DNA from: Candidatus Omnitrophota bacterium
Lineage (GTDB): Bacteria > Omnitrophota > Gorgyraeia > Gygaellales > Profunditerraquicolaceae
Direction: 5' to 3'
DNA: 64,000 nt
Assembly (NCBI GenBank): GCA_028716965.1
Contig: JAQUOV010000001.1
Location: 70,448 to 134,447, forward strand
Shown: piece after piece, positions 1 through 64,000 of the stretch
Layout: each line of letters opens with the position of its first letter
How positions within the stretch are numbered: the stretch's first letter is position 1
Position numbers and translations under genes: made by a program
Notes under the pieces: generated by a model
Databases searched by the model: none
What the model saw: the letters and a program-made list of their open reading frames with translations, nothing else
What the model was told of the DNA's origin: nothing

Positions 1-527
1 AGCTTGGTCGCGCTGACCCTTAGCCCGCAGGCATCAGCCAAGCCGTAAATCTCTTTAGCGGTATAATAGTGTTTATGGTCGGTTACTTCTTCGGCTGTAA
101 CAACTTTTAGCTTAAAGGCAAGAAACTCCAGGACCGCCTTCGCCCGAGGGGTCGGCGTAGTGATAATTACACGGCCTTTCTTTTTTAAAACCCTGGAAAA
201 TTCAAAGAAAAGCGCCTGGACTTCTTTTACTTCAATGTGCTCCAGGACAGCAAGTAAAAAAACTTTATCAAAGAAACCCTCTTTTAAAGGCAATCTGCCC
301 TGGTACTTGTAACTTAGCAGGTGAATATTGCCTTCCTGGGAGTCCTTTACGTCATAATCCAGGCCATAACCAAGCCTGAACTTATTTTTCCCGCAAGTAA
401 GCAAATAATGCTGTACGCCGCAGCCTAAATCAAGCACAACGTCATCATCTTCAATATATTTTGCGGCAACCCATAAACGGTACTTTGAAATAAACTTATC
501 AAGCAAATTCCATTCTTTTGTATTCAT
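1..527 (-). CDS. Class I SAM-dependent methyltransferase, 5' part only (ORF runs off the window start)
   Basis: Own translation of the minus strand from the ATG at 527: MNTKEWNLLDKFISKYRLWVAAKYIEDDDVVLDLGCGVQHY... The VLDLGCG motif I (glycine-rich SAM loop) and a later acidic motif (LLAVLEH) are typical of Methyltransf_11/23 enzymes. There is no stop before position 1. Confidence 0.5.
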   Translation of the reverse strand, partial: MNTKEWNLLDKFISKYRLWVAAKYIEDDDVVLDLGCGVQHYLLTCGKNKFRLGYGLDYDVKDSQEGNIHLLSYKYQGRLPLKEGFFDKVFLLAVLEHIEVKEVQALFFEFSRVLKKKGRVIITTPTPRAKAVLEFLAFKLKVVTAEEVTDHKHYYTAKEIYGLADACGLRVSATK

Positions 528-530
528 AAT

Positions 531-1481
531 CTATTTAATTGGTTTATTTAAGAAAAACGCTCCGAGGAACCCGTCTTTACCAGTGCCCGCGTCAACAAAG
601 TCGTCATTTCCATACAGAGAAAGCCCGGAAGGGTTAATTATCTCATCAAAAAGTTTTTGCCTATATCCAAATCTTAAGCCTTTATCAGCAATCAGCACTT
701 TTCTATCAGGCCCATAATCAATAGTAAGGCCGACAATGCCTCCGGGCTTTAAGACGCGCGCTACCTCCCGCATCATCCTGCGCCGGACGCTTGAGGAAAG
801 ATGTTCTACCGTGCATATTGAAAAGACACGGTCAAAACTATTATCCGGAAACGGGATTGGCTTTGAAATATCCCTGTCAAAAACCTCAATATCCCATTTC
901 ATCTTTCTGGCTACATATTTTGTATTATAGATCATCCCGCAACAGCTCCAGTCATTATCAATGACCTTTACCGTGCATCCAAGGCTGGCTAAATAAAATA
1001 CAAACGCGGTTGAGGCCCCGCCAATGTCTAAGACTTTATCTCCTGCCTCAACCGCCGAATGGGCCGCCACCCAGGCATTCTCCCAGAGCTTGCGCTTCTC
1101 CGAATCCTGAGTATATGTGGCAGGAGTAAACATCCCTGCTGGCGAAGTATAGCGCAAGCCTCTTGCCTTAAGCAAAACCTTAACGGCTTCTATTTTCTGC
1201 GCGGCATCCTTTATCCCCGGCAAGGATAAATCTTCCTCAATCCAATAAGCGCTCTTATTAACAGTATCTTTTGGGTTAACTTTAGCCGCCCCGTTAAATG
1301 ACGCGAATTCCCCGTCACAAACAACATCTGCCGGGCCGCTTATTTTAGCTCTATGTTCATCTATGCGAACGCAGGTCTGGCGCTTGAGCTTACGGGCTGC
1401 GCAAAATATACGGTAATATAACGGCATATAAGCCGGGAATTGTTCAGCTCTATTTTTTATCATATTGGACACTGGCAGCAC
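531..1481 (-). CDS. Class I SAM-dependent methyltransferase
   Basis: VLDIGGASTAFVFYLASLGCTVKVIDND (motif I) and LKPGGIVGLTIDY (motif III-like). The 5' end overlaps the upstream polymerase-like gene, so the start may be an internal Met. Confidence 0.7.
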   Translation of the reverse strand: MLPVSNMIKNRAEQFPAYMPLYYRIFCAARKLKRQTCVRIDEHRAKISGPADVVCDGEFASFNGAAKVNPKDTVNKSAYWIEEDLSLPGIKDAAQKIEAVKVLLKARGLRYTSPAGMFTPATYTQDSEKRKLWENAWVAAHSAVEAGDKVLDIGGASTAFVFYLASLGCTVKVIDNDWSCCGMIYNTKYVARKMKWDIEVFDRDISKPIPFPDNSFDRVFSICTVEHLSSSVRRRMMREVARVLKPGGIVGLTIDYGPDRKVLIADKGLRFGYRQKLFDEIINPSGLSLYGNDDFVDAGTGKDGFLGAFFLNKPIK

Positions 1482-2742
1482 CGGAACCCAGCTTAATTAT
1501 AGCAACCGTTAAACCAAGCATAAACCAGAATAAAACTACAAGTTGCAGCGAATAAAAATGCGTATCAAAGAAAGCATGTGCCAGAAAAGCTAAAATACCT
1601 GATAAAAATCCCAGCGCCAGGTAATCTTTTTTCTGGTTAAGGTATCTTAAACCCATTCTGAAAAAACTATATAAAACAAAAAGAAAAGCAAGCAATCCGG
1701 GCAGGCCAGTTTCGGCTGCTTTCTGAAGATAAGAATTATGCGGATATACCCCCCCGCCTTCAAAACTCTTATACTTCTTGGCTACTATGGAATACGTATT
1801 TAGCCCACAGCCGAATAAAGGATAATCCCGTATTATCCTTACAGATTCTTTCCAAAGCATCACTCGTGCAGAAGTTGATGGGCCGCTTGACATAGACTTT
1901 AAACTTTCGTTAATCTGGCGGCTGAACGGAAAGTTAACCCAAATATAATATTTTACATTTATAACTACTGATCTCGGCAACAACAATCCAATGGCCAACA
2001 GAGATATAACCGTAATTATGCACGTTTTCTTAACTACTAAATTAGAATTCTTTAAAACATAATAAGCAATAAGCATAATCCCTGCCAGGAAACCAAACCA
2101 TCCTCCCCGGGAATAGGTTTTAATCAAATATAGGGACTGAATAGTAACCGCTGTTGATAATAAGATTTTCAACCTCAAATCCGGTATTACATTAGCAGCG
2201 ATTATCCCGATAAATATAGGAATAATTACAGTTAACCAGGCGGCAAAACCAGTTGAATTAGAAAATGAGGCACAAAAGGGATACAGCCCTAACTCATGCC
2301 CTCTTAAAAAATCCACCCCTTTAAAATACATCACTCCTGCGTCGATTATTATAAACACCGCAGAAGAAATAATCGCAATTAAAATAATTTTAAGGCGCTT
2401 TTTGCTGTTAATAACCTCAACCAGCATAAAATATATACCCAAGAATTTTAAATTTTTACCGAGAAGCCCGCGTAAAGACAAGCCAAAATTAGTACTGAAG
2501 ATGACAGATAACACATTAATCGCAATAAATGCTCCTAAAGCCATATTCAATTCAGTCTTGGGGAATATCCGCCATACTGAACCGGCCCTATATCCTAATA
2601 CTCTCTTTAAAAGAAAAATAAAAATTGCCGGCCAGACAAAACTTTCAATACCTGCTTTTGAAAAAGGTAAACAAAAAATTACAAAGCACAAGAAAGTAAT
2701 TATTGCGCAGTCACAATATAAGAAAATCTTATCTTTATTCAA
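1450..2742 (-). CDS. O-antigen ligase / Wzy-family polytopic membrane protein
   Basis: About ten predicted TM helices and a periplasmic-loop motif GGGVYPHNSYLQKAAETGLPGLLAFL, which resembles the Wzy_C / O-antigen ligase signature (H-N...ETG). Confidence 0.55.
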   Translation of the reverse strand: MNKDKIFLYCDCAIITFLCFVIFCLPFSKAGIESFVWPAIFIFLLKRVLGYRAGSVWRIFPKTELNMALGAFIAINVLSVIFSTNFGLSLRGLLGKNLKFLGIYFMLVEVINSKKRLKIILIAIISSAVFIIIDAGVMYFKGVDFLRGHELGLYPFCASFSNSTGFAAWLTVIIPIFIGIIAANVIPDLRLKILLSTAVTIQSLYLIKTYSRGGWFGFLAGIMLIAYYVLKNSNLVVKKTCIITVISLLAIGLLLPRSVVINVKYYIWVNFPFSRQINESLKSMSSGPSTSARVMLWKESVRIIRDYPLFGCGLNTYSIVAKKYKSFEGGGVYPHNSYLQKAAETGLPGLLAFLFVLYSFFRMGLRYLNQKKDYLALGFLSGILAFLAHAFFDTHFYSLQLVVLFWFMLGLTVAIIKLGSGAASVQYDKK

Positions 2743-4569
2743 CTATGCCCCTACTATCTCTTGCAATTTCTTCCTTACTCCAGGTTCATCCATTTCATTT
2801 ACAATCTTCTCTAACTCTTTTATTTTAAACCTCAATATATGCGAATCAAAATAATCTGACTGAGCAATATAAATCTTATCTATCTTGGTAGCTTTATCCT
2901 TTTCACTACTTAACAAGGTTTCCTCAAAAAGTTTCTCTCCCGGCCGCAGGCCAATAAATTTTATCTTTATGTCTTCTTCAGGCTTTAAGCCATAAAGACC
3001 AATCAACTCATTTGCCAAATCTAATATCTTGATCTGCTCACCCATATCCAAGATAAATATCTCTCCTGCCTTACCCATGCCACCGGCCTGCAGGACAAGT
3101 TGACTGGCTTCATGCACACTCATAAAATACCGCTTAACTTCCGGGTGCGTTAATGTTACAGGGCCGCCTTCTTCAATCTGTTTCTTAAATAAAGGAACAA
3201 CACTTCCGTCAGAACCTAAAACATTTCCAAATCTAACCGCCATAAACTTAGTTTTACTTATTTTGGCTTTAGACTGCAAAACCATCTCTGCGATCCTTTT
3301 AGTAATACCCATTACACTTGTCGGATTTACCGCCTTATCAGTAGAAATAAGAATAAACCTCTCGACTTTGTAGTGATCCGCGGCATAGATAAGGTTACGG
3401 CTTCCAATAATATTGTTCTTTACCGCTGCCACAGGATTTTCTTCCATAAGGGGAACATGCTTATGGGCTGCCGCGTGGAATATAACTTGCGGCTTATAAA
3501 GCGAAAACACGCTCTTCAACAGGCCGATATCTTTTATATCCCCGATTATGGTTTTAAACTTAATCTGGGGGTATTTTGTCAAGAATTCAATCCCCAAATA
3601 ATAAACATCATTCTCGTTATGATCAAATAACAATATCTCCTTGGGGTTAAAATTCACTATTTGTCTGCAAAGAGATGAGCCAATTGAGCCGCCCGCACCA
3701 GTAATCAAAACTACCTTCCCAGATAGATAACCCTTAATTTCATTTTCATTAATATTTACCGTTTCTCTACCAAGAAGGTCTTCTGGCTTAACGTCCCTGG
3801 GCTTAACCTCTAAATCGCCGTTGAGAATCCTTTGCAAACCAGGGACTATGCGAATTCTTACAGAAGATATTTGGCAATTTGAAATTATACTCCTGATTGC
3901 TTCGCCATTAGCAGAAGGGATAGCTATAATGACCTCATCAATCCCATATTTTTCAACAATTGAAGGTATATCACTACAGGCCCCTAAAATACTTATGCCT
4001 TGAATACGATAATTCTTTTTATTTCGATCATCATCAATAAAACCGATTATTTCTATATTTGCTTTAGGGTTAACCCTCACTTCTCTTAACACCATCACTC
4101 CGGCTTCCCCTGCACCTATAATAATAGCCCTTTTTAGCTTACTTCCTATAGCCGGACGGAATTTCTCCCGCAATAGCCGGGTAACAAAGCGGATCCCAGC
4201 CACCAAACAGAAACTTAAAACACATTCTAAGATGAAGATTGAACGCGGAAAACCTGCAAAAGTATGGAAAAAAGCAATCGTAGGGATAAAACAGAGCGTG
4301 GCTAAAACATGCGCCTTGGCTATTCTCCAGATATCATCTATACTGGCATATCTCCACAAACCAGAATAAAGGCCAAAGTATCCAAGAATAACCAATTTAA
4401 TACAGACAAAAATGGGGAGAGTTTTAAGAATCAGCTGCCAGACATCACTATCAATTCTAAAATCTAAGCGTAGATAAAAAGCAAGTATGTAGGCGCTCAC
4501 CACTAAAATTAAATGGATAGTTACAATAATTAAACGCCGACATTTAAAAATTAGCTCTTTCAGGCTCAT
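2743..4569 (-). CDS. Membrane-anchored UDP-sugar 4,6-dehydratase (PglF/CapD/WbpM family polysaccharide biosynthesis protein)
   Basis: Four N-terminal TM helices, then two Rossmann regions (IIIGAGEAG and VLITGAGGSIGSSLCRQI) and a catalytic region ISTDKAVNPTSVMGITKR, typical of CapD-like extended SDRs. Confidence 0.85.
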   Translation of the reverse strand: MSLKELIFKCRRLIIVTIHLILVVSAYILAFYLRLDFRIDSDVWQLILKTLPIFVCIKLVILGYFGLYSGLWRYASIDDIWRIAKAHVLATLCFIPTIAFFHTFAGFPRSIFILECVLSFCLVAGIRFVTRLLREKFRPAIGSKLKRAIIIGAGEAGVMVLREVRVNPKANIEIIGFIDDDRNKKNYRIQGISILGACSDIPSIVEKYGIDEVIIAIPSANGEAIRSIISNCQISSVRIRIVPGLQRILNGDLEVKPRDVKPEDLLGRETVNINENEIKGYLSGKVVLITGAGGSIGSSLCRQIVNFNPKEILLFDHNENDVYYLGIEFLTKYPQIKFKTIIGDIKDIGLLKSVFSLYKPQVIFHAAAHKHVPLMEENPVAAVKNNIIGSRNLIYAADHYKVERFILISTDKAVNPTSVMGITKRIAEMVLQSKAKISKTKFMAVRFGNVLGSDGSVVPLFKKQIEEGGPVTLTHPEVKRYFMSVHEASQLVLQAGGMGKAGEIFILDMGEQIKILDLANELIGLYGLKPEEDIKIKFIGLRPGEKLFEETLLSSEKDKATKIDKIYIAQSDYFDSHILRFKIKELEKIVNEMDEPGVRKKLQEIVGA

Positions 4570-4723
4570 GGTTTAATATTATATACCTAAATTTAAGTTT
4601 AGCAATTAGGAAAACACGGTAAGATTAAGCAAAATTATTTGATAAGATTTTATTTACGGACAAAATCATATTTATAAGGTATTTTTATACCATAACCTAT
4701 ATTACGCAGTTAATTATATTAAA

Positions 4724-6259
4724 TTAATTTCTTATTTCATTTCTATTTTTATCAATCCAAGCAGCAATATCATTATTGGTCTTTGTTTCATTCCTGAGAA
4801 TAGATAGAATTAAATCTCCTGTTAATACCGTATTAAAAGTTTTAGTGTATTTAACAAAATTATTTTGGCCAGCCATCTTGACCATAAATGGTATTCGATT
4901 GTCTTGCTTCATATTAAAAATTTTACTGTTGCGCAAATAATGGTCTGAAGTTACAATAATTGTGATATCATCATAAAGCTTGGATTTTTCAAGCATCCTT
5001 CGAATTTCCCCTAATGTCTTATCCGCCAATAGAAGGTTAGAAAAATATCCATTACTTTGGTCAACGAATAAGCTTATTTTTTGTTCTTTTTGGTCATAAA
5101 TAGAAGGCAAATGCGGTATGGGAAAATGCACCATGGCCAGATTGTAATCTGGATGGCCAATTATCTGCTTAACATTGTCCATTGTTTCCTCAAAAGCATC
5201 AATATGTTCTATAATTGCTGCAAAAGGCAACAAATGGATAAATTGTTCTTTCATGTTTTCTAAAAGACTGTCATAATTTCTAACAAGAAAGTATTCCCCG
5301 TGGACCTGAACACAAAAATCCAAATTATTCCCTAAGATATTACAATACGGATGATACCATCCGACAAAAGCGGAATTAAATCCTAAATTTCTAATCCGGG
5401 AAAATATGTTAGGCTGGGTTCCCCAAATAAAACGCTGATTTGTATCGGCATAGGTAATTTCCAATTTATTATTAGCCACAGGCAAAATTTTGCTCACAAG
5501 CTTCCCATCAATAAGAGCCGGAAAAACAACCATAGTTTCATCACCCGCAGGATAAGCATTCGTAGCATAAAAAGACTCTGACCGAAACCTGTCTAACTCA
5601 GGAAAGCTTAAACCGAACGGTCTTTGATCAAAAACAATCTTTTGATCGATTTCATCAAAAACTAACCATAATATACGTAAATGGTTTTGTTTTCCAACTG
5701 GTTCAACTTCTAAAATACAATCTTTTGGAGATACTGGTTTAGTTTTCTCGCATTTAACTATAGCTCCTATTGCCCCGCTAAAAGTAAAAAAAACAAAAGG
5801 AAATAAGAAAATTATACCCGCGGTTAACATTTTAAACAACAGACGGCTGAATTTCTTATAAAGCAATATCCCGAGAACAATAAGCAAAAACACAGCAACT
5901 AAACAAACCCAAATATTTAACTTCTTTAGAAAAAGTGAGACAGTAATTAACAAGGTTTGTAAAGAAAAACTCGTAGAAGTCTTCCTAATTACATTAAGAA
6001 TATTCAAAATTAAAACAAAAAAAGTAAATCTGGCGGTGCGTTGCACAAAGATATTATTACTTTTCCGAATGAGTCTTATAAAAATAAAAATCAGCGATGC
6101 CGCTATGAACACGTTGGTCATAAGCGCGAAATAACCGCTTGCGTTCGGCAAAACATGTATAGAATATTTTTGCGAATCAATAAGAAACAGGTAATTTATC
6201 CACAATTTTAAGAAACAAAGATTCGCAAAAGACATTGAGAACATTGCATCTTTAATCAT
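4724..6259 (-). CDS. Sulfatase / alkaline-phosphatase superfamily membrane protein (LtaS/EptA-like phospho-substituent transferase candidate)
   Basis: N-terminal polytopic TM region followed by a soluble domain with IIVTSDHY (the SDH motif of sulfatase/PEA-transferase folds). Confidence 0.5.
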   Translation of the reverse strand: MIKDAMFSMSFANLCFLKLWINYLFLIDSQKYSIHVLPNASGYFALMTNVFIAASLIFIFIRLIRKSNNIFVQRTARFTFFVLILNILNVIRKTSTSFSLQTLLITVSLFLKKLNIWVCLVAVFLLIVLGILLYKKFSRLLFKMLTAGIIFLFPFVFFTFSGAIGAIVKCEKTKPVSPKDCILEVEPVGKQNHLRILWLVFDEIDQKIVFDQRPFGLSFPELDRFRSESFYATNAYPAGDETMVVFPALIDGKLVSKILPVANNKLEITYADTNQRFIWGTQPNIFSRIRNLGFNSAFVGWYHPYCNILGNNLDFCVQVHGEYFLVRNYDSLLENMKEQFIHLLPFAAIIEHIDAFEETMDNVKQIIGHPDYNLAMVHFPIPHLPSIYDQKEQKISLFVDQSNGYFSNLLLADKTLGEIRRMLEKSKLYDDITIIVTSDHYLRNSKIFNMKQDNRIPFMVKMAGQNNFVKYTKTFNTVLTGDLILSILRNETKTNNDIAAWIDKNRNEIRN

Positions 6260-7688
6260 GCCTTATCCCTTTTAATGACAAAATATAAATATATCTTTCG
6301 GAACCTTCAATCCTCTCAAAACGTAGTATATTAAACTTTTCTAAAACGGCTTTCTCAAAACTCTGGCGAGTCAGATAAGCAAATAATTTCTCTCTTCCGC
6401 GCACTAATATTTTAAACATCTGGTCTTTTGGGTCAATATATTCAATAACAAGATGCCTGGTTGTCAACTCAGCTGCTAAATCCAGAATTTCATTCATGGG
6501 GATCCGCTCAGTTACCATCATGTGGTGCTTGACCGCCAGCATAAAAACAGCATCAAACTTACCCCTAGCCCTCTCTAAAAATGATTCACATTCTTTATTT
6601 AACCAACCGATACTCGGAGAAGGACGTGTCAAGTCTATATTTAATGGCAGTATATCTAATTTATATTCATACGCCTTCCGCCATAAACTACTTATAACCA
6701 CAGGGTCACTATCAATAGCTACGACCTTACTGCCGGCTTTGGCCGCAATTTCACTGAAATACCCCGTATTGCAACCTACATCCAATACCTGACGAGGCCT
6801 AAACTCATTTAAAAAATTAGAAACTATTCTATCCTTAACCTTCATTCCGTCTTCAGAATATGACATATTATTCTTAGCATAATCTGCCCATATGGATTGT
6901 CTGAGATTTACAGGCTTAAGGTTATTTATTTGCTTACGAATATTCTTAAAAAGCGCAAGAAGGATGAATGTTGCTATTTCATCTGCCTCTTCCAGCCTTT
7001 TTTTATAAATACCATAATCTTTTTTCTTTTGGATCTTTGATAATAAATTAGGTATTGCCACTATAGACAAAAAAGGCGGCAAGAATTGGCGCAAGCTACC
7101 GCAAAAATGTGATACATCTTCCGGTTCAATGCCGTCTCTACGGCTAAAGAAAATATCCGGCATCCGTAAACTAAAATATTTATTTACAAGTAGCGGTAAA
7201 GTAAAAGTACGTATAAACTGTCCATAAGGCAACCAAACGCTATCACGGGGATCGCGTTTTTCGAATGAAAGCATATCAATAAGAATGGGGTTGGGGCCTT
7301 CAAACATAATATTATATGGAGTAGCATCTTTAAGGGTATACCCTGCCGGTAGAATATCTACGGCAATATCCACCGTCAAGCAGGCTGCGGTATAAATCAT
7401 TTCAGGTGCCCACTCATAGGGATAAGACGGAAAATAGATCGCTTTGTGCTCTACTATTTCGAATTCTTCTTCTTTTAATGATATCCTATACCCTATCTCT
7501 TTTTTTTCTGGCTGTTTTAAAAACCTAGTCGCAATAACCTTCTCTTTATTTAAGAGTTTTTTACCTATGTCAGAACTTAAAAAAGATTCCAGGTCATTGC
7601 ACGAATCTTTACCTATAATTCTGAATATTTGCTTATCCAATCTAACAACAAAACCTACCGGATCCCGAAATGAAAGAACCTGCATCAA
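6252..7688 (-). CDS. Two-domain protein: unknown ~280-aa N-terminal domain fused to a class I SAM methyltransferase
   Basis: The C-terminal half carries VLDVGCNTGYFSEIAAKAGSKVVAIDSD (motif I) and DAVFMLAVKHH. The N-terminal half has no motif I recognise. Confidence 0.55.
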   Translation of the reverse strand: MMQVLSFRDPVGFVVRLDKQIFRIIGKDSCNDLESFLSSDIGKKLLNKEKVIATRFLKQPEKKEIGYRISLKEEEFEIVEHKAIYFPSYPYEWAPEMIYTAACLTVDIAVDILPAGYTLKDATPYNIMFEGPNPILIDMLSFEKRDPRDSVWLPYGQFIRTFTLPLLVNKYFSLRMPDIFFSRRDGIEPEDVSHFCGSLRQFLPPFLSIVAIPNLLSKIQKKKDYGIYKKRLEEADEIATFILLALFKNIRKQINNLKPVNLRQSIWADYAKNNMSYSEDGMKVKDRIVSNFLNEFRPRQVLDVGCNTGYFSEIAAKAGSKVVAIDSDPVVISSLWRKAYEYKLDILPLNIDLTRPSPSIGWLNKECESFLERARGKFDAVFMLAVKHHMMVTERIPMNEILDLAAELTTRHLVIEYIDPKDQMFKILVRGREKLFAYLTRQSFEKAVLEKFNILRFERIEGSERYIYILSLKGIRHD

Positions 7689-7691
7689 TAT

Positions 7692-7889
7692 CTACTCCTT
7701 ATTTTTCTTGCGCCAAAAAAACCTTAAGATCTTCTTTATTGAAAATAGGGCGCCAACAAAAAAAGAAAATACAAGTTGCCACAATAATAACCCGGAACCC
7801 GGATCAATATATGCATATGCTGATTTTACGGTCAAAAAGCTCAATATTAAAAAAACCAGAAAAATTTGACATAAATGTCTTATTTTCAT
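7692..7889 (-). CDS. Small (65 aa) signal-peptide/TM protein, hypothetical
   Basis: Hydrophobic N-terminus with a signal-like sequence, a YIDPGSGLLLWQ segment and a second hydrophobic stretch. It sits 3 nt from the next gene. It could equally be an unannotated leader or a spurious ORF. Confidence 0.3.
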   Translation of the reverse strand: MKIRHLCQIFLVFLILSFLTVKSAYAYIDPGSGLLLWQLVFSFFVGALFSIKKILRFFWRKKNKE

Positions 7890-8453
7890 CTAGTGCTTTA
7901 CTCCTTCTTTTCTTATAACCTTAGATATGGTCAATAAAATAATCTTAACATCTAAAATTAAGTTTTTATTTTTTAAATAATACTCATCAAATTCAACTTT
8001 AACCGGGATGGGCAATTCATCCCGTCCGTTAACCTGGGCCCATCCGGTAACCCCCGGGATAAGAGTATGTACATCTTTTTTAGTCCTTAATTTTATCAAA
8101 TCATCCTGATTGAATAAAGCCGGCCTTGGCCCCACGAATGTCATCTCTCCTGAAACTATGTTAAATAGTTGCGGCAATTCATCCAAACTGAAACTGCGCA
8201 AGAAAGAACCGACAGGTGTAAGGTATTGATTCACCTCTTTAAAAAGGTGTGTAGCAACTGGCGGAGTATCTGTACGCATCGTACGAAACTTATACATTTT
8301 AAATATCTTATTATTTTTCCCTACGCGGTCTGACCTGTACAATACCGGTCCGCGAGAGGAAAATTTAATAATTACCGCAAGTATGATTAACGGCAAGCTT
8401 AAACAAATCAATAATAAGACTGCGATAATTACATCAACAACCCGTTTTATCAT
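7890..8453 (-). CDS. Initiating phosphoglycosyl transferase, small monotopic PglC/WbaP-C-terminal type (bacterial sugar transferase family)
   Basis: 187 aa with a single N-terminal membrane helix and the hallmark KFRTM...DELPQLFNIVSGEMTFVGPRP motifs. Confidence 0.85.
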   Translation of the reverse strand: MIKRVVDVIIAVLLLICLSLPLIILAVIIKFSSRGPVLYRSDRVGKNNKIFKMYKFRTMRTDTPPVATHLFKEVNQYLTPVGSFLRSFSLDELPQLFNIVSGEMTFVGPRPALFNQDDLIKLRTKKDVHTLIPGVTGWAQVNGRDELPIPVKVEFDEYYLKNKNLILDVKIILLTISKVIRKEGVKH

Positions 8454-8554
8454 GTTTTACACAATTCTTAGAGTCGATAGAGACTCCATTATGGTAATAT
8501 ATCATGACTTTTATACAAAGGCTATTTTCTAGAAAAACAGGGGATACTTTAATT

Positions 8555-10219
8555 TTAGATGAAACTACGCAGTACGATTCCCAACCTTTGAATTTTCTTG
8601 AACACATGGTGATGATTCCTAACTAAAGAAAACCTCATGGTGTAAGCCCAAATTAATCTTATCGACATATACAAAACCGTAACAACCGATGAATACTCTC
8701 TGGGAAATGCTTGTTTTTGCGAAATCTTAAACCACGCGGAACAGTGTAAACAGAAGACTACCATATTAGGGGCGACAATAGCCATAAATTTTTTATGAAC
8801 CTGCTCGCTGCCGCAGAACGGACACCGTAATCGAAGCTCATAGAAATGCTTATTCCTAAAACGCTCATTAAGACGGCGCGTAGCAATGAGCGTCCCGGAA
8901 GTTATATACGTATTCATAAGATTCCACCAGCGTACTCTTAACACCAGATTATAGTACTGTCTGTCTGACATTTTTGTTAGATTTACCATTGGGAGATTCT
9001 TAACATGAGTCAACTTATTTTTAATAAGTCCCTTTTCTATCGCAAGGCGATAAATCGGTGCATCAGGAGCCGCATAAATAAGGCTCATGGTTATATGATA
9101 CACAGGATTATCCTTCCACCACGCTATGGATTCGTTGATTGTAGCAACGGTGTCAGCCGGATCGCCAAGAATAATATTGCCGACGCATTCTAGCTTTACC
9201 TGCCGGCATATTTCTAGGGCATTAATAATTTCGGCACGAGTGATGTGCTTCTCCATACTCTTCAGCACTTCATCGTTCATACTCTCTATACCAAAACCGG
9301 CAAGCATCAAACCGGAGGAGACTAATTCTTCCATTATTTTGCGACTTACATTTGTAACTCTGAACAAGGCGGTCCACTTAATATTATACGGCTTGATAAG
9401 CCTGGCTAACGCTAGCATACGGTCGTTATCAACAGATAGAAGCTCATCATTAAAACTGATCACATTTACCCTGAATGTTTTATATAAATAATCGATCTCA
9501 GCAAAAATATGAGCGAGCGACCGTTGACGGTATTTTTTGCCTAATGGATGATAGCAAAAAGTACAGGAAAATGGGCAGGATCGAGATCCTATAATCTCTG
9601 CGTAGCGAACCTCATCAAAAGCTTCCAGACTAATTATTTGCCGAGCATACTTAATATTTCCCATTGCGTCTCGAAAACCAAAATCTTTGTACTCAGGAAT
9701 CGGCAAGATATCCAGATCTTTTATTTCCTCACGCTTCTCTGTAAATATCAACCGGCCGTCGGCACTCCTAAAAGCCAGACCTTTCACAGCATTAGGCTGA
9801 TTCCGGGATTCAATTGCCTCTATCAATTCAATCAGTGTATATTCTCCTTCACCGATAACAGCATAATCCATCGGAAGATGTCTCAGGGCCAATTCAGGAT
9901 CGGCTGTTACAATCGGCCCCCCAGCCACTGTAATAACATCCTTATTGATACGTTTTGCGCTAAAAAGAATGTCATTAATTAACTCCCAGCTCCTGGTCAT
10001 CCCGCCTGTACATATCATATCCACGTGCCGTTTTGCAAGTTCCCGCTTCATCAATACATGGGTATTTTGCGATTCATGACAAAGATTTAAACACGAAACT
10101 GAGACACCGTGTCTTTTAAGAAAAGCGTAAACGGAAGCCAACCCTATCGGATAGCTATAAAATTGACCGGGGGCCGCAAAGCGGGGTATGACAAACATTA
10201 CATGTTTATTAGTAGTCAT
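8555..10219 (-). CDS. B12-binding radical SAM enzyme (class B) with C-terminal Cys-rich zinc-ribbon-like tail
   Basis: Rossmann-like N-terminal B12 domain (MFVIPRFAAPGQ...). Radical SAM cluster GSRSCPFSCTFCYH (CxxxCxxC). C-terminal CPFCGSE...CLHCSAW. The track start is probably upstream of the real one. Confidence 0.75.
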   Translation of the reverse strand: MTTNKHVMFVIPRFAAPGQFYSYPIGLASVYAFLKRHGVSVSCLNLCHESQNTHVLMKRELAKRHVDMICTGGMTRSWELINDILFSAKRINKDVITVAGGPIVTADPELALRHLPMDYAVIGEGEYTLIELIEAIESRNQPNAVKGLAFRSADGRLIFTEKREEIKDLDILPIPEYKDFGFRDAMGNIKYARQIISLEAFDEVRYAEIIGSRSCPFSCTFCYHPLGKKYRQRSLAHIFAEIDYLYKTFRVNVISFNDELLSVDNDRMLALARLIKPYNIKWTALFRVTNVSRKIMEELVSSGLMLAGFGIESMNDEVLKSMEKHITRAEIINALEICRQVKLECVGNIILGDPADTVATINESIAWWKDNPVYHITMSLIYAAPDAPIYRLAIEKGLIKNKLTHVKNLPMVNLTKMSDRQYYNLVLRVRWWNLMNTYITSGTLIATRRLNERFRNKHFYELRLRCPFCGSEQVHKKFMAIVAPNMVVFCLHCSAWFKISQKQAFPREYSSVVTVLYMSIRLIWAYTMRFSLVRNHHHVFKKIQRLGIVLRSFI

Positions 10220-10255
10220 ATTCTATGAAAAAATGCAAATGGAACTACGGATTAA

Positions 10256-11095
10256 TTATAGTTTAACCTTAGTTATTTCTACGTTAAATTTTTCTATACG
10301 AGAAGAAGATGCGGCAATCAACCCATCAGCGCTTACGCTCTCTCGTATTTTATGAGAAGCAATAATATGGTATTTATTCCTTGTTAAAATATCTAAGCAA
10401 GATTTATGTTTATTGTTTTTATGTGTTGAAATAAAAATATAGTCAATCTTAGCTGCCTTTAATGATTGCCTAGCACCTAATAACATATCGTATTCTGCCC
10501 CTTGGATATCTGAATGCAGAAGAGTCAAATTCTCCTTTATATCAAAACGCTTGATTAAATAATCAACAGAGTAGCGGGGGGTGATAAATTTTGCAGAGTC
10601 CCAATCAACAAATCTATCCTTTTCTTTATATGATCGCCCTATAAATCCGTTCAAGGCTATACAATTAAGATTATTAAGGTTAAAATTAGCTACGCCAATC
10701 TTCAACTTTTTCATGTTTGGTTCAACAATTACCGCCTTGCCACCGACCTGTTTTGTAAACCACATTGAATAGTACGACCAATTGGCTCCTAGTTCAATCA
10801 TAATATTATTTTCAGATTTTGGTATCCTTTGCAAAACTTCATAGAATACTTTCTCCTCTTGTGGTTCGTGATGCCCCTTTAATCTATCAATGATATAGGT
10901 CATCCAATCGCCTTCATAACATCCTCTAATAATTTTAAGACCATTAAACATATATTGTATTTGTTTATCTATTGTATCATCGTATTCGCTTTGACCTGCC
11001 TTACTGCATTTCAGAATGTAGTTACAATCGTCACAAGAGACGGTTAATGCTGCACGTTTCTTTTTGTCATTAGAAAAATTATTTATGTCCATCAA
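10256..11095 (-). CDS. FkbM-family methyltransferase (putative sugar O-methyltransferase)
   Basis: ELGANWSYYSMWF...AVIVEPNMKK resembles the FkbM-domain motif (D/EVGAN.G..S), and the size fits. Confidence 0.5.
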   Translation of the reverse strand: MMDINNFSNDKKKRAALTVSCDDCNYILKCSKAGQSEYDDTIDKQIQYMFNGLKIIRGCYEGDWMTYIIDRLKGHHEPQEEKVFYEVLQRIPKSENNIMIELGANWSYYSMWFTKQVGGKAVIVEPNMKKLKIGVANFNLNNLNCIALNGFIGRSYKEKDRFVDWDSAKFITPRYSVDYLIKRFDIKENLTLLHSDIQGAEYDMLLGARQSLKAAKIDYIFISTHKNNKHKSCLDILTRNKYHIIASHKIRESVSADGLIAASSSRIEKFNVEITKVKL

Positions 11096-11113
11096 TCTAT
11101 GCTCCTCATTGAA

Positions 11114-12232
11114 TTAATTATTCAATAAATCCATATCCCTGCTTTTTTGAATTATTTTTTTCTCTATAGCGGTAGCTAATAACTTGTGGCCATTTTCATT
11201 CCAATGTCCGTCTTTTAAAAAAAGCCCTCCCAAAGCAGATTTATATACTTGAAGTTGTTCTCTTCTTATATCTATCACATCAACACTTAAACTTACACAT
11301 AGCTTTTTAATAATATTAAGTGGTTTATCAATATTAATTTTGTTTAAATCCAGCTCGCTCTGAGTTAATAAATTCCTGCGATAAGGATCAAGGACATACG
11401 AAGGATACGCCAGACACACGATTGGCATTGACCCTTCATTAAAAATTGACAATAAAAATTTCTTCAAAATTGCCTCTGTCCGGTTAACACAATCTGTTAT
11501 CTCTGGAGGATATTTATCGCTATATAATTCCATTTCCTTTGTATAGAATTGCTGCTTTCTTGCATGCTGAGCCTTTAGCCTAAAAATGGCGTTGCGCAAA
11601 AAAGACAATAACCTTACTCTTGATAATGCGCTTCTTAAGAAACCTTTCTTGTATGGAACAAACTCCTCAGCTACAAGATCACCGTTTTCTGAAACAGAAA
11701 AATATGGCCTATGCCTCATTAAATCAATACTAGGCAGGCACTCTGAAAGGATTTTATCATTATCTATAAAGTCATTGACCGAAAATACGATAATCACAAA
11801 ATCAGGGCGATACTTCTTTACATACGCCCAATAAGTTAAATATTCATTGGTTGTTCCAAAACTAGATACGCCAAAATTCATAACTTCACTTTTTATAACT
11901 GAATTTAAACTCTTTTCTAAAACAGTAGTTAACATGTCACTTTGGTTAACTTGTAATGCTTCAACAAAAGAATCCCCTATTACTGCTATTCTCAAAACTC
12001 CCTTTTTATTTTCTAACTGGTGATCAATATCACGAAACCCTTCTTTATTAAATTTTACTTTTGCTTTAAACCCTGGTCCATAGAATACCCCAGAGAAATT
12101 CGGAGTATGCTTCCACCCTATCAGATTGTCGCTTTGCCAATAGTTAATATCAATCAGCAAGGCTTGAGATATGATTATTAAGAGAAAAAAAGGTACTGCT
12201 ACAATTATAAGTAAGCTTTTTGTTTTGCTCAT
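11114..12232 (-). CDS. SGNH/GDSL hydrolase-fold protein with N-terminal membrane anchor (AlgX/AlgJ-like glycan O-acyl modifying candidate)
   Basis: N-terminal TM helix, then RIAVIGDSFVEAL (GDS block I) and a later DGHWNENGH (block V-like DxxH). Confidence 0.5.
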   Translation of the reverse strand: MSKTKSLLIIVAVPFFLLIIISQALLIDINYWQSDNLIGWKHTPNFSGVFYGPGFKAKVKFNKEGFRDIDHQLENKKGVLRIAVIGDSFVEALQVNQSDMLTTVLEKSLNSVIKSEVMNFGVSSFGTTNEYLTYWAYVKKYRPDFVIIVFSVNDFIDNDKILSECLPSIDLMRHRPYFSVSENGDLVAEEFVPYKKGFLRSALSRVRLLSFLRNAIFRLKAQHARKQQFYTKEMELYSDKYPPEITDCVNRTEAILKKFLLSIFNEGSMPIVCLAYPSYVLDPYRRNLLTQSELDLNKINIDKPLNIIKKLCVSLSVDVIDIRREQLQVYKSALGGLFLKDGHWNENGHKLLATAIEKKIIQKSRDMDLLNN

Positions 12233-12268
12233 TTATTACCAGCGGCTCAAGAATTATAAACTGTTATC

Positions 12269-13081
12269 TTAGTTGCTACGATCGTGATCTTTCTCCAAAA
12301 ACCATAGATTTGCCCAGACAGCAAAACGAAATACCGAATAAAGCACGGCTAATATAAAACCTTCAACACCATCTAAAAATCCTGCACGCACTATATACAT
12401 TACCATAAAAGTCCTTAAAGGCTGGAAGATAAGTTTGTGTAATCTAAATTTCTTCTTTTTATCAAACATATTTTTAGCTTCAATTAAAGCATATATACCA
12501 ATTGTCTTATCAATATATCTTTTAATCGAAGGATATGGGTAATGTTCTATATAATAACTGAGTGGTAATTCTTCTCGGTTTTTTACCTTTTCTTTTAAAT
12601 TAATAAAATCGTGATGTATAAATTCATCACGCTGATCATAAGTTTCTAAATATACTTTTTTTCTAAAGAACCTCGGGAAATTATTACTAAAAAATCCTCC
12701 GTGCCTAATCATTTTTCCAAAGTAATTATAGAAAATCCCGACAAATACCACATCCACCCTGTCTTGCTTAGCAATTTCCTTTAACTTTATGGCTAACCTT
12801 TCAGTCATTACCTCATCAGCGTCAATTACTAATACCCATTCGCAAGAGGCGTTTGATATAGCAAAATATCTGGTGGGCGAAACATATCCGATTTTTTCAT
12901 AATAAACAACAACCGCCCCTAATTCTTTAGCTATTTCAACCGTCTTATCCTCACTATACCCATCGCAAACTATGATTTCGTCAGCTATACACTTGACACT
13001 TTCTATGCAGCGACGGATATTGCTTGCTTCGTTCAAAGTATTAATAACTACCGAAATCTTCTTCAGCTTATTTTGCGTCAT
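12269..13081 (-). CDS. Family 2 glycosyltransferase
   Basis: ISVVINTLNEASNIRRCIESV, DGYSEDKTVEIAKE and VIDADE (DXD) are a classic GT-A/GT2 N-terminal domain. Confidence 0.85.
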   Translation of the reverse strand: MTQNKLKKISVVINTLNEASNIRRCIESVKCIADEIIVCDGYSEDKTVEIAKELGAVVVYYEKIGYVSPTRYFAISNASCEWVLVIDADEVMTERLAIKLKEIAKQDRVDVVFVGIFYNYFGKMIRHGGFFSNNFPRFFRKKVYLETYDQRDEFIHHDFINLKEKVKNREELPLSYYIEHYPYPSIKRYIDKTIGIYALIEAKNMFDKKKKFRLHKLIFQPLRTFMVMYIVRAGFLDGVEGFILAVLYSVFRFAVWANLWFLEKDHDRSN

Positions 13082-13110
13082 TCATATGGAGTCGAATTAA
13101 ACGACTTATC

Positions 13111-13728
13111 CTATTTTTGGTCCAATATTGTTTTTATATAATCAATCAACGGTTCCGAATCTGTAATATGGACATGCTCATCGCTCTTCTCTGGAATTAG
13201 AAATCCGTCTTTATCGGAGTATTTTTCATAAACATCAATAAAAAGATATTTGCTCTCCCGCAAGCGATCATTAAGCCTCTTAACAAAACTAAGGCGCTCT
13301 TCATCTGAACCCAGAAAAGGAAAATCCAAGTTTTCCTTAACTTTTGCTTTACGCGGAGGAGGTAGAACATTAAAAAGCCAAATATTCGGGTGAATCTTTG
13401 CGTTATGATCTACGGCCGCCAAATAATCACTGGCTAGCTTATCAATTGTTTCCGGCCAAGGAGGATGCTTATAAATATGGCAACGACAATCTATCTCCCC
13501 AAAACAAAAAACTACAATCGCATCCTTAGGGATATCTTTAACTACTATTGGACTATCCTGACCAAAACTGTACATTGTCATTGGCCCAATAGTCTGCGTC
13601 TTTACAAAAGGAATCTTAATCCATGCGTATCTACAATGGCTATCTCCTACCGTATAAATAAGTGGTTTATCTTTTAACAAAAATCTATTCCAGATTATTT
13701 TCCAGGATAGCACTCTATACACTCCCAA
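13111..13728 (-). CDS. Hypothetical protein, possible SGNH-hydrolase-like
   Basis: YTVGDSHCRY (GDSH), FGEIDCRCH and C-terminal DEHVH are weakly SGNH-like. No other motif recognised. Confidence 0.35.
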   Translation of the reverse strand: MGVYRVLSWKIIWNRFLLKDKPLIYTVGDSHCRYAWIKIPFVKTQTIGPMTMYSFGQDSPIVVKDIPKDAIVVFCFGEIDCRCHIYKHPPWPETIDKLASDYLAAVDHNAKIHPNIWLFNVLPPPRKAKVKENLDFPFLGSDEERLSFVKRLNDRLRESKYLFIDVYEKYSDKDGFLIPEKSDEHVHITDSEPLIDYIKTILDQK

Positions 13729-13939
13729 AGTTTTAATCGCATATTGATAAACTTCTTAAACTCCAGAAATATTTTCTGTTGTTCTCTAGCTCCAAACCGA
13801 CACATTTCATGCTTTACTTCTTACGCACTTTCTCACTCACAAGCCATTACCCTATCCTTAAACTTCCTAGAGTCTTTCGGACCGCATTTTATTGCTCTTT
13901 TATATAAACCAATCTTAGATGCGTTAAGATTACCGCCAA

Positions 13940-15238
13940 TCAGGCCTTTATATAATTCCGGAAGATAGCATACGCTGCCCACAACCAAGCAAAAATGAAG
14001 AAGATTAATTTTATAGAATTATATTTAATTGCACCCTGATTTCCGAAAAAACATATTTCGCTAGCTACGTTATCCAATAACGAGACAACTACCAAACAGA
14101 TTACTGTTAATTCTAATGAGAATAAGGACCCAATATAAATTGCAATAAGCGTTACCGCCACACGAATAATGCCCAATATAGTATAAATATAACCAAAGCC
14201 TAATATTTTCGAGTAATCATAGTTAAGACCAACAATCATTCCGGTAGGCAAGGAAACGGAGAATATTTGTACTAGAGGTATCATTGGATTCCATTTGCTC
14301 CCCATAATCGCAGGAATAACTATGGGCGATAGAAAATATGTAGCAATACTTAAGATAAACGATATCAAACCAATAATATAAAAATACTGATAGTACCTTA
14401 AATTGTAATAATTATAATCATTTTTACGTTGAGCAATATCGGAAAAAACAACTTTTTGTACCTGCGGAGTAACAGTATTGGGTATTAAATAAGATAAAGT
14501 ATTACCTGTTTTATAAAAACCCAAATTGTAAATGCCTAAAATTTTTCCGACAATAAGCGAATCAACTTGGGTAACAAAGAAACCACATACGGAAAAAGCC
14601 AAGATATGTTTTCCTAAATTAAACAAGCGCGAGAATACGGCCAGGTTAAAATAAAGTTTTGGCTTCCATCCAGATCTCACTAAAAGAAAACAAACGGTCA
14701 TCGCCCTCCCAGAGAGATAGCCGATAATTAAAGCAAAAACTCCAAAGCCCTTTAGGGCTAATAAATAAGTAATTACTCCATATAATAAAACAGGCAATAT
14801 CTGACGATAAAACAAAACGTTATATTTGTTACTTTTCATATAGAAAGTTTCTAACGGGTACTCTAGGCAGTAAATAAAAATCATTAACCCATAAATAATC
14901 AACACAATTTTAAGCGCAGGAACTTCAAACCAAAAGGCAATATATTTTGCCAGAATAAAAATAATAGCATAGATAATAACTCCCAAAAACAGCTGGACCG
15001 TAAATTGCATAGAAATTAAATTATTATCATCCTGCTCAATGATAATTGCTTGAGAGATCCCCAAATCTTTAATGATCTCAATAAAACCAATTACCGCAGC
15101 GGCGATCGCAAATAATCCAAAATCATCGGGGTTTAAAATTCTCGCAATCAAAATCGTAAAAAGTGGGAAGATCGCCTGCGCGAGAAATTTGCCGCCGATA
15201 TTCCAACCGACATTCTTAACTATTTTCTTATTCAACAT
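13940..15238 (-). CDS. wzx: Wzx-type oligosaccharide flippase (MOP/polysaccharide biosynthesis protein family)
   Basis: 432 aa with about 12 TM helices. The N-terminus KNVGWNIGGKFLAQAIFPLFTILIARILNPDDFGLFAIA is typical of Wzx/PST family proteins. Confidence 0.7.
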   Translation of the reverse strand: MLNKKIVKNVGWNIGGKFLAQAIFPLFTILIARILNPDDFGLFAIAAAVIGFIEIIKDLGISQAIIIEQDDNNLISMQFTVQLFLGVIIYAIIFILAKYIAFWFEVPALKIVLIIYGLMIFIYCLEYPLETFYMKSNKYNVLFYRQILPVLLYGVITYLLALKGFGVFALIIGYLSGRAMTVCFLLVRSGWKPKLYFNLAVFSRLFNLGKHILAFSVCGFFVTQVDSLIVGKILGIYNLGFYKTGNTLSYLIPNTVTPQVQKVVFSDIAQRKNDYNYYNLRYYQYFYIIGLISFILSIATYFLSPIVIPAIMGSKWNPMIPLVQIFSVSLPTGMIVGLNYDYSKILGFGYIYTILGIIRVAVTLIAIYIGSLFSLELTVICLVVVSLLDNVASEICFFGNQGAIKYNSIKLIFFIFAWLWAAYAIFRNYIKA

Positions 15239-15258
15239 TTTATTTTAGCAATTTAGGT

Positions 15259-16080
15259 CTAGCTGAAATCAACTCTCTTGATATAAAAATAAGTCTTTTT
15301 AAACATAAGCGGTAAATTTAAAGACTTAATTCTTAAATATAGCCAAATTTTAGAAAAAAGCTGGCACAATTTATTAACATGTACATATCTCTTATGAACG
15401 ATACCATTTTCATCTTCAATTATTTTTCCTAAGGTTGCCGACATAGTCGCATTGTGACAACGGTATCTTGCCAAAGTTTTATTTATGCGTAAAAAACGAC
15501 AACACTTTCCAGCCTTAGCATAAAAATCAAAATCTCCCGCATACTTAAACAAGGTATTAAAATAACCTATTTTTTGATGAACACTGTTTCGCCAGAAAGT
15601 TGCCGGTTGTGCTAAGCTACTAGAATTAAAACAAACGTAAGCCTGCCATTTGTATTTAGGGTAACGGTAATTATAGAGAAGCTCACCGTTAGATCCTATG
15701 AAATCACAATTTCCATAAACCAATTCCGTATCCGGATGCTTTCGGAAATAGTCAACCACTGTCTCCACTGTTTCAGGATAATAAAGATCATCCGAATTAA
15801 GGTATGCCAAAATTGAACCGGAAGCAGCACGAATACCCTTATTAATTGCCGCATACATTGAGCAGTCCGGCTCACTTAACCAGTATTTTATCCTGGTTGC
15901 GTACTTTTTTATCGTATCAAGTGAACCGTCCGTTGAGCCGCCATCAATGATAATATATTCAATGTTGCCATAAGTCTGGCCGAGGACTGACTGGATAGCC
16001 TGCCCAAGGTATGCATTACCGTTTAAAACCGGAGTAATAATGCTAACTAAAGGATTAGCCGAATTTGATTTTTCTTGCAT
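15259..16080 (-). CDS. Family 2 glycosyltransferase
   Basis: VSIITPVLNGNAYLGQAIQSVLGQTY, IEYIIIDGGSTDGS and NSDD (DXD-like). Confidence 0.85.
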   Translation of the reverse strand: MQEKSNSANPLVSIITPVLNGNAYLGQAIQSVLGQTYGNIEYIIIDGGSTDGSLDTIKKYATRIKYWLSEPDCSMYAAINKGIRAASGSILAYLNSDDLYYPETVETVVDYFRKHPDTELVYGNCDFIGSNGELLYNYRYPKYKWQAYVCFNSSSLAQPATFWRNSVHQKIGYFNTLFKYAGDFDFYAKAGKCCRFLRINKTLARYRCHNATMSATLGKIIEDENGIVHKRYVHVNKLCQLFSKIWLYLRIKSLNLPLMFKKTYFYIKRVDFS

Positions 16081-16082
16081 TT

Positions 16083-17027
16083 TTACAATAGCTGAGTTTT
16101 TTCTCTATACCATCTGATAACTTCTTTTAAACCGTCTTTGAACTTGGTGTTTGCTTTAAAACCGAATTCCTTAAGTGCCTTTTTAGTATCCACGCACCTG
16201 CGCGGCTGGCCTTCAGGCTTACTGCTATCCCAGATAACCTTCCCTTTAAAACCGGTCAGCTTAACAATCAAATCAACAAGATCTTTAATTGATATCTCAA
16301 TCCCTGTGCCCAAATTCACCGGATCGCTTTTATTATATTGCTGCGTTGCCAAAACTATGCCCCTAACAGCATCCTGGATATAAATAAACTCCCGCGTTGA
16401 GTTACCTCTACCCCATACCGTAATCTTTTTAGCACCCTTACATCGAGCGTCAATACATTTTTTAATCAGAGCGGGAATTACATGAGATGTAATAGGATCA
16501 AAATTATCTCCCGGACCATAAAGGTTTGCTAAAATAAGATTAATAGAATTAAAACCATATTGTTGACGATATGACTGTGATTGAACTAAAAGCATTTTCT
16601 TGGCTAAGCCGTAAGGGGCATTAGTTTCATCGGGATAACCATTCCAAATATCTTCTTCTTTAAAAGGAACAGGCACAAATTTTGGATAGCTGCAGATTGT
16701 GCCGATAGTTACAAATTTCTCGATGCCTTTTTGCCTGCCTATTTCCATTAGCTGCGCTCCCATCAGGAGATTGTCGTAGAAAAATTTCCCGGGGTTATCC
16801 CTGTTTGCGCCGATGCCGCCGACTTTAGCTGCCAGGTGGATAACAATATCCGGTTTTGCATCGTCATAAACCTTCTTTACAAACTCCATTTGCACCAGGT
16901 CATAATCCTTGCTGCGCGGGACAAATATTTCTCTACAACCGATTTTTCTAAGGTACTGCACAAGAAACGTCCCCAGAAAACCATTGCCTCCGGGTATCAG
17001 GATAGATTTGTTCTTTAAATTAATCAT
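16083..17027 (-). CDS. fcl: GDP-L-fucose synthase (GDP-4-keto-6-deoxy-D-mannose 3,5-epimerase/4-reductase)
   Basis: [11 protein letters not shown] Rossmann motif. [55 protein letters not shown] closely mirrors the Fcl catalytic block (YxxxK, NLYGP.DNF...SHV.PAL). Confidence 0.85.
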
Positions 17028-17838
17028 CGCTGGCCAGTATACCTTTCATTGCTTTATTATTGATGTTTTTTCTCTCTTTATCAAAAAACCATCCCCATTT
17101 ATTAAAATATTTAATCCCTGAGCAGACAAGGTGTTTAAAAACTACCGGATCTTTATTGGAGCTTCTTTCATACTTGTGGTAAATCCAGGCTTGCGGATAA
17201 TATACTGTCCTATATAATTCATGTATCCTTCTGGTTAAATCAAGGTCCTCAAAATGGATAAAAAACCTTTCATCAAATAAACCTACCTGCCGGAATATAT
17301 TGCTTCTGATAAACATGAAGCAGCCTGATAAGTATGGCACATCCGTTACCCCGGAAAAACCTGCGCAGTTAAGCCTCTTGCGGCTTAACAACCTGTTTAA
17401 TGGCCGGATATTGGCTTTCCTGAAAAACATATCGCAGGGATTTGGCAAGAGCTTACAGAGATCCTGCAAAGAGCCGTCCGGGTATAAAACTTTCGGCATG
17501 GCAAGTCCGACAGCCGGGTTTTGTTCCATAAAATCAAAAAGCCGCTCAAGCGTCCCCCCTTCAAAATAAACATCCGGGTTCAAGATTAAAGAATACCTGC
17601 TTTTTCCGGATGCCTTGCGTATGGCGATATTGTGCCCGGCGCCAAAACCCAGATTATTATTATTAAAGATATATTCTACATTTTTAGAAACGCAAACATC
17701 CCTCAAATCATCCGCAGGAGAGTTGTCTATTATGTAAAGATATGTATTTAACCGGCTATTAAGAAAACTGACAATTGCTTTTTTTATATCATCTTTGCTA
17801 TTTTTAAATGTTACTATTGAACCTACGATATCATACAT
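17020..17838 (-). CDS. Family 2-like glycosyltransferase
   Basis: N-terminal GT-A-like beta-alpha-beta with [11 protein letters not shown] and later acidic motifs. Less canonical than the other GT2s. Confidence 0.55.
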
Positions 17839-17876
17839 CGCTAAACTCCTCGCATATCTTTATCTTAAGCTTATAT

Positions 17877-18980
17877 CTAGTTTGCCGATAATAATATATC
17901 AAACAGCCCTTTCCAATCCCGCGAAAAAGGCTCGGCAATTATTTCAGGATTTATATTTTCAAAAACAGCTACCCCATCCATCACTATTTTCATCACATCA
18001 GCCAATTGCTCATGGTTATCGGTATTAAAAAACTTGGCCTTGCCATAAGCGCCTAAAGTCTCGTGGGCATAAGGCAGGTCCGCAAGCAGTAACGGTTTAT
18101 CGTATTTTTTAAACTCGGTAATCGGTAATCCCCAGGTTTCTAACTTTGAGGGGAAAATCAGGCAATCTGCGGTATCATAAAGATTAATGATATCCTCCCT
18201 TCTCTGCAGGCCCAGGAAAATAATATTCTTCATATTCCCGAAAGAATTATAAATGCCCCTGGAATACCAGTTTTCTTTTCCGGAAATTGTAAATATGACC
18301 TTAAAATTAGTGACTCCCCGTTTCAACAGCGCCTGCGCAGCCTTGCAGATAACTTCAAAGTTTTTAAAAACCCTGGGAAAGGCCGGATAAAGGAAGGTAA
18401 AATCTCCTTCGCGCCTTATAATGCCCCCCTGTCTCTTTGAGAAATTTCCATCATGGACTTTCGGGTGGGCAACGATTACGTTCTTAAGCCCGAACAGCTT
18501 CCTGAATTCCCGCCTTAACCAATCTTGTTGCACAATCACGAAATCAGCCTTGCGGATATTTATCATATAGAGGTATTTATAAAACAGGTTAAACAAGGCA
18601 AATCTCGGATCCTTTATAGCCTGTCCGAACGATAAATCATAAAAAGGCGAGGCGTTGTGGCAATAAACCGCCAAACGTTGCGCTTTAACATTCGAAGTAA
18701 TGTCGTGAAGGGACAACCAAAGAAAAGGATTGAGCCGTTTCGACAACTTGTTAAAAAAAATGTATTCATAGTATAAACGGTTAAGCCATGATTTCTTTGA
18801 TTGCGGGAATTCCAAATATTCCATATTCCCACAGCTAAACAGCCCTTTTCTGTTTACGAGCGCAATTATCTCGTATTTATCCGATAAGTCTTCCGATAAA
18901 TACTCCAGGCATTCCTGCAATACGGTTAAAGGCCCTGCCTCAAGCAGGTTAATAGCGGAAACAATGATTTTTCTTCTCAT
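17877..18980 (-). CDS. GT-B fold glycosyltransferase (GT4/GT1-like)
   Basis: C-terminal CLIFPSKLETWGLPITEFKKYDKPLL matches the GT4 E-x7-E motif region. Confidence 0.6.
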   Translation of the reverse strand: MRRKIIVSAINLLEAGPLTVLQECLEYLSEDLSDKYEIIALVNRKGLFSCGNMEYLEFPQSKKSWLNRLYYEYIFFNKLSKRLNPFLWLSLHDITSNVKAQRLAVYCHNASPFYDLSFGQAIKDPRFALFNLFYKYLYMINIRKADFVIVQQDWLRREFRKLFGLKNVIVAHPKVHDGNFSKRQGGIIRREGDFTFLYPAFPRVFKNFEVICKAAQALLKRGVTNFKVIFTISGKENWYSRGIYNSFGNMKNIIFLGLQRREDIINLYDTADCLIFPSKLETWGLPITEFKKYDKPLLLADLPYAHETLGAYGKAKFFNTDNHEQLADVMKIVMDGVAVFENINPEIIAEPFSRDWKGLFDILLSAN

Positions 18981-20287
18981 GATTTCTTGGCAACCAAAAT
19001 ACCCGGCCCGGTTTTATTATGGATTTTATATGCAAAATAATAAACCCATACAAAGAAAAACAAACCATTGTAAAAATAATGGGCCTGCCGCAACAAGTAT
19101 AGGATAAATAGTATGAATATCCCGTTGCTTATTATTTGCAGCTTATGGTTATTATCCATTTTAAGCCGGAATCTAAATATAAAAAAGAAAACTATAATGA
19201 TGCCGAATATACCTGTTTCGGAAACCAACCGGAGGAAAAGCGAGCCAGAATCGCCTTTGCAAACCTCAATAGTTTGCCCAACAGGTAATGTAGGATACAA
19301 AAATCCCCTTGAAACACCTAAGTTAAAGAATTTATCATATGAAACGGGATGGCTCCCTAAACCCATGCCAAATAAAAAGTTATTTATAAAACTATTGAAA
19401 GCAATAAAAGCATTACTAACAACCGCATAAACGCTCATGTGCGTAGCATGACTTACGGATGGATGACTGAAAAATGCTATGGTACCATTAATCCTCATGC
19501 GTATATCCGGTATTAAATTATAAACAGCAAAACTTAAAACCGGAATGGTTACCGCTAAAATTAATAAATATCGTTTTTTCTTAGGGCGCGGGAACAGTAG
19601 CAGACTTATTAAAATTGCCGCATAGGCAATGATTGAAAATGTTAAAATATAACTAATTATTATCACGAAATTTGCCCACCTTGCCTTTAGGAAAAGGTTG
19701 CTTTTCTTAATGATAGCCAAGAACGAGGCAAAGAATGCCGGGGCCATGGAAATAGCAAAATGTGCCGGCTCCATAAAAATTGAATTGATTCTCAGCAACT
19801 TTGACAATGCCCCTCCCGCATGTCCACACTCCCACTTTACCAACATCGGTATCCACTTAAAATCATAACCCGCTTTAAATCCTACTAAAAAACTAAATTG
19901 CTGGAATATCCCGATAGCCGCCACTATAAACGCAATCTGCAAATAAATTTTAAACAAATTATCAATTTCGTAATTATTGATTTTAACTAGGATATAATAA
20001 GCAATCCCGGTAATTAAAATACCTGAAATCTGTTTTGCTAAAAGAAAAATAGTATTGTTGCCAAGATATACGTTAAAAAGTGATGATATGGTTAAAATAA
20101 TCAGGATAAAAATAAAGCTTAGGTTTATGCACAGGCTACGATAAAATCTAAGATACGCAACCAGAAAAAATATTATAAAAAGATAGCCGAGATTGAACTC
20201 AAACGGATAGCGAAACAAAGTAAATGCTCCACCGAAAACATTAAAAACAAGTAAATAATTAAAAACTGTGATCATGCGCGAAGGCAT
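18977..20287 (-). CDS. Polytopic membrane protein, putative oligosaccharide repeat-unit polymerase (Wzy-like)
   Basis: 436 aa with at least ten hydrophobic helices and a larger loop near the C-terminal third. No catalytic motif can be assigned. Its position between glycosyltransferases is typical for Wzy. Confidence 0.4.
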   Translation of the reverse strand: MPSRMITVFNYLLVFNVFGGAFTLFRYPFEFNLGYLFIIFFLVAYLRFYRSLCINLSFIFILIILTISSLFNVYLGNNTIFLLAKQISGILITGIAYYILVKINNYEIDNLFKIYLQIAFIVAAIGIFQQFSFLVGFKAGYDFKWIPMLVKWECGHAGGALSKLLRINSIFMEPAHFAISMAPAFFASFLAIIKKSNLFLKARWANFVIIISYILTFSIIAYAAILISLLLFPRPKKKRYLLILAVTIPVLSFAVYNLIPDIRMRINGTIAFFSHPSVSHATHMSVYAVVSNAFIAFNSFINNFLFGMGLGSHPVSYDKFFNLGVSRGFLYPTLPVGQTIEVCKGDSGSLFLRLVSETGIFGIIIVFFFIFRFRLKMDNNHKLQIISNGIFILFILYLLRQAHYFYNGLFFFVWVYYFAYKIHNKTGPGILVAKKS

Positions 20288-20289
20288 CT

Positions 20290-21330
20290 CTATATACTCC
20301 GTGTAAGAAATAGTTTCTTAATCTTATGTACCCGGGGGCTTTTAACTATCTTGCGCTTTAGATTTACCGCTATAGCCACAAGCTTTTTTTGCCTACCCAG
20401 GGAATAGCAGGATTGCGCCATTCTTCGGCTATAACCAAATTTAAGCAATTTAGCGCTAAAATCCCTCCATAATTCCGGGCTGCCAATAAATGATGCCGCA
20501 TGGATTATCGTGTACCACGGATGCTCGCGTGTCATAACTTTCAAAAAAGCCTTTCTTACCTTGAGGTCATCCGATAAATACTTATTTGCCAGCCGCAAAT
20601 AGCCGTTAAAATCCAAAAGGAACCTGTCGACCAGCCCTCCGTCATCCTGAAAGCTTACGTTATCATTACGCCACAAAACAAGCGGGCTTTTAATATACTT
20701 CAGCCTGCATTTATGCCTAACAAAAGATAAAATCACCGAAGCAGAAGCATAAGCCGTCCCTTCAAAATCATGGCTATACCCTGCTTTATTCCATTCCCGC
20801 CGGCTTAGGATAACCGAACTCCAGAAACTAAAAAGCGCTCCGATTGAACTGGCCCTTTCGCAATACTCAATAAGCTCATCCTTCTTGTGAAGGTTAAAAA
20901 CCCTGTCATTAACTTTAGCAGAAAGCCAAAACCGGTCTCTGATTGGCTTCATATCCAGATTGCAGGCTGTTACGTTGCAAAGGTATATTTCATACCCGGA
21001 ATCAATCTCTTTTAACATTCGCTCAATTGAGCCAGGCTTTAAAGCATCATCGTCCGAAAACAACCAGCAGTATTCTCCGCGCGCTGCGGCAATAGCTTTT
21101 GCCATATCTCTGTCCACTCCGCCGTTTTCCTCCTGGCGACAGTAAATTAAATTCCTGAATTTCTTCCGATAACCAAGCACCACCTCCTGCGTGTTATCGC
21201 AAGAGGCACCGTCAACAACTACAATCTCTATACTATTATCAGCCTGAGAAATAATACTCTCAATGGCCGTACCGATAAAATTGGCGCGGTTACGCGTAGG
21301 TATACATATAGATATTCTTATATTATCCAA
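20290..21330 (-). CDS. Family 2 glycosyltransferase
   Basis: ISICIPTRNRANFIGTAIESIISQ, IEIVVVDGASCDNT and FSDDD. Confidence 0.85.
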   Translation of the reverse strand: MDNIRISICIPTRNRANFIGTAIESIISQADNSIEIVVVDGASCDNTQEVVLGYRKKFRNLIYCRQEENGGVDRDMAKAIAAARGEYCWLFSDDDALKPGSIERMLKEIDSGYEIYLCNVTACNLDMKPIRDRFWLSAKVNDRVFNLHKKDELIEYCERASSIGALFSFWSSVILSRREWNKAGYSHDFEGTAYASASVILSFVRHKCRLKYIKSPLVLWRNDNVSFQDDGGLVDRFLLDFNGYLRLANKYLSDDLKVRKAFLKVMTREHPWYTIIHAASFIGSPELWRDFSAKLLKFGYSRRMAQSCYSLGRQKKLVAIAVNLKRKIVKSPRVHKIKKLFLTRSI

Positions 21331-22306
21331 CTCTCTCCCTTTCTAAATCAGCTTCAACCATAAGTTTAACCAGTTTTTTAAACTTAATCTTTGGGCTAAA
21401 CCCGAATGTTTTTCTGGCTTTTGTTATATCCCCAACCAATGAAGATGTCTTGCTCGGGCGGATTAATTTAGGATCAATAACCAGGTATTTATCCGGCTTA
21501 AGATTTAAAACGGAAAAAGCCTCCTCCACCCATTCCTTGACGGAATGCGACTGTCCCGTAGCGATAACAAAATCATCCGCTTTATCTAATTGCATAATCT
21601 GCCATGCCGCCTCCATAAACTCTTTGGAATAACCCCAATCAATACGCGCGCTTAAATCCCCTAAAACTAATTTCTTTTGCTTGCCTAGATATATACGTGC
21701 CACAGCTTGAGTAATTTTACGCGTTACATATTCGGGAGTCCTGCGGGGGGATTCATGGTTATATAGTATGGCACCTGATGCAAATAAACCAAAGGCCTGG
21801 CGATAATACCGCGTAAGATAATAAGCAAAGACTTTGGCGCAGGCATACGGGCTTTGGGGGTTAAAAAAGGTAGATTCATTTTGTTTGGCAGTAGGCGTTA
21901 AGCCAAACATATTGGACGTACAAGGTTGAAAATAACGTATCTTATGGTTAACCTGCCGGATAATCTCTAAAATACGGCCTACTGCTGCGCCGGTGATATC
22001 CGCAGAGTAACCCACCATATCATAGCTCCAACTTACATGGTCCTGGTCAGCTTCATTATAAATCTCCTGGGGCCTTACGGAATTGATAATCCTAAAAATG
22101 GAGGTCGCATCAGCAAGGTCGCCGCGGTGCAAGAAAAAATTATGATTAAAAATCTCTCTATTTTGAATCAGATGTTCAATATTGCGCGTGTTACCGGTTG
22201 CAGAGCGGCGGAGCATTCCGTGCACCTGATACCCCTTTTCAAGCAAGACCTCTGCCAAATAACTGCCGTCTTGTCCGGTTACTCCTAAAATCAATGCTTT
22301 TTTCAT
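21323..22306 (-). CDS. gmd: GDP-mannose 4,6-dehydratase
   Basis: MKKALILGVTGQDGSYLAEVLLEKGYQVHGMLRRSA...NTRNIEHL is near-identical in pattern to Gmd N-termini. The YxxxK region is present. Confidence 0.9.
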   Translation of the reverse strand: MKKALILGVTGQDGSYLAEVLLEKGYQVHGMLRRSATGNTRNIEHLIQNREIFNHNFFLHRGDLADATSIFRIINSVRPQEIYNEADQDHVSWSYDMVGYSADITGAAVGRILEIIRQVNHKIRYFQPCTSNMFGLTPTAKQNESTFFNPQSPYACAKVFAYYLTRYYRQAFGLFASGAILYNHESPRRTPEYVTRKITQAVARIYLGKQKKLVLGDLSARIDWGYSKEFMEAAWQIMQLDKADDFVIATGQSHSVKEWVEEAFSVLNLKPDKYLVIDPKLIRPSKTSSLVGDITKARKTFGFSPKIKFKKLVKLMVEADLERERVG

Positions 22307-22321
22307 AATTTATCCTCTTTC

Positions 22322-22750
22322 TTATTTAACAAAACCCCTGATCTTAAAATCCCCGGGGAGTTTCTTTGAGAACTTAAACTTTGAACTTTGATTATCCAGT
22401 TTTACCGGATCCAGCCCGTCTATAACAGCAGTAAACACAACGCTGACAGTATGATATTTAAAATTCAAGCCAAAAGGGTTGGCCCCGTTAATCAGTTCAT
22501 AATAACCGATAGGCCGGATATCCTTAATTCTTTGTCCGGTTTCTTCTTTTACTTTACGCGCTACTGCCTGCTCTAATGACTCGCCCTTAAGCAACCGGCC
22601 TCCGATCACCCACCAATGGCCTTTTTTAGGCTGATTAGCGCGTTTGACTAAAAGGTACTCACCCTTATTATTTTGTACGGCTATATCAACACAAAGAATA
22701 GGCAGATTTTCCAGGATTTTTCTATATTGCTCTCTTGGTATTAAACTCAT
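22322..22750 (-). CDS. gmm: GDP-mannose mannosyl hydrolase (Nudix; Gmm/NudD/WcaH-like)
   Basis: Nudix box GGRLLKGESLEQAVARKVKEETG. The upstream block LPILCVDIAVQNNKGEYLLVKRANQPKKGHWWVIGGR parallels E. coli WcaH. Start trimmed to the ATG at 22750, which forms an ATGA overlap with the upstream stop; the track's longer 161-aa form overlaps the upstream gene by 61 nt. Confidence 0.8.
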   Translation of the reverse strand: MSLIPREQYRKILENLPILCVDIAVQNNKGEYLLVKRANQPKKGHWWVIGGRLLKGESLEQAVARKVKEETGQRIKDIRPIGYYELINGANPFGLNFKYHTVSVVFTAVIDGLDPVKLDNQSSKFKFSKKLPGDFKIRGFVK

Positions 22751-23955
22751 GGAACTACCCTGAATTCCGGCAAGGGCACTATAAACTTGCCGCCTGCCTT
22801 GCGCCATTCTTTTTCCCGCTGATAGAACTCATCAAAAAAAGCCCACGGCAATACCAGAAAATAATCGGGCTTGGCCTTACGCGCATCCTCTTCGGAAACA
22901 ATAGGAATCCATGAGCCGATGGTATATTTACCCCATTTTTCCGGGCTTCTTTCGGCGGCAGCGCTAATCAGCGTATTATCCAGGCCATAATATTGCAAAA
23001 TCACGTTGCCTTTGGTAGAGGCTCCGTAAACATAAACCTTTTTCCCCTTGGCCACCTCTGCTTTGATAAAATCTACGCAACGCCTGCGGTTATCCTCAAT
23101 CCGCCTGGCAAACTGCAATAAATCGCTACGGGTGAATTTTTCTTTAAATTTTATTCCCGTGCCTTTATAATGCCGGGCAAAGATACGGTAACTGCCTCCG
23201 TTAACATCATTTTCTTCAATACGGAACATCTCAAGGCCGTTAGTTTCAAACAAATATTTTAATGAATCAAGCGAATAATATTCCAAGTGCTCATGGCAGA
23301 TATTGCCCAGATCATTCTTTTCTAGCATAGGAGCCAGGCACATCAGTTGAGCCACAAATACCCCGTCTTCAGTTAAGGCCATCCGGGCATCTTTAATAAA
23401 TTGATTCGGGTCCTCTAAATCATAAAACATCCCGATAGCGGTGATAACTTTGGCTTTACCGAATCCCCACTTCTTCGCCAACTCCATATAGCGGCTGTAA
23501 TTCCAGAAATCATGCATTACATAGGAAGTGTTTTCTTCAAGCATCGGGATAAGGTTATCCGCCGGCTCGCAACCTACTTTGCGGATGCCTTTGGCGGTAT
23601 AAGCAGCAAGCATCGTCCCGTCATTGGCTCCGATATCCAATACCACATCGCCCGGCTTTAACCGGACAATAGATTCTACCTGCGCGGTTATATCCCTTAA
23701 CGCCAGGCGCATTGTATCAGTTACTCCTGACCTGTACCAGTAATGACGGGAATATAACAGCTCCTGGGGAGCGCTATGACGCAACTGCAATAAATTGCAT
23801 TTTGCGCAGATCACCAGGTCAAGAGGAGCCTTCAAACCTTTCCCGACCATCTCTTTAGGCACAAAATCATTGACGTACTGCTCGCCTAAAGAAAACACAT
23901 CTTCAAGTTTTTGCGATCCGCACAACCGGCAGCTTGTTCGGGTAATTGTCTCCAT
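22747..23955 (-). CDS. NDP-sugar C-methyltransferase-like SAM-dependent methyltransferase (TylCIII/NovU-type architecture)
   Basis: N-terminal Cys pairs (CRLCGS...CAKC), a putative zinc-binding domain, then motif I VVLDIGANDGTMLAAY, then a C-terminal extension. This three-part layout is characteristic of sugar 3-C-methyltransferases. Confidence 0.55.
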   Translation of the reverse strand: METITRTSCRLCGSQKLEDVFSLGEQYVNDFVPKEMVGKGLKAPLDLVICAKCNLLQLRHSAPQELLYSRHYWYRSGVTDTMRLALRDITAQVESIVRLKPGDVVLDIGANDGTMLAAYTAKGIRKVGCEPADNLIPMLEENTSYVMHDFWNYSRYMELAKKWGFGKAKVITAIGMFYDLEDPNQFIKDARMALTEDGVFVAQLMCLAPMLEKNDLGNICHEHLEYYSLDSLKYLFETNGLEMFRIEENDVNGGSYRIFARHYKGTGIKFKEKFTRSDLLQFARRIEDNRRRCVDFIKAEVAKGKKVYVYGASTKGNVILQYYGLDNTLISAAAERSPEKWGKYTIGSWIPIVSEEDARKAKPDYFLVLPWAFFDEFYQREKEWRKAGGKFIVPLPEFRVVP

Positions 23956-23956
23956 A

Positions 23957-25075
23957 CTAATTCACCTTTTGTTTTAAGATTAATTCTAAAGCGCTAATAA
24001 CCTGATCAATCTCTTTTTCAGTCAGGGCAAGGCCGGAAGGCAAATACAGCCCCTGGCGGCTGATACGCTCAGTAACCGGATACCTTTCTTTCTTAAACAA
24101 ACCAAGTTTGTGTAAGGCCGGCTGTTGATGCAAACCGATAAAAAACGGCCGCGTAGCAATCCCCTTTTTAGCCAGGCCGTCCATAACATCCTTTGCCTTT
24201 AAACCAAAACCCTTGCCCAGCTCAATACAATACATCCAATAAACCATTTTTGCCCAGGATTTCTCTGTCTGGGTTTTTATGCCATTAAACTTGAGCAGGC
24301 TCTTACGGTAGTATTCCCCTAACCTGCGCTTAATTTGAATAAATTCATCAATACGCTCCATCTGGGCTATTCCCACGGCTGCCTGTAAATTAGTCAGGCG
24401 GAAATTATAGCCTAACTCCGTATGGTAAAATCTTTTCTCCGGCCGGAAACAGAGATTGCGGTAAGACTCTGCGCGCTTGGCCATCTTTGAATCAGAGGTA
24501 AGCACCATTCCGCCCTCGCCAGTCGTAATTATCTTATTAGCATAGAATGACCATGCGCTGATATGCCCTAACGCTCCGCATTTACGGCCTTTATACTCTG
24601 CGCCATGGGCTTCCGCAGCATCTTCAACCACAACAAGATTGCGTTTTTTGGCTATATCTAAAAGCGGATCCATATCTACCGGATGGCCGTAAATATGCAC
24701 CGGCATAATTGCCTTGGTTTTGGGCGTCAGACGGCTTTCAATCTGGCTTACATCCATATTCCAAGTCTCAGCTTCTGCATCTACTAATACCGGTATTGCG
24801 CCAAGCCGGATAGCTGCCAAAGCGCAGGAGATGATCGTAAAAGCCGGCATAATTACCTCATCCCCCTTACCTATGCCTGCGGCAAACAAGGCTGTTTCCA
24901 GGGCTGCGGTGCCGTTACAAACCGTAACCCCATGCTTTGTCCCTATATAATCGCTGAATTTACGCTCAAACTCGGCGACAAACGGCCCATCGGAAGAGAT
25001 CCAGCCGCTCTCGATGCACTGAGCGAGTAATTCTTTTTCGCGTCTGCCGATTATCGGCTGATTAACCGGTATCAT
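23957..25075 (-). CDS. PLP-dependent sugar aminotransferase (DegT/DnrJ/EryC1/StrS family; perosamine-synthase-like)
   Basis: PVNQPIIGRREKELLAQCIESGWISSDGPFVAEFERKFSDYIG and the later ISAWSFYANKIITTGEGG (Lys region) are typical of DegT-family enzymes. Confidence 0.85.
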   Translation of the reverse strand: MIPVNQPIIGRREKELLAQCIESGWISSDGPFVAEFERKFSDYIGTKHGVTVCNGTAALETALFAAGIGKGDEVIMPAFTIISCALAAIRLGAIPVLVDAEAETWNMDVSQIESRLTPKTKAIMPVHIYGHPVDMDPLLDIAKKRNLVVVEDAAEAHGAEYKGRKCGALGHISAWSFYANKIITTGEGGMVLTSDSKMAKRAESYRNLCFRPEKRFYHTELGYNFRLTNLQAAVGIAQMERIDEFIQIKRRLGEYYRKSLLKFNGIKTQTEKSWAKMVYWMYCIELGKGFGLKAKDVMDGLAKKGIATRPFFIGLHQQPALHKLGLFKKERYPVTERISRQGLYLPSGLALTEKEIDQVISALELILKQKVN

Positions 25076-25488
25076 TTAACCCTCACCTTAGGCGTGAAAT
25101 TCACCTTATCCACTCCCTGAAGATATGGCCCGTTTTTGATTTCAAAAATAACAGCTTTCGTAATAAATTTAAAAGCATGGCCTGCGCCGGCAATAAAAAT
25201 TATATCCCCGGCATTTAGCTTGCGGCTTCTTAAGAAGACCCTTTTTAGGGAGTAGAAGTCAATGCGCACCTGCCCGCTTTTAATAACTAAAACTTCTTGA
25301 GCGTGCGTAGTAACGCGCTTAATCGGCTTATGCATATGCGGCATAATCTGATAACCTTTAGGCCGGGACATTGCCCCAAGCTGCAAAGGGTAATCATTGA
25401 GTGAGAAGAAATTTAACGCTTCCGGTTTATAACCCTTGCGGATAATCAAGGCGATAATATTGCCGTTGTGCGTAATTTTCTCAATCAT
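25072..25488 (-). CDS. Cupin-fold NDP-4-keto-6-deoxyhexose 3,4-ketoisomerase-like protein (FdtA/QdtA/WxcM-like)
   Basis: 138 aa. MPHMHKPIKRVTTHAQEVLVIKSGQVRIDFY has the His pair of cupin sugar isomerases. It is translationally coupled (4-nt overlap) to the aminotransferase. Confidence 0.5.
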   Translation of the reverse strand: MIEKITHNGNIIALIIRKGYKPEALNFFSLNDYPLQLGAMSRPKGYQIMPHMHKPIKRVTTHAQEVLVIKSGQVRIDFYSLKRVFLRSRKLNAGDIIFIAGAGHAFKFITKAVIFEIKNGPYLQGVDKVNFTPKVRVK

Positions 25489-26369
25489 AGCTCCTCCTTT
25501 ACGAACCTGCTTATCCCGCTAAACATCCCTTTTAATACATAAGCATAGTGGCATCTTTTGTCCTTCTGTTCATACTTGCCTTTTAGAATCAATTTCTGCA
25601 ATAACCTTATAAAGGCCTTGCTGGCTAATTTCAAGGCGATAAAAAAATACACAAGGAAATGCCATTTATCATTAATGCTATTTTTTGTCAGGCATGCTGC
25701 TATAGCGCATGAATAATTATATACATATTTCGGAGGCGCAATTGGTATAGGGTGGTAAAAAATCAAATCCGGCAGATACAACACCTGCTCATTAGCCGCC
25801 TTAAGCCTGAAGAATATGTCGGTTTCTTCGGAGCCAAAGAATTTGGAACCCGAACCAAAGCGTTCATCATAATTGCCTATCTTTTTAACCGCCTTCCTGC
25901 TTAATACGTGCGCGCTGCCCATAAAATACTGAAAATCCAACCGGCCCAATCTCTTAACGTTATTATCGCTAAAAAGGATGCTAAAGGGGATATTCTGAAC
26001 CGGATCAATCAGCCTGCCGCAAAATGCGTTAACCTCGCCGTAGAAAGAGCCCCTATTAGATAAGACGCGCAGAAAATCTTCTTTAACTTTAGCATCATCA
26101 TCAATAAATACAAGATATTCTCCAGAAGACTCCCTGATCCCGATATTTCTGGCCCCGGATAACCCCACATCCTCATATGTATGAAATTTAACTAAATGAG
26201 GATAACGGCTTTCCACGGATTTATTCATTATCCCATTGGCCTTAAAGACGACCAGGATTTCAACATCAATATCATGATTGCTATAATCATACGCCTTGCC
26301 GATAGAGGCGAGGCAATCCTTTAAATCATCATACCTGTCTACTGAAGATATAATAAATGAAAATTTCAA
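25485..26369 (-). CDS. Family 2 glycosyltransferase
   Basis: FSFIISSVDRYDDLKDCLASI and VFIDDDAKV (DXD). Confidence 0.6.
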   Translation of the reverse strand: MKFSFIISSVDRYDDLKDCLASIGKAYDYSNHDIDVEILVVFKANGIMNKSVESRYPHLVKFHTYEDVGLSGARNIGIRESSGEYLVFIDDDAKVKEDFLRVLSNRGSFYGEVNAFCGRLIDPVQNIPFSILFSDNNVKRLGRLDFQYFMGSAHVLSRKAVKKIGNYDERFGSGSKFFGSEETDIFFRLKAANEQVLYLPDLIFYHPIPIAPPKYVYNYSCAIAACLTKNSINDKWHFLVYFFIALKLASKAFIRLLQKLILKGKYEQKDKRCHYAYVLKGMFSGISRFVKEEL

Positions 26370-27287
26370 CTATGCCCCCCTGTACCAGTCAAGCGTTTCC
26401 CTGATTGCTGCTTTTAATTGGACGTCCGTAAAATCTATTTTCTTAAACCGCGAGATTTTCTTATTTTCGCCGACGCTCCACGGTATGTCGTTGGCTTTAA
26501 ATTTAGCAGGGTCAACTTCAAAGCTGATTTTCTTGCGCGCCAATTTCAACAATTGCTGCAGAACATCCCCGATCTTTACCGGACGGGATGAACAAATATT
26601 ATAAACCTCTGCGTGTTCTCCGTAAATAGCAAGCTCCTTTAAGCATTCAGCAACTGCTTTAACGGGTAATAAATCCCTGTAGCTTTCCAGATTTCCCGTT
26701 TTAATCACAGATGAGCTCACCAGGCCCTTCTCAATATCAACTACCTGCCTTGCAAAGCCACCCAGGAAAAGGCTGCTGTGCATGCCGCTTCCGATCATAT
26801 TAAACAACCTGGCGATGACAACTTGCGGCGACTTATTACTTTTAGCAAACCTCATTGCCATAAAACTCTGGCAAGCCTTGCTTATCCCGTAATCTGATAG
26901 AGGATTAAGCGCAAAATCTTCGGATATTTTCTTACCCTTTCTGGTTGCCCCGTATTCGGCAGCGCTTCCTATCAGGATAAGCTTGCAATTCAGCCCGGCC
27001 GCAGCCTCTAAAAATGCAACGGGCGCAAAACAATTTGCCGTAAAAAGCTCAACCGGAGACGGCGAATTAAAGATTCCTGCGAGGTTAAAAATAACATCCG
27101 GCCTTTCAGTTTCACACAAAGAGACCAATTTAGATGTATCCTTCAAATCTATCTGATATTCATTTTTTGCCTTTTTGTCTTCTAAGGCCAAATCTGCTTT
27201 CAGCAAGATATCGCCCTGGGAGGAGCTTAAAACTCTAGATAACGCCTTACCCAAAAATCCTTCGCTGCCTATAATCAAATATTTCAT
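26370..27287 (-). CDS. NAD(P)-dependent epimerase/dehydratase (extended SDR)
   Basis: MKYLIIGSEGFLGKALSRVL Rossmann motif and a YGISK (YxxxK) catalytic motif. Confidence 0.7.
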   Translation of the reverse strand: MKYLIIGSEGFLGKALSRVLSSSQGDILLKADLALEDKKAKNEYQIDLKDTSKLVSLCETERPDVIFNLAGIFNSPSPVELFTANCFAPVAFLEAAAGLNCKLILIGSAAEYGATRKGKKISEDFALNPLSDYGISKACQSFMAMRFAKSNKSPQVVIARLFNMIGSGMHSSLFLGGFARQVVDIEKGLVSSSVIKTGNLESYRDLLPVKAVAECLKELAIYGEHAEVYNICSSRPVKIGDVLQQLLKLARKKISFEVDPAKFKANDIPWSVGENKKISRFKKIDFTDVQLKAAIRETLDWYRGA

Positions 27288-27355
27288 CGCGCCTTTCCTC
27301 TTTCAAAAAAATTCTCAAGTTAAGAAATCTTTTCTTGAATTATCAATTCTCACTC

Positions 27356-27805
27356 TTATTTATGCACAAGTTCCCAGTTATAAGGAATCTTTTCTGAAAA
27401 AGGATCTAATCTTATAATCTCATCCGGATCATGAGGAATAGTTGCGCAATTAGCTACCATAGCCAGCTTAGTGCCTATGCCCTTAAAACCATTCCAAACT
27501 TCAGCAGGAATTTTTACTAAACAATAATTATCTTCGCCGATAAATAATTCCATAATTTCCCCTTTAGTAGGAGAATCTTTTCTATCATCGAATAGAACCA
27601 ATTTTATCATCCCGGTTATGACAGCATAATTGAGTACCATTATTTTATGCAAATGCCAGCCTTTGATTACTCCGGGATAGACTGCCGAAAAATATATCTC
27701 TCCGAATTTCTCAAAATGTTTCACATCACTTCGCAGCATATGCATTATTTTACCTCTCTCATCAGCTATCTGTTTTAAAGGTACGACCTCTACGCCTTTA
27801 ATCAT
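27356..27805 (-). CDS. Cupin-fold NDP-sugar epimerase/isomerase (RmlC/FdtA-like)
   Basis: 149 aa. GWHLHK...NGFKG and the overall size and profile match dTDP-4-dehydrorhamnose 3,5-epimerase-like / WxcM-like cupins. Confidence 0.5.
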   Translation of the reverse strand: MIKGVEVVPLKQIADERGKIMHMLRSDVKHFEKFGEIYFSAVYPGVIKGWHLHKIMVLNYAVITGMIKLVLFDDRKDSPTKGEIMELFIGEDNYCLVKIPAEVWNGFKGIGTKLAMVANCATIPHDPDEIIRLDPFSEKIPYNWELVHK

Positions 27806-27817
27806 TTTAATATCTCC

Positions 27818-28633
27818 TTATTTTATTAATCTGGTTGCGGCTTGCTTTAAAATCTGTCTGGAGCCCATGTTAATAAATTTCAAATAAAAAGAAAAATATG
27901 TGGCAATAAGTATGCCCTTGGGGACAAAAGGCGCAAATTCATCTATCACAGCCTTGGTGCACCTAAATATTTTAAAAAGTCCACCGGAGAGATTATTCCC
28001 GTGCAGCACATAAATTGCTAACGGCTCATCAATAAAACCTATTTTATGTTTTCTGGCAATAGATAGCCATAATATATAATCTTCAACGGTAATAAACCTT
28101 TTATCTTCGGGGAAAAAATATTGTTCGGAGTTTTTTTGATTCACCATCATAACTGTAAGGCATGCGATAAAATTGAGCTCAAGGTAGAGCCGGTTAAAGA
28201 CATTGCCCGCATTCGCTTTCTGAGGGGTTATTCCGGAGATCTTCCCATTTGTCTTTATAAAACATTTTGAATAAACAAGAAAATAATCATTATTATTCTC
28301 TAGGAAATCTACCCCCAGCTTAAGTTTATCCGGTAACCACAGGTCATCACTGTCTAAAAAAGCAAGGTATTTACCTAAGGCATTTCTTATGCCTATATTC
28401 CTTGGTCTTGCGGGGCCACCAGAATTATAATCAGACTCAATAAGTCGGATTCGACTATCTTGTTGGATAATCTCCTTTAGCACATCCCGGCTTCTGTCTG
28501 TTGAACGATTATCAACAACTAACATTTCCCAATTCTGGTATGTCTGCGCCTGAACAGAACGAATAGTCTCCCGTACAGTATTCTCGGCATTAAACATGGG
28601 AATAATTACTGAAACTAACGGATTATTTGCCAT
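27818..28633 (-). CDS. Family 2 glycosyltransferase
   Basis: VSVIIPMFNAENTVRETIRSVQAQTY, WEMLVVDNRSTDRS and LDSDD. Start trimmed to the ATG at 28633 (MANNPLVSVIIP); the longer track ORF would overlap the upstream SDR gene by 134 nt. Confidence 0.85.
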   Translation of the reverse strand: MANNPLVSVIIPMFNAENTVRETIRSVQAQTYQNWEMLVVDNRSTDRSRDVLKEIIQQDSRIRLIESDYNSGGPARPRNIGIRNALGKYLAFLDSDDLWLPDKLKLGVDFLENNNDYFLVYSKCFIKTNGKISGITPQKANAGNVFNRLYLELNFIACLTVMMVNQKNSEQYFFPEDKRFITVEDYILWLSIARKHKIGFIDEPLAIYVLHGNNLSGGLFKIFRCTKAVIDEFAPFVPKGILIATYFSFYLKFINMGSRQILKQAATRLIK

Positions 28634-29597
28634 TTTTAAAGTATTTTTTGCAGAATCGCAAAGTAGCATCAATTTCTTCGTTAAAATTGGATAGCAGGGA
28701 AAAACCGGTTGCCTTAAGCTTGTCTGACCGATAATCAAGCTTCTGCATAACTTCATTCTTCTGTGCTTGTTGCCGCTTAATAGGAGGAATAAAACCTAAA
28801 ATCTCTTTACACCTCCCAGCAATAATCTCTGCTAATTCAAAAACAGAGGTTGATTTTGCTTCCCCCACATTAAATATCCCATTACTGCATTTGTCCATAG
28901 GAATAAACAATGTATATTCTATGGCTCTAATTATATCTGTCAAAGTAATAAAATTTCTACTTTGTAGGCCTGACGAATTTAGAATAAGCTTTTGCGTAGT
29001 CACTGCTTGCCTGCACAAATCGTTTACAATGAGTTTCCACCGGTTAATAAAAGGATCCGCCGGAACACCAAATCCATTTGCAGGCCTTAAGATAATTCCA
29101 GGTAGTTTTCTTTCAAAGCCCGCGGCAACAACAAAATCTTCGGCAGCCCGGTGCGTAACTGCATAGGCGTGGCGCGGGCAAGGAACAGTTTCTTCCGTAA
29201 TTGTCCCAGAAAGCGGCGCTCCGTAAACATGTATAGTTGATAAATAGATAATCCGTTTTACCCCGGCATTCTGGGCGGCTTCAATGAGATTAAGAGTGCC
29301 AAGGGTGTTTATCAAGAAAGCCTTTTGCGGATCAGCAAAACTATCAACCTCATTTAAAGAAGCAAGATGAATTACAAAATCAACCCCCTTGCAGGCTGAA
29401 TTTAAAGTTTTCTTAGATGAAACATCTATTTTTACCACATCAAGGCTATTATCTCTGACCCAGCGCGGATAGCTCCTATCATCAGTGCTATGCGCTCCTA
29501 ATCTTAAGGAATAATCCGGATTCTTAGAAAATGCAAGCGCGGCCCTTCCGCCTAAATAGCCTAATCCACCGGTAATTAAAATTATTTTTTTTGCCAT
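28623..29597 (-). CDS. NAD-dependent epimerase/dehydratase (extended SDR)
   Basis: KIILITGGLGYLGGRAAL Rossmann motif and a YAVTHRAAE (YxxxR/K) region. Confidence 0.75.
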   Translation of the reverse strand: MAKKIILITGGLGYLGGRAALAFSKNPDYSLRLGAHSTDDRSYPRWVRDNSLDVVKIDVSSKKTLNSACKGVDFVIHLASLNEVDSFADPQKAFLINTLGTLNLIEAAQNAGVKRIIYLSTIHVYGAPLSGTITEETVPCPRHAYAVTHRAAEDFVVAAGFERKLPGIILRPANGFGVPADPFINRWKLIVNDLCRQAVTTQKLILNSSGLQSRNFITLTDIIRAIEYTLFIPMDKCSNGIFNVGEAKSTSVFELAEIIAGRCKEILGFIPPIKRQQAQKNEVMQKLDYRSDKLKATGFSLLSNFNEEIDATLRFCKKYFKNGK

Positions 29598-29603
29598 CTA
29601 CCT

Positions 29604-31130
29604 TTAGATAAAAACCCTTTCGGTATATCTTTCTAATAAATCAGATTTCAACCTATCGTTTAGGACATAATGAAAAGGAGACTTGGTTATTCTTGGTATG
29701 CTCGATATATCCCCTACCAGTTCCCGTATCTTGGGATCAGAATTGTAAATCTCATATGCTTCAGGATCAAGGCCCCCGTAAGTATTAAATGTGATATTAA
29801 AAAACAGCTGGAGCCGATTGAGAAGCTCAATCTTCTTTTCATCAATCCACGGCCGGAATTTAAGGTCAAGGTCTCCATACATGTCAGTTTTACTCCATTC
29901 TTCAAATCGGTCCGGAAATACCAGGCCATACTTTGAAATCATTATATCCGTAAGCGGCGCTCCGGGATAAGGCATATATTGATAAATAGCCATTCTAGAG
30001 GCCGGATTTATATTTTTAAAATCTTTGCATAAATTAACTGTTGCGCGAATATCTTCATCAGTCTCAAAAGGAAATCCCAAAATAAATGTATGCACCGTGG
30101 CTATTCCCATATCATAAAGGCGCTTATTCAATAATTTCATCTTTTCATAACTGGCTCTTTTATTTAATATAGCCTGAATTTTAGGGGAGCCAGTTTCCGG
30201 AGAATAAGCAACATAATCACAGAATCCGGGCAACTCTTTTATTACCCTGTCATGATAAGTATTAAAGTTGCTGCGGATTGCCGATATTTTGTAGCCTTTA
30301 CTCTTAAAAATACGTATAATCTCTACCGCCCTATCCACATCAAGTATGAAATTTTCATCAGACATCTCAAAAACGTCAAAACCGAAATTACGATTCAAAT
30401 AATCAGCTTCCTCCACAACCCGCTCAACATTAAAAGGCCTCCATGGCTTGGCTACACCAATATCGATTCCCCCTTTATAACAGTAAGTACAATTAAACGG
30501 ACAACCGCGTGAAGTAGTAAGTGTAGCAAGAATGGGATATTGCGCAGGATTTAAGTGTTCTGCAAAATGATGCCAAGCCGGCATAGGCAAGACGTTTAGC
30601 GAATCAAGCTGTGCATGCGCGGGCGTCTTTACAATCTTGTCGTTATTTTTAAAATACAGACCGTGGACACTATCCAGCGGCTTATTCCCGGCAATCGCTT
30701 TAGCTAATTCTACCACCGTATAGTCAGCCTCCCCGTAAACAATAATATCCACAAGCGGATGCAGTATCGTTTTTTCCGGGAAAATTGTAGGATGCACTCC
30801 GCCCCATACCAAAGGTACATCCTTATCGTATTTGGAGCGCAACCTATTAGCGATATCAAGGCCGTCCATAATCTGTGACCCGGTCATCGTCGAAATGCCT
30901 ATAAAAAGTATTTCGTCCAGGTCAGATATTTTTTTAAGCAATTCGTCGGTCGTATTTAACCTATGGTCGAGCAGGAGCACAGGAAAACCCGCAGATTCAA
31001 GCGTGGCAGCTAAGACCATAATTGAAAGTGCCGGATAAAGCCTTTTTACTTGATGAGTATCACGCCTGCGTTCTTTAGCATAACCCTGCGTCGGCCGCGG
31101 GTATATCAGTACGATATGTTTATTTTTCAT
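29604..31130 (-). CDS. B12-binding radical SAM enzyme (class B)
   Basis: N-terminal cobalamin-binding-like domain (HIVLIYPRP...) and a radical SAM cluster TSRGCPFNCTYCYKG. Confidence 0.8.
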   Translation of the reverse strand: MKNKHIVLIYPRPTQGYAKERRRDTHQVKRLYPALSIMVLAATLESAGFPVLLLDHRLNTTDELLKKISDLDEILFIGISTMTGSQIMDGLDIANRLRSKYDKDVPLVWGGVHPTIFPEKTILHPLVDIIVYGEADYTVVELAKAIAGNKPLDSVHGLYFKNNDKIVKTPAHAQLDSLNVLPMPAWHHFAEHLNPAQYPILATLTTSRGCPFNCTYCYKGGIDIGVAKPWRPFNVERVVEEADYLNRNFGFDVFEMSDENFILDVDRAVEIIRIFKSKGYKISAIRSNFNTYHDRVIKELPGFCDYVAYSPETGSPKIQAILNKRASYEKMKLLNKRLYDMGIATVHTFILGFPFETDEDIRATVNLCKDFKNINPASRMAIYQYMPYPGAPLTDIMISKYGLVFPDRFEEWSKTDMYGDLDLKFRPWIDEKKIELLNRLQLFFNITFNTYGGLDPEAYEIYNSDPKIRELVGDISSIPRITKSPFHYVLNDRLKSDLLERYTERVFI

Positions 31131-31927
31131 GCCTTACGCTTCCATGGTAAGAATTCTTTTTCGATATCTGCGCCTTCTTTACGCAAAGACTTAATATATC
31201 CTTCATTCCTGCCGATACCCTGGTTTATAGCCGCTATTTCCGGATGGGCTTTTAAAAAATCAAGGATATCCTGCATATAAAAAACTTTATCCACGCTTTT
31301 GTATAAACCCTTATATATCTCACTGACAAATAAAAAATCTTTTTCTTCATCAACGGTCCAGCGCATATGCGAAAGATCCTCATCGCAAGCGACATTTAAC
31401 TGCCGGAATATCCGGTTATTCTTCCAGATATACGAGGTTACATATTCCCGCTCCGTTTGTTTCTTGGCCTCTTTCCAAGCCTTCTCCAGCGCCGCAAATG
31501 AAAAAATCTCCGCATCTAAACCGTCGGGATATGTGGGAGGAATACAAATAGTGCCATAATCAACGTTCCCTTTATTTTTAAGATAACAATTAATCAATTT
31601 ATCGATTACCTTAGGATCTATTAATGGGCAGTCAGCGGTAATTCTGATAATCGGATCCGCGCAAAATTTACTTGCGGCCTGATAATATCTGTCCAGCACA
31701 TCATCTTCACTGCCGGCAAAGAACTCAACACCGCACTCTTGGGCAACACCAAGAATCGGCCGGTCTATTTCTTTTATGCTGGTTGCCACAATAATTTTTT
31801 CAATTAAATGCGATTTTTTTAACCGGTTTATTAAATGCCATAACATCGGCTTACCCAGGATTTCCCGCAAAACCTTCCCGGGAAGCCGGGTTGAAGACAT
31901 TCTTGCCTGAACGATTGCTGCAATCAT
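31127..31927 (-). CDS. Cytidylyltransferase, SpsF/NeuA-like (CMP-nonulosonate/ulosonate synthetase family)
   Basis: MIAAIVQARMSSTRLPGKVLREILGKPMLWHLINR is the canonical N-terminal nucleotide-binding motif of the CTP-transferase family 3 (SpsF/KdsB/NeuA). Confidence 0.75.
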   Translation of the reverse strand: MIAAIVQARMSSTRLPGKVLREILGKPMLWHLINRLKKSHLIEKIIVATSIKEIDRPILGVAQECGVEFFAGSEDDVLDRYYQAASKFCADPIIRITADCPLIDPKVIDKLINCYLKNKGNVDYGTICIPPTYPDGLDAEIFSFAALEKAWKEAKKQTEREYVTSYIWKNNRIFRQLNVACDEDLSHMRWTVDEEKDFLFVSEIYKGLYKSVDKVFYMQDILDFLKAHPEIAAINQGIGRNEGYIKSLRKEGADIEKEFLPWKRKA

Positions 31928-31940
31928 TTTTACCCCTCTA

Positions 31941-32954
31941 TCAAATTACCATATCCAGCCTAATAATTTCATCAGGGATAATATCTCTTTTTGCCTTTCT
32001 ACCAATAATAAAATCTGTATATCCCGGATTAAGTCCAATACCCGGCCTTTTAAAACTAAGCATATCTTTAGTAATACAGCTGTTCTTAGGGATTCTTTTG
32101 CCGGCGACAATACTGCGCCGGGCGAATTTTAACGTATTTTGTTCAGTTGCTAGGGGCTCCTTAACAGTTGAGCCGAGGATTATTTCGATATGGCGCAGAT
32201 GATCTATCATGGTTTTTAATTCATCAGGCTCCAAAGAAACCGAATAATCAGGGCCCAATTTCGCACGGTCCAATGTAAAATGTTTTTCAATAACTTTAGC
32301 CCCCAACACACCAGCTATCAGCGGCGCAAGATAACCTTCTGTGTGGTCGCAAAATCCGATAATTTCATCAAAGGCAGACTGCAATGTGGCGATTACACGC
32401 AGATTGATCTCTTTTAATGGGGTAGGATAATTTGTATTGGTATGGTAAAGCACGATCTTATCGTTTCCTTCATCTCTTACTGCGTTCCTTGCTATTTCAA
32501 TTTCACCTAAAAACGCTGCCCCGGTAGAGATAAATAACGGCAGTCCGGTTTTTGCGCAATATTTAATAAACGGAGTATTAGTTATATCGCCTGAAACTAT
32601 CTTTATAAAATCAATACCAAAATCAACCATCTCATCAACGCTTTCTTCATCAATAACGCATATTCCGCAGAGAAGTTTCTTGCTTTTAGCAAAAGAAATC
32701 AACTCTTTAATTTCTTCTTTTTTTAAGACCCATTTTTTCCATTCCAGTTTTTTCGGCCCGGGCTGCTTAATATTAAGCTCACTATCAATGATATGCTGAA
32801 ACGAAATTGCATCGGCTCCTGTATGTGCAGCAGTTTCAACCATCTGTTTTGCTATTTCAAAATTTCCCGAGTGATTGACCCCTGCTTCGGCAATAATAAA
32901 AATGCTCCCTTGCTTACCGATAAACTTATTGCCAATCCTGATTTCTTTAGCCAT
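31941..32954 (-). CDS. NeuB-family nonulosonic acid synthase (sialic/legionaminic/pseudaminic-acid-synthase-like) with C-terminal SAF domain
   Basis: FIIAEAGVNHSGNFEIAKQMVETAAHTGADAISFQ (NeuB TIM-barrel N-terminus) and a C-terminal SAF-like segment. Confidence 0.85.
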   Translation of the reverse strand: MAKEIRIGNKFIGKQGSIFIIAEAGVNHSGNFEIAKQMVETAAHTGADAISFQHIIDSELNIKQPGPKKLEWKKWVLKKEEIKELISFAKSKKLLCGICVIDEESVDEMVDFGIDFIKIVSGDITNTPFIKYCAKTGLPLFISTGAAFLGEIEIARNAVRDEGNDKIVLYHTNTNYPTPLKEINLRVIATLQSAFDEIIGFCDHTEGYLAPLIAGVLGAKVIEKHFTLDRAKLGPDYSVSLEPDELKTMIDHLRHIEIILGSTVKEPLATEQNTLKFARRSIVAGKRIPKNSCITKDMLSFKRPGIGLNPGYTDFIIGRKAKRDIIPDEIIRLDMVI

Positions 32955-32972
32955 GTTTACCTCTTACGAAGT

Positions 32973-33584
32973 TTAAAACTTATTAAAATGCACTACTTTG
33001 ACAAGATCTCTTTTAGGCACATGTAGTATTCCTTTGGCATCCTTCCAGTACTTACAATCATTCCTTAATCTCTCTACTTTGGGGCTTTCAGCGGGATAGC
33101 CCAAGGCTAAGATTGAATCAATTATGAATCTCTTTGGTATATTCAAAATCATACCTAAAGCCACCCTATTAATTGAACCTATCCAGCAGGAACCCATGCC
33201 TTCTTCCGAAGCCGCCAAAATCATATTCTCCATTGCCGCTCCGACATCCCACTGGTAATTTTGTTTACTAATCTTAGTATTAACTAAAACCAGAATGTAG
33301 GCTACCGGTTGCTCCTCCTCTTTAGGCGTGCCATTTGGCGAAATATAACCTGCCCAAGCCAAAGCATTAAAAACACCCTTAAGCGTTTTTTTGTCATTAA
33401 TAACCATAAATTCCAAAGGCTGCAAGTTCGCACCTGAAGGAGCCAAACGCGCGGTATTTACCAATTTTTTCAGAATTCTTAATGGCACCCCATCCTGTTT
33501 AAATCTCCTTATGGAACGCCTGCTCAAAATGAGCTTATAAACTTGATTTTTCAACTTCGGCATAACGTTAATATGTGATTTCAT
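32973..33584 (-). CDS. Nitroreductase-family flavoprotein
   Basis: LILSRRSIRRFKQDGVPLRILKKLVNTARLAPSGANLQPLEF is the classic nitroreductase N-terminal FMN-binding motif (RRSxRxF...APSxxNxQP). Confidence 0.7.
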   Translation of the reverse strand: MKSHINVMPKLKNQVYKLILSRRSIRRFKQDGVPLRILKKLVNTARLAPSGANLQPLEFMVINDKKTLKGVFNALAWAGYISPNGTPKEEEQPVAYILVLVNTKISKQNYQWDVGAAMENMILAASEEGMGSCWIGSINRVALGMILNIPKRFIIDSILALGYPAESPKVERLRNDCKYWKDAKGILHVPKRDLVKVVHFNKF

Positions 33585-34501
33585 AATTTACGGTACCAGT
33601 TCAATGGATTCAGCCAATATTCATCGTTAACTCTTAAAGTTAAAAGTTTCCTCAAAGCAATGTCAGAGAGTTTACATTTTTTCTCTTCCTTAATCGCAAA
33701 CATAAGCTCATCCATTGTGCGTATCCCGACTAACACGGTGCTAACGCCTTTAATTGACAAACAAAATCTCAAAGCTAACCCAGTCAAATCCTCCCAACTA
33801 TCAATATTCATCGTGCTTTTTATCTTCTTAGCAGCGTTTTTCAAGAAGCTCCAATCATTATCCAAATAAGTTATTTTCTTTGTCAGCATTCCCCTAAAAT
33901 AAGCCGAACGACTTATAACCCCTGTATCATTTTTAACGGCAGCTGGCAATACTTTATCCAATATCCTCTGATCCATAATATTAAACGCAATCTGCAAACA
34001 ATCAAAAAAGCCTTTTTCCAATACGGCTAAACCATCAGCGGGCTCATAAACCGAAGCTCCGAAAAACCTGATTAATCCCTGCTTGCGCAGGTTTTTTAAG
34101 TTTTCCAATATTTCAGGTTGCCTAATTATACCGCCTGTTGCATTATGAATCTGTACAATATCAATGCATTCTCTTTTTAATCTTCTTAAGCTTTTGCCGA
34201 TAGACGCCTTAATTGATAAGGCGTCGCTTCTTTTATCAATATTTATTTTGGTTGCGATATAACAAGGTTCTAGCCCAATAGTATCCCCAAGTAATTTTTC
34301 GCTTTCTCCATAACCGGGCGCAGTATCAAAGAAATTAATTCCATTATCTAAAGCTTTATGGAGCATCTTCTTAACGGCCTGTTTCCCCGGCTTTCCATAT
34401 TCGCCGGGAGCCTTGATACCGTAATCAATACCCAGCTCTGTTGAACCAAAACCGACAACCGATACCTTTAACCCAGTTTTACCTAATATTCTATATCTCA
34501 T
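33581..34501 (-). CDS. Aldo/keto reductase
   Basis: MRYRILGKTGLKVSVVGFGSTELG, then INFFDTAPGYGESEKLLG (catalytic D/Y region). Confidence 0.8.
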   Translation of the reverse strand: MRYRILGKTGLKVSVVGFGSTELGIDYGIKAPGEYGKPGKQAVKKMLHKALDNGINFFDTAPGYGESEKLLGDTIGLEPCYIATKINIDKRSDALSIKASIGKSLRRLKRECIDIVQIHNATGGIIRQPEILENLKNLRKQGLIRFFGASVYEPADGLAVLEKGFFDCLQIAFNIMDQRILDKVLPAAVKNDTGVISRSAYFRGMLTKKITYLDNDWSFLKNAAKKIKSTMNIDSWEDLTGLALRFCLSIKGVSTVLVGIRTMDELMFAIKEEKKCKLSDIALRKLLTLRVNDEYWLNPLNWYRKL

Positions 34502-34593
34502 ACACTTACCACTAAAATCATTGATATTTTATTGCCGTAATACACAATTGTAACAAGGTTTATAACCTTAAGCAATCATATGCGATAAAACAA

Positions 34594-36426
34594 TCAATTG
34601 CCTAAAAAAGGCTCAAGCGTTTCTTCAGAAACCGGTGTAAAATATAAGTCACGTATACGCAGTGATTCGGCTTTAAAACGCGAGCGTTCGGACAAAGACA
34701 GCGAATAGTAATATGTTAACGCCAAAGCAAGCTCTGAAGATGAATAACATACACGGGCAATCCCATCGGGTATAGCAACTAGCGGATTGTGGCTAAAACA
34801 ATTCTGCCTGGCCACAAAAATCACAGGCCTATTGCAAGCTAAGGCCTCAACAAGCGAGCTGGAATGTGTCCCAACCACAACCAATGCCCGGGAAAACTCC
34901 TCTTTAAGGGTCTTATCGCATAACTGCCCGGGCCATTCACCAATTTTTAAACTAAGGGAGCCCATATCCAAAAAAGGATGGCTCTTGATCCGAATCGCTA
35001 TATCCTGCACAAGTAACTTTTTCGCTTCTCGAACAAGGCTTAAGAGTTCAAGCGCCTCATCGTGGATATACGGGAGTAATACCAAAATATTCTTTTTAAT
35101 AACATCTTGATCAATATCAGGAAGATTATCAAACACATGGGCACTGCGTAGAGCAGCGCAAGGCAAGCATCTAAACCCATCGCTAAATGCCTTTGCCATT
35201 TCGCATTGTAATTTGCTGACACACAAAACTGTGTCCGGTACAACCCTGAATCTGACTTCTGTTTTAGTGGGAAAATGATTTAAGAAATTCAGCGAATGCA
35301 TAAACATCTGAACACCAATAAGTTTGGCTTTAGGGAATGCTTCCCGCGCTCCAAAAATAAAAGCCCGGTCAATTACCTGATTTTCGTACCAATCTAGAAT
35401 AATCTCCGGCGAAGGTTGATTTTGCTTAAACCTCATAAAAAAACGATAAATAAGCACTGCATACATAGGACCGGAAAAAAGCGCAAATCTTCGTTCCTCT
35501 TTTATTAATGGAGTAATATCTATCCCTAAAAAAGGCATAGTTTTAATACCCCTGCCAAAGAATCTTAACGGATAAAGAATAATACTGGCATAATCCCTAA
35601 AGCGCAAATAATCCTCAGGCAAGACAAACTGATAGTTGCTTTTACGCATCTGCTTATAAAGCGAATAAAAATTCATCTGGGCAATATCCAAAACAGGGTG
35701 AATCATAATACTATAACTTTTGGACTCTAAAAACTGGTACAAACCCGGATAATAAGGATCATAAAATGAATTACTATCTTGGAATGAATTGGCATGGATG
35801 AATGTATCGATAAGTATGCGTGGATGCCCTAAAATGGTTTTTTTCTGCTGTCCGTGCGCCCTAGTGAATGAAGCTGCCATAAGGCGGGATAGTAATTGAC
35901 AGATAAAAAAACAATAATTATGTAAGCTACTTAAGCTTCTTTTTATTGTCTTACCTATAAAGAAATGCCTGTAAAGAATTACTTTAACTCTTTCTTGCCT
36001 TAACCAAGCTGCCAAAACATTCGCCAATCCTTCAGAATCAACAAAAATTATAGTAGGCAACTCTAAAGAATTTTGACTAAAAATTCCCCTAATTATCTCA
36101 ACATAACAACAATTTTGAAAGAGATCGCTTTCGTATACATTTCTGCAAGAAACAGATTCAAACCACCATTCTTTATTGGTGCCCCGTAAATCGTTTAATT
36201 CATCCAGCCAATCAATGAACGGTTTACGAATTCGTTCAGCAACAATATTATGCAGTTTACCGACTATTATTTGCCTAAAATGGCTCGGCAGTTTATTTTC
36301 AAGGGGATTAACGGCTGAAAAATCTTTACCAAGATAAAGCCAGTTTATTGATTGACCGCGGTTCTTAAATCTTTTTACCGCGTAAGCATAATAACTAACT
36401 GGCAAGATTAATACTGAAGCGCTCAT
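34594..36426 (-). CDS. Large (610 aa) uncharacterized protein, possible GT-B-like transferase
   Basis: No canonical motif. The C-terminal VVVGTHSSSLVEALACNRPVIFV loosely resembles the donor-binding region of GT-B / glycerophosphotransferase folds. Confidence 0.3.
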   Translation of the reverse strand: MSASVLILPVSYYAYAVKRFKNRGQSINWLYLGKDFSAVNPLENKLPSHFRQIIVGKLHNIVAERIRKPFIDWLDELNDLRGTNKEWWFESVSCRNVYESDLFQNCCYVEIIRGIFSQNSLELPTIIFVDSEGLANVLAAWLRQERVKVILYRHFFIGKTIKRSLSSLHNYCFFICQLLSRLMAASFTRAHGQQKKTILGHPRILIDTFIHANSFQDSNSFYDPYYPGLYQFLESKSYSIMIHPVLDIAQMNFYSLYKQMRKSNYQFVLPEDYLRFRDYASIILYPLRFFGRGIKTMPFLGIDITPLIKEERRFALFSGPMYAVLIYRFFMRFKQNQPSPEIILDWYENQVIDRAFIFGAREAFPKAKLIGVQMFMHSLNFLNHFPTKTEVRFRVVPDTVLCVSKLQCEMAKAFSDGFRCLPCAALRSAHVFDNLPDIDQDVIKKNILVLLPYIHDEALELLSLVREAKKLLVQDIAIRIKSHPFLDMGSLSLKIGEWPGQLCDKTLKEEFSRALVVVGTHSSSLVEALACNRPVIFVARQNCFSHNPLVAIPDGIARVCYSSSELALALTYYYSLSLSERSRFKAESLRIRDLYFTPVSEETLEPFLGN

Positions 36427-37469
36427 AAAAACATGTTCTTTCTATTTAACCCATCTACAAAAAAACTTTTGATCAAATGGCGATTTTTAATTTTCAGCCT
36501 CTTCCTGTTCCGCAGAGGCCACGGTGTAAGATCCTTATAGAAACTATGGCATTTCTTGCATAATACAGGAGGAGACAACCGCTTCATCGAGCTGCGGATA
36601 GCCTCTGCGCGCTCCGATGCCCATATCTGACTAATACTTCCGTCTGACATTATATTACCGATCTTAAGCTCAAGATTCATATCTATACAACAGAGTGTTG
36701 CATCGCCAGTAGCGCTCACTGCCAGCATCTCAAAAGGTATTGAGCAAGGTTTCGGGATTTTAAGAATATAGTCCTTTGCCGCATGCAATACATTCTCTGC
36801 TGGAACCTGGCCTGCCCAGTCAATGCTGTCCACCGTCACCAGGCTGGTATTCTTAAATTTCTCAACAAATTGAAAACTTTCATAAAATTTATCAGTTGAA
36901 TCCTGATTTACCATGTTCTTTATAATGCCCACATGAACCGCTACATCAAATTTCTTCAGCCTATCCCTCTCCTCTAAAAGGAACCTAATATTATCCTTTA
37001 CTGTGGTAAATGACCCGCCGGTGCGTATTTTGGCGTAACTGTCATTAGAAAAACCATCAGGCCAGATACCTATAGAGTCAAAACCGGGAAGTAACAATTT
37101 AGCCACCACCTCCTTTTTTTCCAAAGAGACAGTAGTTGATATCCCGAAGTGAGTATTGGGAAGCTTTTGCCGAGCCCATGAAACAAAAACATCAAAATCA
37201 TTTCTCATGGTTATCTCGCCGAACATATGAAATCCTAAAAGCTTCAAATCCGGATAATCACGAGTTATGTCAACAATCACTTTCTCAAAGACTTCTTTCG
37301 GCATGTTCCCTCTTTTATTATTGGAATAAGTGCGGGGACAAAGCGGGCAACGTAAATTACATGCCCCTGTAATTTCAACAAAAACCTTTTGAGGGGGTGT
37401 AGTCTTCGGATTAAATGAATAATACTGTTGTAAACGTTTTAGTTTTGCAATCATCTGACTACTCGACAA
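36423..37469 (-). CDS. Radical SAM enzyme with C-terminal SPASM/twitch-like Cys-rich domain
   Basis: VEITGACNLRCPLCPR (CxxxCxxC) and a C-terminal CCIDMN...GNIMSDGSISQIWAS...CKKCHSF. Confidence 0.75.
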   Translation of the reverse strand: MSSSQMIAKLKRLQQYYSFNPKTTPPQKVFVEITGACNLRCPLCPRTYSNNKRGNMPKEVFEKVIVDITRDYPDLKLLGFHMFGEITMRNDFDVFVSWARQKLPNTHFGISTTVSLEKKEVVAKLLLPGFDSIGIWPDGFSNDSYAKIRTGGSFTTVKDNIRFLLEERDRLKKFDVAVHVGIIKNMVNQDSTDKFYESFQFVEKFKNTSLVTVDSIDWAGQVPAENVLHAAKDYILKIPKPCSIPFEMLAVSATGDATLCCIDMNLELKIGNIMSDGSISQIWASERAEAIRSSMKRLSPPVLCKKCHSFYKDLTPWPLRNRKRLKIKNRHLIKSFFVDGLNRKNMFL

Positions 37470-38967
37470 GATTCAATAAACCACTTTCTAAAAATTCATT
37501 TTTTAATTCATCGTAAATCTTTTGCCCTTCCGGAGTTTCAGCTTCAGCTTTTCGAATCTCCGTCCACCGGGATTCCGGGAATTTCACATACATATTAAAT
37601 GTCTTCACCAGGCCATTAACTTCTGATTGTGGAAATTGAGGCATATTCAAAAGTGAACCGCCAATAACAACTGACTGTACAATATCTTCGTAACTGATAA
37701 AACCTAAGCGCTCACATTCATCCCGTAACGGCGTACCATGAAACGGCGTAAATGGATAAGCATTACGATCCCATGATCTCACGAGCCGGTTAAACCTAAT
37801 AGTATCAAATGCAAGATCCCTGGTTTCATGAGGAAATCCTATAAGATTATTTACGCTGAAAGGAATGCCGGATTCTTCAATTAGCCTGAATTTTTCCAGC
37901 ATCGCCTGGTTGCTTATTCTACGATTGAGCACATTCTGCCTGAATTTCTCATTACCATGCTCAATACCAAATGACATCCGTGCGCAGTTGATCTTTTTTA
38001 AAGCGGCTAATCTGTCTTTGGTTATTGTTTCTACGCGTGTCTGGCACCAAAATGGTAACTTAATTTGTTGATACATTGAACAAAATTCCTCAAACTCTTC
38101 ATTAGTCCAACACAAAAATGTATCTGCCCAAAAATACAAATACTCAGCCTTCATTGTATCTTTGTAAAATAATAATTCTTTAAGGATATTTTCGTTTGTT
38201 TTTTTGCGTAAAAAAGAGCGCCCCTGTTCTTTCCGGTAAAGGATCATCTGCGCAGGAGAATTACAATACGCGCACGTATTGGGACAACCGCGGAATGTTT
38301 CAACGGGAAACATCCTATAAACCTTGCCCCCCATGGGCCGGTAAAAACGCGCTTCTTCAAAAATCGACATATCAATCAATGGATTTTTATTTATATCTAC
38401 CATCCTGAGCGGATTTTTCTTGATGGTTCCGTCTCCTTGCTTGACCCATAAATTCGTAACATCATCGTATTTCAAGCCGTTTTCCAGCCGATAACACAAC
38501 TCGACTAACGCATCCTCACCTTCACCGCGACAAATAATATCTACTTCCGGATAGCTTAATACTAAATCGGGGGCAAAAGTCGGAAAAACTCCCCCCGCAA
38601 TCGCGGGTATTTCCAGATCGCTCACCTTTGATAAAAGCTTAATCCCAAGCTTAAACATATCTTCCGTGCAGGAAAGCCCGATCAAATCCGGTTTAAAATC
38701 CAAAACGCTTGAGCGAAAATCATCAAAACAGTTTGTTGTTTTGCATGAAATCTGGCGCGGCATTTCAAACGGACGGGCCATTAATCGGTCAGATTTTGAC
38801 TTATCCGAATCCGCTTCCTTACCGTCAACCGACTTGTAGTAAGTTGTATCAAATAGCTGAACCTCATATCCTGCCCGTTTCAAAACAGCAGATAATAACC
38901 CAATAGCCGAGGGAAGCATATTCATTCCTCTTGCATTCGGATAAACAAGCATAACTTTAAACGCCAT
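37459..38967 (-). CDS. B12-binding radical SAM enzyme (class B)
   Basis: MAFKVMLVYPNARGMN...GYEVQLFD (B12 domain) and FRGCPNTCAYCNSP (CxxxCxxC). Confidence 0.8.
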   Translation of the reverse strand: MAFKVMLVYPNARGMNMLPSAIGLLSAVLKRAGYEVQLFDTTYYKSVDGKEADSDKSKSDRLMARPFEMPRQISCKTTNCFDDFRSSVLDFKPDLIGLSCTEDMFKLGIKLLSKVSDLEIPAIAGGVFPTFAPDLVLSYPEVDIICRGEGEDALVELCYRLENGLKYDDVTNLWVKQGDGTIKKNPLRMVDINKNPLIDMSIFEEARFYRPMGGKVYRMFPVETFRGCPNTCAYCNSPAQMILYRKEQGRSFLRKKTNENILKELLFYKDTMKAEYLYFWADTFLCWTNEEFEEFCSMYQQIKLPFWCQTRVETITKDRLAALKKINCARMSFGIEHGNEKFRQNVLNRRISNQAMLEKFRLIEESGIPFSVNNLIGFPHETRDLAFDTIRFNRLVRSWDRNAYPFTPFHGTPLRDECERLGFISYEDIVQSVVIGGSLLNMPQFPQSEVNGLVKTFNMYVKFPESRWTEIRKAEAETPEGQKIYDELKNEFLESGLLNLVE

Positions 38968-38982
38968 TATAATCCTTTCATT

Positions 38983-39624
38983 TCATAAGGTGTCCAAAAT
39001 TGCAGGGAGCTCAGAAAAATCATTCATTTTTAAACAATCGCTTGCTTTAAAAATATTCTCGTTATTCTTGATACGCGCGATAAACTTTACCCCGTTATCT
39101 TTTGCCGCTAAATAATCACTCATTGCATCTCCGATATATAAAGCACCCTGCGCGCTGATCTTATTATCCATAAGGATTTTCTTTACCGCATCAAACTTTG
39201 CCAGCGGGGCGCCATACACAGATATAAATATCTTATCTAAACCTCTCCTGCGCACGATATCACTTATCTCATCTTGAGGAGTTGCAGAAACAATAAATAA
39301 TTTGCTCTGTTTTGATCTGTTAATGAGAAATTCCTGAACCCCCTTCACGTAAGGAGCCTTAACTACGGCATCTAATACTAAAGAAGCGAATCTTGTGCAG
39401 AGAGAGTTGAATTCTTTATCATCAAGCTGCCGGTGCAGGATATTACGGTATATGTAGCGGAATTTGTCAAACCGGGATACCCCCATGTTGTCCTTATGAT
39501 ATGATACAACCTTTTCAACAACTCTCTCTCCTTCTATCTCAAAAAGTTTAGCGAAAGCCTCTGTTTTTATATCAGTGGACTCAACGATTACCCCGTCAAA
39601 ATCAAAGATTATTCCCTTAATCAT
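38983..39624 (-). CDS. HAD-superfamily hydrolase (phosphatase/beta-phosphoglucomutase-like)
   Basis: MIKGIIFDFDGVIV (DxDG motif I), then SATPQD (motif II) and GDAMSD (motif IV). Confidence 0.8.
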   Translation of the reverse strand: MIKGIIFDFDGVIVESTDIKTEAFAKLFEIEGERVVEKVVSYHKDNMGVSRFDKFRYIYRNILHRQLDDKEFNSLCTRFASLVLDAVVKAPYVKGVQEFLINRSKQSKLFIVSATPQDEISDIVRRRGLDKIFISVYGAPLAKFDAVKKILMDNKISAQGALYIGDAMSDYLAAKDNGVKFIARIKNNENIFKASDCLKMNDFSELPAILDTL

Positions 39625-40282
39625 TGAATTCTCCGATTACCATACAAGGCGCGCTATCAATGCCAGAAACTACTATCGGCGATATTATCACTCTGCGCAA
39701 AACGGGTAATTTAAGATTAATGCGCATATCTTCAACTAAAAGCAGAGCTCTATCTTGACCCTTGGAGTCTAAAAAAGCCCGATGCGCCTCCCTGCCAAGC
39801 TCTCTATTCTTAATTGAAGATATAGATAACCAATCTATACCTATGGCCCTTAGATTACGGCAGTTTTTCTTCAAATAAACCGCTACTTCCGGATGTATAC
39901 CCGGGTTTTGTTCTACATATTTCTTATGCCTTCTTAAGGCCGACCATCCTGACCTGAATATCAAGATATCGCACAAAGGATTTATTGCTTTCATCCATTT
40001 GCCGATCCTCAGTATCTCCGCGGGCCCCAAAGGGGTATTAATGACCTGCGGAGCTGTAAAAACCCATTCCGAGCACGGATAATCCTCTATACATTTTCCG
40101 TTATCAAAGAAATGGCGTGGGGCATCTATATGCGTACCCCAATGGCTTTCCATGGAAAACTTATAAACATTCGCGTTATCCCCGGATGATATGGCGCGTT
40201 TTGCCTTAATCCCCAGATCAGCCTTACCGCCATATACCGGCATACCCTGTGAAACGGGATAAGACAAATACCTGTATTTCAT
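39617..40282 (-). CDS. Cyclase-family metal-dependent hydrolase (kynurenine-formamidase-like fold)
   Basis: HWGTHIDAPRHFFDNG matches the HxGTHxDxPxH signature of PF04199 cyclase family proteins. Confidence 0.65.
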   Translation of the reverse strand: MKYRYLSYPVSQGMPVYGGKADLGIKAKRAISSGDNANVYKFSMESHWGTHIDAPRHFFDNGKCIEDYPCSEWVFTAPQVINTPLGPAEILRIGKWMKAINPLCDILIFRSGWSALRRHKKYVEQNPGIHPEVAVYLKKNCRNLRAIGIDWLSISSIKNRELGREAHRAFLDSKGQDRALLLVEDMRINLKLPVLRRVIISPIVVSGIDSAPCMVIGEFND

Positions 40283-41205
40283 CGTTTTTTCTTATCCTTG
40301 ATTACCATCCCATCGCAAGTAGGCAGTGGGCTGATCTGTTTATACGCATCATATACTGACTCCAGAATACCCTGGCTAAGATCCAAATAAGTTTTGCTAA
40401 TGAGCCGCCTACCGATCTTCGGGGCAAAAGAATACGGCGTAATCTCATAATGCGTATTCTCTTTTGAAGGAAGAAATTCCACTTTCACATTATTGCCTAA
40501 CATTTCCCTGATCATGAAAAATAAATCTTTAACCTTCATTTGCTGGTTTCCGGTTAAAATAACATGCTGGTTGACGAATTCATCAGACAGTATTTCTACG
40601 CTTCCCTTTGCGGCATCACAGACATGGATATACTCTCTAATCTCTTCCCCGTCACCATGCCGGGATATCCTATTCTGAGTCAAAGCCTGCCTTATAATAT
40701 TATAGATGAAGTTTCTATCATCTGCCCTGGGGCCATATAGCGAACCGTAACGCAAAATGGTGTATGGCAGATTGAATACTTCGTGATAATTTTCTATCAA
40801 GAGTTCACAGGCTTGTTTTGTGCTCCTGTAAAATGCTCCAGCTTTGCTATACACATAAAGGGAACTGGCAAAGACAAAACGCTTTGCCCCTGCTTTTCTG
40901 GCTGCCTCTAACAGGATAGAATTGCCAAGGATATTGCATTTTACGCTCTCAAGCGGCCTTTTGCTTGCCTCATCAATATCGGCAATGCCCGCAAAATTGT
41001 AAACTATATCGCAATTCTTGACGGCTGCCTCCACCTTCTTCTGGTCCAATATGTCGCCTGTTATCATAGACTGCGCTTTTCGTAAATGCGCTGAAGGCTT
41101 GATATCGTAAATTACTACCTTATACCCTGCATCATCTAATGCGTCCGCTACATGGCTGCCAAGAAATCCCGAACCTCCGAAAACTATCGCTTTCATTTTA
41201 ATCAT
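40279..41205 (-). CDS. NAD-dependent epimerase/dehydratase (SDR)
   Basis: MKAIVFGGSGFLGSHVADAL and a YRSTK (YxxxK) motif. Confidence 0.8.
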   Translation of the reverse strand: MIKMKAIVFGGSGFLGSHVADALDDAGYKVVIYDIKPSAHLRKAQSMITGDILDQKKVEAAVKNCDIVYNFAGIADIDEASKRPLESVKCNILGNSILLEAARKAGAKRFVFASSLYVYSKAGAFYRSTKQACELLIENYHEVFNLPYTILRYGSLYGPRADDRNFIYNIIRQALTQNRISRHGDGEEIREYIHVCDAAKGSVEILSDEFVNQHVILTGNQQMKVKDLFFMIREMLGNNVKVEFLPSKENTHYEITPYSFAPKIGRRLISKTYLDLSQGILESVYDAYKQISPLPTCDGMVIKDKKKR

Positions 41206-42113
41206 GCCCCCTCTTTTAAACCCTTAATTAAGTTTCTTACCGCTTCCAACTCCATATTTATCCTGGCCTCTTTGGCGTAAGAGCCTATATGCGGCGTAAG
41301 AATCACATTATCCAATTCCTTAAGCATCCCGCTGTAAGGCTCCTGCTCAAATACATCTATCGCTGCACCCGAAATATCGTTGTTCTTAAGCGCCTTAATC
41401 AAAGCGGCCTCTTCCACGGTTTCTCCGCGCGAAACATTTACGATCCAAGCTCCTTTTTTTAATGCCTTAAACTCTTTCTCTCCTAAAATCTTATCCGTAG
41501 AAGAGGCGTGAATCGTAAGAATATCCGCCCAGCGCAACAATTCTGTTTTCGGCATATTCTTAAATCCCGGATTCGAACTTTTTATGTTTGGGTCCGTATA
41601 GGAAATCTCACAACCAAACGGTTTTAATAACTCGGCTACTTTCTTCCCAATCTTTCCAAAACCGATTATGCCGATTTTCTTATTTGAAAGAAGGTTTCCC
41701 ATCAATTTTTGCCATTCCCCGCGCCGCATAGCCGCATCCATCTTATTTATTTTTCTTAACAGGTTCAACATTAGACCGACGGTTAGCTCTGCCACGGCAA
41801 GCGTTGGGGCATCAGGTGTATTTACTACCTTTATATTGTAATGTTTAGCCGCCTCAAGATCCACATTATCTAATCCTGCCCCACACCTGGAGATTACCTT
41901 TAGCCTTGGCAGAGTTGAAATTATATTTCGATCGATCAATTCTGTCCCGGCGATTAAGCCTGCGGCATCTTTTGCTAATTTAACTAATTCTTCAGGTTTT
42001 ATCTTACGGCCATAGGGGTTAGCCATTATTCTATAACCGCTCTTCTCTAGTAATTCGAGAGGAGACTTATCGTATTCTGCAAATGAAGTTGTCGAAATGG
42101 CTATAATTTTCAC
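41202..42113 (-). CDS. D-isomer-specific 2-hydroxyacid dehydrogenase (phosphoglycerate-dehydrogenase-like)
   Basis: GIIGFGKIGKKVAELLKPFGCEISYTD (NAD GxGxxG), then a catalytic R/E/H arrangement (SRG...E...TPHIG). Confidence 0.85.
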   Translation of the reverse strand: MKIIAISTTSFAEYDKSPLELLEKSGYRIMANPYGRKIKPEELVKLAKDAAGLIAGTELIDRNIISTLPRLKVISRCGAGLDNVDLEAAKHYNIKVVNTPDAPTLAVAELTVGLMLNLLRKINKMDAAMRRGEWQKLMGNLLSNKKIGIIGFGKIGKKVAELLKPFGCEISYTDPNIKSSNPGFKNMPKTELLRWADILTIHASSTDKILGEKEFKALKKGAWIVNVSRGETVEEAALIKALKNNDISGAAIDVFEQEPYSGMLKELDNVILTPHIGSYAKEARINMELEAVRNLIKGLKEGA

Positions 42114-42122
42114 CTTACCCTC

Positions 42123-42944
42123 CTACCAATCTTTATATTTAGAAGACCAGCTGCTATCCCTGCTAAGCACCAGGCCATAAAATCCCTCATAATCGCTCTT
42201 TCTCCAGTAAGGGCGCGTAACCCTTAATAAGCCTCTCTGCGGATATTGCAGATAGATATTTTCGGTTTTAATGCGCCAACCGGAGTGCAAAATAAGTAAT
42301 TTCCAATCGTTTGGGCTCAATTCAAAGATGTGCGTATTCTCGGCATAAACGTCACTTTGTGCACAGTGCCGAATATGATGTAATCCTACCCTGCTATTCG
42401 CAAGATAAGGTACGGTCACTATTAAATACTCTGCTTTTGTGCCTAATGACAAACTCCGCAAAAAATTGCACGGATCCATTAGATGCTCTAATGTCTCAAA
42501 ACATAAGAAAATATCTGCTTTAATGTCGTAGTTTTCCAAGTTTTCAGCTTTTGCGCAAACAGCGTCCAAACCCTTAGCCTTGATCCTGGCAACCGCTTTT
42601 TCATCAAGATTCACGCTCATTGATCTTACCTTAACCTTTTGCGAATAAAGGCCTTTTATGTATTGTATGTGAGTGCCGGCAGAATCACCAATATCAACAA
42701 TTACGGCTGAATCCTGAAAATTACGCATCGCCTTATCAAGCAGAGACATTTGGAAAGCATGCATTGCCCTCACTTTTGCCTTAAGATAACCTTCCTTAAC
42801 TTCAAACAAGCTGTATTGCTGGCTTATATCAGGGACTATTCTTTCTAACTTGTCCACCAACACTTCAAGCCCCTGCTCTCTAACAGCGCACCTGATCGAT
42901 CTTGTCAGTATTGTTTGCACGGGGATTATACTGCTTATATTCAT
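42123..42944 (-). CDS. Class I SAM-dependent methyltransferase
   Basis: VVDIGDSAGTHIQYIKG (motif I-like) and LCFETLEHL (motif II/III). Confidence 0.55.
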   Translation of the reverse strand: MNISSIIPVQTILTRSIRCAVREQGLEVLVDKLERIVPDISQQYSLFEVKEGYLKAKVRAMHAFQMSLLDKAMRNFQDSAVIVDIGDSAGTHIQYIKGLYSQKVKVRSMSVNLDEKAVARIKAKGLDAVCAKAENLENYDIKADIFLCFETLEHLMDPCNFLRSLSLGTKAEYLIVTVPYLANSRVGLHHIRHCAQSDVYAENTHIFELSPNDWKLLILHSGWRIKTENIYLQYPQRGLLRVTRPYWRKSDYEGFYGLVLSRDSSWSSKYKDW

Positions 42945-42949
42945 TTTAT

Positions 42950-43723
42950 TTATCCCTGCCTGTACCTTTCAAATAATTTATCCGATGCCATCATCGCGCT
43001 CACCGTTTCCAGGTCAGCCAGGGTATCCACAGACTTGGTCTCATAATTTGTTAAGACCATCTTCACCTTTTGCCCATTCTCAAGTATTCGCATCATGTCA
43101 ACAGATTCAAATATCTCTAAAGGGGTCGGCTTCATCTTTGTATATTCCAAAAGAAATTCTTTCTTAAATGGTATTATACAAACCTGTTTGAGCATTGTAA
43201 CATTAGGAGAACCCTTTTTTCTTGAAGGTATGGGTTCTCTGGAAAAATATAACGCGTTATTAAGTTTATCCACTACTACCTTCACTTCGTTAGGATCCTC
43301 AAACTCTTTGACAGTCTTTATCCGGGCCATCAAATTCGTTATTTTAACTGCACTATCTTCCAAGAGAGGCTTCAGAGCCTCATCGATCATTTCCGGATAA
43401 GTGAGCGGCTCATCCCCCTGGATCATTACAACGATATCCACTTTCTTACCGGTCTCATTTTCTATTTTCAAAACTGCTTCGGCAGCGCGGTCCGATGCCC
43501 GCTCATGGGTGGCAGCAGTCATAACCGCCTTTGCGCCTAATGCATCCAAGTATTGTTTTATTTCTTGATCGCAGGTAGCAACATAAACCTCATTCATCAG
43601 TTTCGACATCTTGCTTCTCAGATAAACATGGCCAATCATGGGAATACCACATATTTTAGCCAGTGGTTTGCCGGGAAACCTTGAAGAAGCCATACGGCCA
43701 GGAATAATCCCGATGATATTCAT
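42950..43723 (-). CDS. KdsB/NeuA-like CMP-sugar cytidylyltransferase (CMP-ulosonate/nonulosonate synthetase)
   Basis: MNIIGIIPGRMASSRFPGKPLAKICGIPMIGHV parallels the KdsB N-terminus (IPARYASTRLPGKPL). Start trimmed to the ATG at 43723, one nt after the upstream stop; the track's 299-aa form carries a non-conserved leader. Confidence 0.75.
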   Translation of the reverse strand: MNIIGIIPGRMASSRFPGKPLAKICGIPMIGHVYLRSKMSKLMNEVYVATCDQEIKQYLDALGAKAVMTAATHERASDRAAEAVLKIENETGKKVDIVVMIQGDEPLTYPEMIDEALKPLLEDSAVKITNLMARIKTVKEFEDPNEVKVVVDKLNNALYFSREPIPSRKKGSPNVTMLKQVCIIPFKKEFLLEYTKMKPTPLEIFESVDMMRILENGQKVKMVLTNYETKSVDTLADLETVSAMMASDKLFERYRQG

Positions 43724-43724
43724 T

Positions 43725-44720
43725 TTACAATCCTTTGCTTTTGCGCGCCACAACCAGCATATGGCTTGATAACCGGTTTTCAGATAAAAATTTTTGAAAA
43801 TTACGTAATACCTGATCATCCTGACCCAAAAGATAATCGATAAATTCATTCGTTTTCATATCCAAACCAGATTTTCTTTCTTTAAGAATGATATCTACGT
43901 CCAATTCTCCGGGGGTCTCTACAGACACCGGTTCAAAACCAGCTCTCTCAAGAAGACGCGCGAGAGAAACAGGATTAAAATAGTTAAGATGTTCCGGCGG
44001 CGTAATATTCTTCGTCTGCTCCTTTAGTATTTTAAAGTCAAATCCTTCTCCATTAGGCGTAGCTATAGATATAAATCCTTTTGTCTCTAATGCTCTGTTG
44101 CATGAGATTAAAAATTCAATAGGCTCAAATAGATGTTCTATTAAATCATTTATGGATATTAGAGCTACTGAAGCCGGATCAATATTATCAACAGTACCAA
44201 GACGGGCATCAAGGCTTGCTCTTTTGCACGCCCCCACGCAATCGTTAGATAAATCCAAAGCAATAATATTGCGAAAAAAACCCTCCTTCTTCAAGCATGC
44301 GGCGAACGCTCCGGATCCAGCTCCAATATCAACGGCCGTTCCTGTCGAATTAATGCCTAATCTTTTCATTATATCAATTATCCTCTTCGCCCTTGGCGTA
44401 TATTGAATTTTTTTTCTTTCGATATCGGCTTCCAATAAAAGCTTAGTCCACATAGCAAGAGAAGGATAATTGTTGTAATAGAATTTTAACAGTGTATCGT
44501 CCGGCCTTGGAGAACAATAAAGAGTTTGGCAATCACTGCAATACTTATGGTTAAAGCCGTATTTATTAAAAGATTTGCGTCCGTCCGCGCCACAGGCCGG
44601 ACATTTTACCTCAACAAATTGCCCAGAATATCTGGCAAAAAAATCCTTCGCATCTGCCTCACGCTGAGAGAGAATATCTTCATAAAGCTTTTTCGGCCTC
44701 ATTAAATCTATCTTCTTCAT
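43725..44720 (-). CDS. SAM-dependent methyltransferase with N-terminal Cys4 zinc-ribbon
   Basis: CPACG...CSDC, then AVDIGAGSGAFAACLKKEG (motif I) and LDLS. Start trimmed to the ATG at 44720, which forms an ATGA overlap with the aldolase stop. Confidence 0.55.
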   Translation of the reverse strand: MKKIDLMRPKKLYEDILSQREADAKDFFARYSGQFVEVKCPACGADGRKSFNKYGFNHKYCSDCQTLYCSPRPDDTLLKFYYNNYPSLAMWTKLLLEADIERKKIQYTPRAKRIIDIMKRLGINSTGTAVDIGAGSGAFAACLKKEGFFRNIIALDLSNDCVGACKRASLDARLGTVDNIDPASVALISINDLIEHLFEPIEFLISCNRALETKGFISIATPNGEGFDFKILKEQTKNITPPEHLNYFNPVSLARLLERAGFEPVSVETPGELDVDIILKERKSGLDMKTNEFIDYLLGQDDQVLRNFQKFLSENRLSSHMLVVARKSKGL

Positions 44721-45478
44721 CGGTATCGTTTCGTCATAGGAACACAAGATACTGCTTTCTGCAAAAATATTGTATCCATCCCATAAGCTATGAATTTAAA
44801 TCCCTGGGCGATCCTGCGCTTCAGATCGCGCTCGTCAGGATTAACTATATGTATGCCCAGCAGTTTATCTGAATCCTTCACCGCCTTGATTATTTTGTCA
44901 AGAACGGCATTAAATCTCTTATCGTTAAATTTACCGGGTATCCCCATTGAACCCGAAAGGTCATAAGGCCCGATGATACAGGCATCAATCCCTTTTAAAT
45001 TTAAGATCGAATCCAGGTTATCCAAAGCGTTAATATGCTCTATCTGGACTACCAGAATACTTGACCTATTTGCTTTACGGATATAACTCTCAAATTTCTT
45101 GCCGTATTGATGAGCCCTGCCTAAACCAAAGCTCCTTTTCCCAGTAGGAGGATAATTGACGGCATCGAGAGCCTTACGCGCGTCTTCTTCACAATTAATC
45201 ATCGGCACGATAACCCCTCCTGCGCCCGCATCCATGACGCGGCGTATTGTGCTGGGATCGTTTTCATTCAAACGAACAAGCGGAACTCCCCCTGAAAGAT
45301 TAATCACCTGAATCAACTTATAAACGTAATTTAAATCTATTAACCCGTGCTCCATATCAATAGCAAGCCAATCAAAGCCGGCTTTCGCCATAATCTCAGC
45401 ACTAAAAACATCCGGAAGCTGGATCCAGCTTCCTATTGATAACCTTTTTTTGCTTATCGAACTTTTTAGGTCTGTCAT
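44717..45478 (-). CDS. HpcH/HpaI-family class II (metal-dependent) pyruvate aldolase
   Basis: SIGSWIQLPDVFSAEIMAKAGFDWLAIDMEHGLID is the canonical N-terminal beta-strand/E-H region of HpcH/HpaI / citrate-lyase-beta-like aldolases. The size (253 aa) fits. Confidence 0.8.
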   Translation of the reverse strand: MTDLKSSISKKRLSIGSWIQLPDVFSAEIMAKAGFDWLAIDMEHGLIDLNYVYKLIQVINLSGGVPLVRLNENDPSTIRRVMDAGAGGVIVPMINCEEDARKALDAVNYPPTGKRSFGLGRAHQYGKKFESYIRKANRSSILVVQIEHINALDNLDSILNLKGIDACIIGPYDLSGSMGIPGKFNDKRFNAVLDKIIKAVKDSDKLLGIHIVNPDERDLKRRIAQGFKFIAYGMDTIFLQKAVSCVPMTKRYR

Positions 45479-45508
45479 TCATTCCCCCTTTAAGCTATCA
45501 TATTTATA

Positions 45509-47326
45509 CTATTCCACGCCTTCTTGCGATAATACTTTCTTACTCGCTATGTTTTGAAAAACAGGCGAGCGAAGGAATAACTCATTATAATTACCTTGAT
45601 CTGCTATTTTGCCGTGCTCCAGGACATAAATAAGATCCGCATGCTCAAGCGTGGCCAGACGATGAGTAACCAGTATAATAGTCATGCGGTCCTTTAAATT
45701 CTTAAGGGCTGCGTACAACTGTGCTTCGGTGTGGCCGTCTAATGCGGAACTCGCCTCATCAAGTATGAGTATTTCCGGATTCCTGTATAAAGCGCGAGCT
45801 ATGCCTATCCTCTGTCTCTGTCCCCCGGAAATCCTGACTCCTCTTTCACCTACTTTAGTATCCAAGCCTTCAGGCAGGGTTTTAATGAAAACTTCCAGCT
45901 GTGCGACTCTAATCGCATATTCAACCCTTGCACGGTCTATCTCCTGCTCAAGAACACCAAAAGCGACATTAGAAATAATACTGCCATCTAACAAAAAGAT
46001 ATGTTGAGGAACATACCCTATTTTACCCTGGTATTGGACCATGTTATCCTGGCTAATGGGCATATCGCAATAATCCAGGCGGCCTTTAAGCGGAGTAAGT
46101 AATCCTGTGAGCAGGTCAATAACTGTGCTCTTACCTGATCCAGTTTCACCGACAATAGCGCAAATACGATGAAGCGGAAAAAATATAGTTAAGCCTTCAA
46201 AAATTGGATGGGCTGCTGTTTGATAGCAAAACGTCACTTCTCTAAGAGAAATATTTTTAACTTGTGAGGAAACATTGATAGTCAAAACACCCTGATGACG
46301 ATCGTAATCATTTTCTTCCTTCAACACATCGTAAACGATATTCAAGCTATTCCCGCCAAAATGAAAAGATGCTACACTTTCGTATATTTTAGAAAAGGAA
46401 GCTGAAAGACGCATCATCGCTACCGCAAATACTGACATCATCGGAATAAACTCAATAAAGGGCTTATGCGAATATATAACAAAAAATACACCTAAAAGCG
46501 CCAGAATGACAAAAACTGTTTCAAGTATCTGCTTAGGTAAACTCGACACAGTAATAAATTTTACCAGGGCACTTGTATAACTTTTTGTAGATGTAAAATA
46601 TCCAGAAGCAAAATAATCATGGACATTGTATATTTTGATCTCTTTAACAGCCCCCAGAGATTCAAGAGCATTTTTATACAGCATCACGCTAAAAGTCTCG
46701 CGCTGCGCAGCATATGCCTTTATGCGTTTCCTAAAAAAAACGTTGACCAATAACGAAAGCAACCCGAAAATAACAAAGATGGCTATCGTCAATACAGGAT
46801 ATGTGTAGATAAGAAACAAGCATACGCCAGCGAGAATAATAACCTCGGAGGCGATGGATATAGCAGGACTTAATAAATAGTTAACGCAATTGTTCGCCTC
46901 TGATGAAGTATTTTTAAATAATTCGGATGAATTGTAAACCAAATGGTAGGAGTATGGTTTTTCTAAATAAGACGAAAGAACTTTTGACGTCAGACGACTA
47001 TAGATATTACCTAAAACCTTTTGTTTCTGATAAAGCATAAAAACTGAATACGCAGATCTTGCCAATAGAATCACGCAGGTCACTGCAATTAAAATAGCCA
47101 CAAATAAAAAAGTATCAGGAGAGCCACAAACATGATAAAGCCAGTTTAATACCGGGGTTGAACTGATCTTCTGAGGGAATATAAATAAAGTCATAAGAGG
47201 AAGTACTATCGCAATGCTGAATGTCTCTAAGAGCGACAATAGCATAGCGCCCACTCCCAACAAAACTAGCCGCCTCTTTTCAGATGCAGTAAGAATATTT
47301 CTTAACTTACTTAACAGTTCTTTCAT
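45509..47326 (-). CDS. ABC exporter, fused permease-ATPase (MsbA/ABCB-type)
   Basis: Six N-terminal TM helices, then Walker A GETGSGKST, signature LSGGQRQRIGIARAL, Walker B ILILDEASSALD and an H-loop VTHRL. Confidence 0.9.
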   Translation of the reverse strand: MKELLSKLRNILTASEKRRLVLLGVGAMLLSLLETFSIAIVLPLMTLFIFPQKISSTPVLNWLYHVCGSPDTFLFVAILIAVTCVILLARSAYSVFMLYQKQKVLGNIYSRLTSKVLSSYLEKPYSYHLVYNSSELFKNTSSEANNCVNYLLSPAISIASEVIILAGVCLFLIYTYPVLTIAIFVIFGLLSLLVNVFFRKRIKAYAAQRETFSVMLYKNALESLGAVKEIKIYNVHDYFASGYFTSTKSYTSALVKFITVSSLPKQILETVFVILALLGVFFVIYSHKPFIEFIPMMSVFAVAMMRLSASFSKIYESVASFHFGGNSLNIVYDVLKEENDYDRHQGVLTINVSSQVKNISLREVTFCYQTAAHPIFEGLTIFFPLHRICAIVGETGSGKSTVIDLLTGLLTPLKGRLDYCDMPISQDNMVQYQGKIGYVPQHIFLLDGSIISNVAFGVLEQEIDRARVEYAIRVAQLEVFIKTLPEGLDTKVGERGVRISGGQRQRIGIARALYRNPEILILDEASSALDGHTEAQLYAALKNLKDRMTIILVTHRLATLEHADLIYVLEHGKIADQGNYNELFLRSPVFQNIASKKVLSQEGVE

Positions 47327-47342
47327 TGTTAAAGGATACCTC

Positions 47343-49097
47343 TTAAAGTTTTCTTACAAACTGAGCCCATTCATTACGCCATTTCGTTGACGAACGGGCA
47401 AACTGAAAACAAAAATCATTCTTTGCACGTTGTAAATCAGGATTATTCCACCACACTAAAACATCTGGCCAAATATCATTTATCTTTTTAGCTGCCGTTT
47501 CTGGTCTATCATACAATATTCCGACAGACCGTAATTTATCAAAATACGGGGAGGCAGCTTCACAGACTCTGAAATGCGCAGGATCCCAATAAATAATTGT
47601 AGGAGTATTCATGGCCAGCGCCTCAAGAAAACTGGTAGTCTGATGATCAATCACGGCAAGCCTTGTCCGAGAAAAAAAGTTGCTTAATGACCCTGTGGTG
47701 AGAAACTGATTTTCAGGCAAAATTTGCTTAATAAACTCTAGTTCTTTGGTGCCATAATCATTGAAATAAGGCCTATATTTTACTTTTTTGAGTATATCTT
47801 TTCTAAGATGCTTCAAAAATATCATTTTACTTTTCATGTAATCAATTATCTGTCCCGGTTCCAGGTAATTATTCAACCTATACAGATAGGTGCCTGTTTC
47901 TGTTCCTACAAAAATAATACTATCTTCTTTTTCTGCATGCTTTTTCAACTTGCTAAGCATTGGAGAGGGTAATGCAAGATAATTCGCATTATATATATGC
48001 TTATGCCCCCATCCCCATGTTATAAACTCTCCGGAAGTTTCATATTCAAGCTTACCAACTGGAAACGATATAGATTGACCGTAAACACCGCCGTGTTGAG
48101 TAGAAATCCAACGGCCGCCGCTCTCCAGAATAAAAGCTATATCAGAACACTCTTTTTCTGATAAATACACATCCATACCCACCCATATTTTAATATTCGG
48201 GTCGATCTTTGTGTTATATTTGTAAACGCTCAGCAGCATATCCGGTATATGCTTTAACAATATCTCTTGTACAATCTTTTCAAATTTATTTTTCGCTCCG
48301 AAATCCAAGCGGACACGATTAAGATCTTCCCTTGCAATCTTAATCATCTTAGCAGGAATATCTACCTTTTTTTTTAATAAAAATACGGGGTCACGAACAA
48401 ACTGTAAATACATCTTATCTGTTAAAGACAAGCCGTATATCTTACCTAAGAAAACAGAAGAAGTAAAAAAACTATTTAGATAATTTTTAACGTTTTCTTT
48501 AGTTGATAATAAAATTTCTCTGATGCCGCTTTTAAAACTTTTTTCTTGACTAATGGCTCTCACATTTTGAAATATACTTACCTTAGTACAGTCTAAGAAA
48601 TCAAATCGCGCGTGATTTATAATATCTGTCATCAATAGAAGATTATGATAATGGCCTTCTGTAATCCTTGAGATAAAACCCCAGAAATCTCTAACCGTGG
48701 GATCATATTGATCAAGAATCTTAACCTCGAATCTTTCCTTAAAATTCTCTCCAATATATTCCAGCCTTCTATAGCGATCGTAAACAATACCCAACCAATG
48801 ATGCAGCCATAATATCATATAAGCATTCCAAAATTTTTCGCTATACGCCAAACGATGCAAGCTATTCATAATGCTGGCCATCTTTGGAATAATCCGATTA
48901 TATAATTCATCTATATATAACGTTGAATCAAGCATATCCTGTGACTTTTCCCATGGCGATGGCGCCAACTGAAATTTATCTTGTTCAAAAAAATCATATT
49001 TATCGTTATAACAAAAACAGTGCGCGCCAAGAAAAAGCGCCTGCTTCTCATTAGTTGGCCAAGTTTCTTTATGTCCAGTTAATACTAGTTCTCGCAT
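47343..49097 (-). CDS. Large (584 aa) uncharacterized soluble protein, candidate novel transferase
   Basis: No recognised motif. It lies between the ABC exporter and pseI. There is a faint GT-B-like C-terminal region (TIIYWDP...). Confidence 0.3.
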   Translation of the reverse strand: MRELVLTGHKETWPTNEKQALFLGAHCFCYNDKYDFFEQDKFQLAPSPWEKSQDMLDSTLYIDELYNRIIPKMASIMNSLHRLAYSEKFWNAYMILWLHHWLGIVYDRYRRLEYIGENFKERFEVKILDQYDPTVRDFWGFISRITEGHYHNLLLMTDIINHARFDFLDCTKVSIFQNVRAISQEKSFKSGIREILLSTKENVKNYLNSFFTSSVFLGKIYGLSLTDKMYLQFVRDPVFLLKKKVDIPAKMIKIAREDLNRVRLDFGAKNKFEKIVQEILLKHIPDMLLSVYKYNTKIDPNIKIWVGMDVYLSEKECSDIAFILESGGRWISTQHGGVYGQSISFPVGKLEYETSGEFITWGWGHKHIYNANYLALPSPMLSKLKKHAEKEDSIIFVGTETGTYLYRLNNYLEPGQIIDYMKSKMIFLKHLRKDILKKVKYRPYFNDYGTKELEFIKQILPENQFLTTGSLSNFFSRTRLAVIDHQTTSFLEALAMNTPTIIYWDPAHFRVCEAASPYFDKLRSVGILYDRPETAAKKINDIWPDVLVWWNNPDLQRAKNDFCFQFARSSTKWRNEWAQFVRKL

Positions 49098-50144
49098 TTA
49101 TCGCACTAAACCCCATGTTAAAGGAGTACCTCTTGTAATATCTTTGCGCGCGACTTTTCTTAGTATTCTTTTATAATATTTAGGTTCGATTCCGCAGGAC
49201 GGTCTTATCGAACGGATATTTTCTTCAGTCAACTGCTCACCTCTGCTTATGTCCTTAACTGCAAAAAGCGACCTTCTAAAATCCAAGCTTGTTTTTTCCT
49301 TAGCTGTTGGCCCGTAAAAAACATCACCTACCGCTCTTTCTGCCATCCTCACACTATTAACAAGTTCTTTTAATTCGATCGGCTCAATAGAAAAAGAACT
49401 ATCCGGAGTTTTTATCTTTCGTGATAATGTAAAATGCTTTTCAACCACTATAGCCCCAAGGCAGACTGCGGCAATCGATACTGCTGTTCCAAGCGTATGA
49501 TCCGAAAGCCCCACCCGACATCCAAAACGTTTTTTCATGTCCAATATGGTGCTAAGGTTCATCTCCCTTGGATCCGCGGGATAACTGCTCACACATTTAA
49601 GAAGAGTAATATCTTTTGATCCCGACTTCTTTGCTATATTAACGGCTTCCCTTATCTCCTGAATAGTAGCCATTCCTGTGGATAATATTATGGGTTTCTT
49701 AGTTTTGGCCGCATATTCGATCAATGACAAATCAATAAGTTCAAAAGACGCAATTTTATGGAAGGGAACTTTTAGATCTTCAAGGAAATCAATAGCTGTT
49801 TTATCAAAAGCTGTCGCAAAGAATGCCAGTCCTAAATTATCCGCTATGGTTTTTAGTTTTTTGAACCATCCCCAAGGTGTATACGCCTTTTTATACAATT
49901 CGTACAGGGTCTGACCTTTCCACTTACCGCTCTTTATCTTAAAATAATCATTGTTGCTATTAAAGGTGATGGTATCAGGAGTATAGACCTGAAATTTAAC
50001 TGCATCGGCGCCTGCTTCCTTTGCCGCCTTGATCATCTTGATAGCGTTATCGATCTTTTGATAATGGTTTGCCGATATTTCCGCTATTATGAAGGCTGAT
50101 TGTTTAAAACCAATCTTCTTTTCATATCTTCCCAAATTAGCCAT
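49098..50144 (-). CDS. pseI: Pseudaminic acid synthase-like NeuB-family enzyme
   Basis: FIIAEISANHYQKIDNAIKMIKAAKEAGADAVKFQ, plus the pseB/C/G/H context. The 5' end overlaps the WbqC-like gene by 58 nt, so the real start may be a non-ATG codon further in. Confidence 0.8.
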   Translation of the reverse strand: MANLGRYEKKIGFKQSAFIIAEISANHYQKIDNAIKMIKAAKEAGADAVKFQVYTPDTITFNSNNDYFKIKSGKWKGQTLYELYKKAYTPWGWFKKLKTIADNLGLAFFATAFDKTAIDFLEDLKVPFHKIASFELIDLSLIEYAAKTKKPIILSTGMATIQEIREAVNIAKKSGSKDITLLKCVSSYPADPREMNLSTILDMKKRFGCRVGLSDHTLGTAVSIAAVCLGAIVVEKHFTLSRKIKTPDSSFSIEPIELKELVNSVRMAERAVGDVFYGPTAKEKTSLDFRRSLFAVKDISRGEQLTEENIRSIRPSCGIEPKYYKRILRKVARKDITRGTPLTWGLVR

Positions 50145-50848
50145 TTAGAAGTACCTCCTTTAATAAGCTCTAATGTTTCTTTCGGCCCTACATTCATAAG
50201 CGCATCCGCAATTGAGAGGTAAGGAATAAAGCTATGAAGCGAACCAATCTGCTTATATTCTTTCGGTGTAAAACTCTGAAATATCACTTCAATATCTGCA
50301 ACAGGGAAAACTCCATCTTCCAGCATATATTCGAAAGCCCCCTTAGCAGAGAAGTACCGCTTTGCGCCACACCAATGTAAAAGCTCTAAAACTCGCTTTG
50401 AACGTTTTGATGATACGGGAAAATCCGAGCTAAGTCGGAATTCACGCTTCAAATCTAATAGACCACAAACCATCTTGATAAAAGATATGTTCATTTCCGC
50501 TAAAGAACTAAAATCTCCAAAAATCCATTCCTTTAGAGGTTTCAACATATCCTTAAAGAATGGTGCTTTTGAATAGTTTAGCTCTATCGCCTTCCACATC
50601 TTCACCCGCCATTTTGTAGCCTCGTTAATCCTTACTTCATTTAGCGGGGCCATAAATGAGGAAGTCTTTTGAACAGGCACAGTATACCATCCTATTTTTT
50701 CTTTATTCACAAAAAGACGGTTACGCTGCTGATAACTCTGCACAGAAAATTGGAAATCATCGAGAAGTATAAAAATTTCCGATCTATATATCAACTCAAA
50801 ATATCCCTGCCAAGGCGCGAAAGTAGGCTGCATCATAGCTACATCCAT
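50087..50848 (-). CDS. WbqC-family protein (conserved nonulosonate-cluster protein of unknown function)
   Basis: MMQPTFAPWQGYFELI...ILLDDFQF... is the characteristic WbqC-like N-terminus. Confidence 0.55.
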   Translation of the reverse strand: MDVAMMQPTFAPWQGYFELIYRSEIFILLDDFQFSVQSYQQRNRLFVNKEKIGWYTVPVQKTSSFMAPLNEVRINEATKWRVKMWKAIELNYSKAPFFKDMLKPLKEWIFGDFSSLAEMNISFIKMVCGLLDLKREFRLSSDFPVSSKRSKRVLELLHWCGAKRYFSAKGAFEYMLEDGVFPVADIEVIFQSFTPKEYKQIGSLHSFIPYLSIADALMNVGPKETLELIKGGTSKWLIWEDMKRRLVLNNQPS

Positions 50849-51339
50849 TCATCCCTCCGCAATCTTAAAAAGATGATCCTGCATCCGCGACTGGACCACT
50901 CATAATCAAGATTTAATTCTGCTTCCTTGAAACCGTTCTTTTTATAAAGGTTAATGGCCGCCAAATTAAAGTCAGCAACATGTAAATAAATCTCTTTTAA
51001 GCCTAATTTTTCAAAACAGTTCTCAAGCATCCCCTTCAGTGCTTTATCACCTATACCCATTCTTCTAGCAGGATGATCCCCGATATATATCCATACCTCC
51101 GCGCTTCTTTTAGACAAATCAATGTTCTTAATACCACAGTTCCCTACATGTAAATCATCTGAGATAATCGCATATACTTTTTGCGTAGGATCGCTCAATA
51201 CCTTTTTAAAATATTGAATATGCTGGCTGTAAGATACCTCACCGCGCATGAGGAATGCTCGACGCAACTCAACATCTTGAATCCATGTAAATGTTTTATC
51301 GATGTGTTCCTTGTTAAAATCTATTAAAACGGTTTCCAT
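50839..51339 (-). CDS. pseH: GNAT N-acetyltransferase, PseH-like (UDP-4-amino-4,6-dideoxy-N-acetyl-beta-L-altrosamine N-acetyltransferase)
   Basis: 166 aa. TFTWIQDVELRRAFLM...HIQYF and a later GNAT core (IGD...RRMGIG), in pse context. Confidence 0.65.
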   Translation of the reverse strand: METVLIDFNKEHIDKTFTWIQDVELRRAFLMRGEVSYSQHIQYFKKVLSDPTQKVYAIISDDLHVGNCGIKNIDLSKRSAEVWIYIGDHPARRMGIGDKALKGMLENCFEKLGLKEIYLHVADFNLAAINLYKKNGFKEAELNLDYEWSSRGCRIIFLRLRRDEWM

Positions 51340-51342
51340 ATC

Positions 51343-52410
51343 TTAAATATCATAGTCCGTGCAACTTCGGCAAAAATCTATTTCCCCTATTTTTCCGATT
51401 TTGTTAAGCTTAAGGATATTCTTGCGTTCTTTGCCATTCCAAATCTCGTAGAGCGTACGCTCTTTGATATTACCCAGTTTTATTTCTGCATTATAAGCAG
51501 CATCACAAAGAGTAACATCTCCATTCGAAAAAATAAAACAGTCGTTGCGAGTGACGCGTAAACACGAAGTAAGGGGTTTCCGAATCCTTTGTTTTAACCC
51601 GAAAGAATTGTTAGGAAGAGTTACATACTCTAGCATATTGACGCTCACAATTTCGGCCTTTTTATAATGCATTCTAATGAAATCATCAACTTCATGACAG
51701 GTAGTCTCCTGTTCTATCATTTGACAATGCAGATATGGTCTTTTCGGCAACCCCGCAGATCCCTTTATCTCATAGAATTTATTCAGGTTATTCTGAACTG
51801 CATTAAAATCCCCCTGTGGAACAACGGTTTTATAAGCTTTCTCCGTAACCGCATGAACAGAAAAATTTATGTAGTGTAGATTTGATCCAAATACCAAGCG
51901 TATCTTCTCTTCCGTAAAATATTGTCCGTTAGTACTCATCCATATAATACCTAAGTTGTTCTTGGTACTTATATGCTTAAGGTTATCCGAAAATTCCGGA
52001 TGCAATAATGATTCTCCCAAATGATAAAGCCATATACCCTCTATACCATGACTATCTATCTCGTCTATCACTTTTCTGTAAAGCTTCCCGTCCATATCCA
52101 TCCGCGGGCGCTTCAAGCCATGCTGGGGACACATTCTACAAAGATAATTACAACGGCTAGTCATTTCAAATAATATTCTGCGTGGAAAACTTTCGCGATT
52201 CAAATAACTACTTGTGGGAGGCTGTCGCCGTATAGGAACCACGGCAAACTCTTTTCTTGCTAGCTCCTCAGCATATTTTAAATTATTCGGATCTGTAACT
52301 AACGAAAGATGCTGTGTCATCAGGACAGGGGCAATCTTTTTAAGATCAAGAAATTTTGGAATTACTGGATTATTTACTTTTACATATCTTGCAAGATCTA
52401 CAAATTCCAT
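51343..52410 (-). CDS. Radical SAM enzyme with SPASM/twitch-like C-terminal domain
   Basis: EMTSRCNYLCRMCPQ (CxxxCxxC) and a C-terminal CDAAYNAEIKLGNIKERTLYEIWNG...CRSC. A paralog of the 36423..37469 protein. Confidence 0.75.
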   Translation of the reverse strand: MEFVDLARYVKVNNPVIPKFLDLKKIAPVLMTQHLSLVTDPNNLKYAEELARKEFAVVPIRRQPPTSSYLNRESFPRRILFEMTSRCNYLCRMCPQHGLKRPRMDMDGKLYRKVIDEIDSHGIEGIWLYHLGESLLHPEFSDNLKHISTKNNLGIIWMSTNGQYFTEEKIRLVFGSNLHYINFSVHAVTEKAYKTVVPQGDFNAVQNNLNKFYEIKGSAGLPKRPYLHCQMIEQETTCHEVDDFIRMHYKKAEIVSVNMLEYVTLPNNSFGLKQRIRKPLTSCLRVTRNDCFIFSNGDVTLCDAAYNAEIKLGNIKERTLYEIWNGKERKNILKLNKIGKIGEIDFCRSCTDYDI

Positions 52411-52425
52411 ATGACTAACCTCACG

Positions 52426-53316
52426 TTATTTGTTAATTGGGCTCGCATATATCGTAACCTGCCTGCCCAGATCCAACTCAGCTAATGCCTTATATAGCTT
52501 TAAAAGTTTATCTTCCTTCCCATATTTGCGCATCAACCGTTCAAATCTTACCCGGCGCAGATGGCATATTTTACCTAAATCCGGATTGCCTACGTATACA
52601 TCCCCCATCAGCATAAATATCTCAAGCGGAAAAGAAGATTCACTATGGATAACTTTATAACCGCATTTGGATAAAAGCCTCTTTAAAGACGTCGCGGAAA
52701 AATAGTTAATGTGATTCGGTGGACATACCCACCATCTCTTCAGGCCATATTCTTTATCGGCAAGCTCCTGAAAATCGTTAAATTCATTAGGCACATCTAC
52801 TACAAGTAATCCTTTAGGCTTGATCAATTTTCTCTTAATATTTAAGAGCGTACTAGCAGGATGACGCAGGTGTTCCAAAACGTTAATCATCGTAATTATA
52901 TGAAACCGCTCTTTTCCTACACAAGAGAAATCTTCAATGCCACATTGAAAAACATTCAACCCTTTACTCTTTATATATTCCGCTCCCTCCTTAGATGGCT
53001 CCAGGCCGCTCACCCTAATACCTTTATTATGAAAGTAAAGCAGTGCTTGACCAAAACCACATCCAACATCAAAGAGTGTTAATCCTTTATGCGTTTTAAA
53101 ATATTCGCTACAATACTTGGATATTGATGCCCAGCGACTGTTGAAAAAACCCTGCTCTTCTTTTTGCACTTTTAACGATGAATCATTAAATTGTTTATAC
53201 GTAGTAGAGTAAAAATCTTCCAGATAGAATCTCTCTACCTCTTCTTGTGTTGGAATGGGGTCTATACGTAAATAGCCATATTTTGGATCAGCTATAATCT
53301 TGTATCGTTTCTTCAT
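52426..53316 (-). CDS. Class I SAM-dependent methyltransferase
   Basis: TLFDVGCGFGQALLYFHNKGIRVSGLEPS (motif I), LLVVDVPN and FDVITMINVLEHL. Confidence 0.8.
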   Translation of the reverse strand: MKKRYKIIADPKYGYLRIDPIPTQEEVERFYLEDFYSTTYKQFNDSSLKVQKEEQGFFNSRWASISKYCSEYFKTHKGLTLFDVGCGFGQALLYFHNKGIRVSGLEPSKEGAEYIKSKGLNVFQCGIEDFSCVGKERFHIITMINVLEHLRHPASTLLNIKRKLIKPKGLLVVDVPNEFNDFQELADKEYGLKRWWVCPPNHINYFSATSLKRLLSKCGYKVIHSESSFPLEIFMLMGDVYVGNPDLGKICHLRRVRFERLMRKYGKEDKLLKLYKALAELDLGRQVTIYASPINK

Positions 53317-53336
53317 AATTTTATCCCTTTAAGACC

Positions 53337-54353
53337 TTAAGAAAACATGGCATTAGCGCATCTTTGGACGCCAAGGCCATCAACCAATTTAAAACTTGCT
53401 TCTGAATACCGTTTTAATATCTCAGAGTTTGATAAAAAATAGTCTATTCTATCCCTTATGTCTGTTGCAGTGACATCTTGAGCATCGCCAAGATAGTCAA
53501 GTATTTCATTTCTTGCCAAGTACTCTATAATCCTGGCTTGATTCTCTGTTACTGTCATTACCATAGATGGCAACCCTAAGCAACAACGTTCCCAGGTCGC
53601 TATTCCGGCCGAACCTATAAACAAATCAGATTCAAGCATCAACTCGGCAATGTTCTCTACGTTATGATAACAAAAAACAGTAGCCTTATCTTTTATAAGA
53701 TGCTGCAATTCAGTCTTGTTGGGATTATCAACCCCTATAACTAGATTTACAGCGATCTCTTGTCTTTTAAGCAAAAAAACGCCTTCAAGGATATTTTTTG
53801 TTATATTTTTCATATCGCTTCCACCAAAAAAAATCAATATTTTCTTAATCAAACCGCTCCTGACTCTTGTCTTTTGTCTTGCGATGGCAAATTCCTTTCG
53901 CAAAAGTGCAAATCTCGGCCCTAGAAGCATCTGGCAATTTCCAGACACTAAAGACTTATAATGATCTTCTAAGCCTTTATATAAATTCTGATCAAGCAGA
54001 AAATCACAAATATGCTCACGACTCCCCATATCATCGATAACCATGACTTTATCTACGAAAGGCCTTATCGCTTTCTCCCATTCAATATTCAATCCATAGT
54101 TATCAATAACCAAGTAAGATGGTCCACTATTATTCGTACATATTTTTTTGATTGCTTGCGGTGAATCATCCTCAATATAAAAAATGTCACACCCGTTCTT
54201 GTTTATTAAACTTTCAAATCCTTTATTCAACCTACGGCATATAAAGGATACATGCAATCCGCGTTCAACTAAGATATTTGCCAACGCCAGACACCTTATA
54301 AGATGGCCAGAGCCTATTTCCGGCGCAGCATCAACTCTGAATAATGCTTGCAT
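53337..54353 (-). CDS. pseG: UDP-2,4-diacetamido-2,4,6-trideoxy-beta-L-altropyranose hydrolase (PseG-like, GT-B/MurG-like fold)
   Basis: MQALFRVDAAPEIGSGHLIRCLALANIL is the signature PseG N-terminus (FRxDA..IGxGHxMRCL.LA). Confidence 0.8.
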   Translation of the reverse strand: MQALFRVDAAPEIGSGHLIRCLALANILVERGLHVSFICRRLNKGFESLINKNGCDIFYIEDDSPQAIKKICTNNSGPSYLVIDNYGLNIEWEKAIRPFVDKVMVIDDMGSREHICDFLLDQNLYKGLEDHYKSLVSGNCQMLLGPRFALLRKEFAIARQKTRVRSGLIKKILIFFGGSDMKNITKNILEGVFLLKRQEIAVNLVIGVDNPNKTELQHLIKDKATVFCYHNVENIAELMLESDLFIGSAGIATWERCCLGLPSMVMTVTENQARIIEYLARNEILDYLGDAQDVTATDIRDRIDYFLSNSEILKRYSEASFKLVDGLGVQRCANAMFS

Positions 54354-54369
54354 AATATAAATTTCTCCC

Positions 54370-55680
54370 CTAGGTTAATCTCTTGAATCCGGAATGGCAG
54401 ACGGGTCCTTTCAAATAAAGTTCCGGTCTATTCTTTTTAAGCGCTTTTGATATAGAAGCAAAAACGCTCTCTACAGCTTCTAAATAAACTTCAATGTGCT
54501 TCTCTTTATGCGCATAAGAAGCATAGTAAGCGTTTGTCGCTAAGAATCCCTTCTGAAGCATGTACTGCGTAAAAAGCGTCTTCAAAACTAGAGGTTCCTT
54601 ATAATTAAAAGAGAAATGAGAAAGTGGGTATATTCCATCTACTTTTATATCTACAGAATGTCTCTCCGCTGATATTTTCCATCCATTCTGAATCTTCATA
54701 CCCATAAGGTTAAGATGTTCAGGAATATTGTTAAGTTTCATCTTTTTTATAGCGGCCAACGCTGCCGCCGGTCCAATACGGTCAGTCCAATAGGTGCTGC
54801 TGATAAAGCTATCTTGGGCGTTCTGCATAATCTTTTTTCTACCTATTATCGCTGCCATTGGAAAACCATTGCTGATAGCCTTAGCAAATACCGCTATATC
54901 CGGTTCTATATTAAACAATTTATGCGCGCCGCCAACACATAGGCGCCATCCGGAAGAAACTTCATCCATAATAAGCACGGCTTTTGCTTTACGACTTTCA
55001 TTTCTTACAACTTCCAGAAAACCGCTTGACGGATATTTGTTTCTTATCGGCTCAATAATCACAGCTGCAATTTTACCCTTATATTTATTTATCAGGCTCA
55101 AGAATGTTTGCGTATCATTATAATTAAAGGGTATGGCTGTACCCTTTAATGCACGGGGCACTCCCTTAGGTTCTAATCCCGATAATAGATGCCCATCCAA
55201 AGATTTGTCATCTGCAAGGTTAGATGCCAAATACCAATCACTCCACCCATGATAGCCGCAAAAAAGTATTAAGTCCTTTCCTGTCGCAGCGCGCGCGATT
55301 CTAACGGCAATTGCCATTGCCTCTCCACCGCATCTGGCATACCTAACCATATCAGCCCAAGGATGAAGCTTAATAAGTAATTCCGCCAACTCTACTTCTT
55401 CGGGCACATTAAGCGTTGTCATGTTGCCACAGCTTACTGCTCTTTTTACCGCTTTATCAATATCGGGATCAGTATATCCTATAATACAGGCGCCAATTCC
55501 CATATAACTCATATCTATATATCGTTTCCCATCAAGATCCCAAATTTCACATCCTTTAGCTTTACTGTAATAAGCCGGCCAGTTTTCCGGTAAGAACATC
55601 TCCGGCCGCTTTGAAAAAAGTTGCGTGCCTCCAGGTATCAACTTTTTAGCTTTTTTATATAGTTCCTGTGATTTACCCAT
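54370..55680 (-). CDS. Class-III PLP aminotransferase (glutamate-1-semialdehyde aminomutase-like)
   Basis: LIPGGTQLFSKRPE, then a PLP Lys region (FAKAISNGFP). Start trimmed to the ATG at 55680 (MGKSQELY); the track start at 55704 is a TTG. Confidence 0.75.
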   Translation of the reverse strand: MGKSQELYKKAKKLIPGGTQLFSKRPEMFLPENWPAYYSKAKGCEIWDLDGKRYIDMSYMGIGACIIGYTDPDIDKAVKRAVSCGNMTTLNVPEEVELAELLIKLHPWADMVRYARCGGEAMAIAVRIARAATGKDLILFCGYHGWSDWYLASNLADDKSLDGHLLSGLEPKGVPRALKGTAIPFNYNDTQTFLSLINKYKGKIAAVIIEPIRNKYPSSGFLEVVRNESRKAKAVLIMDEVSSGWRLCVGGAHKLFNIEPDIAVFAKAISNGFPMAAIIGRKKIMQNAQDSFISSTYWTDRIGPAAALAAIKKMKLNNIPEHLNLMGMKIQNGWKISAERHSVDIKVDGIYPLSHFSFNYKEPLVLKTLFTQYMLQKGFLATNAYYASYAHKEKHIEVYLEAVESVFASISKALKKNRPELYLKGPVCHSGFKRLT

Positions 55681-56836
55681 TTTTATGACGATTGCATACC
55701 TCAAAAACAGTGTTAATGATATATTGAATTTCCCTGCTGGTCAACGCAGGATATATCGGAAGACTGATTTCTCTATGATAAAAATCTTCAGCTGCTGGAC
55801 AGATTCCTTTTTTAAAGCCGAGTTTTTTATAGTAAGGGTGCAAATAAACAGGAATATAATGTACCTGAACCCCTATTTTTTTATCCCTAAGGAGCTTAAA
55901 TATACCGTCTCTTTTTAATTCTAAATCTTTTTTCAGCCTGATGGGATAAAGATGGTAGGCGCAAAACACATCTTTATTTTCTTTAGGAACATCGAAGAAA
56001 TGATTGCCATTAAAAGCTTTATTATATGTAACGGCAATTTTACGCCTTTTTTCTATAAAAAAATCCAGCTTCTTCAACTGAGATATTCCAAGCGCGGACT
56101 GGATATCAGTCAAACGATAATTAAATCCAAGCTCCTGCATCTCATAATACCAACCACAATATCTCATTTTTCTATCTAACGATTTAGAATCCTTGGTAAT
56201 CCCATGATTGCGCAGCATTAAAAGACGTTGATATAGTCTTTTATTGTTCGTCAATACCGCCCCGCCTTCCCCTGTAGTAATTGCTTTTACAGGATGAAAA
56301 CTAAGAATAGCCATATCTGAATATTTACAAGAGCCTATTTTTGAACCTTTATACCTAGCTCCCAAGGCATGCGCCGCATCTTCAATAATCAATAAATCAT
56401 TCTTTCTTGCAATAATAGCTATCTCCTGCATATCGCATGGATATCCGGCGAAGTGAACTGGTACTAAAACTTTTGATTTCCTGGTTATTTTTTTAACTAT
56501 ATCGATTGGGTCTATATTACCGGTTTCCGGTTGTATATCCGCAAAAATAGGCTTTGCTCCGCAATAAAGAATGCAATTCGCAGAAGCTGCGAACGTTATA
56601 GGTGAAGTTATGGCCTCATCCCCGCGCCTTAATCCGGCAGATAAAGCTGCAATATGTAACGCGGCCGTACCGCTTGATACAGCCACCGCAAATTTAACGC
56701 CTGCATAATCACAAAGAGCGCTTTCAAATTCCGCGATCTTTGGCCCCTGCGTAATCCATTCAGAATTAAGGGCTCCTACTACTTCCCTAACATCATCCTG
56801 GTTAATACATTGATGTCCGTAAGGAATAGTTTTCAT
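55673..56836 (-). CDS. pseC: UDP-4-amino-4,6-dideoxy-N-acetyl-beta-L-altrosamine transaminase-like (PseC; DegT family)
   Basis: IPYGHQCINQDDVREVVGALNSEWITQGPKIAEFESALCDYAGVKFAVAVSSGTAALHIA is the typical PseC N-terminus. Start trimmed to the ATG at 56836 (MKTIPYG), immediately after the pseB stop. Confidence 0.85.
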   Translation of the reverse strand: MKTIPYGHQCINQDDVREVVGALNSEWITQGPKIAEFESALCDYAGVKFAVAVSSGTAALHIAALSAGLRRGDEAITSPITFAASANCILYCGAKPIFADIQPETGNIDPIDIVKKITRKSKVLVPVHFAGYPCDMQEIAIIARKNDLLIIEDAAHALGARYKGSKIGSCKYSDMAILSFHPVKAITTGEGGAVLTNNKRLYQRLLMLRNHGITKDSKSLDRKMRYCGWYYEMQELGFNYRLTDIQSALGISQLKKLDFFIEKRRKIAVTYNKAFNGNHFFDVPKENKDVFCAYHLYPIRLKKDLELKRDGIFKLLRDKKIGVQVHYIPVYLHPYYKKLGFKKGICPAAEDFYHREISLPIYPALTSREIQYIINTVFEVCNRHKNG

Positions 56837-57855
56837 ATTGATTTTAACGCCTTTCGTAGCTCTGTTTGCGTCAACCATTTTTTATTAGTATCACTAGCAT
56901 AGCTGAATCCTACAGGCACTTTTGTATATTTTTCATATTTTTCGTTAATTGCCCTTCCCCCTGAGAATTGCGGCATAATAACATAGAGACCATTAAATAT
57001 CTTTGCATTCCGCGCCTCATCACATGAAATTAGAAGCTCATGCAGCTTTTCTCCCGGTCGAATACCTATTTTCTTAAATTTGCATTCAGGCAGGATCGCT
57101 CGGGCAAGATCTACTATCTTCATAGACGGTATTTTTGGAACAAATATTTCGCCGCCTTCGGCCTCTTTAAGAGCCGTAATCACAAAATTAACACTCTGTT
57201 CCAAAGTCATCCAAAAACGCGTCATTGCATCATCGGTAATGGGAAACTCGGTTATACCGCGCCGTTTAAGATCAAGAAAAAGCTCAATAACGCTTCCTCT
57301 TGAAGCCATAACATTACCATAACGAACGACGGAGAACTTAACACGATTTCCGCCATAAGCGTTCGCGTTGATAAATATCTTTTCAGCTACCAGCTTAGTG
57401 GCACCATAAAGATTAATAGGATTTACCGCTTTATCCGTCGACAGTACTATAACTTTTTTTACGCCTCGGTCAAGAGCCGCATCAACAATATTATCGGCCC
57501 CTTGTATATTAGTCTTTACCGCTTCAAGAGGGTTATATTCAAGCGCTGGCACCTGTTTTAAGGCAGCGGCATGAATAACATAATCTACCCCCTCAAAAGC
57601 CCTACAAAGACGCCCCTTATCCCTGACATCTCCTAAGAAAAAACGAATCGGGTACTTGTCATCCGGAAATACTTTTGCCATTTCGCTTTGCTTGAATTCG
57701 TCCCTGCTGAAAATTATAAGCTTCTTTAATTTGAATTTTTTAAATACCATTTCGGTAAACTTCTTACCGAAAGAACCTGTTCCACCGGTCACCAGAATTA
57801 CTTTATCTTTCAAGTTCACAATCCCCTCCTCGCTCATCTTCCCATAGGCCATCAT
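56833..57855 (-). CDS. pseB: UDP-N-acetylglucosamine 4,6-dehydratase (inverting) / 5-epimerase (PseB/FlaA1-like)
   Basis: KVILVTGGTGSFGKKF...IIFSRDEFKQSEM...STDKAVNPINLYGATK is the short CapD/PseB-type SDR. Confidence 0.85.
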   Translation of the reverse strand: MMAYGKMSEEGIVNLKDKVILVTGGTGSFGKKFTEMVFKKFKLKKLIIFSRDEFKQSEMAKVFPDDKYPIRFFLGDVRDKGRLCRAFEGVDYVIHAAALKQVPALEYNPLEAVKTNIQGADNIVDAALDRGVKKVIVLSTDKAVNPINLYGATKLVAEKIFINANAYGGNRVKFSVVRYGNVMASRGSVIELFLDLKRRGITEFPITDDAMTRFWMTLEQSVNFVITALKEAEGGEIFVPKIPSMKIVDLARAILPECKFKKIGIRPGEKLHELLISCDEARNAKIFNGLYVIMPQFSGGRAINEKYEKYTKVPVGFSYASDTNKKWLTQTELRKALKSI

Positions 57856-59752
57856 TTATAAAGAAAGCACTCTCTATGTTATTTACTTTCTTATACCGCT
57901 CCGCTGCTAAATCCAGCGATTTAATAGGATCCCTGCTTACGACCACATCTTCCATAAAAATTCGGATAAATTCGCTTATTCTACTCTGACCTTTAAAATC
58001 ACCGAAATAGTTAAAAACATCTTTCCATTTAGAAAAATCTCCTATCCTGGTATCTCCTGTGCTCACTCGATTAAGAGCTGATACTATTTCCTCGAGATTC
58101 TTAAAAAATATCTTTTGCTCCGGATCTCTGTATATCGGATAATGTAGAAATCCGGATAAGTCCCAATGTATAGCCCTATGACCATAAATACCACTTATTA
58201 TTCCCGCCGAGTTCAAACCATAACAAACTGATATATTTGCATACGCCGCAGCTGTAATAGGCGAAACTTTGTTATTAAGAAAAACAAGTCTTCTCTGATT
58301 GATAAGCAACATTGCTTTTGAAACGATATCTTTACCGAAAGGCAAAGATTCAAGGTCATTTATTCTACCCCAGATTTTACTCTTTATTATCCCACCCCAT
58401 TCTGAGTTTTCCTCAAGCATCTCCAATACCTTAAGGTAGAATCTGGCCAAAGTCTCCTCTGATTGATGTATATTATACGCCACAGTAGAATCAAAAATTG
58501 CCATGATAAATCTTAGATCATCTTTCATACAGATCGCGCTGACATCTTCAACCGAGGGTCCCAACCATATACCCACCGGCAAAACATGACGGGCAATATT
58601 GCCCCTCTTTTGCATCCGTTCATACATCACTTTACCCCAAACAAAATATACATGCTGAGGATGGGACATCAAAGCTTCCTTGTAAAATGGAAAATTGGAC
58701 CAATGATACCCCAGCATAATCCCACCTACTTCTTCAAGTGCTATCATCTGTGGCTCTTTCACCCAAGACCCTTCCTGATGTTCAATCAGCACTTTCACCT
58801 TAAAGCGGCTGAAGACCGCTTTGTAGAGAAGATAAAACATTCTGAATTCGAACCGGAAAACTCTAAACCAAAACGGAGAACTCGAATAAGCGGAAAGAAA
58901 AGTACAAAACATATCCCAAAGTTGCCAAACACCTATATTGGCAAGCCGCACAAGAGAACCTGAACGCAAATCTACCCATTTTAAGCCCATATCCTCTATA
59001 GCCCTGATCTCATCCTCTAAAGAAACACCATCATTCCGATCAAGATAACAAACGATATCAAATTTCTTTCTATCTATGACATCGTGATTAAATGGAAAAC
59101 TACACCTACCATAATGAAGATACTCTAACCAGACGGATGGCTTGGGCTCATGAATATTAGTTCTTCCTCTTTTCTGAAATAACCTTTTCACCACAATTGA
59201 AAAAAGCCTGCAACACGGTATTAAAAAATAATTAACATACCCAAAAGATAACCCAGATTCCCTTATGCTATAACCTTTATCTCTATAATACTTCTTAATC
59301 ACTGAAGTTAAAGGATGCTTAGCCAGATAAATCACATTTATTCCACCATCTTGCTTAAACTTATCGCTACCCTCAACCATAGTTATAAATGTAACATAAG
59401 GCGCTAAATAAAAACTTATATATACTTTTACCGCGCTTTTAAAGCGCTCTGGTTCTTTCGGAATATACCTCTGGCAAAATTTACTCAGACAGATATCAAG
59501 ATCATTCTCCTTCCTATAGTTAAGGGCATAGCCTATCACATCTTTTTTATCCAAAGTCAATTTTGCCATATAAAAATTTTTGCAACAACCATAACTTTGC
59601 AATTTGCCAATTAAGAATGCTGCAATACCAGAAATCTTTTTTTCATCATACCTAACAGGAATTCGAGAAAAAAAAGTTTCGATAAATAGCCATATAAAAT
59701 CAAACATACCAAGCTTTTCAACCCAAATTGACAGTATCCTTTTATATCGCAT
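57803..59752 (-). CDS. Large (649 aa) uncharacterized protein, candidate novel transferase
   Basis: No recognised motif and mostly soluble. It sits between a B12 radical SAM gene and pseB, and its 3' end overlaps the pseB start by about 50 nt. Confidence 0.3.
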   Translation of the reverse strand: MRYKRILSIWVEKLGMFDFIWLFIETFFSRIPVRYDEKKISGIAAFLIGKLQSYGCCKNFYMAKLTLDKKDVIGYALNYRKENDLDICLSKFCQRYIPKEPERFKSAVKVYISFYLAPYVTFITMVEGSDKFKQDGGINVIYLAKHPLTSVIKKYYRDKGYSIRESGLSFGYVNYFLIPCCRLFSIVVKRLFQKRGRTNIHEPKPSVWLEYLHYGRCSFPFNHDVIDRKKFDIVCYLDRNDGVSLEDEIRAIEDMGLKWVDLRSGSLVRLANIGVWQLWDMFCTFLSAYSSSPFWFRVFRFEFRMFYLLYKAVFSRFKVKVLIEHQEGSWVKEPQMIALEEVGGIMLGYHWSNFPFYKEALMSHPQHVYFVWGKVMYERMQKRGNIARHVLPVGIWLGPSVEDVSAICMKDDLRFIMAIFDSTVAYNIHQSEETLARFYLKVLEMLEENSEWGGIIKSKIWGRINDLESLPFGKDIVSKAMLLINQRRLVFLNNKVSPITAAAYANISVCYGLNSAGIISGIYGHRAIHWDLSGFLHYPIYRDPEQKIFFKNLEEIVSALNRVSTGDTRIGDFSKWKDVFNYFGDFKGQSRISEFIRIFMEDVVVSRDPIKSLDLAAERYKKVNNIESAFFINDGLWEDERGGDCELER

Positions 59753-59764
59753 CCTTTATACCTC

Positions 59765-61177
59765 TCAGGTTTGCCTAAAACCTCTAAAATCTTTGTTTTT
59801 ACTTAAGTAGAGCTTCTCTGCCTCACTGATCATAGTATCTGCCTTTTTACTAAAATAATTACTTATAAGCTTTGTGTTAGCCGATAATAAAGCCTTGTGA
59901 ATTTCTTTATCGCTCATTTCGGTAAAATTAACCGCTAAAAGATCGGAATTTATATGCTTATTTTCATAAAAATCTTCGCAATCTTTTAATAGACCCTTCT
60001 CTATAGCATGATAGTAAAGTGGCGAACCAGGATATGGAGTAACCGGGCGTATCGTGCGCATTTGCGCACCATCATCGTATTTTAATAAAAATTCTACACC
60101 CTTTTGTAGAGTTTCATCACTATCACCAATATTGCCAAAAATAATATTGAATCCAGGACTAATCCCACTAGCTAGCGTTGCATTAATACCTTCGATAATT
60201 TGTTTTACTGTTAGAATCTTTTTCATGTTCTTCAATACTTGATCATCCATAGCCTCAATTCCATAATTTATAAAAACACAACCTGCCTGCTTCATTAATT
60301 TAAGGAGGTCAATTTTCGCATAATTAAGACGTCCGTTACAGTCCCATTTGATATTAAGTTTCGCTTTAATAAAATCCTTACAAAGCATTTCAGTTCTTTC
60401 CATTGAAGACATCAATAATTCATCGGAAAAAGCGATATACGTTATCCCATATTTCTCCTTCAATAACCGGACCTCATCAATTATGCTCTCATTTGAACGT
60501 GGCCTAAACCCTTCATCAAGACGATAACAAAAACTACAGGTAAAGTTACATCCCCTACCAGAAAGCACAGGCATTACAAAATCAGTATTGGTCACATGAG
60601 GCATCCGTAAAAGTCTATAATACTCTACCGGAAAAAGATGGAAAGCTGGAAAAGGTATTTGATCAATATCTTTGATCAGCTCACGTTTTTTATTTATGAC
60701 AACATCATCTCCTTCACGAAAAGCGATTCCATTAATATTTGAAAGAGATTTTTTATTGATAATTGCATCCAACAATTCCACAATCGTTACTTCCCCTTCA
60801 CCCATAACAACAGCATCTGCAGAGGTACGTCTTAGAAAAAACTCTGGTTCTGGAGACGGGCCATGCCCTCCAATAATGTAAAATGGCCGACGGCGCGAGT
60901 TGTTTATTGCTCGGGAAATACGTAAAAGTTTATTATATTGGTAATAACCAGCAATCACGCTAACACCGATAATATCAAATACATTCTTATTTAGGTATTG
61001 AGTAAGATGGTTATCGTGATAATGTTCTTTATCTTGATTGTATATTTCAACATAATATCCCGCCTTTTCCATTACCGATGCTATATACGCCAAACCTTGC
61101 GGAAACCAATGAATATATGAATCGTTATCGTAAGCTACCAGTAAAATTTTGGCATTCTTATTTTTTCTAGTATGCAT
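59765..61177 (-). CDS. B12-binding radical SAM enzyme (class B)
   Basis: KILLVAYDNDSYIHWFPQGLAYIASVM (B12-like domain) and LSGRGCNFTCSFCYR (CxxxCxxC). Confidence 0.8.
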   Translation of the reverse strand: MHTRKNKNAKILLVAYDNDSYIHWFPQGLAYIASVMEKAGYYVEIYNQDKEHYHDNHLTQYLNKNVFDIIGVSVIAGYYQYNKLLRISRAINNSRRRPFYIIGGHGPSPEPEFFLRRTSADAVVMGEGEVTIVELLDAIINKKSLSNINGIAFREGDDVVINKKRELIKDIDQIPFPAFHLFPVEYYRLLRMPHVTNTDFVMPVLSGRGCNFTCSFCYRLDEGFRPRSNESIIDEVRLLKEKYGITYIAFSDELLMSSMERTEMLCKDFIKAKLNIKWDCNGRLNYAKIDLLKLMKQAGCVFINYGIEAMDDQVLKNMKKILTVKQIIEGINATLASGISPGFNIIFGNIGDSDETLQKGVEFLLKYDDGAQMRTIRPVTPYPGSPLYYHAIEKGLLKDCEDFYENKHINSDLLAVNFTEMSDKEIHKALLSANTKLISNYFSKKADTMISEAEKLYLSKNKDFRGFRQT

Positions 61178-62412
61178 TAATCATCTACTCCGTCATTATT
61201 CACTGTATGCCGCAATCTCCACTTACCATTCACTTTAGTCCATAAATGAGGAGACCGAAACTTATCACATAATTCCATGAAATGCTCAGGCGTAATCCCA
61301 ATATAATCTAAAACTTCCTTGGAATACCTACTTGGAACTTCCCCATCGAATCGCTTAACCAAAGACTTTCCCTCTTCTCTGTTCAGATGTTTATTTCTGA
61401 TTTCTTGAGAAGCATCATATGAAGCTCGGCCGATACCAAATTTAATAAAAGTGGTATAATAATGGAAGTCATCACATTTATCATCGATACTATTGTATTT
61501 ACTATAGGTTCCTTCGGTTCGAAACGGCCTAGCCTGAAAATTAGTATGTTCAACGGCGTAATAATACGCTTCTTGGGGCGTCCATTTAACATAATACCCC
61601 ATATAATGCACTTCAATATTACCTTGTTCTAATTCTGTATAATTAGGAGGTAAATATACCATCAAGTCATTTAGACACAAACCATATTTCTCAATCAATT
61701 CTTTTATCGAAACACCACTCAGTAAGATACCCGACATATTTTGCATGGCATAATAAGATTTATCTCTTAGTGACGTCTTGGTTTCCGCGATAGGATTCCC
61801 ATACTCAGCTTCAGATTCACCGTAAAAAACAAGCGGCACTTTATATTTTAATGCTATTTTTGGTGGGAGATTTTTTTGCCCCAGAGCAAACGTATGAAAA
61901 GGATGTAGAAGATTCTCAAAAGACAACTTAGTGAGCAGTTTATGAATTTTGGCATTTGGTTTAAAAGTTATATTGTCAAAACCACCTACATCAATCCAGT
62001 TGCAGAAATTCTTATATCCGTATTCAGTATACAAAAGCGGCGACCAGGTAACGGTTAACGGGTGCATACCATATTTATATTTCAATAAATGAGAGGCGTA
62101 AACGCTATCCTTTCCGCCGCTACCTGGAACAATACAGTCATATCGACCGTCATTTTTTCTGTGCCTATCCAAAAGTCTTAACAACTCTTTTTCTCTTTTT
62201 CCCCAATCAATCTGTTCCTTCTGTTCTGCGAATCTACAGGCATCACAAATTCCTTCTTTATCGATTTGCAGACCTGTATGTTTATGTCTCACAGAATGCT
62301 TAAATTCCACGTTAGATTTTGGTCTTTGATTAGACATTACACACCGCTTGCAAAAAATAATATTTTCAGGCAAACCGGTTATGGAAACTAACCTTTCTTT
62401 TTTCTCCACCAC
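61177..62412 (-). CDS. N-acetyl-sugar amidotransferase, PP-loop ATPase (PseA/WbuX/LfnA-like; makes acetamidino sugars)
   Basis: CIVPGSGGKDSVYASHLL (SGGxDS PP-loop) and N-terminal Cys motifs (FCKRCVMSN...CDACR). Confidence 0.8.
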   Translation of the reverse strand: MVEKKERLVSITGLPENIIFCKRCVMSNQRPKSNVEFKHSVRHKHTGLQIDKEGICDACRFAEQKEQIDWGKREKELLRLLDRHRKNDGRYDCIVPGSGGKDSVYASHLLKYKYGMHPLTVTWSPLLYTEYGYKNFCNWIDVGGFDNITFKPNAKIHKLLTKLSFENLLHPFHTFALGQKNLPPKIALKYKVPLVFYGESEAEYGNPIAETKTSLRDKSYYAMQNMSGILLSGVSIKELIEKYGLCLNDLMVYLPPNYTELEQGNIEVHYMGYYVKWTPQEAYYYAVEHTNFQARPFRTEGTYSKYNSIDDKCDDFHYYTTFIKFGIGRASYDASQEIRNKHLNREEGKSLVKRFDGEVPSRYSKEVLDYIGITPEHFMELCDKFRSPHLWTKVNGKWRLRHTVNNDGVDD

Positions 62413-62421
62413 TTTACCTCC

Positions 62422-63084
62422 TTAATAACTCTTAACGATTTGTGCCCACTTACCATAAATCTCTAAACCCATCTTCGCACTCTTTTCCGGATGAAATTGA
62501 CAAGCAAATACATTTCTCCAAGAAAGACTAGAACAATATTTTATACCAGCATAATTCGATACAGATAATATTACCTTTTCATCCACAGGCTTACAATAAT
62601 AGGAATGCACAAAATACATAAATTCCCCGTTCTTCTGTCCTTCTAATGGCGTTCTATCCCAGGAAATTTCGTTACCACCATACCTACTCCTTTTAATCAT
62701 ATTCCAGCCAACTTGAGGTATTTTATATGAGTTACCCTTATTGTTAACCGTAGGGAATTTTGTAACGATCCCCGAAAAAATGCTGAGTCCTTTTGACTTA
62801 CTGAATTCTTCGCTTTCGCTAAACAAAAGTTGCATACCCAAACAAATCCCCATAAAAGGCTTACCTAATTTTATATAATCTACAATTAAATCAACTAAGC
62901 CTCTCTCTTGTAAAGTTTTCATCGCTTCGGCAAATGCCCCAACACCAGGCAATATTACTCCGGAGGATCTAAAGATATCACTCTTTAAACAAGTAATTTT
63001 AGCTGGCAAACCTACATTCTCACACGCCTGTTGTATACTAAATAAATTTCCCATATCATAATCAATGATTGCCACCTTATGCAT
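62422..63084 (-). CDS. hisH: Glutamine amidotransferase subunit, HisH paralog (WbuY-like ammonia donor for amidotransferase)
   Basis: MHKVAIIDYDMGNLFSIQQACENVG, then a GICLGMQLL catalytic Cys region and H/E near the C-terminus. Start trimmed to the ATG at 63084. Confidence 0.85.
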   Translation of the reverse strand: MHKVAIIDYDMGNLFSIQQACENVGLPAKITCLKSDIFRSSGVILPGVGAFAEAMKTLQERGLVDLIVDYIKLGKPFMGICLGMQLLFSESEEFSKSKGLSIFSGIVTKFPTVNNKGNSYKIPQVGWNMIKRSRYGGNEISWDRTPLEGQKNGEFMYFVHSYYCKPVDEKVILSVSNYAGIKYCSSLSWRNVFACQFHPEKSAKMGLEIYGKWAQIVKSY

Positions 63085-63958
63085 GAACTGCCTCCGCATT
63101 CACACGATGCCGACAGTCAACCTGGAAGCGATGTAGATATTCTTTGATCTCCGGAAGATTCGCCGTTTGTATTTTTGAGAAACTTTTACCGCTTTTTAAG
63201 TATTCAATATTACCTTCAATCTTAAATAGTTCCTTATCCACAATTTGCTTTTTTATAAAGTCATAGTGCAGAACTGAAGCCAAACAAACTGCGTCTGCAC
63301 ATCCCTCTAAAATAACATTTGTTATATCGGATAAATTTCCTGCACCACCGCTTGCGATAACGGGTATAGAGACTGCGCATGAGACCATCTTTGTCAAAGT
63401 AAGATCATATCCTGAACCCGTGCCTTCCCGATCAATTGAAACTAATAAGATTTCACCGGCACCAAGTGCTTCAACCCGCTGAGCCCATTCTAACACTTCT
63501 ACCCCCGAATATTCCCTGCCATTATCAGTATATGCTAAATAACGTCCATCCGATTGTTTTATCGCCTCAATGGCAACCACAATTGTTGATGAACCAAATC
63601 TTCGCGCCGCTTCGCTAATAATCTTCGGATCTTTTAAAGCCGCAGTATTTAATGAAACCTTATCCGCTCCGGCACGCAAAACGTTTCTTATGTCATCGAT
63701 TGTACGCAAACCGCCACCTACTGTTAAAGGAATAAAAATTTCTTTAGCTGTTTTTGCAATTATATCATGAAGGCTATTTCTATTGTATAAGCTGGCAACT
63801 ACATCTATATATATAAGTTCATCAGCACCGTTTTCATAATAATATTTTGCGAAATTCTCGGGTTTACCTAAAACCCTCAGGCCTTCCAGATGAATGCCTT
63901 TTACTAAATTCGGCCCTTTTATATCTAAACGGGGAATAATTCTAATGTTTTTTGACAT
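63077..63958 (-). CDS. hisF: Cyclase subunit, HisF paralog (WbuZ-like, ammonia channel partner)
   Basis: IRIIPRLDIKGPNLVKGIHLEGLRVLGKP and (beta/alpha)8 repeats with GADKVSLNTAA and GAGEILL. Confidence 0.85.
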   Translation of the reverse strand: MSKNIRIIPRLDIKGPNLVKGIHLEGLRVLGKPENFAKYYYENGADELIYIDVVASLYNRNSLHDIIAKTAKEIFIPLTVGGGLRTIDDIRNVLRAGADKVSLNTAALKDPKIISEAARRFGSSTIVVAIEAIKQSDGRYLAYTDNGREYSGVEVLEWAQRVEALGAGEILLVSIDREGTGSGYDLTLTKMVSCAVSIPVIASGGAGNLSDITNVILEGCADAVCLASVLHYDFIKKQIVDKELFKIEGNIEYLKSGKSFSKIQTANLPEIKEYLHRFQVDCRHRVNAEAVHA

Positions 63959-64000
63959 AGTCGCTTATTTCTTGCTTTGATTCGCTTTTATGAATGCGGC

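Follow-up and report, generated by a model that had tools for sequence, protein, structure and literature searches.

What does a 2-oxoacid aldolase do next to a Kdo-type cytidylyltransferase in a giant surface-sugar gene island? The question is raised by positions 38983-45478 of a 64,000-nt window, the whole stretch of DNA that was analysed, from an uncultured Omnitrophica bacterium (Candidatus Omnitrophota bacterium GCA_028716965.1, contig JAQUOV010000001.1, 70,448-134,447, forward strand). ORF and HMM searches gave eight consecutive, tightly packed ORFs on the minus strand, with HMM matches for all eight that bear out the gene identifications of the original prediction. Neighbouring genes touch each other or share 4-8 nt, and a signal scan of the block found no promoter or terminator signals above chance, which indicates that the eight genes belong to one long operon. 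They are listed here with their neighbours.

34594..36426, minus strand: GT-B-fold protein, 610 aa, with an invariant HP motif
37459..38967, minus strand: B12-binding radical SAM enzyme, probable C-methylase (B12-binding + Radical_SAM)
38983..39624, minus strand: HAD-IA phosphatase, 213 aa (HAD_2, 2.8e-17)
39617..40282, minus strand: cyclase-fold, KynB-like metal hydrolase, 221 aa (Cyclase PF04199, 7.3e-21)
40279..41205, minus strand: extended SDR, GalE-like (NDP-hexose 4-epimerase type), 308 aa (Epimerase, 6.8e-44)
41202..42113, minus strand: D-isomer 2-hydroxyacid dehydrogenase, short PGDH-like, 303 aa (2-Hacid_dh_C, 3.1e-53)
42123..42944, minus strand: methyltransferase B, 273 aa, weak class I MTase signature (Methyltransf_11, 5e-5)
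42950..43723, minus strand: KdsB-type cytidylyltransferase, 257 aa (CTP_transf_3, 2.6e-48)
43725..44747, minus strand: SAM methyltransferase A, ORF of 340 aa (Methyltransf_23, 2e-16)
44717..45478, minus strand: HpcH/HpaI class II metal-dependent 2-oxoacid aldolase, 253 aa (HpcH_HpaI PF03328, 4.7e-32)
45509..47326, minus strand: fused TMD-NBD ABC exporter, candidate flippase (ABC_membrane + ABC_tran)
47343..49097, minus strand: LIC12162-family transferase, 584 aa (TIGR04331, 378 bits, cut-off 225)

We propose, with a probability of roughly one half, that a CMP-activated acidic keto-sugar, a Kdo-related ulosonic acid, is made by this block as one form of a self-contained biosynthetic cassette with a wide distribution. 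No account of such a cassette was found in the literature searched. For its substrates, order of steps and product, we infer the following scheme. A dedicated anabolic class II aldolase would add the enolate of a 2-oxoacid to an aldose, free or phosphorylated, yielding the carbon skeleton and standing in for PEP-dependent KdsA or NeuB. The HAD phosphatase would then strip a phosphate off an intermediate in a KdsC-like manner, and the KdsB-type enzyme would add CMP, also drawing the reversible aldol reaction forward; aldolase equilibria favour cleavage, which counts against the proposal of an aldolase-built sugar. Fourth, the PGDH-like dehydrogenase would most likely provide or interconvert the 2-oxoacid, our preferred sub-hypothesis being that D-glycerate or 3-phosphoglycerate is converted to hydroxypyruvate, giving a 3-hydroxylated, Ko-like acid. 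Fifth, the GalE-like SDR would epimerise or oxidise the sugar; the roles given to these last two enzymes are guesses. In the Omnitrophica version, the product would be tailored by the two SAM methyltransferases, the B12-radical-SAM methylase and the cyclase-fold hydrolase. Finally, the GT-B protein and/or the LIC12162 transferase, together with the ABC flippase, would place the sugar on a lipid-linked surface glycan.

The pairing of HpcH and KdsB-like genes recurs across genomes, a co-occurrence that the original prediction had proposed to check. In a set of 83 aldolase loci from bacteria and archaea, with families assigned by clustering, 74 have a CTP_transf_3 gene no more than 8 kb from the aldolase, and NeuB is usually not nearby. 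Partners within 8 kb were also scored in the 50 loci with flanks of 6 kb or more to the left and right (well-flanked loci): 40 have the KdsB-like gene, 41 the dehydrogenase, 34 the SDR and 33 the HAD phosphatase, and all four occur in 27, 23 of them without NeuB. From the parts list first put forward as a single pathway, the aldolase, the 2-hydroxyacid dehydrogenase and the cytidylyltransferase make up a core trio, usually with the phosphatase and the SDR; the cyclase and both methyltransferases, like the B12-radical-SAM enzymes, are accessory only.

The linkage is conserved across bacteria and archaea independently of NeuB. The same parts are found in Omnitrophica relatives (L001) and Saganbacteria (L003), beside topoisomerase VI and without NeuB in Methanoregula (L005), in Campylobacter iguaniorum and Sulfurimonas hydrogeniphila, and, pared down to an operon of five genes close to LptF/LptG, in Nitrosomonas and Nitrosospira. 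Archaeal carriers comprise Methanoregula, Methanoperedens, Hadarchaeum, Thermoplasmatales and Woesearchaeota; further carriers are Dehalococcoidia, Syntrophomonadaceae and Patescibacteria, which are monoderm or devoid of LPS. Since the same gene set is present in dozens of unrelated genomes, its association is far beyond chance. The cassette consists of a shared core and variable accessory genes, is spread over hundreds of bacteria and archaea, and has cultured organisms among its hosts. Against the proposal, several loci (L019, L022, L030, L061 and L083) have no KdsB-like gene within 8 kb despite the presence of aldolase, dehydrogenase, SDR and HAD genes. One locus (L089), also a point against it, retains the dehydrogenase, the SDR, the cyclase and a HAD-GT-B protein, with no HpcH and a different CTP_transf_3, suggesting that these four may work as a unit of their own, with no strict dependence on the aldolase.

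The true start of the cytidylyltransferase is Met43 of ORF 42950-43849, and the corrected gene (42950-43723, 257 aa) corresponds to NCBI protein P0151, named KdsB. The enzyme exceeds the cut-offs of two KdsB models (NF009905, 306.5 bits versus 255; TIGR00466, 163.6 versus 155.2) and scores 44.8 bits on the PseF model, whose cut-off is 205.7. Its closest PDB structure is E. coli K-CKS (1gq9, 6.6e-41), and the catalytic and nucleotide-binding residues are intact (equivalents of R10, R15, K19, QGDEP and D235). Residues that do not vary among three canonical KdsB sequences are exchanged (H181Q, Y185I, Y187F, E210D, Q211M, D50C and S74R), and the replacement residues are themselves invariant within the cassette group, which is recognised by its residue signature. 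These changes remodel the sugar pocket relative to canonical KdsB.

Could this enzyme simply be the PseF of a neighbouring pathway? As a rule it is not, given its KdsB-type HMM match and the absence of NeuB within 8 kb in 32 of the 40 well-flanked loci having a KdsB-like gene. Locally, the distinction is less sharp: the window holds PseB, PseC, PseG, PseH-like and PseI genes, an HMM search found no PseF in its 64 kb, and a PseF-like double role is therefore possible for the KdsB-like enzyme here. From this arises an alternative in which CMP activation of the neighbouring pseudaminic acid, or of another nonulosonic acid, falls to the KdsB-like enzyme, and the aldolase, dehydrogenase, phosphatase and methyltransferases produce a small methylated hydroxy-acid N- or O-acyl substituent of that sugar, for example a glycerate derivative or a 2,4-dihydroxy acid. 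Besides the incomplete Pse set, three possible synthases in the window are matched by only two CTP_transf_3 genes, and in L001, L003 and L085 the cassette cytidylyltransferase is the only one seen within 10 kb of NeuB. In addition, the successive action of an aldolase and a 2-hydroxyacid dehydrogenase would lead naturally to 2,4-dihydroxy acids, and methylated glyceroyl groups are known on Pse and Leg (SugarBase preprint). Nevertheless, we consider this alternative unlikely, in view of the NeuB-free majority of loci, the bare five-gene module of the nitrosomonads, the low PseF score, and a core without acyl-activating enzyme or acyltransferase. Moreover, a separate CTP_transf_3 gene accompanies NeuB in C. 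iguaniorum; the same is probable for some eight further loci, in most of which this second gene gave only a weak match (23-46 bits). More generally, the Pse, Leg and Neu pathways follow the same logic as the proposed cassette, since an ulosonic acid is built, CMP-activated and transferred, and these pathways often adjoin it, as do candidate transferases of the LIC12162, Maf-like and GT-B (HP motif) types. However, the cassette synthase is not NeuB, its cytidylyltransferase is KdsB-type rather than PseF or NeuA, and most loci are NeuB-free.

A second alternative is closer to the Kdo pathway (KdsD-KdsA-KdsC-KdsB), with which the cassette shares a KdsB-family cytidylyltransferase, a HAD phosphatase and the proposed succession of 2-oxo acid C-C bond formation and CMP activation; in some variant loci, a SIS-domain sugar-phosphate isomerase resembling KdsD is present as well. 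The cassette would then be a PEP-independent route to ordinary Kdo for LPS or capsule, with the aldolase replacing KdsA, the HAD enzyme replacing KdsC, and a true KdsB. The scores above the NCBIfam KdsB cut-offs, the NCBI name and the position of the Nitrosospira module near LptF/LptG agree with this idea. In contrast, the systematic changes at KdsB-invariant pocket positions, the occurrence in archaea and LPS-free lineages, and the presence of a core dehydrogenase, a frequent SDR, methyltransferases and aminotransferases, which have no role in Kdo synthesis, make ordinary Kdo an improbable product. Further differences from the Kdo pathway are a HAD phosphatase of type IA, where KdsC is of type IIIA, and the presence of a class II pyruvate aldolase instead of KdsA (PEP-dependent DAHP_synth_1), for which HMM search of the 64-kb window gave no match.

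The preferred reading, a dedicated cassette for a Kdo-related acid, calls for an anabolic aldolase. The closest PDB structure is E. coli HpaI (4b5s, 1.9e-44; ~38% identity), and inspection of the active site, as the original prediction had suggested, revealed all catalytic and metal residues: H44, R69, E147 and D173 correspond to HpaI H45, R70, E149 and D175 and are invariant in alignment A1. Fold and metal/Arg/His machinery are thus common to HpaI, RhmA (YfaU), GarL and SwHKA, enzymes of a type that joins pyruvate or hydroxypyruvate to C2-C5 aldehydes in vitro (PMC8560999, PMC11194214); HpcH-family members form KDGal from pyruvate and glyceraldehyde (PMC8560999), and SwHKA accepts hydroxypyruvate (PMC11194214). 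However, the aldolase falls under every equivalog cut-off (HpaI, 194 versus 369; RhmA, 162 versus 441; GarL, 159 versus 407) and belongs to a distinct clade, carried by at least 596 GTDB species, that shares 28-42% identity with HpaI, RhmA and GarL of E. coli, these three being 45-57% identical to one another. H148, Y172, H210, S17, G88 and F129 are invariant solely within this clade, and the first three adjoin the metal ligands. The aldolase gene is translationally coupled in its operon; the likely start of methyltransferase A is the ATG at 44720, which overlaps the aldolase stop codon. That the enzyme merely performs cleavage of the usual HpaI, RhmA or GarL kind and is present in the island by accident, as its HpaI identity, complete catalytic set and the RhmA or GarL labels of homologues in JGI auto-annotations might suggest, is scarcely credible and appears largely refuted by the separate clade, the sub-cut-off scores, the translational coupling, and a setting with glycan genes, a dehydrogenase and a cytidylyltransferase as usual partners and no hpa, rhm or gar neighbours in the 83 bacterial and archaeal loci.

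The dehydrogenase, found in 58 of the 83 loci, is second only to the cytidylyltransferase as aldolase partner. Its best PDB match is P. horikoshii PGDH (1wwk, 3.7e-56), with human PHGDH at ~1e-49; its top NCBIfam match is PGDH, at 224 bits below the cut-off of 454. Motif inspection of the dehydrogenase did not find the 'VRS' arginine motif known from short PGDHs, which counts against the proposal. The SDR (55/83 loci) has the GxxGxxG and YxxxK motifs and best matches UDP-hexose, UDP-GlcNAc and UDP-GlcA 4-epimerases (4zrm, 1.3e-25; 6dnt; 6zl6; MoeE5). The HAD phosphatase (41/83 loci) has its DxD motif at residues 8-10 and, as nearest solved relative, the sugar-phosphate phosphatase TM1254. An IMPase-family phosphatase is present instead in six loci, which points to retention of the phosphatase function through non-orthologous replacement. 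The cyclase is found in only 19 loci; it carries an HxGTHxDxPxH motif (residues 47-57) and weakly matches 1r61 and kynurenine formamidases.

Accessory genes are shared more sparsely. Methyltransferase A, which has a Cys-rich motif at its N terminus, belongs to a family present in 29 of the 83 loci, with orthologues above 400 bits inside the cassette in L003, L005, L008, L028 and L035. Orthologues of methyltransferase B occur in L001 (466 bits), L020, L036 and L089, and those of the B12-radical-SAM enzyme (387-481 bits) within the cassette in L007, L015, L020 and L028.

Transfer and export genes also keep their places. The ABC exporter lies directly upstream of the cassette, a position conserved in L001 (1036 bits), L014, L015 and L034 and occupied by a Wzx-type flippase in L003, L091 and L092; in L005, a Wzx-type flippase is close to the cassette on the opposite strand. 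The position of the LIC12162 transferase is kept in L001, L027, L029, L077 and C. iguaniorum (L091). The 610-aa GT-B protein may be either a CMP-sugar transferase or an NDP-sugar hydrolase; the HP motif is described as common to CMP-Kdo- and CMP-sialic-acid-dependent glycosyltransferases (PMC10148158). In protein P0128, the HAD phosphatase is fused to a GT-B protein. Such a link between GT-B and HAD phosphatase recalls TPS/TPP, SPS/SPP, MpgS/MpgP and Kdn-9-P synthase/phosphatase; unlike these pairs, to none of which it has sequence similarity, the cassette pair sits in a larger unit with a CMP-transferase.

Profile HMM searches recovered exactly the eight genes that the original prediction had listed for the block (38983-45478, minus strand), namely an HpcH/HpaI aldolase, methyltransferases A and B, a KdsB-type cytidylyltransferase, a PGDH-like dehydrogenase, a GalE-like SDR, a cyclase-fold hydrolase and a HAD phosphatase. 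Neighbouring genes abut or share a few bases, and the catalytic motifs are intact in every block enzyme that has recognisable ones. A promoter and terminator scan gave no signal beyond chance. The whole 64-kb window is one minus-strand surface-glycan island. Besides two NeuB-type synthases and a Bac_transf initiating transferase, it encodes GT2, GT4 and Wzy/Wzx proteins. Radical-SAM genes are present too, four of the B12-binding and others of the SPASM type, as are genes for a GDP-mannose dehydratase, a C-methyltransferase and an aminotransferase.

We propose that the cassette encodes an aldolase-first route to a CMP-glycoside that is placed on a surface glycan. Taken as a whole, we give this reading a probability of about 0.5; we infer all substrates and the order of the steps. 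The aldolase would act in the anabolic direction and join the enolate of a 2-oxoacid to an aldose or its phosphate. The phosphatase would take off the phosphate, and the KdsB-type enzyme would make the CMP-glycoside, thereby pulling the reversible aldol step. The SDR, the methyltransferases, a radical-SAM enzyme and the cyclase-fold hydrolase would tailor the product, and a GT-B, LIC12162 or Maf-like transferase would attach it to a glycan, linked to lipid or protein, that would then be flipped outward. The closest known systems, the Kdo and nonulosonic acid pathways, follow the same logic, but the cassette has another type of synthase and a dehydrogenase in its core. To our knowledge, every textbook route to CMP-keto-sugars (Kdo, sialic, legionaminic and pseudaminic acids) begins with a PEP-dependent synthase of the KdsA or NeuB type. 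No description of the cassette was found in the literature searched, where papers on Leptospira and cyanophages that mention kdsB proved to have no bearing on it, and the database names of its proteins are generic ('3-deoxy-manno-octulosonate cytidylyltransferase', 'aldolase/citrate lyase family', the auto-assigned 'RhmA/GarL').

Homologues of the aldolase at 50-88% identity occur in Omnitrophica, Saganbacteria, Margulisbacteria, Patescibacteria and the archaeon Methanoregula, in loci with the same gene set. A close Omnitrophica relative (L001) has the genes in nearly the same order, with the cytidylyltransferase before the first methyltransferase and an ABC exporter and a LIC12162 gene upstream. 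The Saganbacteria locus (L003) has, in addition, a gene for a hexapeptide acyltransferase and one for a third methyltransferase, and the Methanoregula cassette (L005) adjoins topoisomerase VI, with NeuB absent across 20 kb. One genome per GTDB species was scanned with sequence patterns, and aldolases of this type were detected in at least 596 species, spread over many bacterial phyla and several archaeal orders. The best 80 loci from these at least 596 species, eight of them from archaeal MAGs, were analysed; their hosts include Dehalococcoidia, Syntrophomonadaceae and Patescibacteria, as well as cultured Nitrosomonas, Nitrosospira and Draconibacterium.

The window proteins were searched against the six-frame ORFs of all loci, and partners were counted in the 50 loci where the aldolase has 6 kb or more on each side. 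The co-occurrence of HpcH and KdsB-like genes across genomes, which the original prediction had left to be checked, holds: within 8 kb of the aldolase, a KdsB-like gene is present in 40 of the 50 loci. The dehydrogenase is found in 41/50, the SDR in 34/50 and the HAD in 33/50 at the same distance. All four partners are present together in 27/50 loci, and together without NeuB in 23/50; NeuB itself lies within 8 kb in 11/50. Unsupervised clustering of all neighbour ORFs within 8 kb in 83 loci gave an agreeing picture, with the CTP_transf_3 family in 74 loci, the dehydrogenase in 58, the extended SDR in 55, the HAD in 41, the methyltransferase A family in 29, the cyclase in 19 and NeuB in 13. 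The cassette is a conserved, NeuB-independent unit. In nitrosomonads it is a bare operon (KdsB-like, HpcH, dehydrogenase, SDR, HAD), flanked in Nitrosospira briensis by a GT2 gene and an unknown protein on one side and by LptF/LptG on the other. In N. briensis Nsp8 (NZ_FOVJ01000002.1), the five genes occupy 9196-13275 of locus L075. The complete genomes of Campylobacter iguaniorum (CP010995.1) and Sulfurimonas hydrogeniphila, reached via the KdsB-like subfamily, both carry it.

An alternative is that the cassette supplies an acyl substituent and that its KdsB-like enzyme is a surrogate for PseF. This is plausible locally, in the window, where a complete pseudaminic-acid set, its enzymes scoring above or near their cut-offs, occupies the region 49098-57855 and no PseF was found anywhere in 64 kb:

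49098-50144, minus strand: PseI
50839-51339, minus strand: PseH-like GNAT
53337-54353, minus strand: PseG
55673-56878, minus strand: PseC
56833-57855, minus strand: PseB

Interleaved with the Pse genes in this region are a class-III aminotransferase, a methyltransferase, a SPASM radical-SAM gene and WbqC. The only other CTP_transf_3 enzyme of the window, at 31127-31927 next to the second NeuB, is not a PseF (36.5 against a cut-off of 205.7) and not a KdsB either, and the window has three potential synthases against two cytidylyltransferases. The KdsB-like enzyme may therefore also serve Pse here, or PseF may be located beyond the window. Across genomes, the acyl-substituent reading is contradicted by the NeuB-free loci, and we consider it unlikely. 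The same loci, together with a PseF (TIGR03584) score of 44.8 against the cut-off of 205.7, dispose in general of the suspicion that the cytidylyltransferase is simply the PseF of the pse pathway; what stands of it is a possible dual role in this window. In C. iguaniorum, the NeuB adjoining the cassette has its own 229-aa CTP_transf_3.

The cytidylyltransferase starts at Met43 of the listed ORF and covers 42950-43723 (minus strand). It scores above the cut-offs of both NF009905 (306.5 against 255) and TIGR00466 (kdsB; 163.6 against 155.2). Equivalents of the nucleotide- and Mg-binding residues are kept (R10, R15, K19, Q98-G-D100-E-P and D235). At other positions, invariant in the three canonical enzymes used as references (E. 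coli KdsB, K-CKS and Coxiella KdsB), the clade has invariant replacements: H181Q, Y185I, Y187F, E210D, Q211M, D50C and S74R. In the E. coli structures, these positions probably line or contact the Kdo site; no published list of Kdo-contacting KdsB residues was found in the literature looked at. Because the nucleotide and Mg residues are kept and other KdsB-invariant positions are replaced, the sequences suggest that the KdsB-like clade performs the same chemistry on a different sugar. By its residues at these positions and by linkage to KdsA, KdsC and KdsD, the enzyme falls outside canonical KdsB, and neither KdsA nor KdsD was found within the 64-kb window. The subfamily is very large; among its best 120 matches, identity is about 70%. 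Dehalococcoidia, Syntrophomonadaceae and Patescibacteria are monoderm. An alternative route to ordinary Kdo is contradicted both by such monoderm and archaeal hosts and by the altered KdsB pocket, and is very improbable.

The aldolase belongs to the HpcH/HpaI class II superfamily (PF03328, 111.5 bits against a cut-off of 25). Its active site, another point left to be checked, is intact: H44, R69, E147 and D173 align with H45, R70, E149 and D175 of HpaI and are invariant in 38 homologues. In class II aldolases, the Glu and Asp are metal ligands and the Arg and His are catalytic (PMC8560999). The scores lie below the equivalog cut-offs of HpaI (194 against 368.8), RhmA (161.7 against 441) and GarL (159.4 against 406.75). 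In a neighbour-joining tree without bootstrap, built from loci fetched by clade-derived patterns and thus informative on separation and context rather than on full family history, the 83 glycan-context aldolases group into a clade of their own, away from HpaI, RhmA and GarL of E. coli. They share 28-42% identity with these three enzymes, which are 45-57% identical to each other. No hpa, rhm or gar-type neighbours were found among the 83 loci. The grouping with catabolic HpaI/HpcH enzymes that would have spoken against the original prediction is thus not seen, and a stray catabolic aldolase is barely conceivable. PEP-mutase or phosphonate chemistry, CDP-glycerate-type activation and a tartronate-semialdehyde (GarL-like) route were also considered and dropped, as no gene supports them.

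Within the aldolase-first route, the nature of the donor can be approached from the aldolase and the dehydrogenase. Beside the metal ligands, the clade has invariant H148 (T150 in HpaI) and Y172 (A174 in HpaI), and also H210; these additional His, Tyr and His residues could make room for a polar C3 substituent. HpcH-family enzymes accept hydroxypyruvate in vitro (PMC11194214). The dehydrogenase has PGDHs as its closest PDB relatives, scores 224.5 against a cut-off of 454 with TIGR01327 (PGDH), and possesses the catalytic Arg, Glu and His. Its 'AGT' replaces the 'VRS' motif that we take to be a feature of short PGDHs. It might make a special donor, hydroxypyruvate, from D-glycerate or 3-phosphoglycerate. 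This role is favoured by the place of the dehydrogenase in the core trio and by the fact that ordinary pyruvate would need no supplier, but we hold it to be doubtful. Hydroxypyruvate as donor would lead to a 3-hydroxy, Ko-like ulosonic acid. Only tentatively, and against the odds, can the cassette be put forward as the first PEP-independent aldolase route to a nucleotide-activated ulosonic acid, using hydroxypyruvate and placing a new class of 3-hydroxylated CMP-keto-sugars on bacterial and archaeal surfaces; the version of the window would be heavily methylated. The SDR has the GxxGxxG and YxxxK motifs, 4-epimerases as top PDB matches and a GalE (TIGR01179) score of 92 against a cut-off of 262.

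Across the loci, the aldolase, the 2-hydroxyacid dehydrogenase and the CTP_transf_3 enzyme form an invariant core trio, around which two variants are seen. In variant A, the type of the window, the trio is joined by the extended SDR and a phosphatase, which is a HAD in 41 loci and an IMPase-family enzyme in six HAD-less loci; this non-orthologous replacement is an argument for a phosphorylated intermediate as an integral part of the pathway. In variant B (L016, L024, L026, L032, L054 and L065), a SIS-domain sugar-phosphate isomerase, a classic SDR, a dehydroquinate-synthase-like enzyme and a GFO/IDH/MocA oxidoreductase replace the extended SDR and the HAD. The SIS and dehydroquinate-synthase-like enzymes point to sugar phosphates or DAHP-/Kdo8P-like omega-phospho-ulosonates as intermediates; alternatively, the latter enzyme hints at carbocycle formation. 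Accessory tailoring genes encode methyltransferases, hexapeptide acyltransferases, DegT aminotransferases and a B12-radical-SAM enzyme, whose orthologues lie within the cassette in four loci. One further locus (L089; logan:SRR29054612 contig, 1-15747) has no HpcH and a non-KdsB CTP_transf_3. It keeps orthologues of the dehydrogenase, SDR, cyclase and methyltransferase B, its HAD is fused to a homologue of the 610-aa GT-B protein described below (P0128, 834 aa), and it has instead a truncated pyruvate-kinase-like barrel, an ATP sulfurylase and a sulfatase-like gene. Since these genes are kept without HpcH and the KdsB-type enzyme, L089 gives the strongest hint of a sub-module of its own, made of dehydrogenase, SDR, cyclase and HAD-GT-B. 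The sulfurylase and pyruvate-kinase pair also lies 3' of the cassette in L003.

After the cassette there typically comes a protein of 500-600 aa without family assignment. The AlphaFold model of the window copy (34594-36426, minus strand; 610 aa) is confident (pLDDT 87, pTM 0.87) and has a GT-B fold, in which H483 and E527 are invariant and P484 and S522-S523 largely conserved. An HP motif is common to CMP-Kdo- and CMP-sialic-acid-dependent GT-B enzymes (PMC10148158). NeuC-type hydrolysing epimerases match the protein equally well, which leaves a CMP-sugar transferase and an NDP-sugar hydrolase as equally open predictions from the model. No useful sequence relatives of this protein or of the methyltransferase were found among PDB entries. 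Upstream, the aldolase is preceded by a flippase (ABC or Wzx type) and often by a LIC12162 transferase, also in C. iguaniorum, and Maf-like (MptE/DUF115) proteins flank the cassette in three loci. Two further proteins of the window come into consideration:

47343-49097, minus strand: LIC12162-family transferase, 584 aa
57803-59752, minus strand: 649-aa protein, no family

No mutual relation between these two and the 610-aa protein was detected with phmmer, and all three are candidate ulosonic-acid transferases. A possible alternative transferase is a conserved protein of about 428 aa without Pfam family. It adjoins the cassette at L075 7569-8888 (minus strand), at L060 8719-10005 (plus strand) and in 21 other loci, with hosts among nitrosomonads, a Desulfobacteraceae MAG and a Thermoplasmatales archaeon.

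Genome mining for CMP-keto-sugars depends on markers of the KdsA or NeuB type. The cassette is widespread, crosses domains and escapes such mining, so that, if the proposal is true, a whole class of surface acid sugars has been missed and many genes labelled 'KdsB' or 'RhmA/GarL' are misnamed. Hydroxypyruvate aldolase activity, hitherto only an in vitro promiscuity, would gain a first physiological role, and an anabolic class II aldolase would be on offer for biocatalysis. Mass spectrometry of environmental bacteria is revealing unexplained CMP-linked alpha-keto acids (SugarBase preprint), which the cassette could also help to assign. The proposal is testable in cultured carriers (C. iguaniorum, S. 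hydrogeniphila, N. briensis and Nitrosomonas marina).

The island is unusually rich in radical-SAM genes:

8555-10219, 29604-31130, 37459-38967 and 59765-61177: B12-binding radical SAM
36423-37469 and 51343-52410: SPASM radical SAM

This richness suggests sugar C-methylation or other radical tailoring, and may be linked to 'higher-carbon' CMP-ulosonic acids, unexplained examples of which were seen by mass spectrometry in Magnetospirillum (SugarBase preprint). The second NeuB-type synthase (31941-32954, minus strand) scores below both the NeuB and PseI cut-offs, and its neighbouring CTP_transf_3 (minus strand) is divergent, KdsB models matching its N-terminal half only. With a nitroreductase, an aldo-keto reductase and a B12-radical-SAM gene also present, the segment 29604-34501 (minus strand) may be a third unusual CMP-sugar module. 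A GDP-mannose 4,6-dehydratase, a NUDIX hydrolase, an NDP-hexose C-methyltransferase (Methyltransf_13/14) and a DegT aminotransferase at 21323-25075 (minus strand) are a separate module for a C-methylated amino-deoxy sugar. Finally, 61177-63958 (minus strand) encodes a 411-aa PP-loop ('SGGKDS') protein followed by a HisH-like GATase and a HisF-like cyclase, a trio that, judged by its sequence motifs, presumably resembles the N-acetyl-sugar amidotransferase set that makes acetamidino groups.

Follow-up and report, generated by a model that had tools for sequence, protein, structure and literature searches.

A pseudaminic acid gene set with a BtrN-like radical-SAM enzyme, probably the core of a widespread tailoring cassette, in an Omnitrophota MAG

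The window analyzed here is a 64,000-nt stretch of an Omnitrophota MAG. The ORF scan took in every minus-strand ORF of at least 120 aa. Core-gene calls rest on NCBIfam equivalog cut-offs, and domains were assigned by Pfam. Nine genes are tightly packed at positions 49098–57855, each overlapping the next or separated from it by ≤20 nt:

56833–57855, minus strand: PseB, UDP-GlcNAc 4,6-dehydratase (inverting); TIGR03589, 477.1 bits (cut-off 407.75)
55673–56878, minus strand: PseC aminotransferase; TIGR03588, 506.8 bits (cut-off 423.5)
54370–55680/55704, minus strand: AT3, class-III (GSAM/GenB-like) PLP aminotransferase; Pfam Aminotran_3
53337–54353, minus strand: PseG, UDP-sugar hydrolase; TIGR03590, 274.1 bits (cut-off 153.55)
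52426–53316, minus strand: MT23, class-I SAM methyltransferase; Pfam Methyltransf_23, 81.7 bits
51343–52410, minus strand: BtrN-like radical-SAM enzyme; Pfam Radical_SAM and SPASM
50839–51339, minus strand: GNAT N-acyltransferase, PseH-like; TIGR03585, 67.1 bits (below the cut-off of 93.1)
50087–50848, minus strand: WbqC-family protein, function not assigned; PF08889, 201 bits
49098–50144, minus strand: PseI, pseudaminic acid synthase; TIGR03586, 468.2 bits (cut-off 340.25)

All nine genes that an earlier note on this DNA had called in this interval are present on the minus strand, and Pfam places the class-III aminotransferase, methyltransferase, radical-SAM, and WbqC genes where they were predicted. 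That note took the pathway to be of the pseudaminic acid (Pse) type, to be checked against legionaminic acid (Leg) models by profile HMMs, and the profiles bear it out. PseB, PseC, PseG, and PseI exceed their NCBIfam cut-offs, while the Leg and Neu models stay below theirs (LegB, 61 bits vs. 475; LegC, 246 vs. 420; PseI against the NeuB model, 316.9 vs. 399.65). Judged from these scores, the interval is a genuine Pse gene set, and the core steps predicted for PseB, PseC, PseG, and PseI are backed by curated HMM thresholds. The PseH call stands only as the best family: PseH is the top NCBIfam family for the GNAT but lies below its threshold, and the closest PDB sequence is C. jejuni PseH (4XPK, 2.3e-8). 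Because this is the sole GNAT detected within the window, the PseH step is probably its job, and a new amine would then lack an obvious acyltransferase. Together, PseB, PseC, the PseH-like GNAT, PseG, and PseI would produce the nine-carbon sugar from UDP-GlcNAc.

The order PseB-PseC-AKR-CT-AT3-PseG-MT-rSAM-GNAT-WbqC-PseI (AKR, aldo-keto reductase; CT, cytidylyltransferase; MT, methyltransferase; rSAM, radical-SAM enzyme), or a close variant of it, is seen at about 25 loci (22 genome loci plus L003, L026, and L027) from more than 10 phyla. The hosts include Desulfobacterota, Nitrospirota, Verrucomicrobiota, Elusimicrobiota, Binatia, Rhodocyclaceae, and Acetobacterium, as well as an archaeon (Methanoperedens) and a CPR bacterium. 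The earlier note regarded the tailoring genes as inserted into the operon. They are instead fixed members of the cassette, and the oddity of the present locus is a block of four genes, moved out of the cassette, about 20 kb downstream of its core:

33581–34501, minus strand: aldo-keto reductase (AKR); Pfam and NCBIfam
32973–33584, minus strand: nitroreductase-family protein (NTR); Pfam and NCBIfam
31941–32954, minus strand: NeuB2, second NeuB-family synthase; Pfam and NCBIfam
31127–31927, minus strand: CT266, SpsF-like cytidylyltransferase; Pfam and NCBIfam

In L026, all four block families are located between pseC and AT3 (58% identity for AKR, 66% for NTR, and 68% for CT), although the NeuB of L026 shares just 31% identity with NeuB2. 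In L028, the four families abut pseI, and NeuB2 shows 61% identity. The extra genes are part of a widespread, unstudied tailoring cassette around the BtrN-like radical-SAM enzyme.

Gene fusions are also seen. An SpsF-like cytidylyltransferase of the CT266 type is fused with AT3 in three lineages (L007, L016, and L022), and GNAT is fused with WbqC in L023 and P0224. On the spiro-SPASM profile TIGR04321, CT266 homologues align at 23–227 and the radical-SAM enzyme of this locus at 228–505. These CT::AT3, GNAT::WbqC, and CT-like::rSAM fusions link the tailoring enzymes with CMP activation.

The pathway had been described as complete except for PseF, with activation left to a distal SpsF- or KdsB-like gene. 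All proteins wholly within the window do score below the PseF cut-off (205.7 bits), the two CTP_transf_3 proteins at 36.5 and 44.8 bits. The apparent absence is, however, largely an edge effect, because a NeuA/PseF-type gene runs across the window edge, and just the 36 nt of its 3' end fall inside:

63965–64000, minus strand: NeuA/PseF-type cytidylyltransferase (235 aa), 3' end; last 12 codons, AAFIKANQSKK*

The locus L030 extends the window (100% identity across 6880 nt), and the gene reaches about position 64672, with 672 nt outside the window. Its top family is PseF (TIGR03584, 157.6 bits, below the cut-off, over positions 1–218 of the 222 in the profile), and its closest PDB entries are the CMP-Neu5Ac synthetases 6IFD (7.5e-41) and 1EYR. 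It heads a gene string that includes the pse genes, and upstream of the window it is adjoined by a PtmE-like gene. The closest PDB entry to CT266 is the cytidylyltransferase 6OEW (7e-40). Most related cassettes have a single cytidylyltransferase, to which CT266 is 42–49% identical; against those of L026, L027, and L028, the identity is 66–68%. Canonical PseF (242 and 310 bits) is found in loci without CT266 (L015 and L023), and by BLAST a partial PseF-like ORF at the contig start of L020 is 38% identical to the L015 PseF. In Vibrio, an SpsF-like CT::AKR fusion was proposed as a NeuA substitute (PMC7371886). The distal SpsF-like candidate thus has comparative support, whereas the KdsB-like gene belongs to a separate HpcH-aldolase module, which is conserved in L010 and L015 too.

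PseF is probably not absent from this cassette. Activation of Pse would be performed either by the edge enzyme or by CT266, the usual sole activator of the cassette elsewhere. We lean slightly toward the edge gene; CT266 is a less probable but serious candidate, and the KdsB-like gene is a very improbable one. Alternatively, the edge cytidylyltransferase may act on a legionaminic-type sugar produced by NeuB2. It is rather unlikely that the operon truly lacks PseF, depends on distal SpsF-like or KdsB-like activation, and carries the radical-SAM enzyme, methyltransferase, and second aminotransferase as insertions of its own. The PseF scores inside the window and the orthology of CT266 are consistent with this, but the NeuA/PseF-type gene cut by the window edge belongs to this gene string, about 25 loci share the tailoring genes as conserved members, and the KdsB-like gene travels with its aldolase module.

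The radical-SAM enzyme has an invariant C87-x3-C91-x2-C94 motif, four further invariant cysteines (C283, C302, C347, and C350), and, N-terminally, a conserved domain of about 75 aa. In a PDB profile search, BtrN was the first match (1.6e-15; runner-up, 4e-3) with both domains aligned, and the alignment extends over the radical-SAM core and takes in each of the four auxiliary cysteines. Foldseek with the AF2 model (pLDDT 85) also placed BtrN first (4M7T, 3.2e-11). The enzyme had been labeled a SPASM protein; with BtrN at the top by sequence and by fold, it is better predicted as a BtrN-type enzyme with one auxiliary (Twitch-type) cluster, not a full SPASM enzyme. The substrate, the attacked position, and the reaction type proposed here are all extrapolated from about 20% identity to BtrN. 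The enzyme would take the carbinol hydrogen at C8 or C4 of (CMP-)Pse, where a secondary hydroxyl is free, to yield a ketone, and the electron would exit via the single auxiliary [4Fe-4S] cluster.

AT3 could then turn this ketone into an amine. AT3 is under every NCBIfam cut-off (hemL, 219 vs. 527), contains the PLP lysine motif FAKAISNG, and matches GSAM (5e-46), the FumI aminopentol aminotransferase, and the GenB C-6' aminotransferases (~1e-35) in the PDB. AT3 has the sugar C-6' aminotransferases (GenB) and GSAM among its relatives, and an oxidize-then-transaminate scheme would parallel BtrN/BtrS and GenQ/GenB of aminoglycoside pathways. MT23, adjoining the radical-SAM gene, would methylate the tailored product. 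Orthologues of MT23 (39–67% identity) are present in 21 of the 25 related loci; in 13 of the 25, the methyltransferase immediately precedes the radical-SAM gene, and in most of the rest it lies within the cassette. The methyltransferase and WbqC are closer genetic partners of the radical-SAM gene than the aminotransferase is. MT-rSAM-WbqC occurs without AT3 or AKR in two complete loci, L013 and L015, and the Legionella pneumophila Sg6/Sg12 clusters contain PseG-AT3-CT-AKR with no radical-SAM gene (PMC3694923); the oxidation and transamination therefore cannot be an obligatory pairing.

It is doubtful, though worth weighing, that the BtrN-like enzyme is a radical epimerase or dehydratase, or readies a carbon for methylation, so that the product is an epimeric, deoxy, or C-methyl nonulosonic acid (NulO) and the aminotransferase acts elsewhere. 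The frequency and position of MT23 and the lack of AT3 in L013 and L015 would suit such chemistry. Epimerases (EpeE) are known among the Twitch/SPASM enzymes and sugar dehydratases (AprD4) among the radical-SAM enzymes, and both appear among the weaker matches of this enzyme. An extra, near-invariant Cys291 could donate a hydrogen, but 2 of 20 homologues have Ala instead. Against this reading, BtrN outranks all other matches by a wide margin in sequence and fold, and AT3 is carried by 15 of the 22 genome loci.

WbqC showed no match in a PDB sequence search, and its AF2 model (pLDDT 92.4) showed no PDB fold match (best E 7e-3, TM 0.33). Its identity with PtmG was checked and rejected. WbqC and GNAT may work together on an N-acyl step. 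A wider proposal, which we consider improbable, is that the radical-SAM enzyme, methyltransferase, WbqC, and GNAT work not on the skeleton of Pse but on an unusual N-acyl chain at N7 or N5, which they would make or modify. The GNAT::WbqC fusions and the sub-threshold PseH score of GNAT point to it, as do a formyltransferase in the GNAT slot of L026, between the radical-SAM gene and WbqC, and another between PseG and PseI in L020; known Pse/Leg diversity is also mostly N-acyl diversity (bioRxiv 10.64898/2026.04.20.719630). BtrN, however, targets a carbinol on the ring, the slot GNAT is missing from L013, L015, and L021, which retain MT-rSAM-WbqC, and no acyl-carrier or CoA-ligase genes are seen in the cassette of the window.

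Both sides of the interval carry further genes:

63077–63958, minus strand: WbuZ/HisF-like; TIGR03572, 276 bits (just below the cut-off of 299.7)
62422–63099, minus strand: HisH; TIGR01855, 186.6 bits (cut-off 105.4)
61177–62412, minus strand: WbuX N-acetyl-sugar amidotransferase; TIGR03573, 357.4 bits (cut-off 203.2)
59765–61177, minus strand: B12-binding radical-SAM enzyme, putative C-methyltransferase class; Pfam B12-binding and Radical_SAM
57803–59752, minus strand: 649-aa protein, possibly polysaccharide transferase; PF27878 PFTS_polysacc (weak) in precomputed annotation, no match in local Pfam or NCBIfam
47343–49097, minus strand: LIC12162-family transferase; TIGR04331, 378 bits (cut-off 225)
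45509–47326, minus strand: PglK/MsbA-like ABC exporter; ABC_tran and ABC_membrane

The upstream WbuX, HisH, and WbuZ/HisF-like genes are the predicted set for converting an acetamido to an acetamidino group. PtmG/PseA-type amidotransferases use CMP-NulO as substrate (PMC3766260). Homologues of the B12-binding radical-SAM enzyme (27–30% identity) lie within the cassettes of L007, L009, L012, L014, L016, and L019. The LIC12162-family transferase and the ABC exporter likely represent the glycan transfer and export steps, and would put the sugar onto the glycan. A derivatized Pse, as the earlier note expected, is reasonable given the extra aminotransferase, methyltransferase, and radical-SAM genes. 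The product is likely a modified Pse with keto/amino, methyl, and probably acetamidino changes, a chemistry we infer from the gene content.

It is very unlikely that the product is legionaminic acid or another non-Pse nonulosonate; NeuB2 matches the NeuB model best (299.6 bits) and the PtmE-like gene lies upstream of the window, but every Leg/Neu model is far under its cut-off for the interval genes, the Pse models are over theirs, and PseG represents a Pse-specific step. Least credible of all is a peptide (RiPP) maturase merely neighboring sugar genes: the Pfam SPASM match and fold matches to SkfB, SuiB, and CteB are set against a single auxiliary-cluster cysteine set, BtrN as the top match, no precursor-peptide context seen, and a position within the pse cluster at every locus with enough flank (PseI present, 21 of 25) in more than 10 phyla.

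Taking core, activation, and tailoring jointly, we consider it fairly probable that a conserved CMP-pseudaminic-acid cassette, spread horizontally, has its core in this interval, within a 64-kb surface-polysaccharide locus. Compared with the canonical CMP-Pse pathway of Campylobacter and Helicobacter (PseB-PseC-PseH-PseG-PseI-PseF), PseB, PseC, PseG, and PseI are equivalog-level matches, and a PseH-like GNAT and a NeuA/PseF-type cytidylyltransferase are likewise found in one gene string. The differences are that this GNAT and the edge cytidylyltransferase are below curated cut-offs, that at least five extra conserved genes are interleaved (AT3, MT23, BtrN-like radical-SAM, WbqC, AKR/NTR/NeuB2/SpsF-like CT), and that most relatives of the cassette have an SpsF-like cytidylyltransferase in place of PseF.

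BtrN, the butirosin 2-deoxy-scyllo-inosamine dehydrogenase (PDB 4M7T), is the closest to the present enzyme in sequence and fold. Both have the CxxxCxxC motif and a single four-Cys auxiliary cluster with equal spacing, and both are paired with an aminotransferase gene (BtrS for BtrN) in a sugar pathway of anaerobes. Unlike BtrN, the enzyme here has the additional N-terminal domain and a nonulosonic acid context, and its activity is predicted. Its partner aminotransferase is class III (GSAM/GenB-like) and missing from some loci, while BtrS is DegT-type.

Sugar tailoring at the CMP level has precedents in PtmG/PtmH (acetamidino, N-methyl; PMC3766260) and ElaA/ElaB/ElaC (CMP-Leg C8 epimerization; ElaA/ElaC, PMC13656337). 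The shared logic is that the sugar is changed after or around CMP activation. The WbuX/HisH/HisF-like genes are a PtmG/PtmH-like trait, and as in the Ptm and Ela systems, a cytidylyltransferase is fused or adjacent to tailoring enzymes. The Ela families are Gfo/Idh/MocA and SDR, whereas those here are radical SAM, class-III aminotransferase, AKR, and WbqC; correspondence of ElaABC to the AKR/AT3/CT trio was checked and rejected. In Vibrio Pse clusters and the Legionella pneumophila Sg6/Sg12 O-antigen loci, an SpsF-like CT/AKR/class-III aminotransferase sub-module, proposed as a NeuA/PseF replacement (PMC7371886, PMC3694923), adjoins the pse genes like here, but the radical-SAM/MT23/WbqC sub-module is not included. 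The spiro-SPASM proteins of spirochaetes (TIGR04321) have a CT266-like domain followed by a radical-SAM/SPASM domain, and the latter matches the present enzyme at 63 bits, against a family cut-off of 250; at this locus, each domain has its own gene, and about 20 kb lies between them.

The whole 64-kb window is a single surface-polysaccharide locus on the minus strand. It contains glycosyltransferases, a Wzx-type flippase, a Wzy_C protein, an initiating sugar transferase and several deoxysugar enzymes, together with four B12-radical-SAM genes and an ABC exporter. Nine genes are tightly packed at 49098-57855. They are listed here with the adjoining gene at 47343-49097.

Genes at 47343-57855 (profile or Pfam family; score against cut-off)
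56833-57855, minus strand: PseB (TIGR03589; 477.1 bits against 407.75)
55673-56878, minus strand: PseC (TIGR03588; 506.8 bits against 423.5)
54370-55680, minus strand: class-III aminotransferase, AT3 (Aminotran_3)
53337-54353, minus strand: PseG (TIGR03590; 274.1 bits against 153.55)
52426-53316, minus strand: methyltransferase, MT23 (Methyltransf_23)
51343-52410, minus strand: radical-SAM protein, rSAM (Radical_SAM and SPASM)
50839-51339, minus strand: PseH-like GNAT protein (TIGR03585; 67.1 bits against 93.1, sub-threshold)
50087-50848, minus strand: WbqC-family protein (PF08889; 201.4 bits against a gathering score of 21.3)
49098-50144, minus strand: PseI (TIGR03586; 468.2 bits against 340.25)
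47343-49097, minus strand: LIC12162 family transferase (TIGR04331; 378 bits against a subfamily cut-off of 225)

The core enzymes for pseudaminic acid (Pse) are present, with PseB, PseC, PseG and PseI above the equivalog cut-offs. The GNAT protein is PseH-like but sub-threshold. PseH is its top family, C. jejuni PseH (4XPK) is its top PDB match, and it is the sole GNAT found in the window. The earlier note had read these genes as a Pse-type set and had left the choice between Pse and legionaminic acid (Leg) to profile HMMs. The LegB, LegC and NeuB models are far below their cut-offs on the interval genes (TIGR04180, 61.0 bits against 475; TIGR04181, 245.8 against 420; TIGR03569, 316.9 against 399.65), which favours Pse. 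For the tailoring genes that it saw in the operon, a second aminotransferase, a methyltransferase and a radical SAM enzyme, as for WbqC, the Pfam matches confirm the gene type. A promoter and terminator scan of 44-64 kb gave no enrichment over shuffles.

Homologues of rSAM with 44-77% identity are seen in many lineages. Twenty-two loci were recovered when species-representative genomes were scanned, and exact-protein look-ups added further ones; the ORFs of these relatives were compared by BLAST with the window proteins. Four loci (L005, L008, L010, and L012) have the order PseB-PseC-AKR-CT266-AT3-PseG-MT23-rSAM-GNAT-WbqC-PseI, in which AKR is an aldo-keto reductase and CT266 is an SpsF-like cytidylyltransferase, and close variants occur elsewhere. 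Among the hosts are Desulfobacterota, Nitrospirota, Verrucomicrobiota, Elusimicrobiota, Binatia, Rhodocyclaceae, a magnetotactic Rhodospirillaceae, an oral Desulfovibrio, Acetobacterium, a CPR Zambryskibacteria MAG, and the archaeon Methanoperedens; Desulfonema magnum is a carrier that can be cultured. This Pse cassette is conserved and uncharacterised, contains a radical-SAM gene, and comes mostly from lineages that are anaerobic or uncultured.

In the window, the cassette is the same but for an empty slot between pseC and AT3. Of the fully resolved relatives examined, L026 matches best (67% identity for rSAM, 68% for AT3, and 68% for the cytidylyltransferase), and there this slot is filled by AKR-nitroreductase-NeuB-CT266. 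The same four families form a block in the window at 31127-34501, about 20 kb downstream of the cassette. In L028, from another Omnitrophota MAG, the AKR-nitroreductase-NeuB-CT block adjoins pseI. The tailoring genes had been taken for local insertions; they are conserved cassette members in the loci of many lineages. Because these genes are conserved and the four-gene block sits elsewhere in L026 and L028, the oddity of the window is its displaced block, not the possession of tailoring genes.

The NeuB-family synthase of the displaced block (NeuB2, 31941-32954) scores below the cut-offs of both the NeuB model (299.6 bits against 399.65) and the PseI model (220.8 against 340.25). A nitroreductase/BluB-like flavoprotein (32973-33584) adjoins it, and the pair is kept with AKR and CT266 in L026 and L028. 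In Acetobacterium (L003, 1-3000), the cassette is flanked by a flagellin gene, a gene for a Maf-type flagellin glycosyltransferase and chemotaxis genes, within a flagellin/Maf glycosylation island. Its use therefore differs among hosts: in some it serves to glycosylate flagellin, and in others it is part of LPS- or capsule-type loci, such as the window.

The cluster motif CxxxCxxC of rSAM (C87-x3-C91-x2-C94) is invariant in an alignment of 20 homologues. The only other invariant cysteines in the alignment are C283, C302, C347, and C350, while C291 is near-invariant. These four line up with cysteines of BtrN, and the protein is predicted to hold a single auxiliary [4Fe-4S] cluster, whose four Cys ligands would be arranged as in BtrN. 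The description of this protein as a SPASM enzyme does not hold for the two-cluster motif: despite a Pfam SPASM match (49.4 bits), the CX5CX3C part of the seven-Cys set (CX2CX5CX3C), which marks the second auxiliary cluster, is absent from rSAM. The protein ends five residues past C347-x2-C350. In an hmmsearch of its profile against all PDB sequences, BtrN is first (1.6e-15, with the core and C-terminal cysteines aligned) and MoaA is the runner-up (4e-3). BtrN (4M7T) is also the top Foldseek match (3.2e-11, target TM 0.65-0.71) of the AlphaFold model (pLDDT 85). rSAM has a BtrN-type (Twitch) architecture. BtrN converts a ring carbinol of an aminocyclitol into a ketone, which is then transaminated.

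Residues 1-75 of rSAM (given as 51343-51570 of the window) form a conserved, confidently folded N-terminal domain before the radical-SAM core. BtrN lacks this domain of ~75 residues, which may serve to bind a substrate or a partner. At L011 1406-3691, a stop-free frame of 762 codons contains the rSAM homologue at residues 408-762. The frame is either an N-terminal fusion to a ~400-aa domain or simply a stop-free upstream region.

Within class III, AT3 falls in the GSAM branch, and it has the PLP lysine context. Its description as GSA-aminomutase-like is right at the level of this branch, but the protein is not HemL itself (TIGR00713, 219.4 bits against 527.3; NF004856, 256.3 against 486) and lies below every curated cut-off. 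Among the PDB structures related to it are GSAMs and GenB aminotransferases, which act at C-6' of aminoglycosides. For the WbqC family (PF08889), we know of no assigned function. The AlphaFold model of the WbqC-family protein (pLDDT 92.4) has no significant fold match in the PDB, and its best, weak matches are class-I tRNA-synthetase and E1-like nucleotide-binding folds (E 7e-3, TM 0.33).

Two other assignments were rejected. WbqC, with 253 aa, is not PtmG, which is WbuX/PseA-like and is an amidotransferase of ~45 kDa (PMC8687705, PMC3766260). The AKR/AT3/CT trio is not ElaABC, whose enzyme families differ: ElaA is Gfo/Idh/MocA, ElaC is an SDR, and ElaB is a cytidylyltransferase (PMC13656337).

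All minus-strand ORFs of at least 120 aa in the window were scanned for PseF (TIGR03584, cut-off 205.7). Just two of them have a cytidylyltransferase domain, CT266 (266 aa, 31127-31927) and a KdsB-like protein (42950-43849), and their PseF scores are 36.5 and 44.8 bits, respectively. Contig L030, reached in Logan through a look-up of the 649-aa gene at 57803-59752, matches 6880 nt of the window at 100% identity and runs 1.8 kb past base 64000. It has a 235-aa CTP_transf_3 gene on the same strand, directly upstream of a HisF-like gene; the last 36 nt of the window (63965-64000) are the final 12 codons of this edge gene, which extends to about 64672. It matches PseF best of all families (157.6 bits, profile positions 1-218 of 222), below the cut-off, and the closest PDB relatives of its product are CMP-N-acetylneuraminate synthetases (7.5e-41). 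Cytidylyltransferases of the right superfamily are present, and none of them is a curated PseF equivalog. A NeuA/PseF-type candidate activator heads the gene string of the pathway. The absence of PseF, the one gap that the earlier note had seen, is therefore largely an artefact of the window edge. Upstream of the edge gene, the part of L030 beyond the window (3-1828) carries a partial gene with CBS and sugar-1-phosphate nucleotidyltransferase domains. It resembles PtmE of the Leg route and suggests that a second nonulosonate branch may lie beyond the window.

The activator had instead been sought among distal SpsF- or KdsB-like genes. CT266 is 42-49% identical to the cassette cytidylyltransferases, which are 38-60% identical among themselves. 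Most loci with CT266 have no PseF-type gene within 10 kb. Among the loci without CT266, L015 and L023 have a canonical PseF (310 and 242 bits), and L020 has a partial PseF-like ORF (BLAST only). L012 has both CT266 and a NeuA-type gene, the latter paired with a second NeuB. In a Vibrio Pse cluster, an SpsF-like CT::AKR fusion was proposed as a replacement of NeuA (PMC7371886). Because of its likeness to the cassette cytidylyltransferases, the PseF-type genes in loci that lack it, and the Vibrio proposal, CT266 is a plausible candidate for a CMP-nonulosonate synthetase. This genome has two NeuB-type synthases (PseI and NeuB2) against two candidate synthetases (the edge gene and CT266), and either synthetase may pair with either synthase. 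The KdsB-like protein is unlikely to be the Pse activator; it passes a KdsB-subfamily cut-off (NF009905, 306.5 bits against 255) and travels in a separate module.

This module (42123-45478, minus strand) consists of an HpcH/HpaI-type aldolase, a methyltransferase, the KdsB-like cytidylyltransferase and a 273-aa protein with no assigned function. It is also found near the Pse cassette of Methanoperedens (L010, 17586-20963), where the aldolase, the cytidylyltransferase and the 273-aa protein are 48-61% identical and the methyltransferase 22%. It recurs in Desulfocapsa (L015, 13650-21065), where no copy of the 273-aa gene was detected. Because the module is present in an archaeon, a group in which we know of no Kdo-LPS, it may lead, by way of a pyruvate aldolase, to a different CMP-activated ulosonic acid.

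The four B12-binding radical-SAM proteins of the window are encoded at 59765-61177, 37459-38967, 29604-31130, and 8555-10219, and a second radical-SAM/SPASM protein (36423-37469) is 20% identical to rSAM. This load of radical chemistry is unusually high for a polysaccharide cluster. B12-radical-SAM genes are also seen inside related cassettes (L007, L009, L012, L014, L016, and L019). The 649-aa protein and a 610-aa protein (34594-36426) have no match in local Pfam or NCBIfam, and the former has a weak precomputed match to PF27878 (PFTS_polysacc). BLAST detects no similarity among these two and the LIC12162 protein. A separate deoxysugar module (20290-25075) includes a GDP-mannose 4,6-dehydratase (21323-22306), a NUDIX protein (22322-22807), a TylC3-like sugar C-methyltransferase (22747-23955) and a DegT aminotransferase (23957-25075). 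Its gene families imply a putative C-methylated amino-deoxyhexose in the same glycan.

Pse and Leg decorate flagella, capsules and LPS, and govern motility, phage recognition and immune evasion. To our knowledge, their tailoring chemistry is known almost solely from a few aerobic or microaerophilic pathogens. Among the papers listed by full-text literature searches, none connected radical SAM to pseudaminic or nonulosonic acids, and none was a functional study of WbqC or of a GSA-aminomutase with pseudaminic acid. The conserved and widely transferred cassette brings to the Pse pathway radical-SAM chemistry and three uncharacterised partners: WbqC, the SpsF-like cytidylyltransferase with AKR, and the GSAM-like aminotransferase. 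With 9-11 genes, it is a compact system for finding a new nonulosonate, its tailoring chemistry is directly testable, and it offers a route to the function of the WbqC family and a test of whether SpsF-like enzymes are true CMP-nonulosonate synthetases. As a practical matter, pathway genes "missing" at a window edge should be sought on longer contigs.

It can be speculated, with low confidence, that rSAM is the first radical-SAM enzyme of nonulosonic-acid biosynthesis. It would convert CMP-Pse into a keto intermediate, from which AT3 and MT23 would make a new triamino and/or methylated nine-carbon sugar (e.g., 8-amino-8-deoxy-Pse). Such a surface sugar would be specific to anaerobes, and horizontal transfer would have spread it among >10 bacterial phyla, CPR bacteria and Methanoperedens archaea.

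Apart from this speculation, the mechanism proposed for the cassette is that rSAM would oxidise a free hydroxyl (C8 or C4) of Pse or CMP-Pse by radical chemistry, AT3 would transaminate and MT23 would methylate. WbqC together with the GNAT protein would have an N-acyl-related role, and the upstream WbuX/HisH/HisF set would form an acetamidino group.

A strict order of oxidation and then transamination is disfavoured by gene content. The complete clusters L013 and L015 have MT23-rSAM-WbqC and neither AT3 nor AKR. PseG-AT3-CT-AKR is found in the Sg6/Sg12 loci of Legionella pneumophila, where a radical-SAM gene is lacking (PMC3694923), and the CPR locus L024 has AT3 and an rSAM gene without MT23 or WbqC. 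The sub-modules of the cassette are therefore combinable. Instead of oxidation, the reaction of rSAM may be epimerisation, dehydration or methylation-priming. CT266::AT3 fusions are found in Desulfonema, a Syntrophaceae MAG and Rhodospirillaceae LM-1, and GNAT::WbqC fusions in L023 and P0224; a natural GNAT::WbqC fusion comes from Desulfovibrio sp. OH1186_COT-070. In the spirochaete profile TIGR04321, CT266 homologues correspond to the first 227 positions and rSAM to positions 228-505. These fusions, together with the precedents of PtmG/PtmH and ElaA/ElaC, suggest that tailoring occurs at or around the CMP-sugar stage.

Follow-up and report, generated by a model that had tools for sequence, protein, structure and literature searches.

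Pseudaminic acids are found on flagella, pili, capsules and LPS, where they influence motility, recognition by phages and evasion of the immune system. The canonical route to pseudaminic acid (Pse) runs through PseB, PseC, PseH, PseG, PseI and PseF; it lacks a radical SAM enzyme, a methyltransferase, a WbqC protein and a class III aminotransferase. To our knowledge, all pseudaminic acid routes use ordinary two-electron enzymes. BtrN, the 2-deoxy-scyllo-inosamine dehydrogenase of the butirosin pathway (PDB 4M7T), is a radical SAM enzyme that oxidises an aminocyclitol at a secondary alcohol, which becomes a ketone; its substrate is a small amino-sugar-like molecule and not a peptide. NeoN and HygY are twitch radical SAM sugar epimerases with the same architecture. 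Together with SpeY they belong to the twitch epimerases and dehydrogenases of aminoglycoside pathways, which act on amino-sugar carbinol carbons, and the hydrogen-donor residue sets whether an epimer or a ketone is formed. GenK and Fom3, which are cobalamin-dependent class B enzymes, are further radical SAM modifiers of sugars and small molecules. The twitch domain is a shortened C-terminal domain with three to four cysteines and a single auxiliary [4Fe-4S] cluster; the auxiliary cluster of BtrN has four cysteine ligands and is thought to be the electron acceptor in an O2-independent two-electron oxidation (PMC9012708).

We analyzed a stretch of 64,000 nucleotides (the window) from a Candidatus Omnitrophota bacterium, in which a class I SAM-dependent methyltransferase (MT; 296 aa, positions 52426-53316) and a twitch-type radical SAM enzyme (rSAM; 355 aa, 51343-52410) are encoded side by side in a pse operon, MT first. 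All genes of this operon described here lie on the minus strand. PseB (56833-57855; TIGR03589, 477 bits), PseC (55673-56878; TIGR03588, 507 bits), PseG, the UDP-sugar hydrolase (53337-54353; TIGR03590, 274.1 bits against a cut-off of 153.6), and the pseudaminic acid synthase PseI (49098-50144; TIGR03586, 468 bits against 340) all exceed their NCBIfam cut-offs, which places the locus among pseudaminic acid clusters. These four enzymes are shared with the canonical pathway, as is a cytidylyltransferase (42950-43849). A class III (GSA-aminomutase-like) aminotransferase (54370-55704; PF00202, E 3e-44) separates PseC from PseG, and a WbqC-family protein (50087-50848; PF08889, E 2e-59) precedes PseI. 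Downstream of PseI are a LIC12162-family transferase (47343-49097; TIGR04331, 378 bits against 225) and an ABC exporter (45509-47326; Pfam ABC_membrane and ABC_tran).

A previous sequence-only reading had described the stretch 51343-53316 as two genes inserted between pseH and pseG. We confirmed the two open reading frames, which are both on the minus strand and fill that interval exactly. The upstream flank is a true PseG, but the downstream flank (50839-51339; Pfam Acetyltransf_3) is a GNAT N-acetyltransferase that we can call only PseH-like, with a TIGR03585 score of 67.1 bits below the cut-off of 93.1. Likewise, the idea of an insertion splitting otherwise contiguous pse genes is borne out by synteny as far as the two genes go, although the class III aminotransferase and WbqC genes are interleaved with the pse genes as well. 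The intergenic gaps around the pair are 20, 15 and 3 nt, so the stretch from PseG through MT and rSAM to the GNAT is read as one operon. Because the GC content of the two genes (0.378-0.379) matches that of their neighbours (0.373-0.383), this comparison gave no signature of a recent insertion.

The rSAM protein matched Pfam Radical_SAM (PF04055, E 2.4e-12; 47.8 bits against a cut-off of 29.5). Its CX3CX2C motif (C87, C91 and C94; 52129-52152, minus strand), predicted to hold the SAM-binding [4Fe-4S] cluster, is invariant in 15 of 15 orthologues, and its model superposes on radical SAM structures, which establishes it as a member of the superfamily. The protein had been called a SPASM enzyme, and indeed it matches Pfam SPASM (E 5.8e-13, 49.4 bits). 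However, a SPASM enzyme in the strict sense has two auxiliary clusters and a seven-cysteine C-terminal motif that includes CX2CX5CX3C, and here only C283, C302, C347 and C350 are invariant C-terminally; the chain stops 5 aa past C350 and so lacks the CX5CX3C segment. Judged from these alignments, the SPASM match is a truncated twitch domain (51361-51564, minus strand) with one auxiliary cluster, and the four cysteines are predicted to bind a single, fully ligated [4Fe-4S] cluster. In the HMMER alignment these four residues stand opposite the four cysteines of the C-terminal domain of BtrN, which assigns the enzyme, at the level of sequence, to the twitch subclass.

BtrN was also the top match of rSAM by both sequence and fold. 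In a search of PDB sequences it led by far, at E 6.8e-15 (MoaA, E 7e-3), with an alignment spanning the core and the C-terminal cluster domain, and a Foldseek search with the AF2 model of the 355-aa protein (pLDDT 79) returned it first at E 3.3e-11 and a TM score of 0.67 on the target. The likeness is one of architecture: in both, a twitch domain with four cysteines for a single auxiliary [4Fe-4S] cluster comes after the radical SAM core. The differences are nevertheless considerable, and we do not place rSAM in the BtrN (DOIA dehydrogenase) family: identity is ~18%, the context is pse and not btr, and in the rSAM family a further conserved domain of ~75 aa precedes the core at the N terminus (52186-52410, minus strand; pLDDT 92-98 over residues 1-60). 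This domain has no counterpart in BtrN, whose alignment begins at rSAM residue 79, and the orthologues are conserved from residue 1 (MEFxDLSRY). In addition, an insert of ~80 aa separates the core of rSAM from its twitch domain (residues 200-281 unaligned), and rSAM is coupled to a methyltransferase, whereas BtrN is coupled to a DegT-type aminotransferase in the butirosin cluster.

A different affiliation is suggested by the Pfam SPASM match and by the NCBIfam searches, in which the best families were maturases (TIGR04317, a tungsten-cofactor maturase, at 93.7 bits, and spiro-SPASM); SkfB and SuiB followed BtrN in the Foldseek ranking. One could thus imagine that rSAM is a RiPP-type peptide or protein maturase, or a metallo-cofactor maturase, which sits in a glycan operon by chance. 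We regard this as highly improbable: all NCBIfam scores are far under their cut-offs (380 for TIGR04317), the pse context is kept in about 18 of 21 genomes, and the domain carries one auxiliary cluster rather than two. The intergenic gaps of 3-20 nt also left no room for a precursor peptide gene beside rSAM.

The window encodes a second twitch radical SAM enzyme outside the module (348 aa; 36423-37469, minus strand), whose best PDB match is again BtrN (E 1.5e-10). The sequence-only reading had treated this protein as a paralogue of rSAM, arisen by duplication of an unusual enzyme into two sugar-acid pathways with a shared, locus-specific chemistry such as C-methylation or epimerisation. The motifs on which it drew are as described: the CxxxCxxC spacing is common to both proteins (C87/C91/C94 and C37/C41/C44), and so is the C-terminal pattern C-x18-C...C-x2-C (283/302/347/350 and 242/261/304/307). 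Both are BtrN-like twitch enzymes within one glycan island holding two NeuB-family synthases, and an HMM of the rSAM family (alignment A1) gave 85.7 bits for the second enzyme versus 58 for BtrN. Yet in pairwise alignment they share 20% identity (BLASTP, 58 bits), whereas rSAM orthologues are 57-77% identical across many phyla and an archaeon. We conclude that their split is ancient, and that, as far as the alignments go, the second enzyme is a remote paralogue of the same subclass and not a local duplicate. The gene neighbourhoods differ as well, with a B12-radical SAM gene and a 610-aa protein of unknown function beside the second enzyme, and the fetched loci contained no orthologues of it, just twitch/SPASM genes of ~22-26% identity. 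Recent duplication into two pathways with a common chemistry is therefore a very poor candidate, and by the same comparisons the module was acquired ready-made, as a cassette that is widespread. Of the chemistries proposed, epimerisation stays viable (see below). C-methylation by rSAM is unlikely because the enzyme lacks the B12-binding domain used for radical methylation: 51343-52410 gave no PF02310 match, which sets it apart from class B enzymes such as GenK and Fom3, and the rSAM family HMM did not match the B12-radical SAM proteins of the window, which are encoded by three separate genes, all with PF02310.

The pair was found in many phyla and also in Ca. Methanoperedens. Among 34 non-redundant loci with an rSAM orthologue, MT lies immediately 5' of it in 24 and at another place in the locus in 7, and an orthologous MT was not seen in the remaining 3; in further contexts anchored on MT, the rSAM gene was directly 3' of it in all six. 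About 18 of 21 genome loci with rSAM are pse clusters, and two (L009 and L016) lie outside recognisable ones. Comparison of gene order showed that, apart from the pair itself, clusters that carry it and clusters that lack it are syntenic, with the class III aminotransferase, PseG, GNAT, WbqC and PseI in that order and the pair, where present, between PseG and GNAT. MT and rSAM occupy exactly this position in the window and in loci L038, L057, L076 and L091, while PseG, GNAT, WbqC and PseI are adjacent without them in L040, L053 and L078. When clusters were sampled through WbqC (n=33), 21 had neither gene, 9 had both and none had rSAM alone. These results demonstrate that MT and rSAM are passed on and lost together as a block and form a conserved unit inside pse operons. 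The hosts of rSAM orthologues are overwhelmingly anaerobes. A literature search (WbqC; radical SAM with pseudaminic, legionaminic or nonulosonic acids; twitch sugar epimerases) found no report on this module.

The MT protein matched Pfam Methyltransf_23 (PF13489, E 6.3e-23; 81.7 bits against a cut-off of 27), and a glycine-rich VGCGFG motif near residue 84, together with PDB matches to class I methyltransferases, marks it as a class I SAM-dependent enzyme. We found 617 homologues, and those listed were 59-71% identical and all full length. The family-level matches are generic. Sugar C3-methyltransferases (TcaB9/TylC3) gave weak, core-only matches (E ~1e-3, MT residues 81-224), which does not make MT one of them; neither Methyltransf_13 nor Methyltransf_14 was found in a Pfam search of the protein, and TIGR04371 did not match it at E <= 1e-3. 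One indication of its reaction came from L009, where the rSAM orthologue forms an in-frame fusion with a NanM-type "putative sugar O-methyltransferase" (TIGR04371, 101 bits; cut-off 44). This fusion suggests that the job of the rSAM partner is sugar O-methylation, although it is a single example and the fused domain is not orthologous to MT, which belongs to a different class I family. We put the chance that MT is an O-methyltransferase at about even.

Taken together, these findings make it very probable that the target of the module is Pse, tailored either on the sugar itself or on its N-acyl group. As to the reaction, our tentative proposal, which we consider plausible but hold at somewhat under an even chance, is that the module is an optional tailoring unit that couples a BtrN-type, O2-independent oxidation of a Pse intermediate to O-methylation. 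The SAM-bound cluster would generate a 5'-deoxyadenosyl radical, which would take a hydrogen atom from a carbon of the intermediate, the candidates being the 2,4-diamino-2,4,6-trideoxy-L-altrose stage and the nonulosonate itself. The second electron would pass to the fully cysteine-ligated auxiliary cluster, as in BtrN, to leave a two-electron-oxidised centre with no need for O2. MT would next methylate an oxygen function at or beside this centre, and the oxidised, O-methylated Pse derivative would then be activated and attached to a surface glycan or flagellin. Since a ketone is not an obvious substrate for an O-methyltransferase, how the first step would feed the second chemically is conjecture.

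The first of these steps is itself open to other readings. By analogy with BtrN, rSAM may catalyse a two-electron oxidation rather than an epimerisation or another radical reaction, a possibility that we rate at rather less than even. Weighing against it are the ~18% identity to BtrN and the existence of twitch sugar epimerases of the same architecture. As a radical epimerase, rSAM would take the hydrogen off a carbinol carbon of a Pse intermediate and have it put back on the opposite face, giving a Pse stereoisomer, for example a 4- or 8-epimer, whose newly oriented hydroxyl MT would O-methylate. Such coupling is chemically natural, and epimerisation fits the shared twitch architecture and the BtrN-like fold; Fe/2OG enzymes like the PhyH protein of L095 (see below) are able to epimerise, too. 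The known twitch sugar epimerases differ from the dehydrogenases mainly by a hydrogen-donor cysteine, and a non-cluster cysteine, C291, is kept in 13 of 15 rSAM orthologues. However, two orthologues (P0097 and P0103) have Ala in place of C291, and Leu or Val replaces C229 in 4 of the 15, which leaves no invariant non-cluster cysteine among the 15 aligned orthologues, and the nearest characterised relative of rSAM is a dehydrogenase. NeoN, HygY and SpeY, which we liken here by description, belong to antibiotic pathways of Gram-positive bacteria; the operons that encode the rSAM family serve surface glycans, and their hosts are anaerobes and an archaeon. On balance, we consider epimerisation somewhat unlikely.

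A further observation bears on the partner of MT. In L095, an MT nested in the rSAM-linked MT clade stands beside a PhyH Fe(II)/2OG dioxygenase, with no rSAM, and we counted this arrangement in favour of an oxidative partner. PhyH-family dioxygenases are typically hydroxylases, and the protein could thus be the aerobic counterpart of an rSAM that hydroxylates without O2, by hydrogen abstraction, oxidation through the auxiliary cluster and capture of water, at a deoxy carbon (C3 or C9) or an N-acetyl methyl of Pse, with MT capping the product as a methoxy group. Such a sequence would be the simplest account of the strict coupling of MT and rSAM, and it agrees with the fusion of a sugar O-methyltransferase to rSAM in L009. 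Yet the PhyH replacement comes from one locus, and we know of neither a twitch radical SAM hydroxylase nor a methoxy-Pse, so that hydroxylation appears unlikely. Were it correct, it would reveal a hitherto undescribed class of methoxy-nonulosonic acids, and Fe(II)/2OG sugar hydroxylases would have their first anaerobic counterpart. The PhyH swap and the NanM fusion were each seen in one locus, which tempers the proposed oxidation and O-methylation as well.

A radical SAM step on the way to a nonulosonic acid, should it be confirmed, would widen the chemistry of that sugar family and give BtrN-like twitch enzymes a further class of substrate. It would also point to a novel Pse derivative that is widespread in anaerobic sediments, in groundwater lineages (Omnitrophota, CPR), in sulfate reducers and in Ca. 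Methanoperedens. The module is compact (two genes, ~2 kb) and present in the cultured Desulfonema magnum 4be13 (locus NZ_CP061800.1: 3,044,721-3,065,785) and Desulfovibrio sp. OH1186_COT-070, which makes the question directly testable.

The neighbours of the pair raise the alternative that it acts on the N-acyl side chain supplied by GNAT and WbqC and not on the sugar skeleton, for example by oxidising and methylating an aminoacyl or hydroxyacyl group carried by N7 or N5. The module adjoins GNAT and WbqC in the commonest gene order, some organisms have GNAT and WbqC as a single fused protein (P0224), and in L109 an ATP-grasp ligase occupies the place of WbqC; these fusions and the ligase point to acyl-group chemistry in the cassette. 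Against this, the pair is separate from GNAT-WbqC in L104, L014 and L015 and so moves independently of them, it occurs with very divergent or undetected GNATs in 5 of 19 rSAM clusters, and BtrN-like enzymes work on ring carbons. We therefore judge side-chain modification to be improbable, slightly more so than hydroxylation. The WbqC model is confident (pLDDT 90.7), and searches of the PDB found no relative by sequence and no significant one by fold (best E 0.048).

Two other neighbours were considered as functional partners or substitutes. A 430-aa MBL-fold protein, with insignificant matches in the PDB and NCBIfam, takes the place of rSAM in L074, L084 and L086; its candidacy as an O2-dependent substitute is weakened by its occurrence alongside MT and rSAM in L018, L019 and L107/L108. 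The class III aminotransferase was found in 16 of 19 rSAM clusters, the exceptions being L011, L013 and L042, and in five clusters that lack rSAM (L040, L053, L078 and L101 are examples). As each occurs without the other, an obligatory BtrN-style sequence of oxidation and then transamination through this enzyme was ruled out. The WbqC gene was almost always directly upstream of PseI in 80 metagenome loci, and in L103 the class III aminotransferase is fused to a cytidylyltransferase.

The methyltransferase (MT; 52426-53316, 296 aa; Pfam Methyltransf_23, E 6.3e-23) and the radical SAM enzyme (rSAM; 51343-52410, 355 aa; Pfam Radical_SAM, E 2.4e-12, and SPASM, E 5.8e-13) are encoded by two minus-strand ORFs in 51343-53316, with ends exactly as the sequence-only reading had placed them. 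They lie among genes for pseudaminic acid (Pse) biosynthesis: PseB (56833-57855), PseC (55673-56878), PseG (53337-54353) and PseI (49098-50144) each scored above the curated cut-off of an NCBIfam equivalog model, and the N-acetyltransferase (GNAT; 50839-51339) is only PseH-like, at 67 bits against an NCBIfam cut-off of 93. The pse genes had been described as otherwise contiguous, which they are not: genes for a class III aminotransferase (AT3; 54370-55704) and a WbqC-family protein (50087-50848) also lie among them. Because the gaps around MT and rSAM measure only 20, 15 and 3 nt, these genes form one tight operon. Their GC contents (0.379 and 0.378) equal those of their neighbors (0.373-0.383), a comparison that revealed no signature of recent insertion. 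An identical protein is recorded from a Candidatus Omnitrophica MAG, and an independent Logan contig repeats this gene order.

In an alignment of 15 rSAM orthologues (57-70% identity to the window protein), the invariant cysteines were C87/C91/C94 and only four C-terminal ones, C283, C302, C347 and C350. Only five residues follow C350, so that rSAM lacks the CX5CX3C portion of a full SPASM domain. A truncated SPASM domain binding one auxiliary cluster is termed a twitch domain (PMC9012708), and the C-terminal domain of rSAM is of this type, with the single cluster predicted. When all PDB sequences were searched with a profile, BtrN, the 2-deoxy-scyllo-inosamine dehydrogenase of the butirosin pathway, was by far the best match (E 6.8e-15; next MoaA, 7e-3), with an alignment that covers the core and cluster domain and places the four invariant cysteines opposite four cysteines of BtrN. 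BtrN was also the top Foldseek match (E 3.3e-11; TM 0.67, normalised to BtrN) of the AlphaFold model of rSAM (pLDDT 79, pTM 0.80). BtrN removes two electrons from a secondary alcohol of an aminocyclitol without using O2, and its auxiliary cluster, with four Cys ligands, is thought to accept the electron (PMC9012708). We liken the predicted catalysis of rSAM to the working mode of BtrN and its twitch relatives of aminoglycoside pathways; however, with ~18% identity, extra domains and a different pathway, rSAM falls outside the BtrN family. Relative to BtrN, the rSAM family adds a conserved, confidently modelled N-terminal domain of ~75 residues, and rSAM residues 200-281 form an unaligned insert. 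No B12-binding domain was found in rSAM, which rules out a class B methylase. Its best NCBIfam matches were maturase families, far under their cut-offs (93.7 versus 380 bits), and we find it hardly credible that rSAM is a RiPP or cofactor maturase.

A second rSAM (36423-37469) had been put forward as a paralogue. It shares the CX3CX2C motif (C37/41/44) and the C-terminal four-Cys spacing (242, 261, 304, 307) of the first. Its best PDB match is likewise BtrN (E 1.5e-10), and an HMM of the first-rSAM family scores it at 85.7 bits (E 1.5e-26) while leaving the window's three B12-radical SAM proteins unmatched; on these grounds the two enzymes are related beyond the generic radical SAM core, within a BtrN-like twitch group. 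Paralogy stands to that extent, but pairwise identity is only 20%, whereas first-rSAM orthologues in other phyla are 57-77% identical, which marks an ancient split rather than the duplication within this locus that had been suggested; we regard such a local duplication as extremely improbable.

A genome scan found rSAM at 21 loci, in Dehalococcoidales, Geobacteraceae, Nitrospirae, Syntrophaceae, Rhodocyclaceae, Desulfobulbaceae, Desulfocapsaceae, Verrucomicrobia, Omnitrophota, Binatia, Desulfarculia, Elusimicrobia, Zambryskibacteria and the archaeon Ca. Methanoperedens, the hosts including the cultured strains Desulfonema magnum 4be13 and Desulfovibrio sp. OH1186_COT-070. When the window proteins were mapped onto these loci, ~18 of the 21 proved to be pse clusters, most commonly in the order PseB-PseC-(AKR-PseF)-AT3-PseG-MT-rSAM-GNAT-WbqC-PseI. 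A WbqC-anchored metagenome scan yielded 80 additional loci (comparison loci carry L numbers). An AT3-PseG-GNAT-WbqC-PseI backbone occurs without MT-rSAM in L040, L053, L078 and L101, and with the pair exactly between PseG and GNAT in L038, L042, L051, L057, L063, L076 and L091. This comparison of syntenic clusters bears out the term two-gene insertion as the description of a module; the associated notion of a locus-specific chemistry does not fit a module spread across phyla and an archaeon. Neither gene was present in 21 of 33 non-redundant, WbqC-anchored clusters with sufficient upstream sequence; nine carried both, three MT with another partner and none rSAM alone. Of 34 non-redundant rSAM loci that extended far enough upstream, 24 had MT immediately upstream of rSAM and seven had it at another position in the locus; rSAM was directly downstream of MT in all six additional contexts reached through MT homologues. 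In L104 the pair shifts as one unit relative to GNAT-WbqC. The analysis thus shows the enzyme class, the genetic coupling and the pathway context. The MT-rSAM module is uncharacterised, compact and widespread, and cultured strains would allow it to be tested; the class of enzyme to which rSAM belongs is already an established one.

To our knowledge, the canonical Pse pathway has no radical SAM step. Nothing relevant came up in full-text literature searches that combined radical SAM with pseudaminic, legionaminic or nonulosonic acid, or in those for WbqC. We class the pair as a BtrN-like twitch enzyme and a dedicated methyltransferase recruited into nonulosonic acid biosynthesis. The module very probably tailors Pse or its N-acyl group, the N-acyl side chain itself being a distinctly improbable site of action. 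In the mechanism that we consider most likely, rSAM would form a 5'-deoxyadenosyl radical, which would abstract H from a carbon of a Pse intermediate; the second electron would pass to the four-Cys auxiliary cluster, giving a two-electron-oxidised centre with no need for O2, and MT would then methylate an oxygen function located there or next to it. We hold O-methylation by MT to be an evenly balanced proposition, and BtrN-type oxidation by rSAM a tentative one. Radical epimerisation followed by O-methylation, one of the main rivals, seems unlikely: the 15 orthologues have no invariant non-cluster Cys, although C291 is present in 13 of them.

In L009, an rSAM orthologue is joined to a NanM-type 'putative sugar O-methyltransferase' (TIGR04371, 101.5 bits versus a cut-off of 44). 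This independent MT-rSAM association speaks for O-methylation of a sugar and perhaps for a physical MT-rSAM complex. The fusion (L009 1439-3694) is an in-frame, 751-aa ORF with no stop codon between the two parts, and is a single example on a 4.7-kb MAG contig, where an assembly error is possible. The pse cluster of L095 has no rSAM gene; a PhyH-family Fe(II)/2OG dioxygenase (E 7e-24) comes before its MT orthologue (52% identical), which falls within the group of rSAM-linked MTs in a neighbour-joining tree without bootstrap. This arrangement, a single example, suggests that rSAM can be replaced by an enzyme that oxidises C-H bonds with O2. The dioxygenase gene (L095 5437-6252) is directly upstream of the MT gene and overlaps it. 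O2-independent hydroxylation with O-methylation would best account for both this swap and the MT-rSAM coupling, but we know of no hydroxylating precedent among twitch enzymes and judge it improbable. A conserved 430-aa metallo-beta-lactamase-fold protein with an HxHxDH motif is recurrently encoded next to MT, often on the opposite strand; it accompanies MT without rSAM in L074, L084 and L086 (8190-9482), and MT with rSAM in L018 (8577-9857), L019 (7617-8912) and L107/L108 (L107 7967-9259).

AT3 correlated with rSAM: they co-occurred in 16 clusters, with rSAM only in three and AT3 only in five, in a sample biased towards clusters like the window's. Since the two are separable in both directions, a BtrN-style coupling of oxidation to transamination is possible in some clusters but not obligatory. 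Fusions of a cytidylyltransferase (CTP_transf_3) to the class III aminotransferase (~680-700 aa; L103 3783-5825, L005 3199-5283, L014 4742-6847) suggest that the aminotransferase works together with the CMP-activation step.

In L103, from a metagenomic genome, the cassette is followed by genes for a Maf-like (MptE/Maf_flag10) protein and flagellin (11446-14897), which suggests that flagellin is glycosylated with the modified sugar there, and in the window it adjoins a LIC12162-family transferase and an ABC exporter; the sugar would thus go to flagellin in some hosts and probably to polysaccharide in others. In nearly all 80 metagenome loci, the gene for the WbqC-family protein (PF08889; window 50087-50848) is the one immediately upstream of that for PseI. 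The protein is sometimes fused to GNAT in proteins of 416-435 aa (homologous protein P0224; L020 11090-12397), and is replaced in position by an ATP-grasp ligase in L109 (8556-9689). Its confident AF2 model (pLDDT 90.7) had no significant PDB match by fold, nor had its sequence; the fold looks uncharacterised, and the protein possibly forms amides.

Elsewhere in the window, two large proteins of 649 and 610 aa (57803-59752 and 34594-36426) each adjoin a radical SAM gene; neither matched Pfam or NCBIfam, and they resembled neither each other nor the LIC12162 transferase. Three cobalamin-binding radical SAM genes of the same glycan island (59765-61177, 37459-38967, 29604-31130) share only 23-24% mutual identity, and such genes recur in related pse clusters (L005, L010, L014, L104, L106). 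Upstream of PseB, 61177-63958 encodes a WbuX-type N-acetyl sugar amidotransferase (TIGR03573, 357 bits) with HisH-like (62422-63099) and HisF-like (63077-63958) partners, a trio that is as a rule associated with acetamidino substituents of amino sugars. A second sugar-acid gene set (28623-44747) includes a NeuB-family synthase (31941-32954; 34% identical to PseI), a second cytidylyltransferase (31127-31927), an AKR, a nitroreductase, a HAD protein, a cyclase, a 2-hydroxyacid dehydrogenase, an HpcH aldolase and two more methyltransferases; the second twitch rSAM (36423-37469) is flanked by a B12-radical SAM gene and that for the unannotated 610-aa protein.
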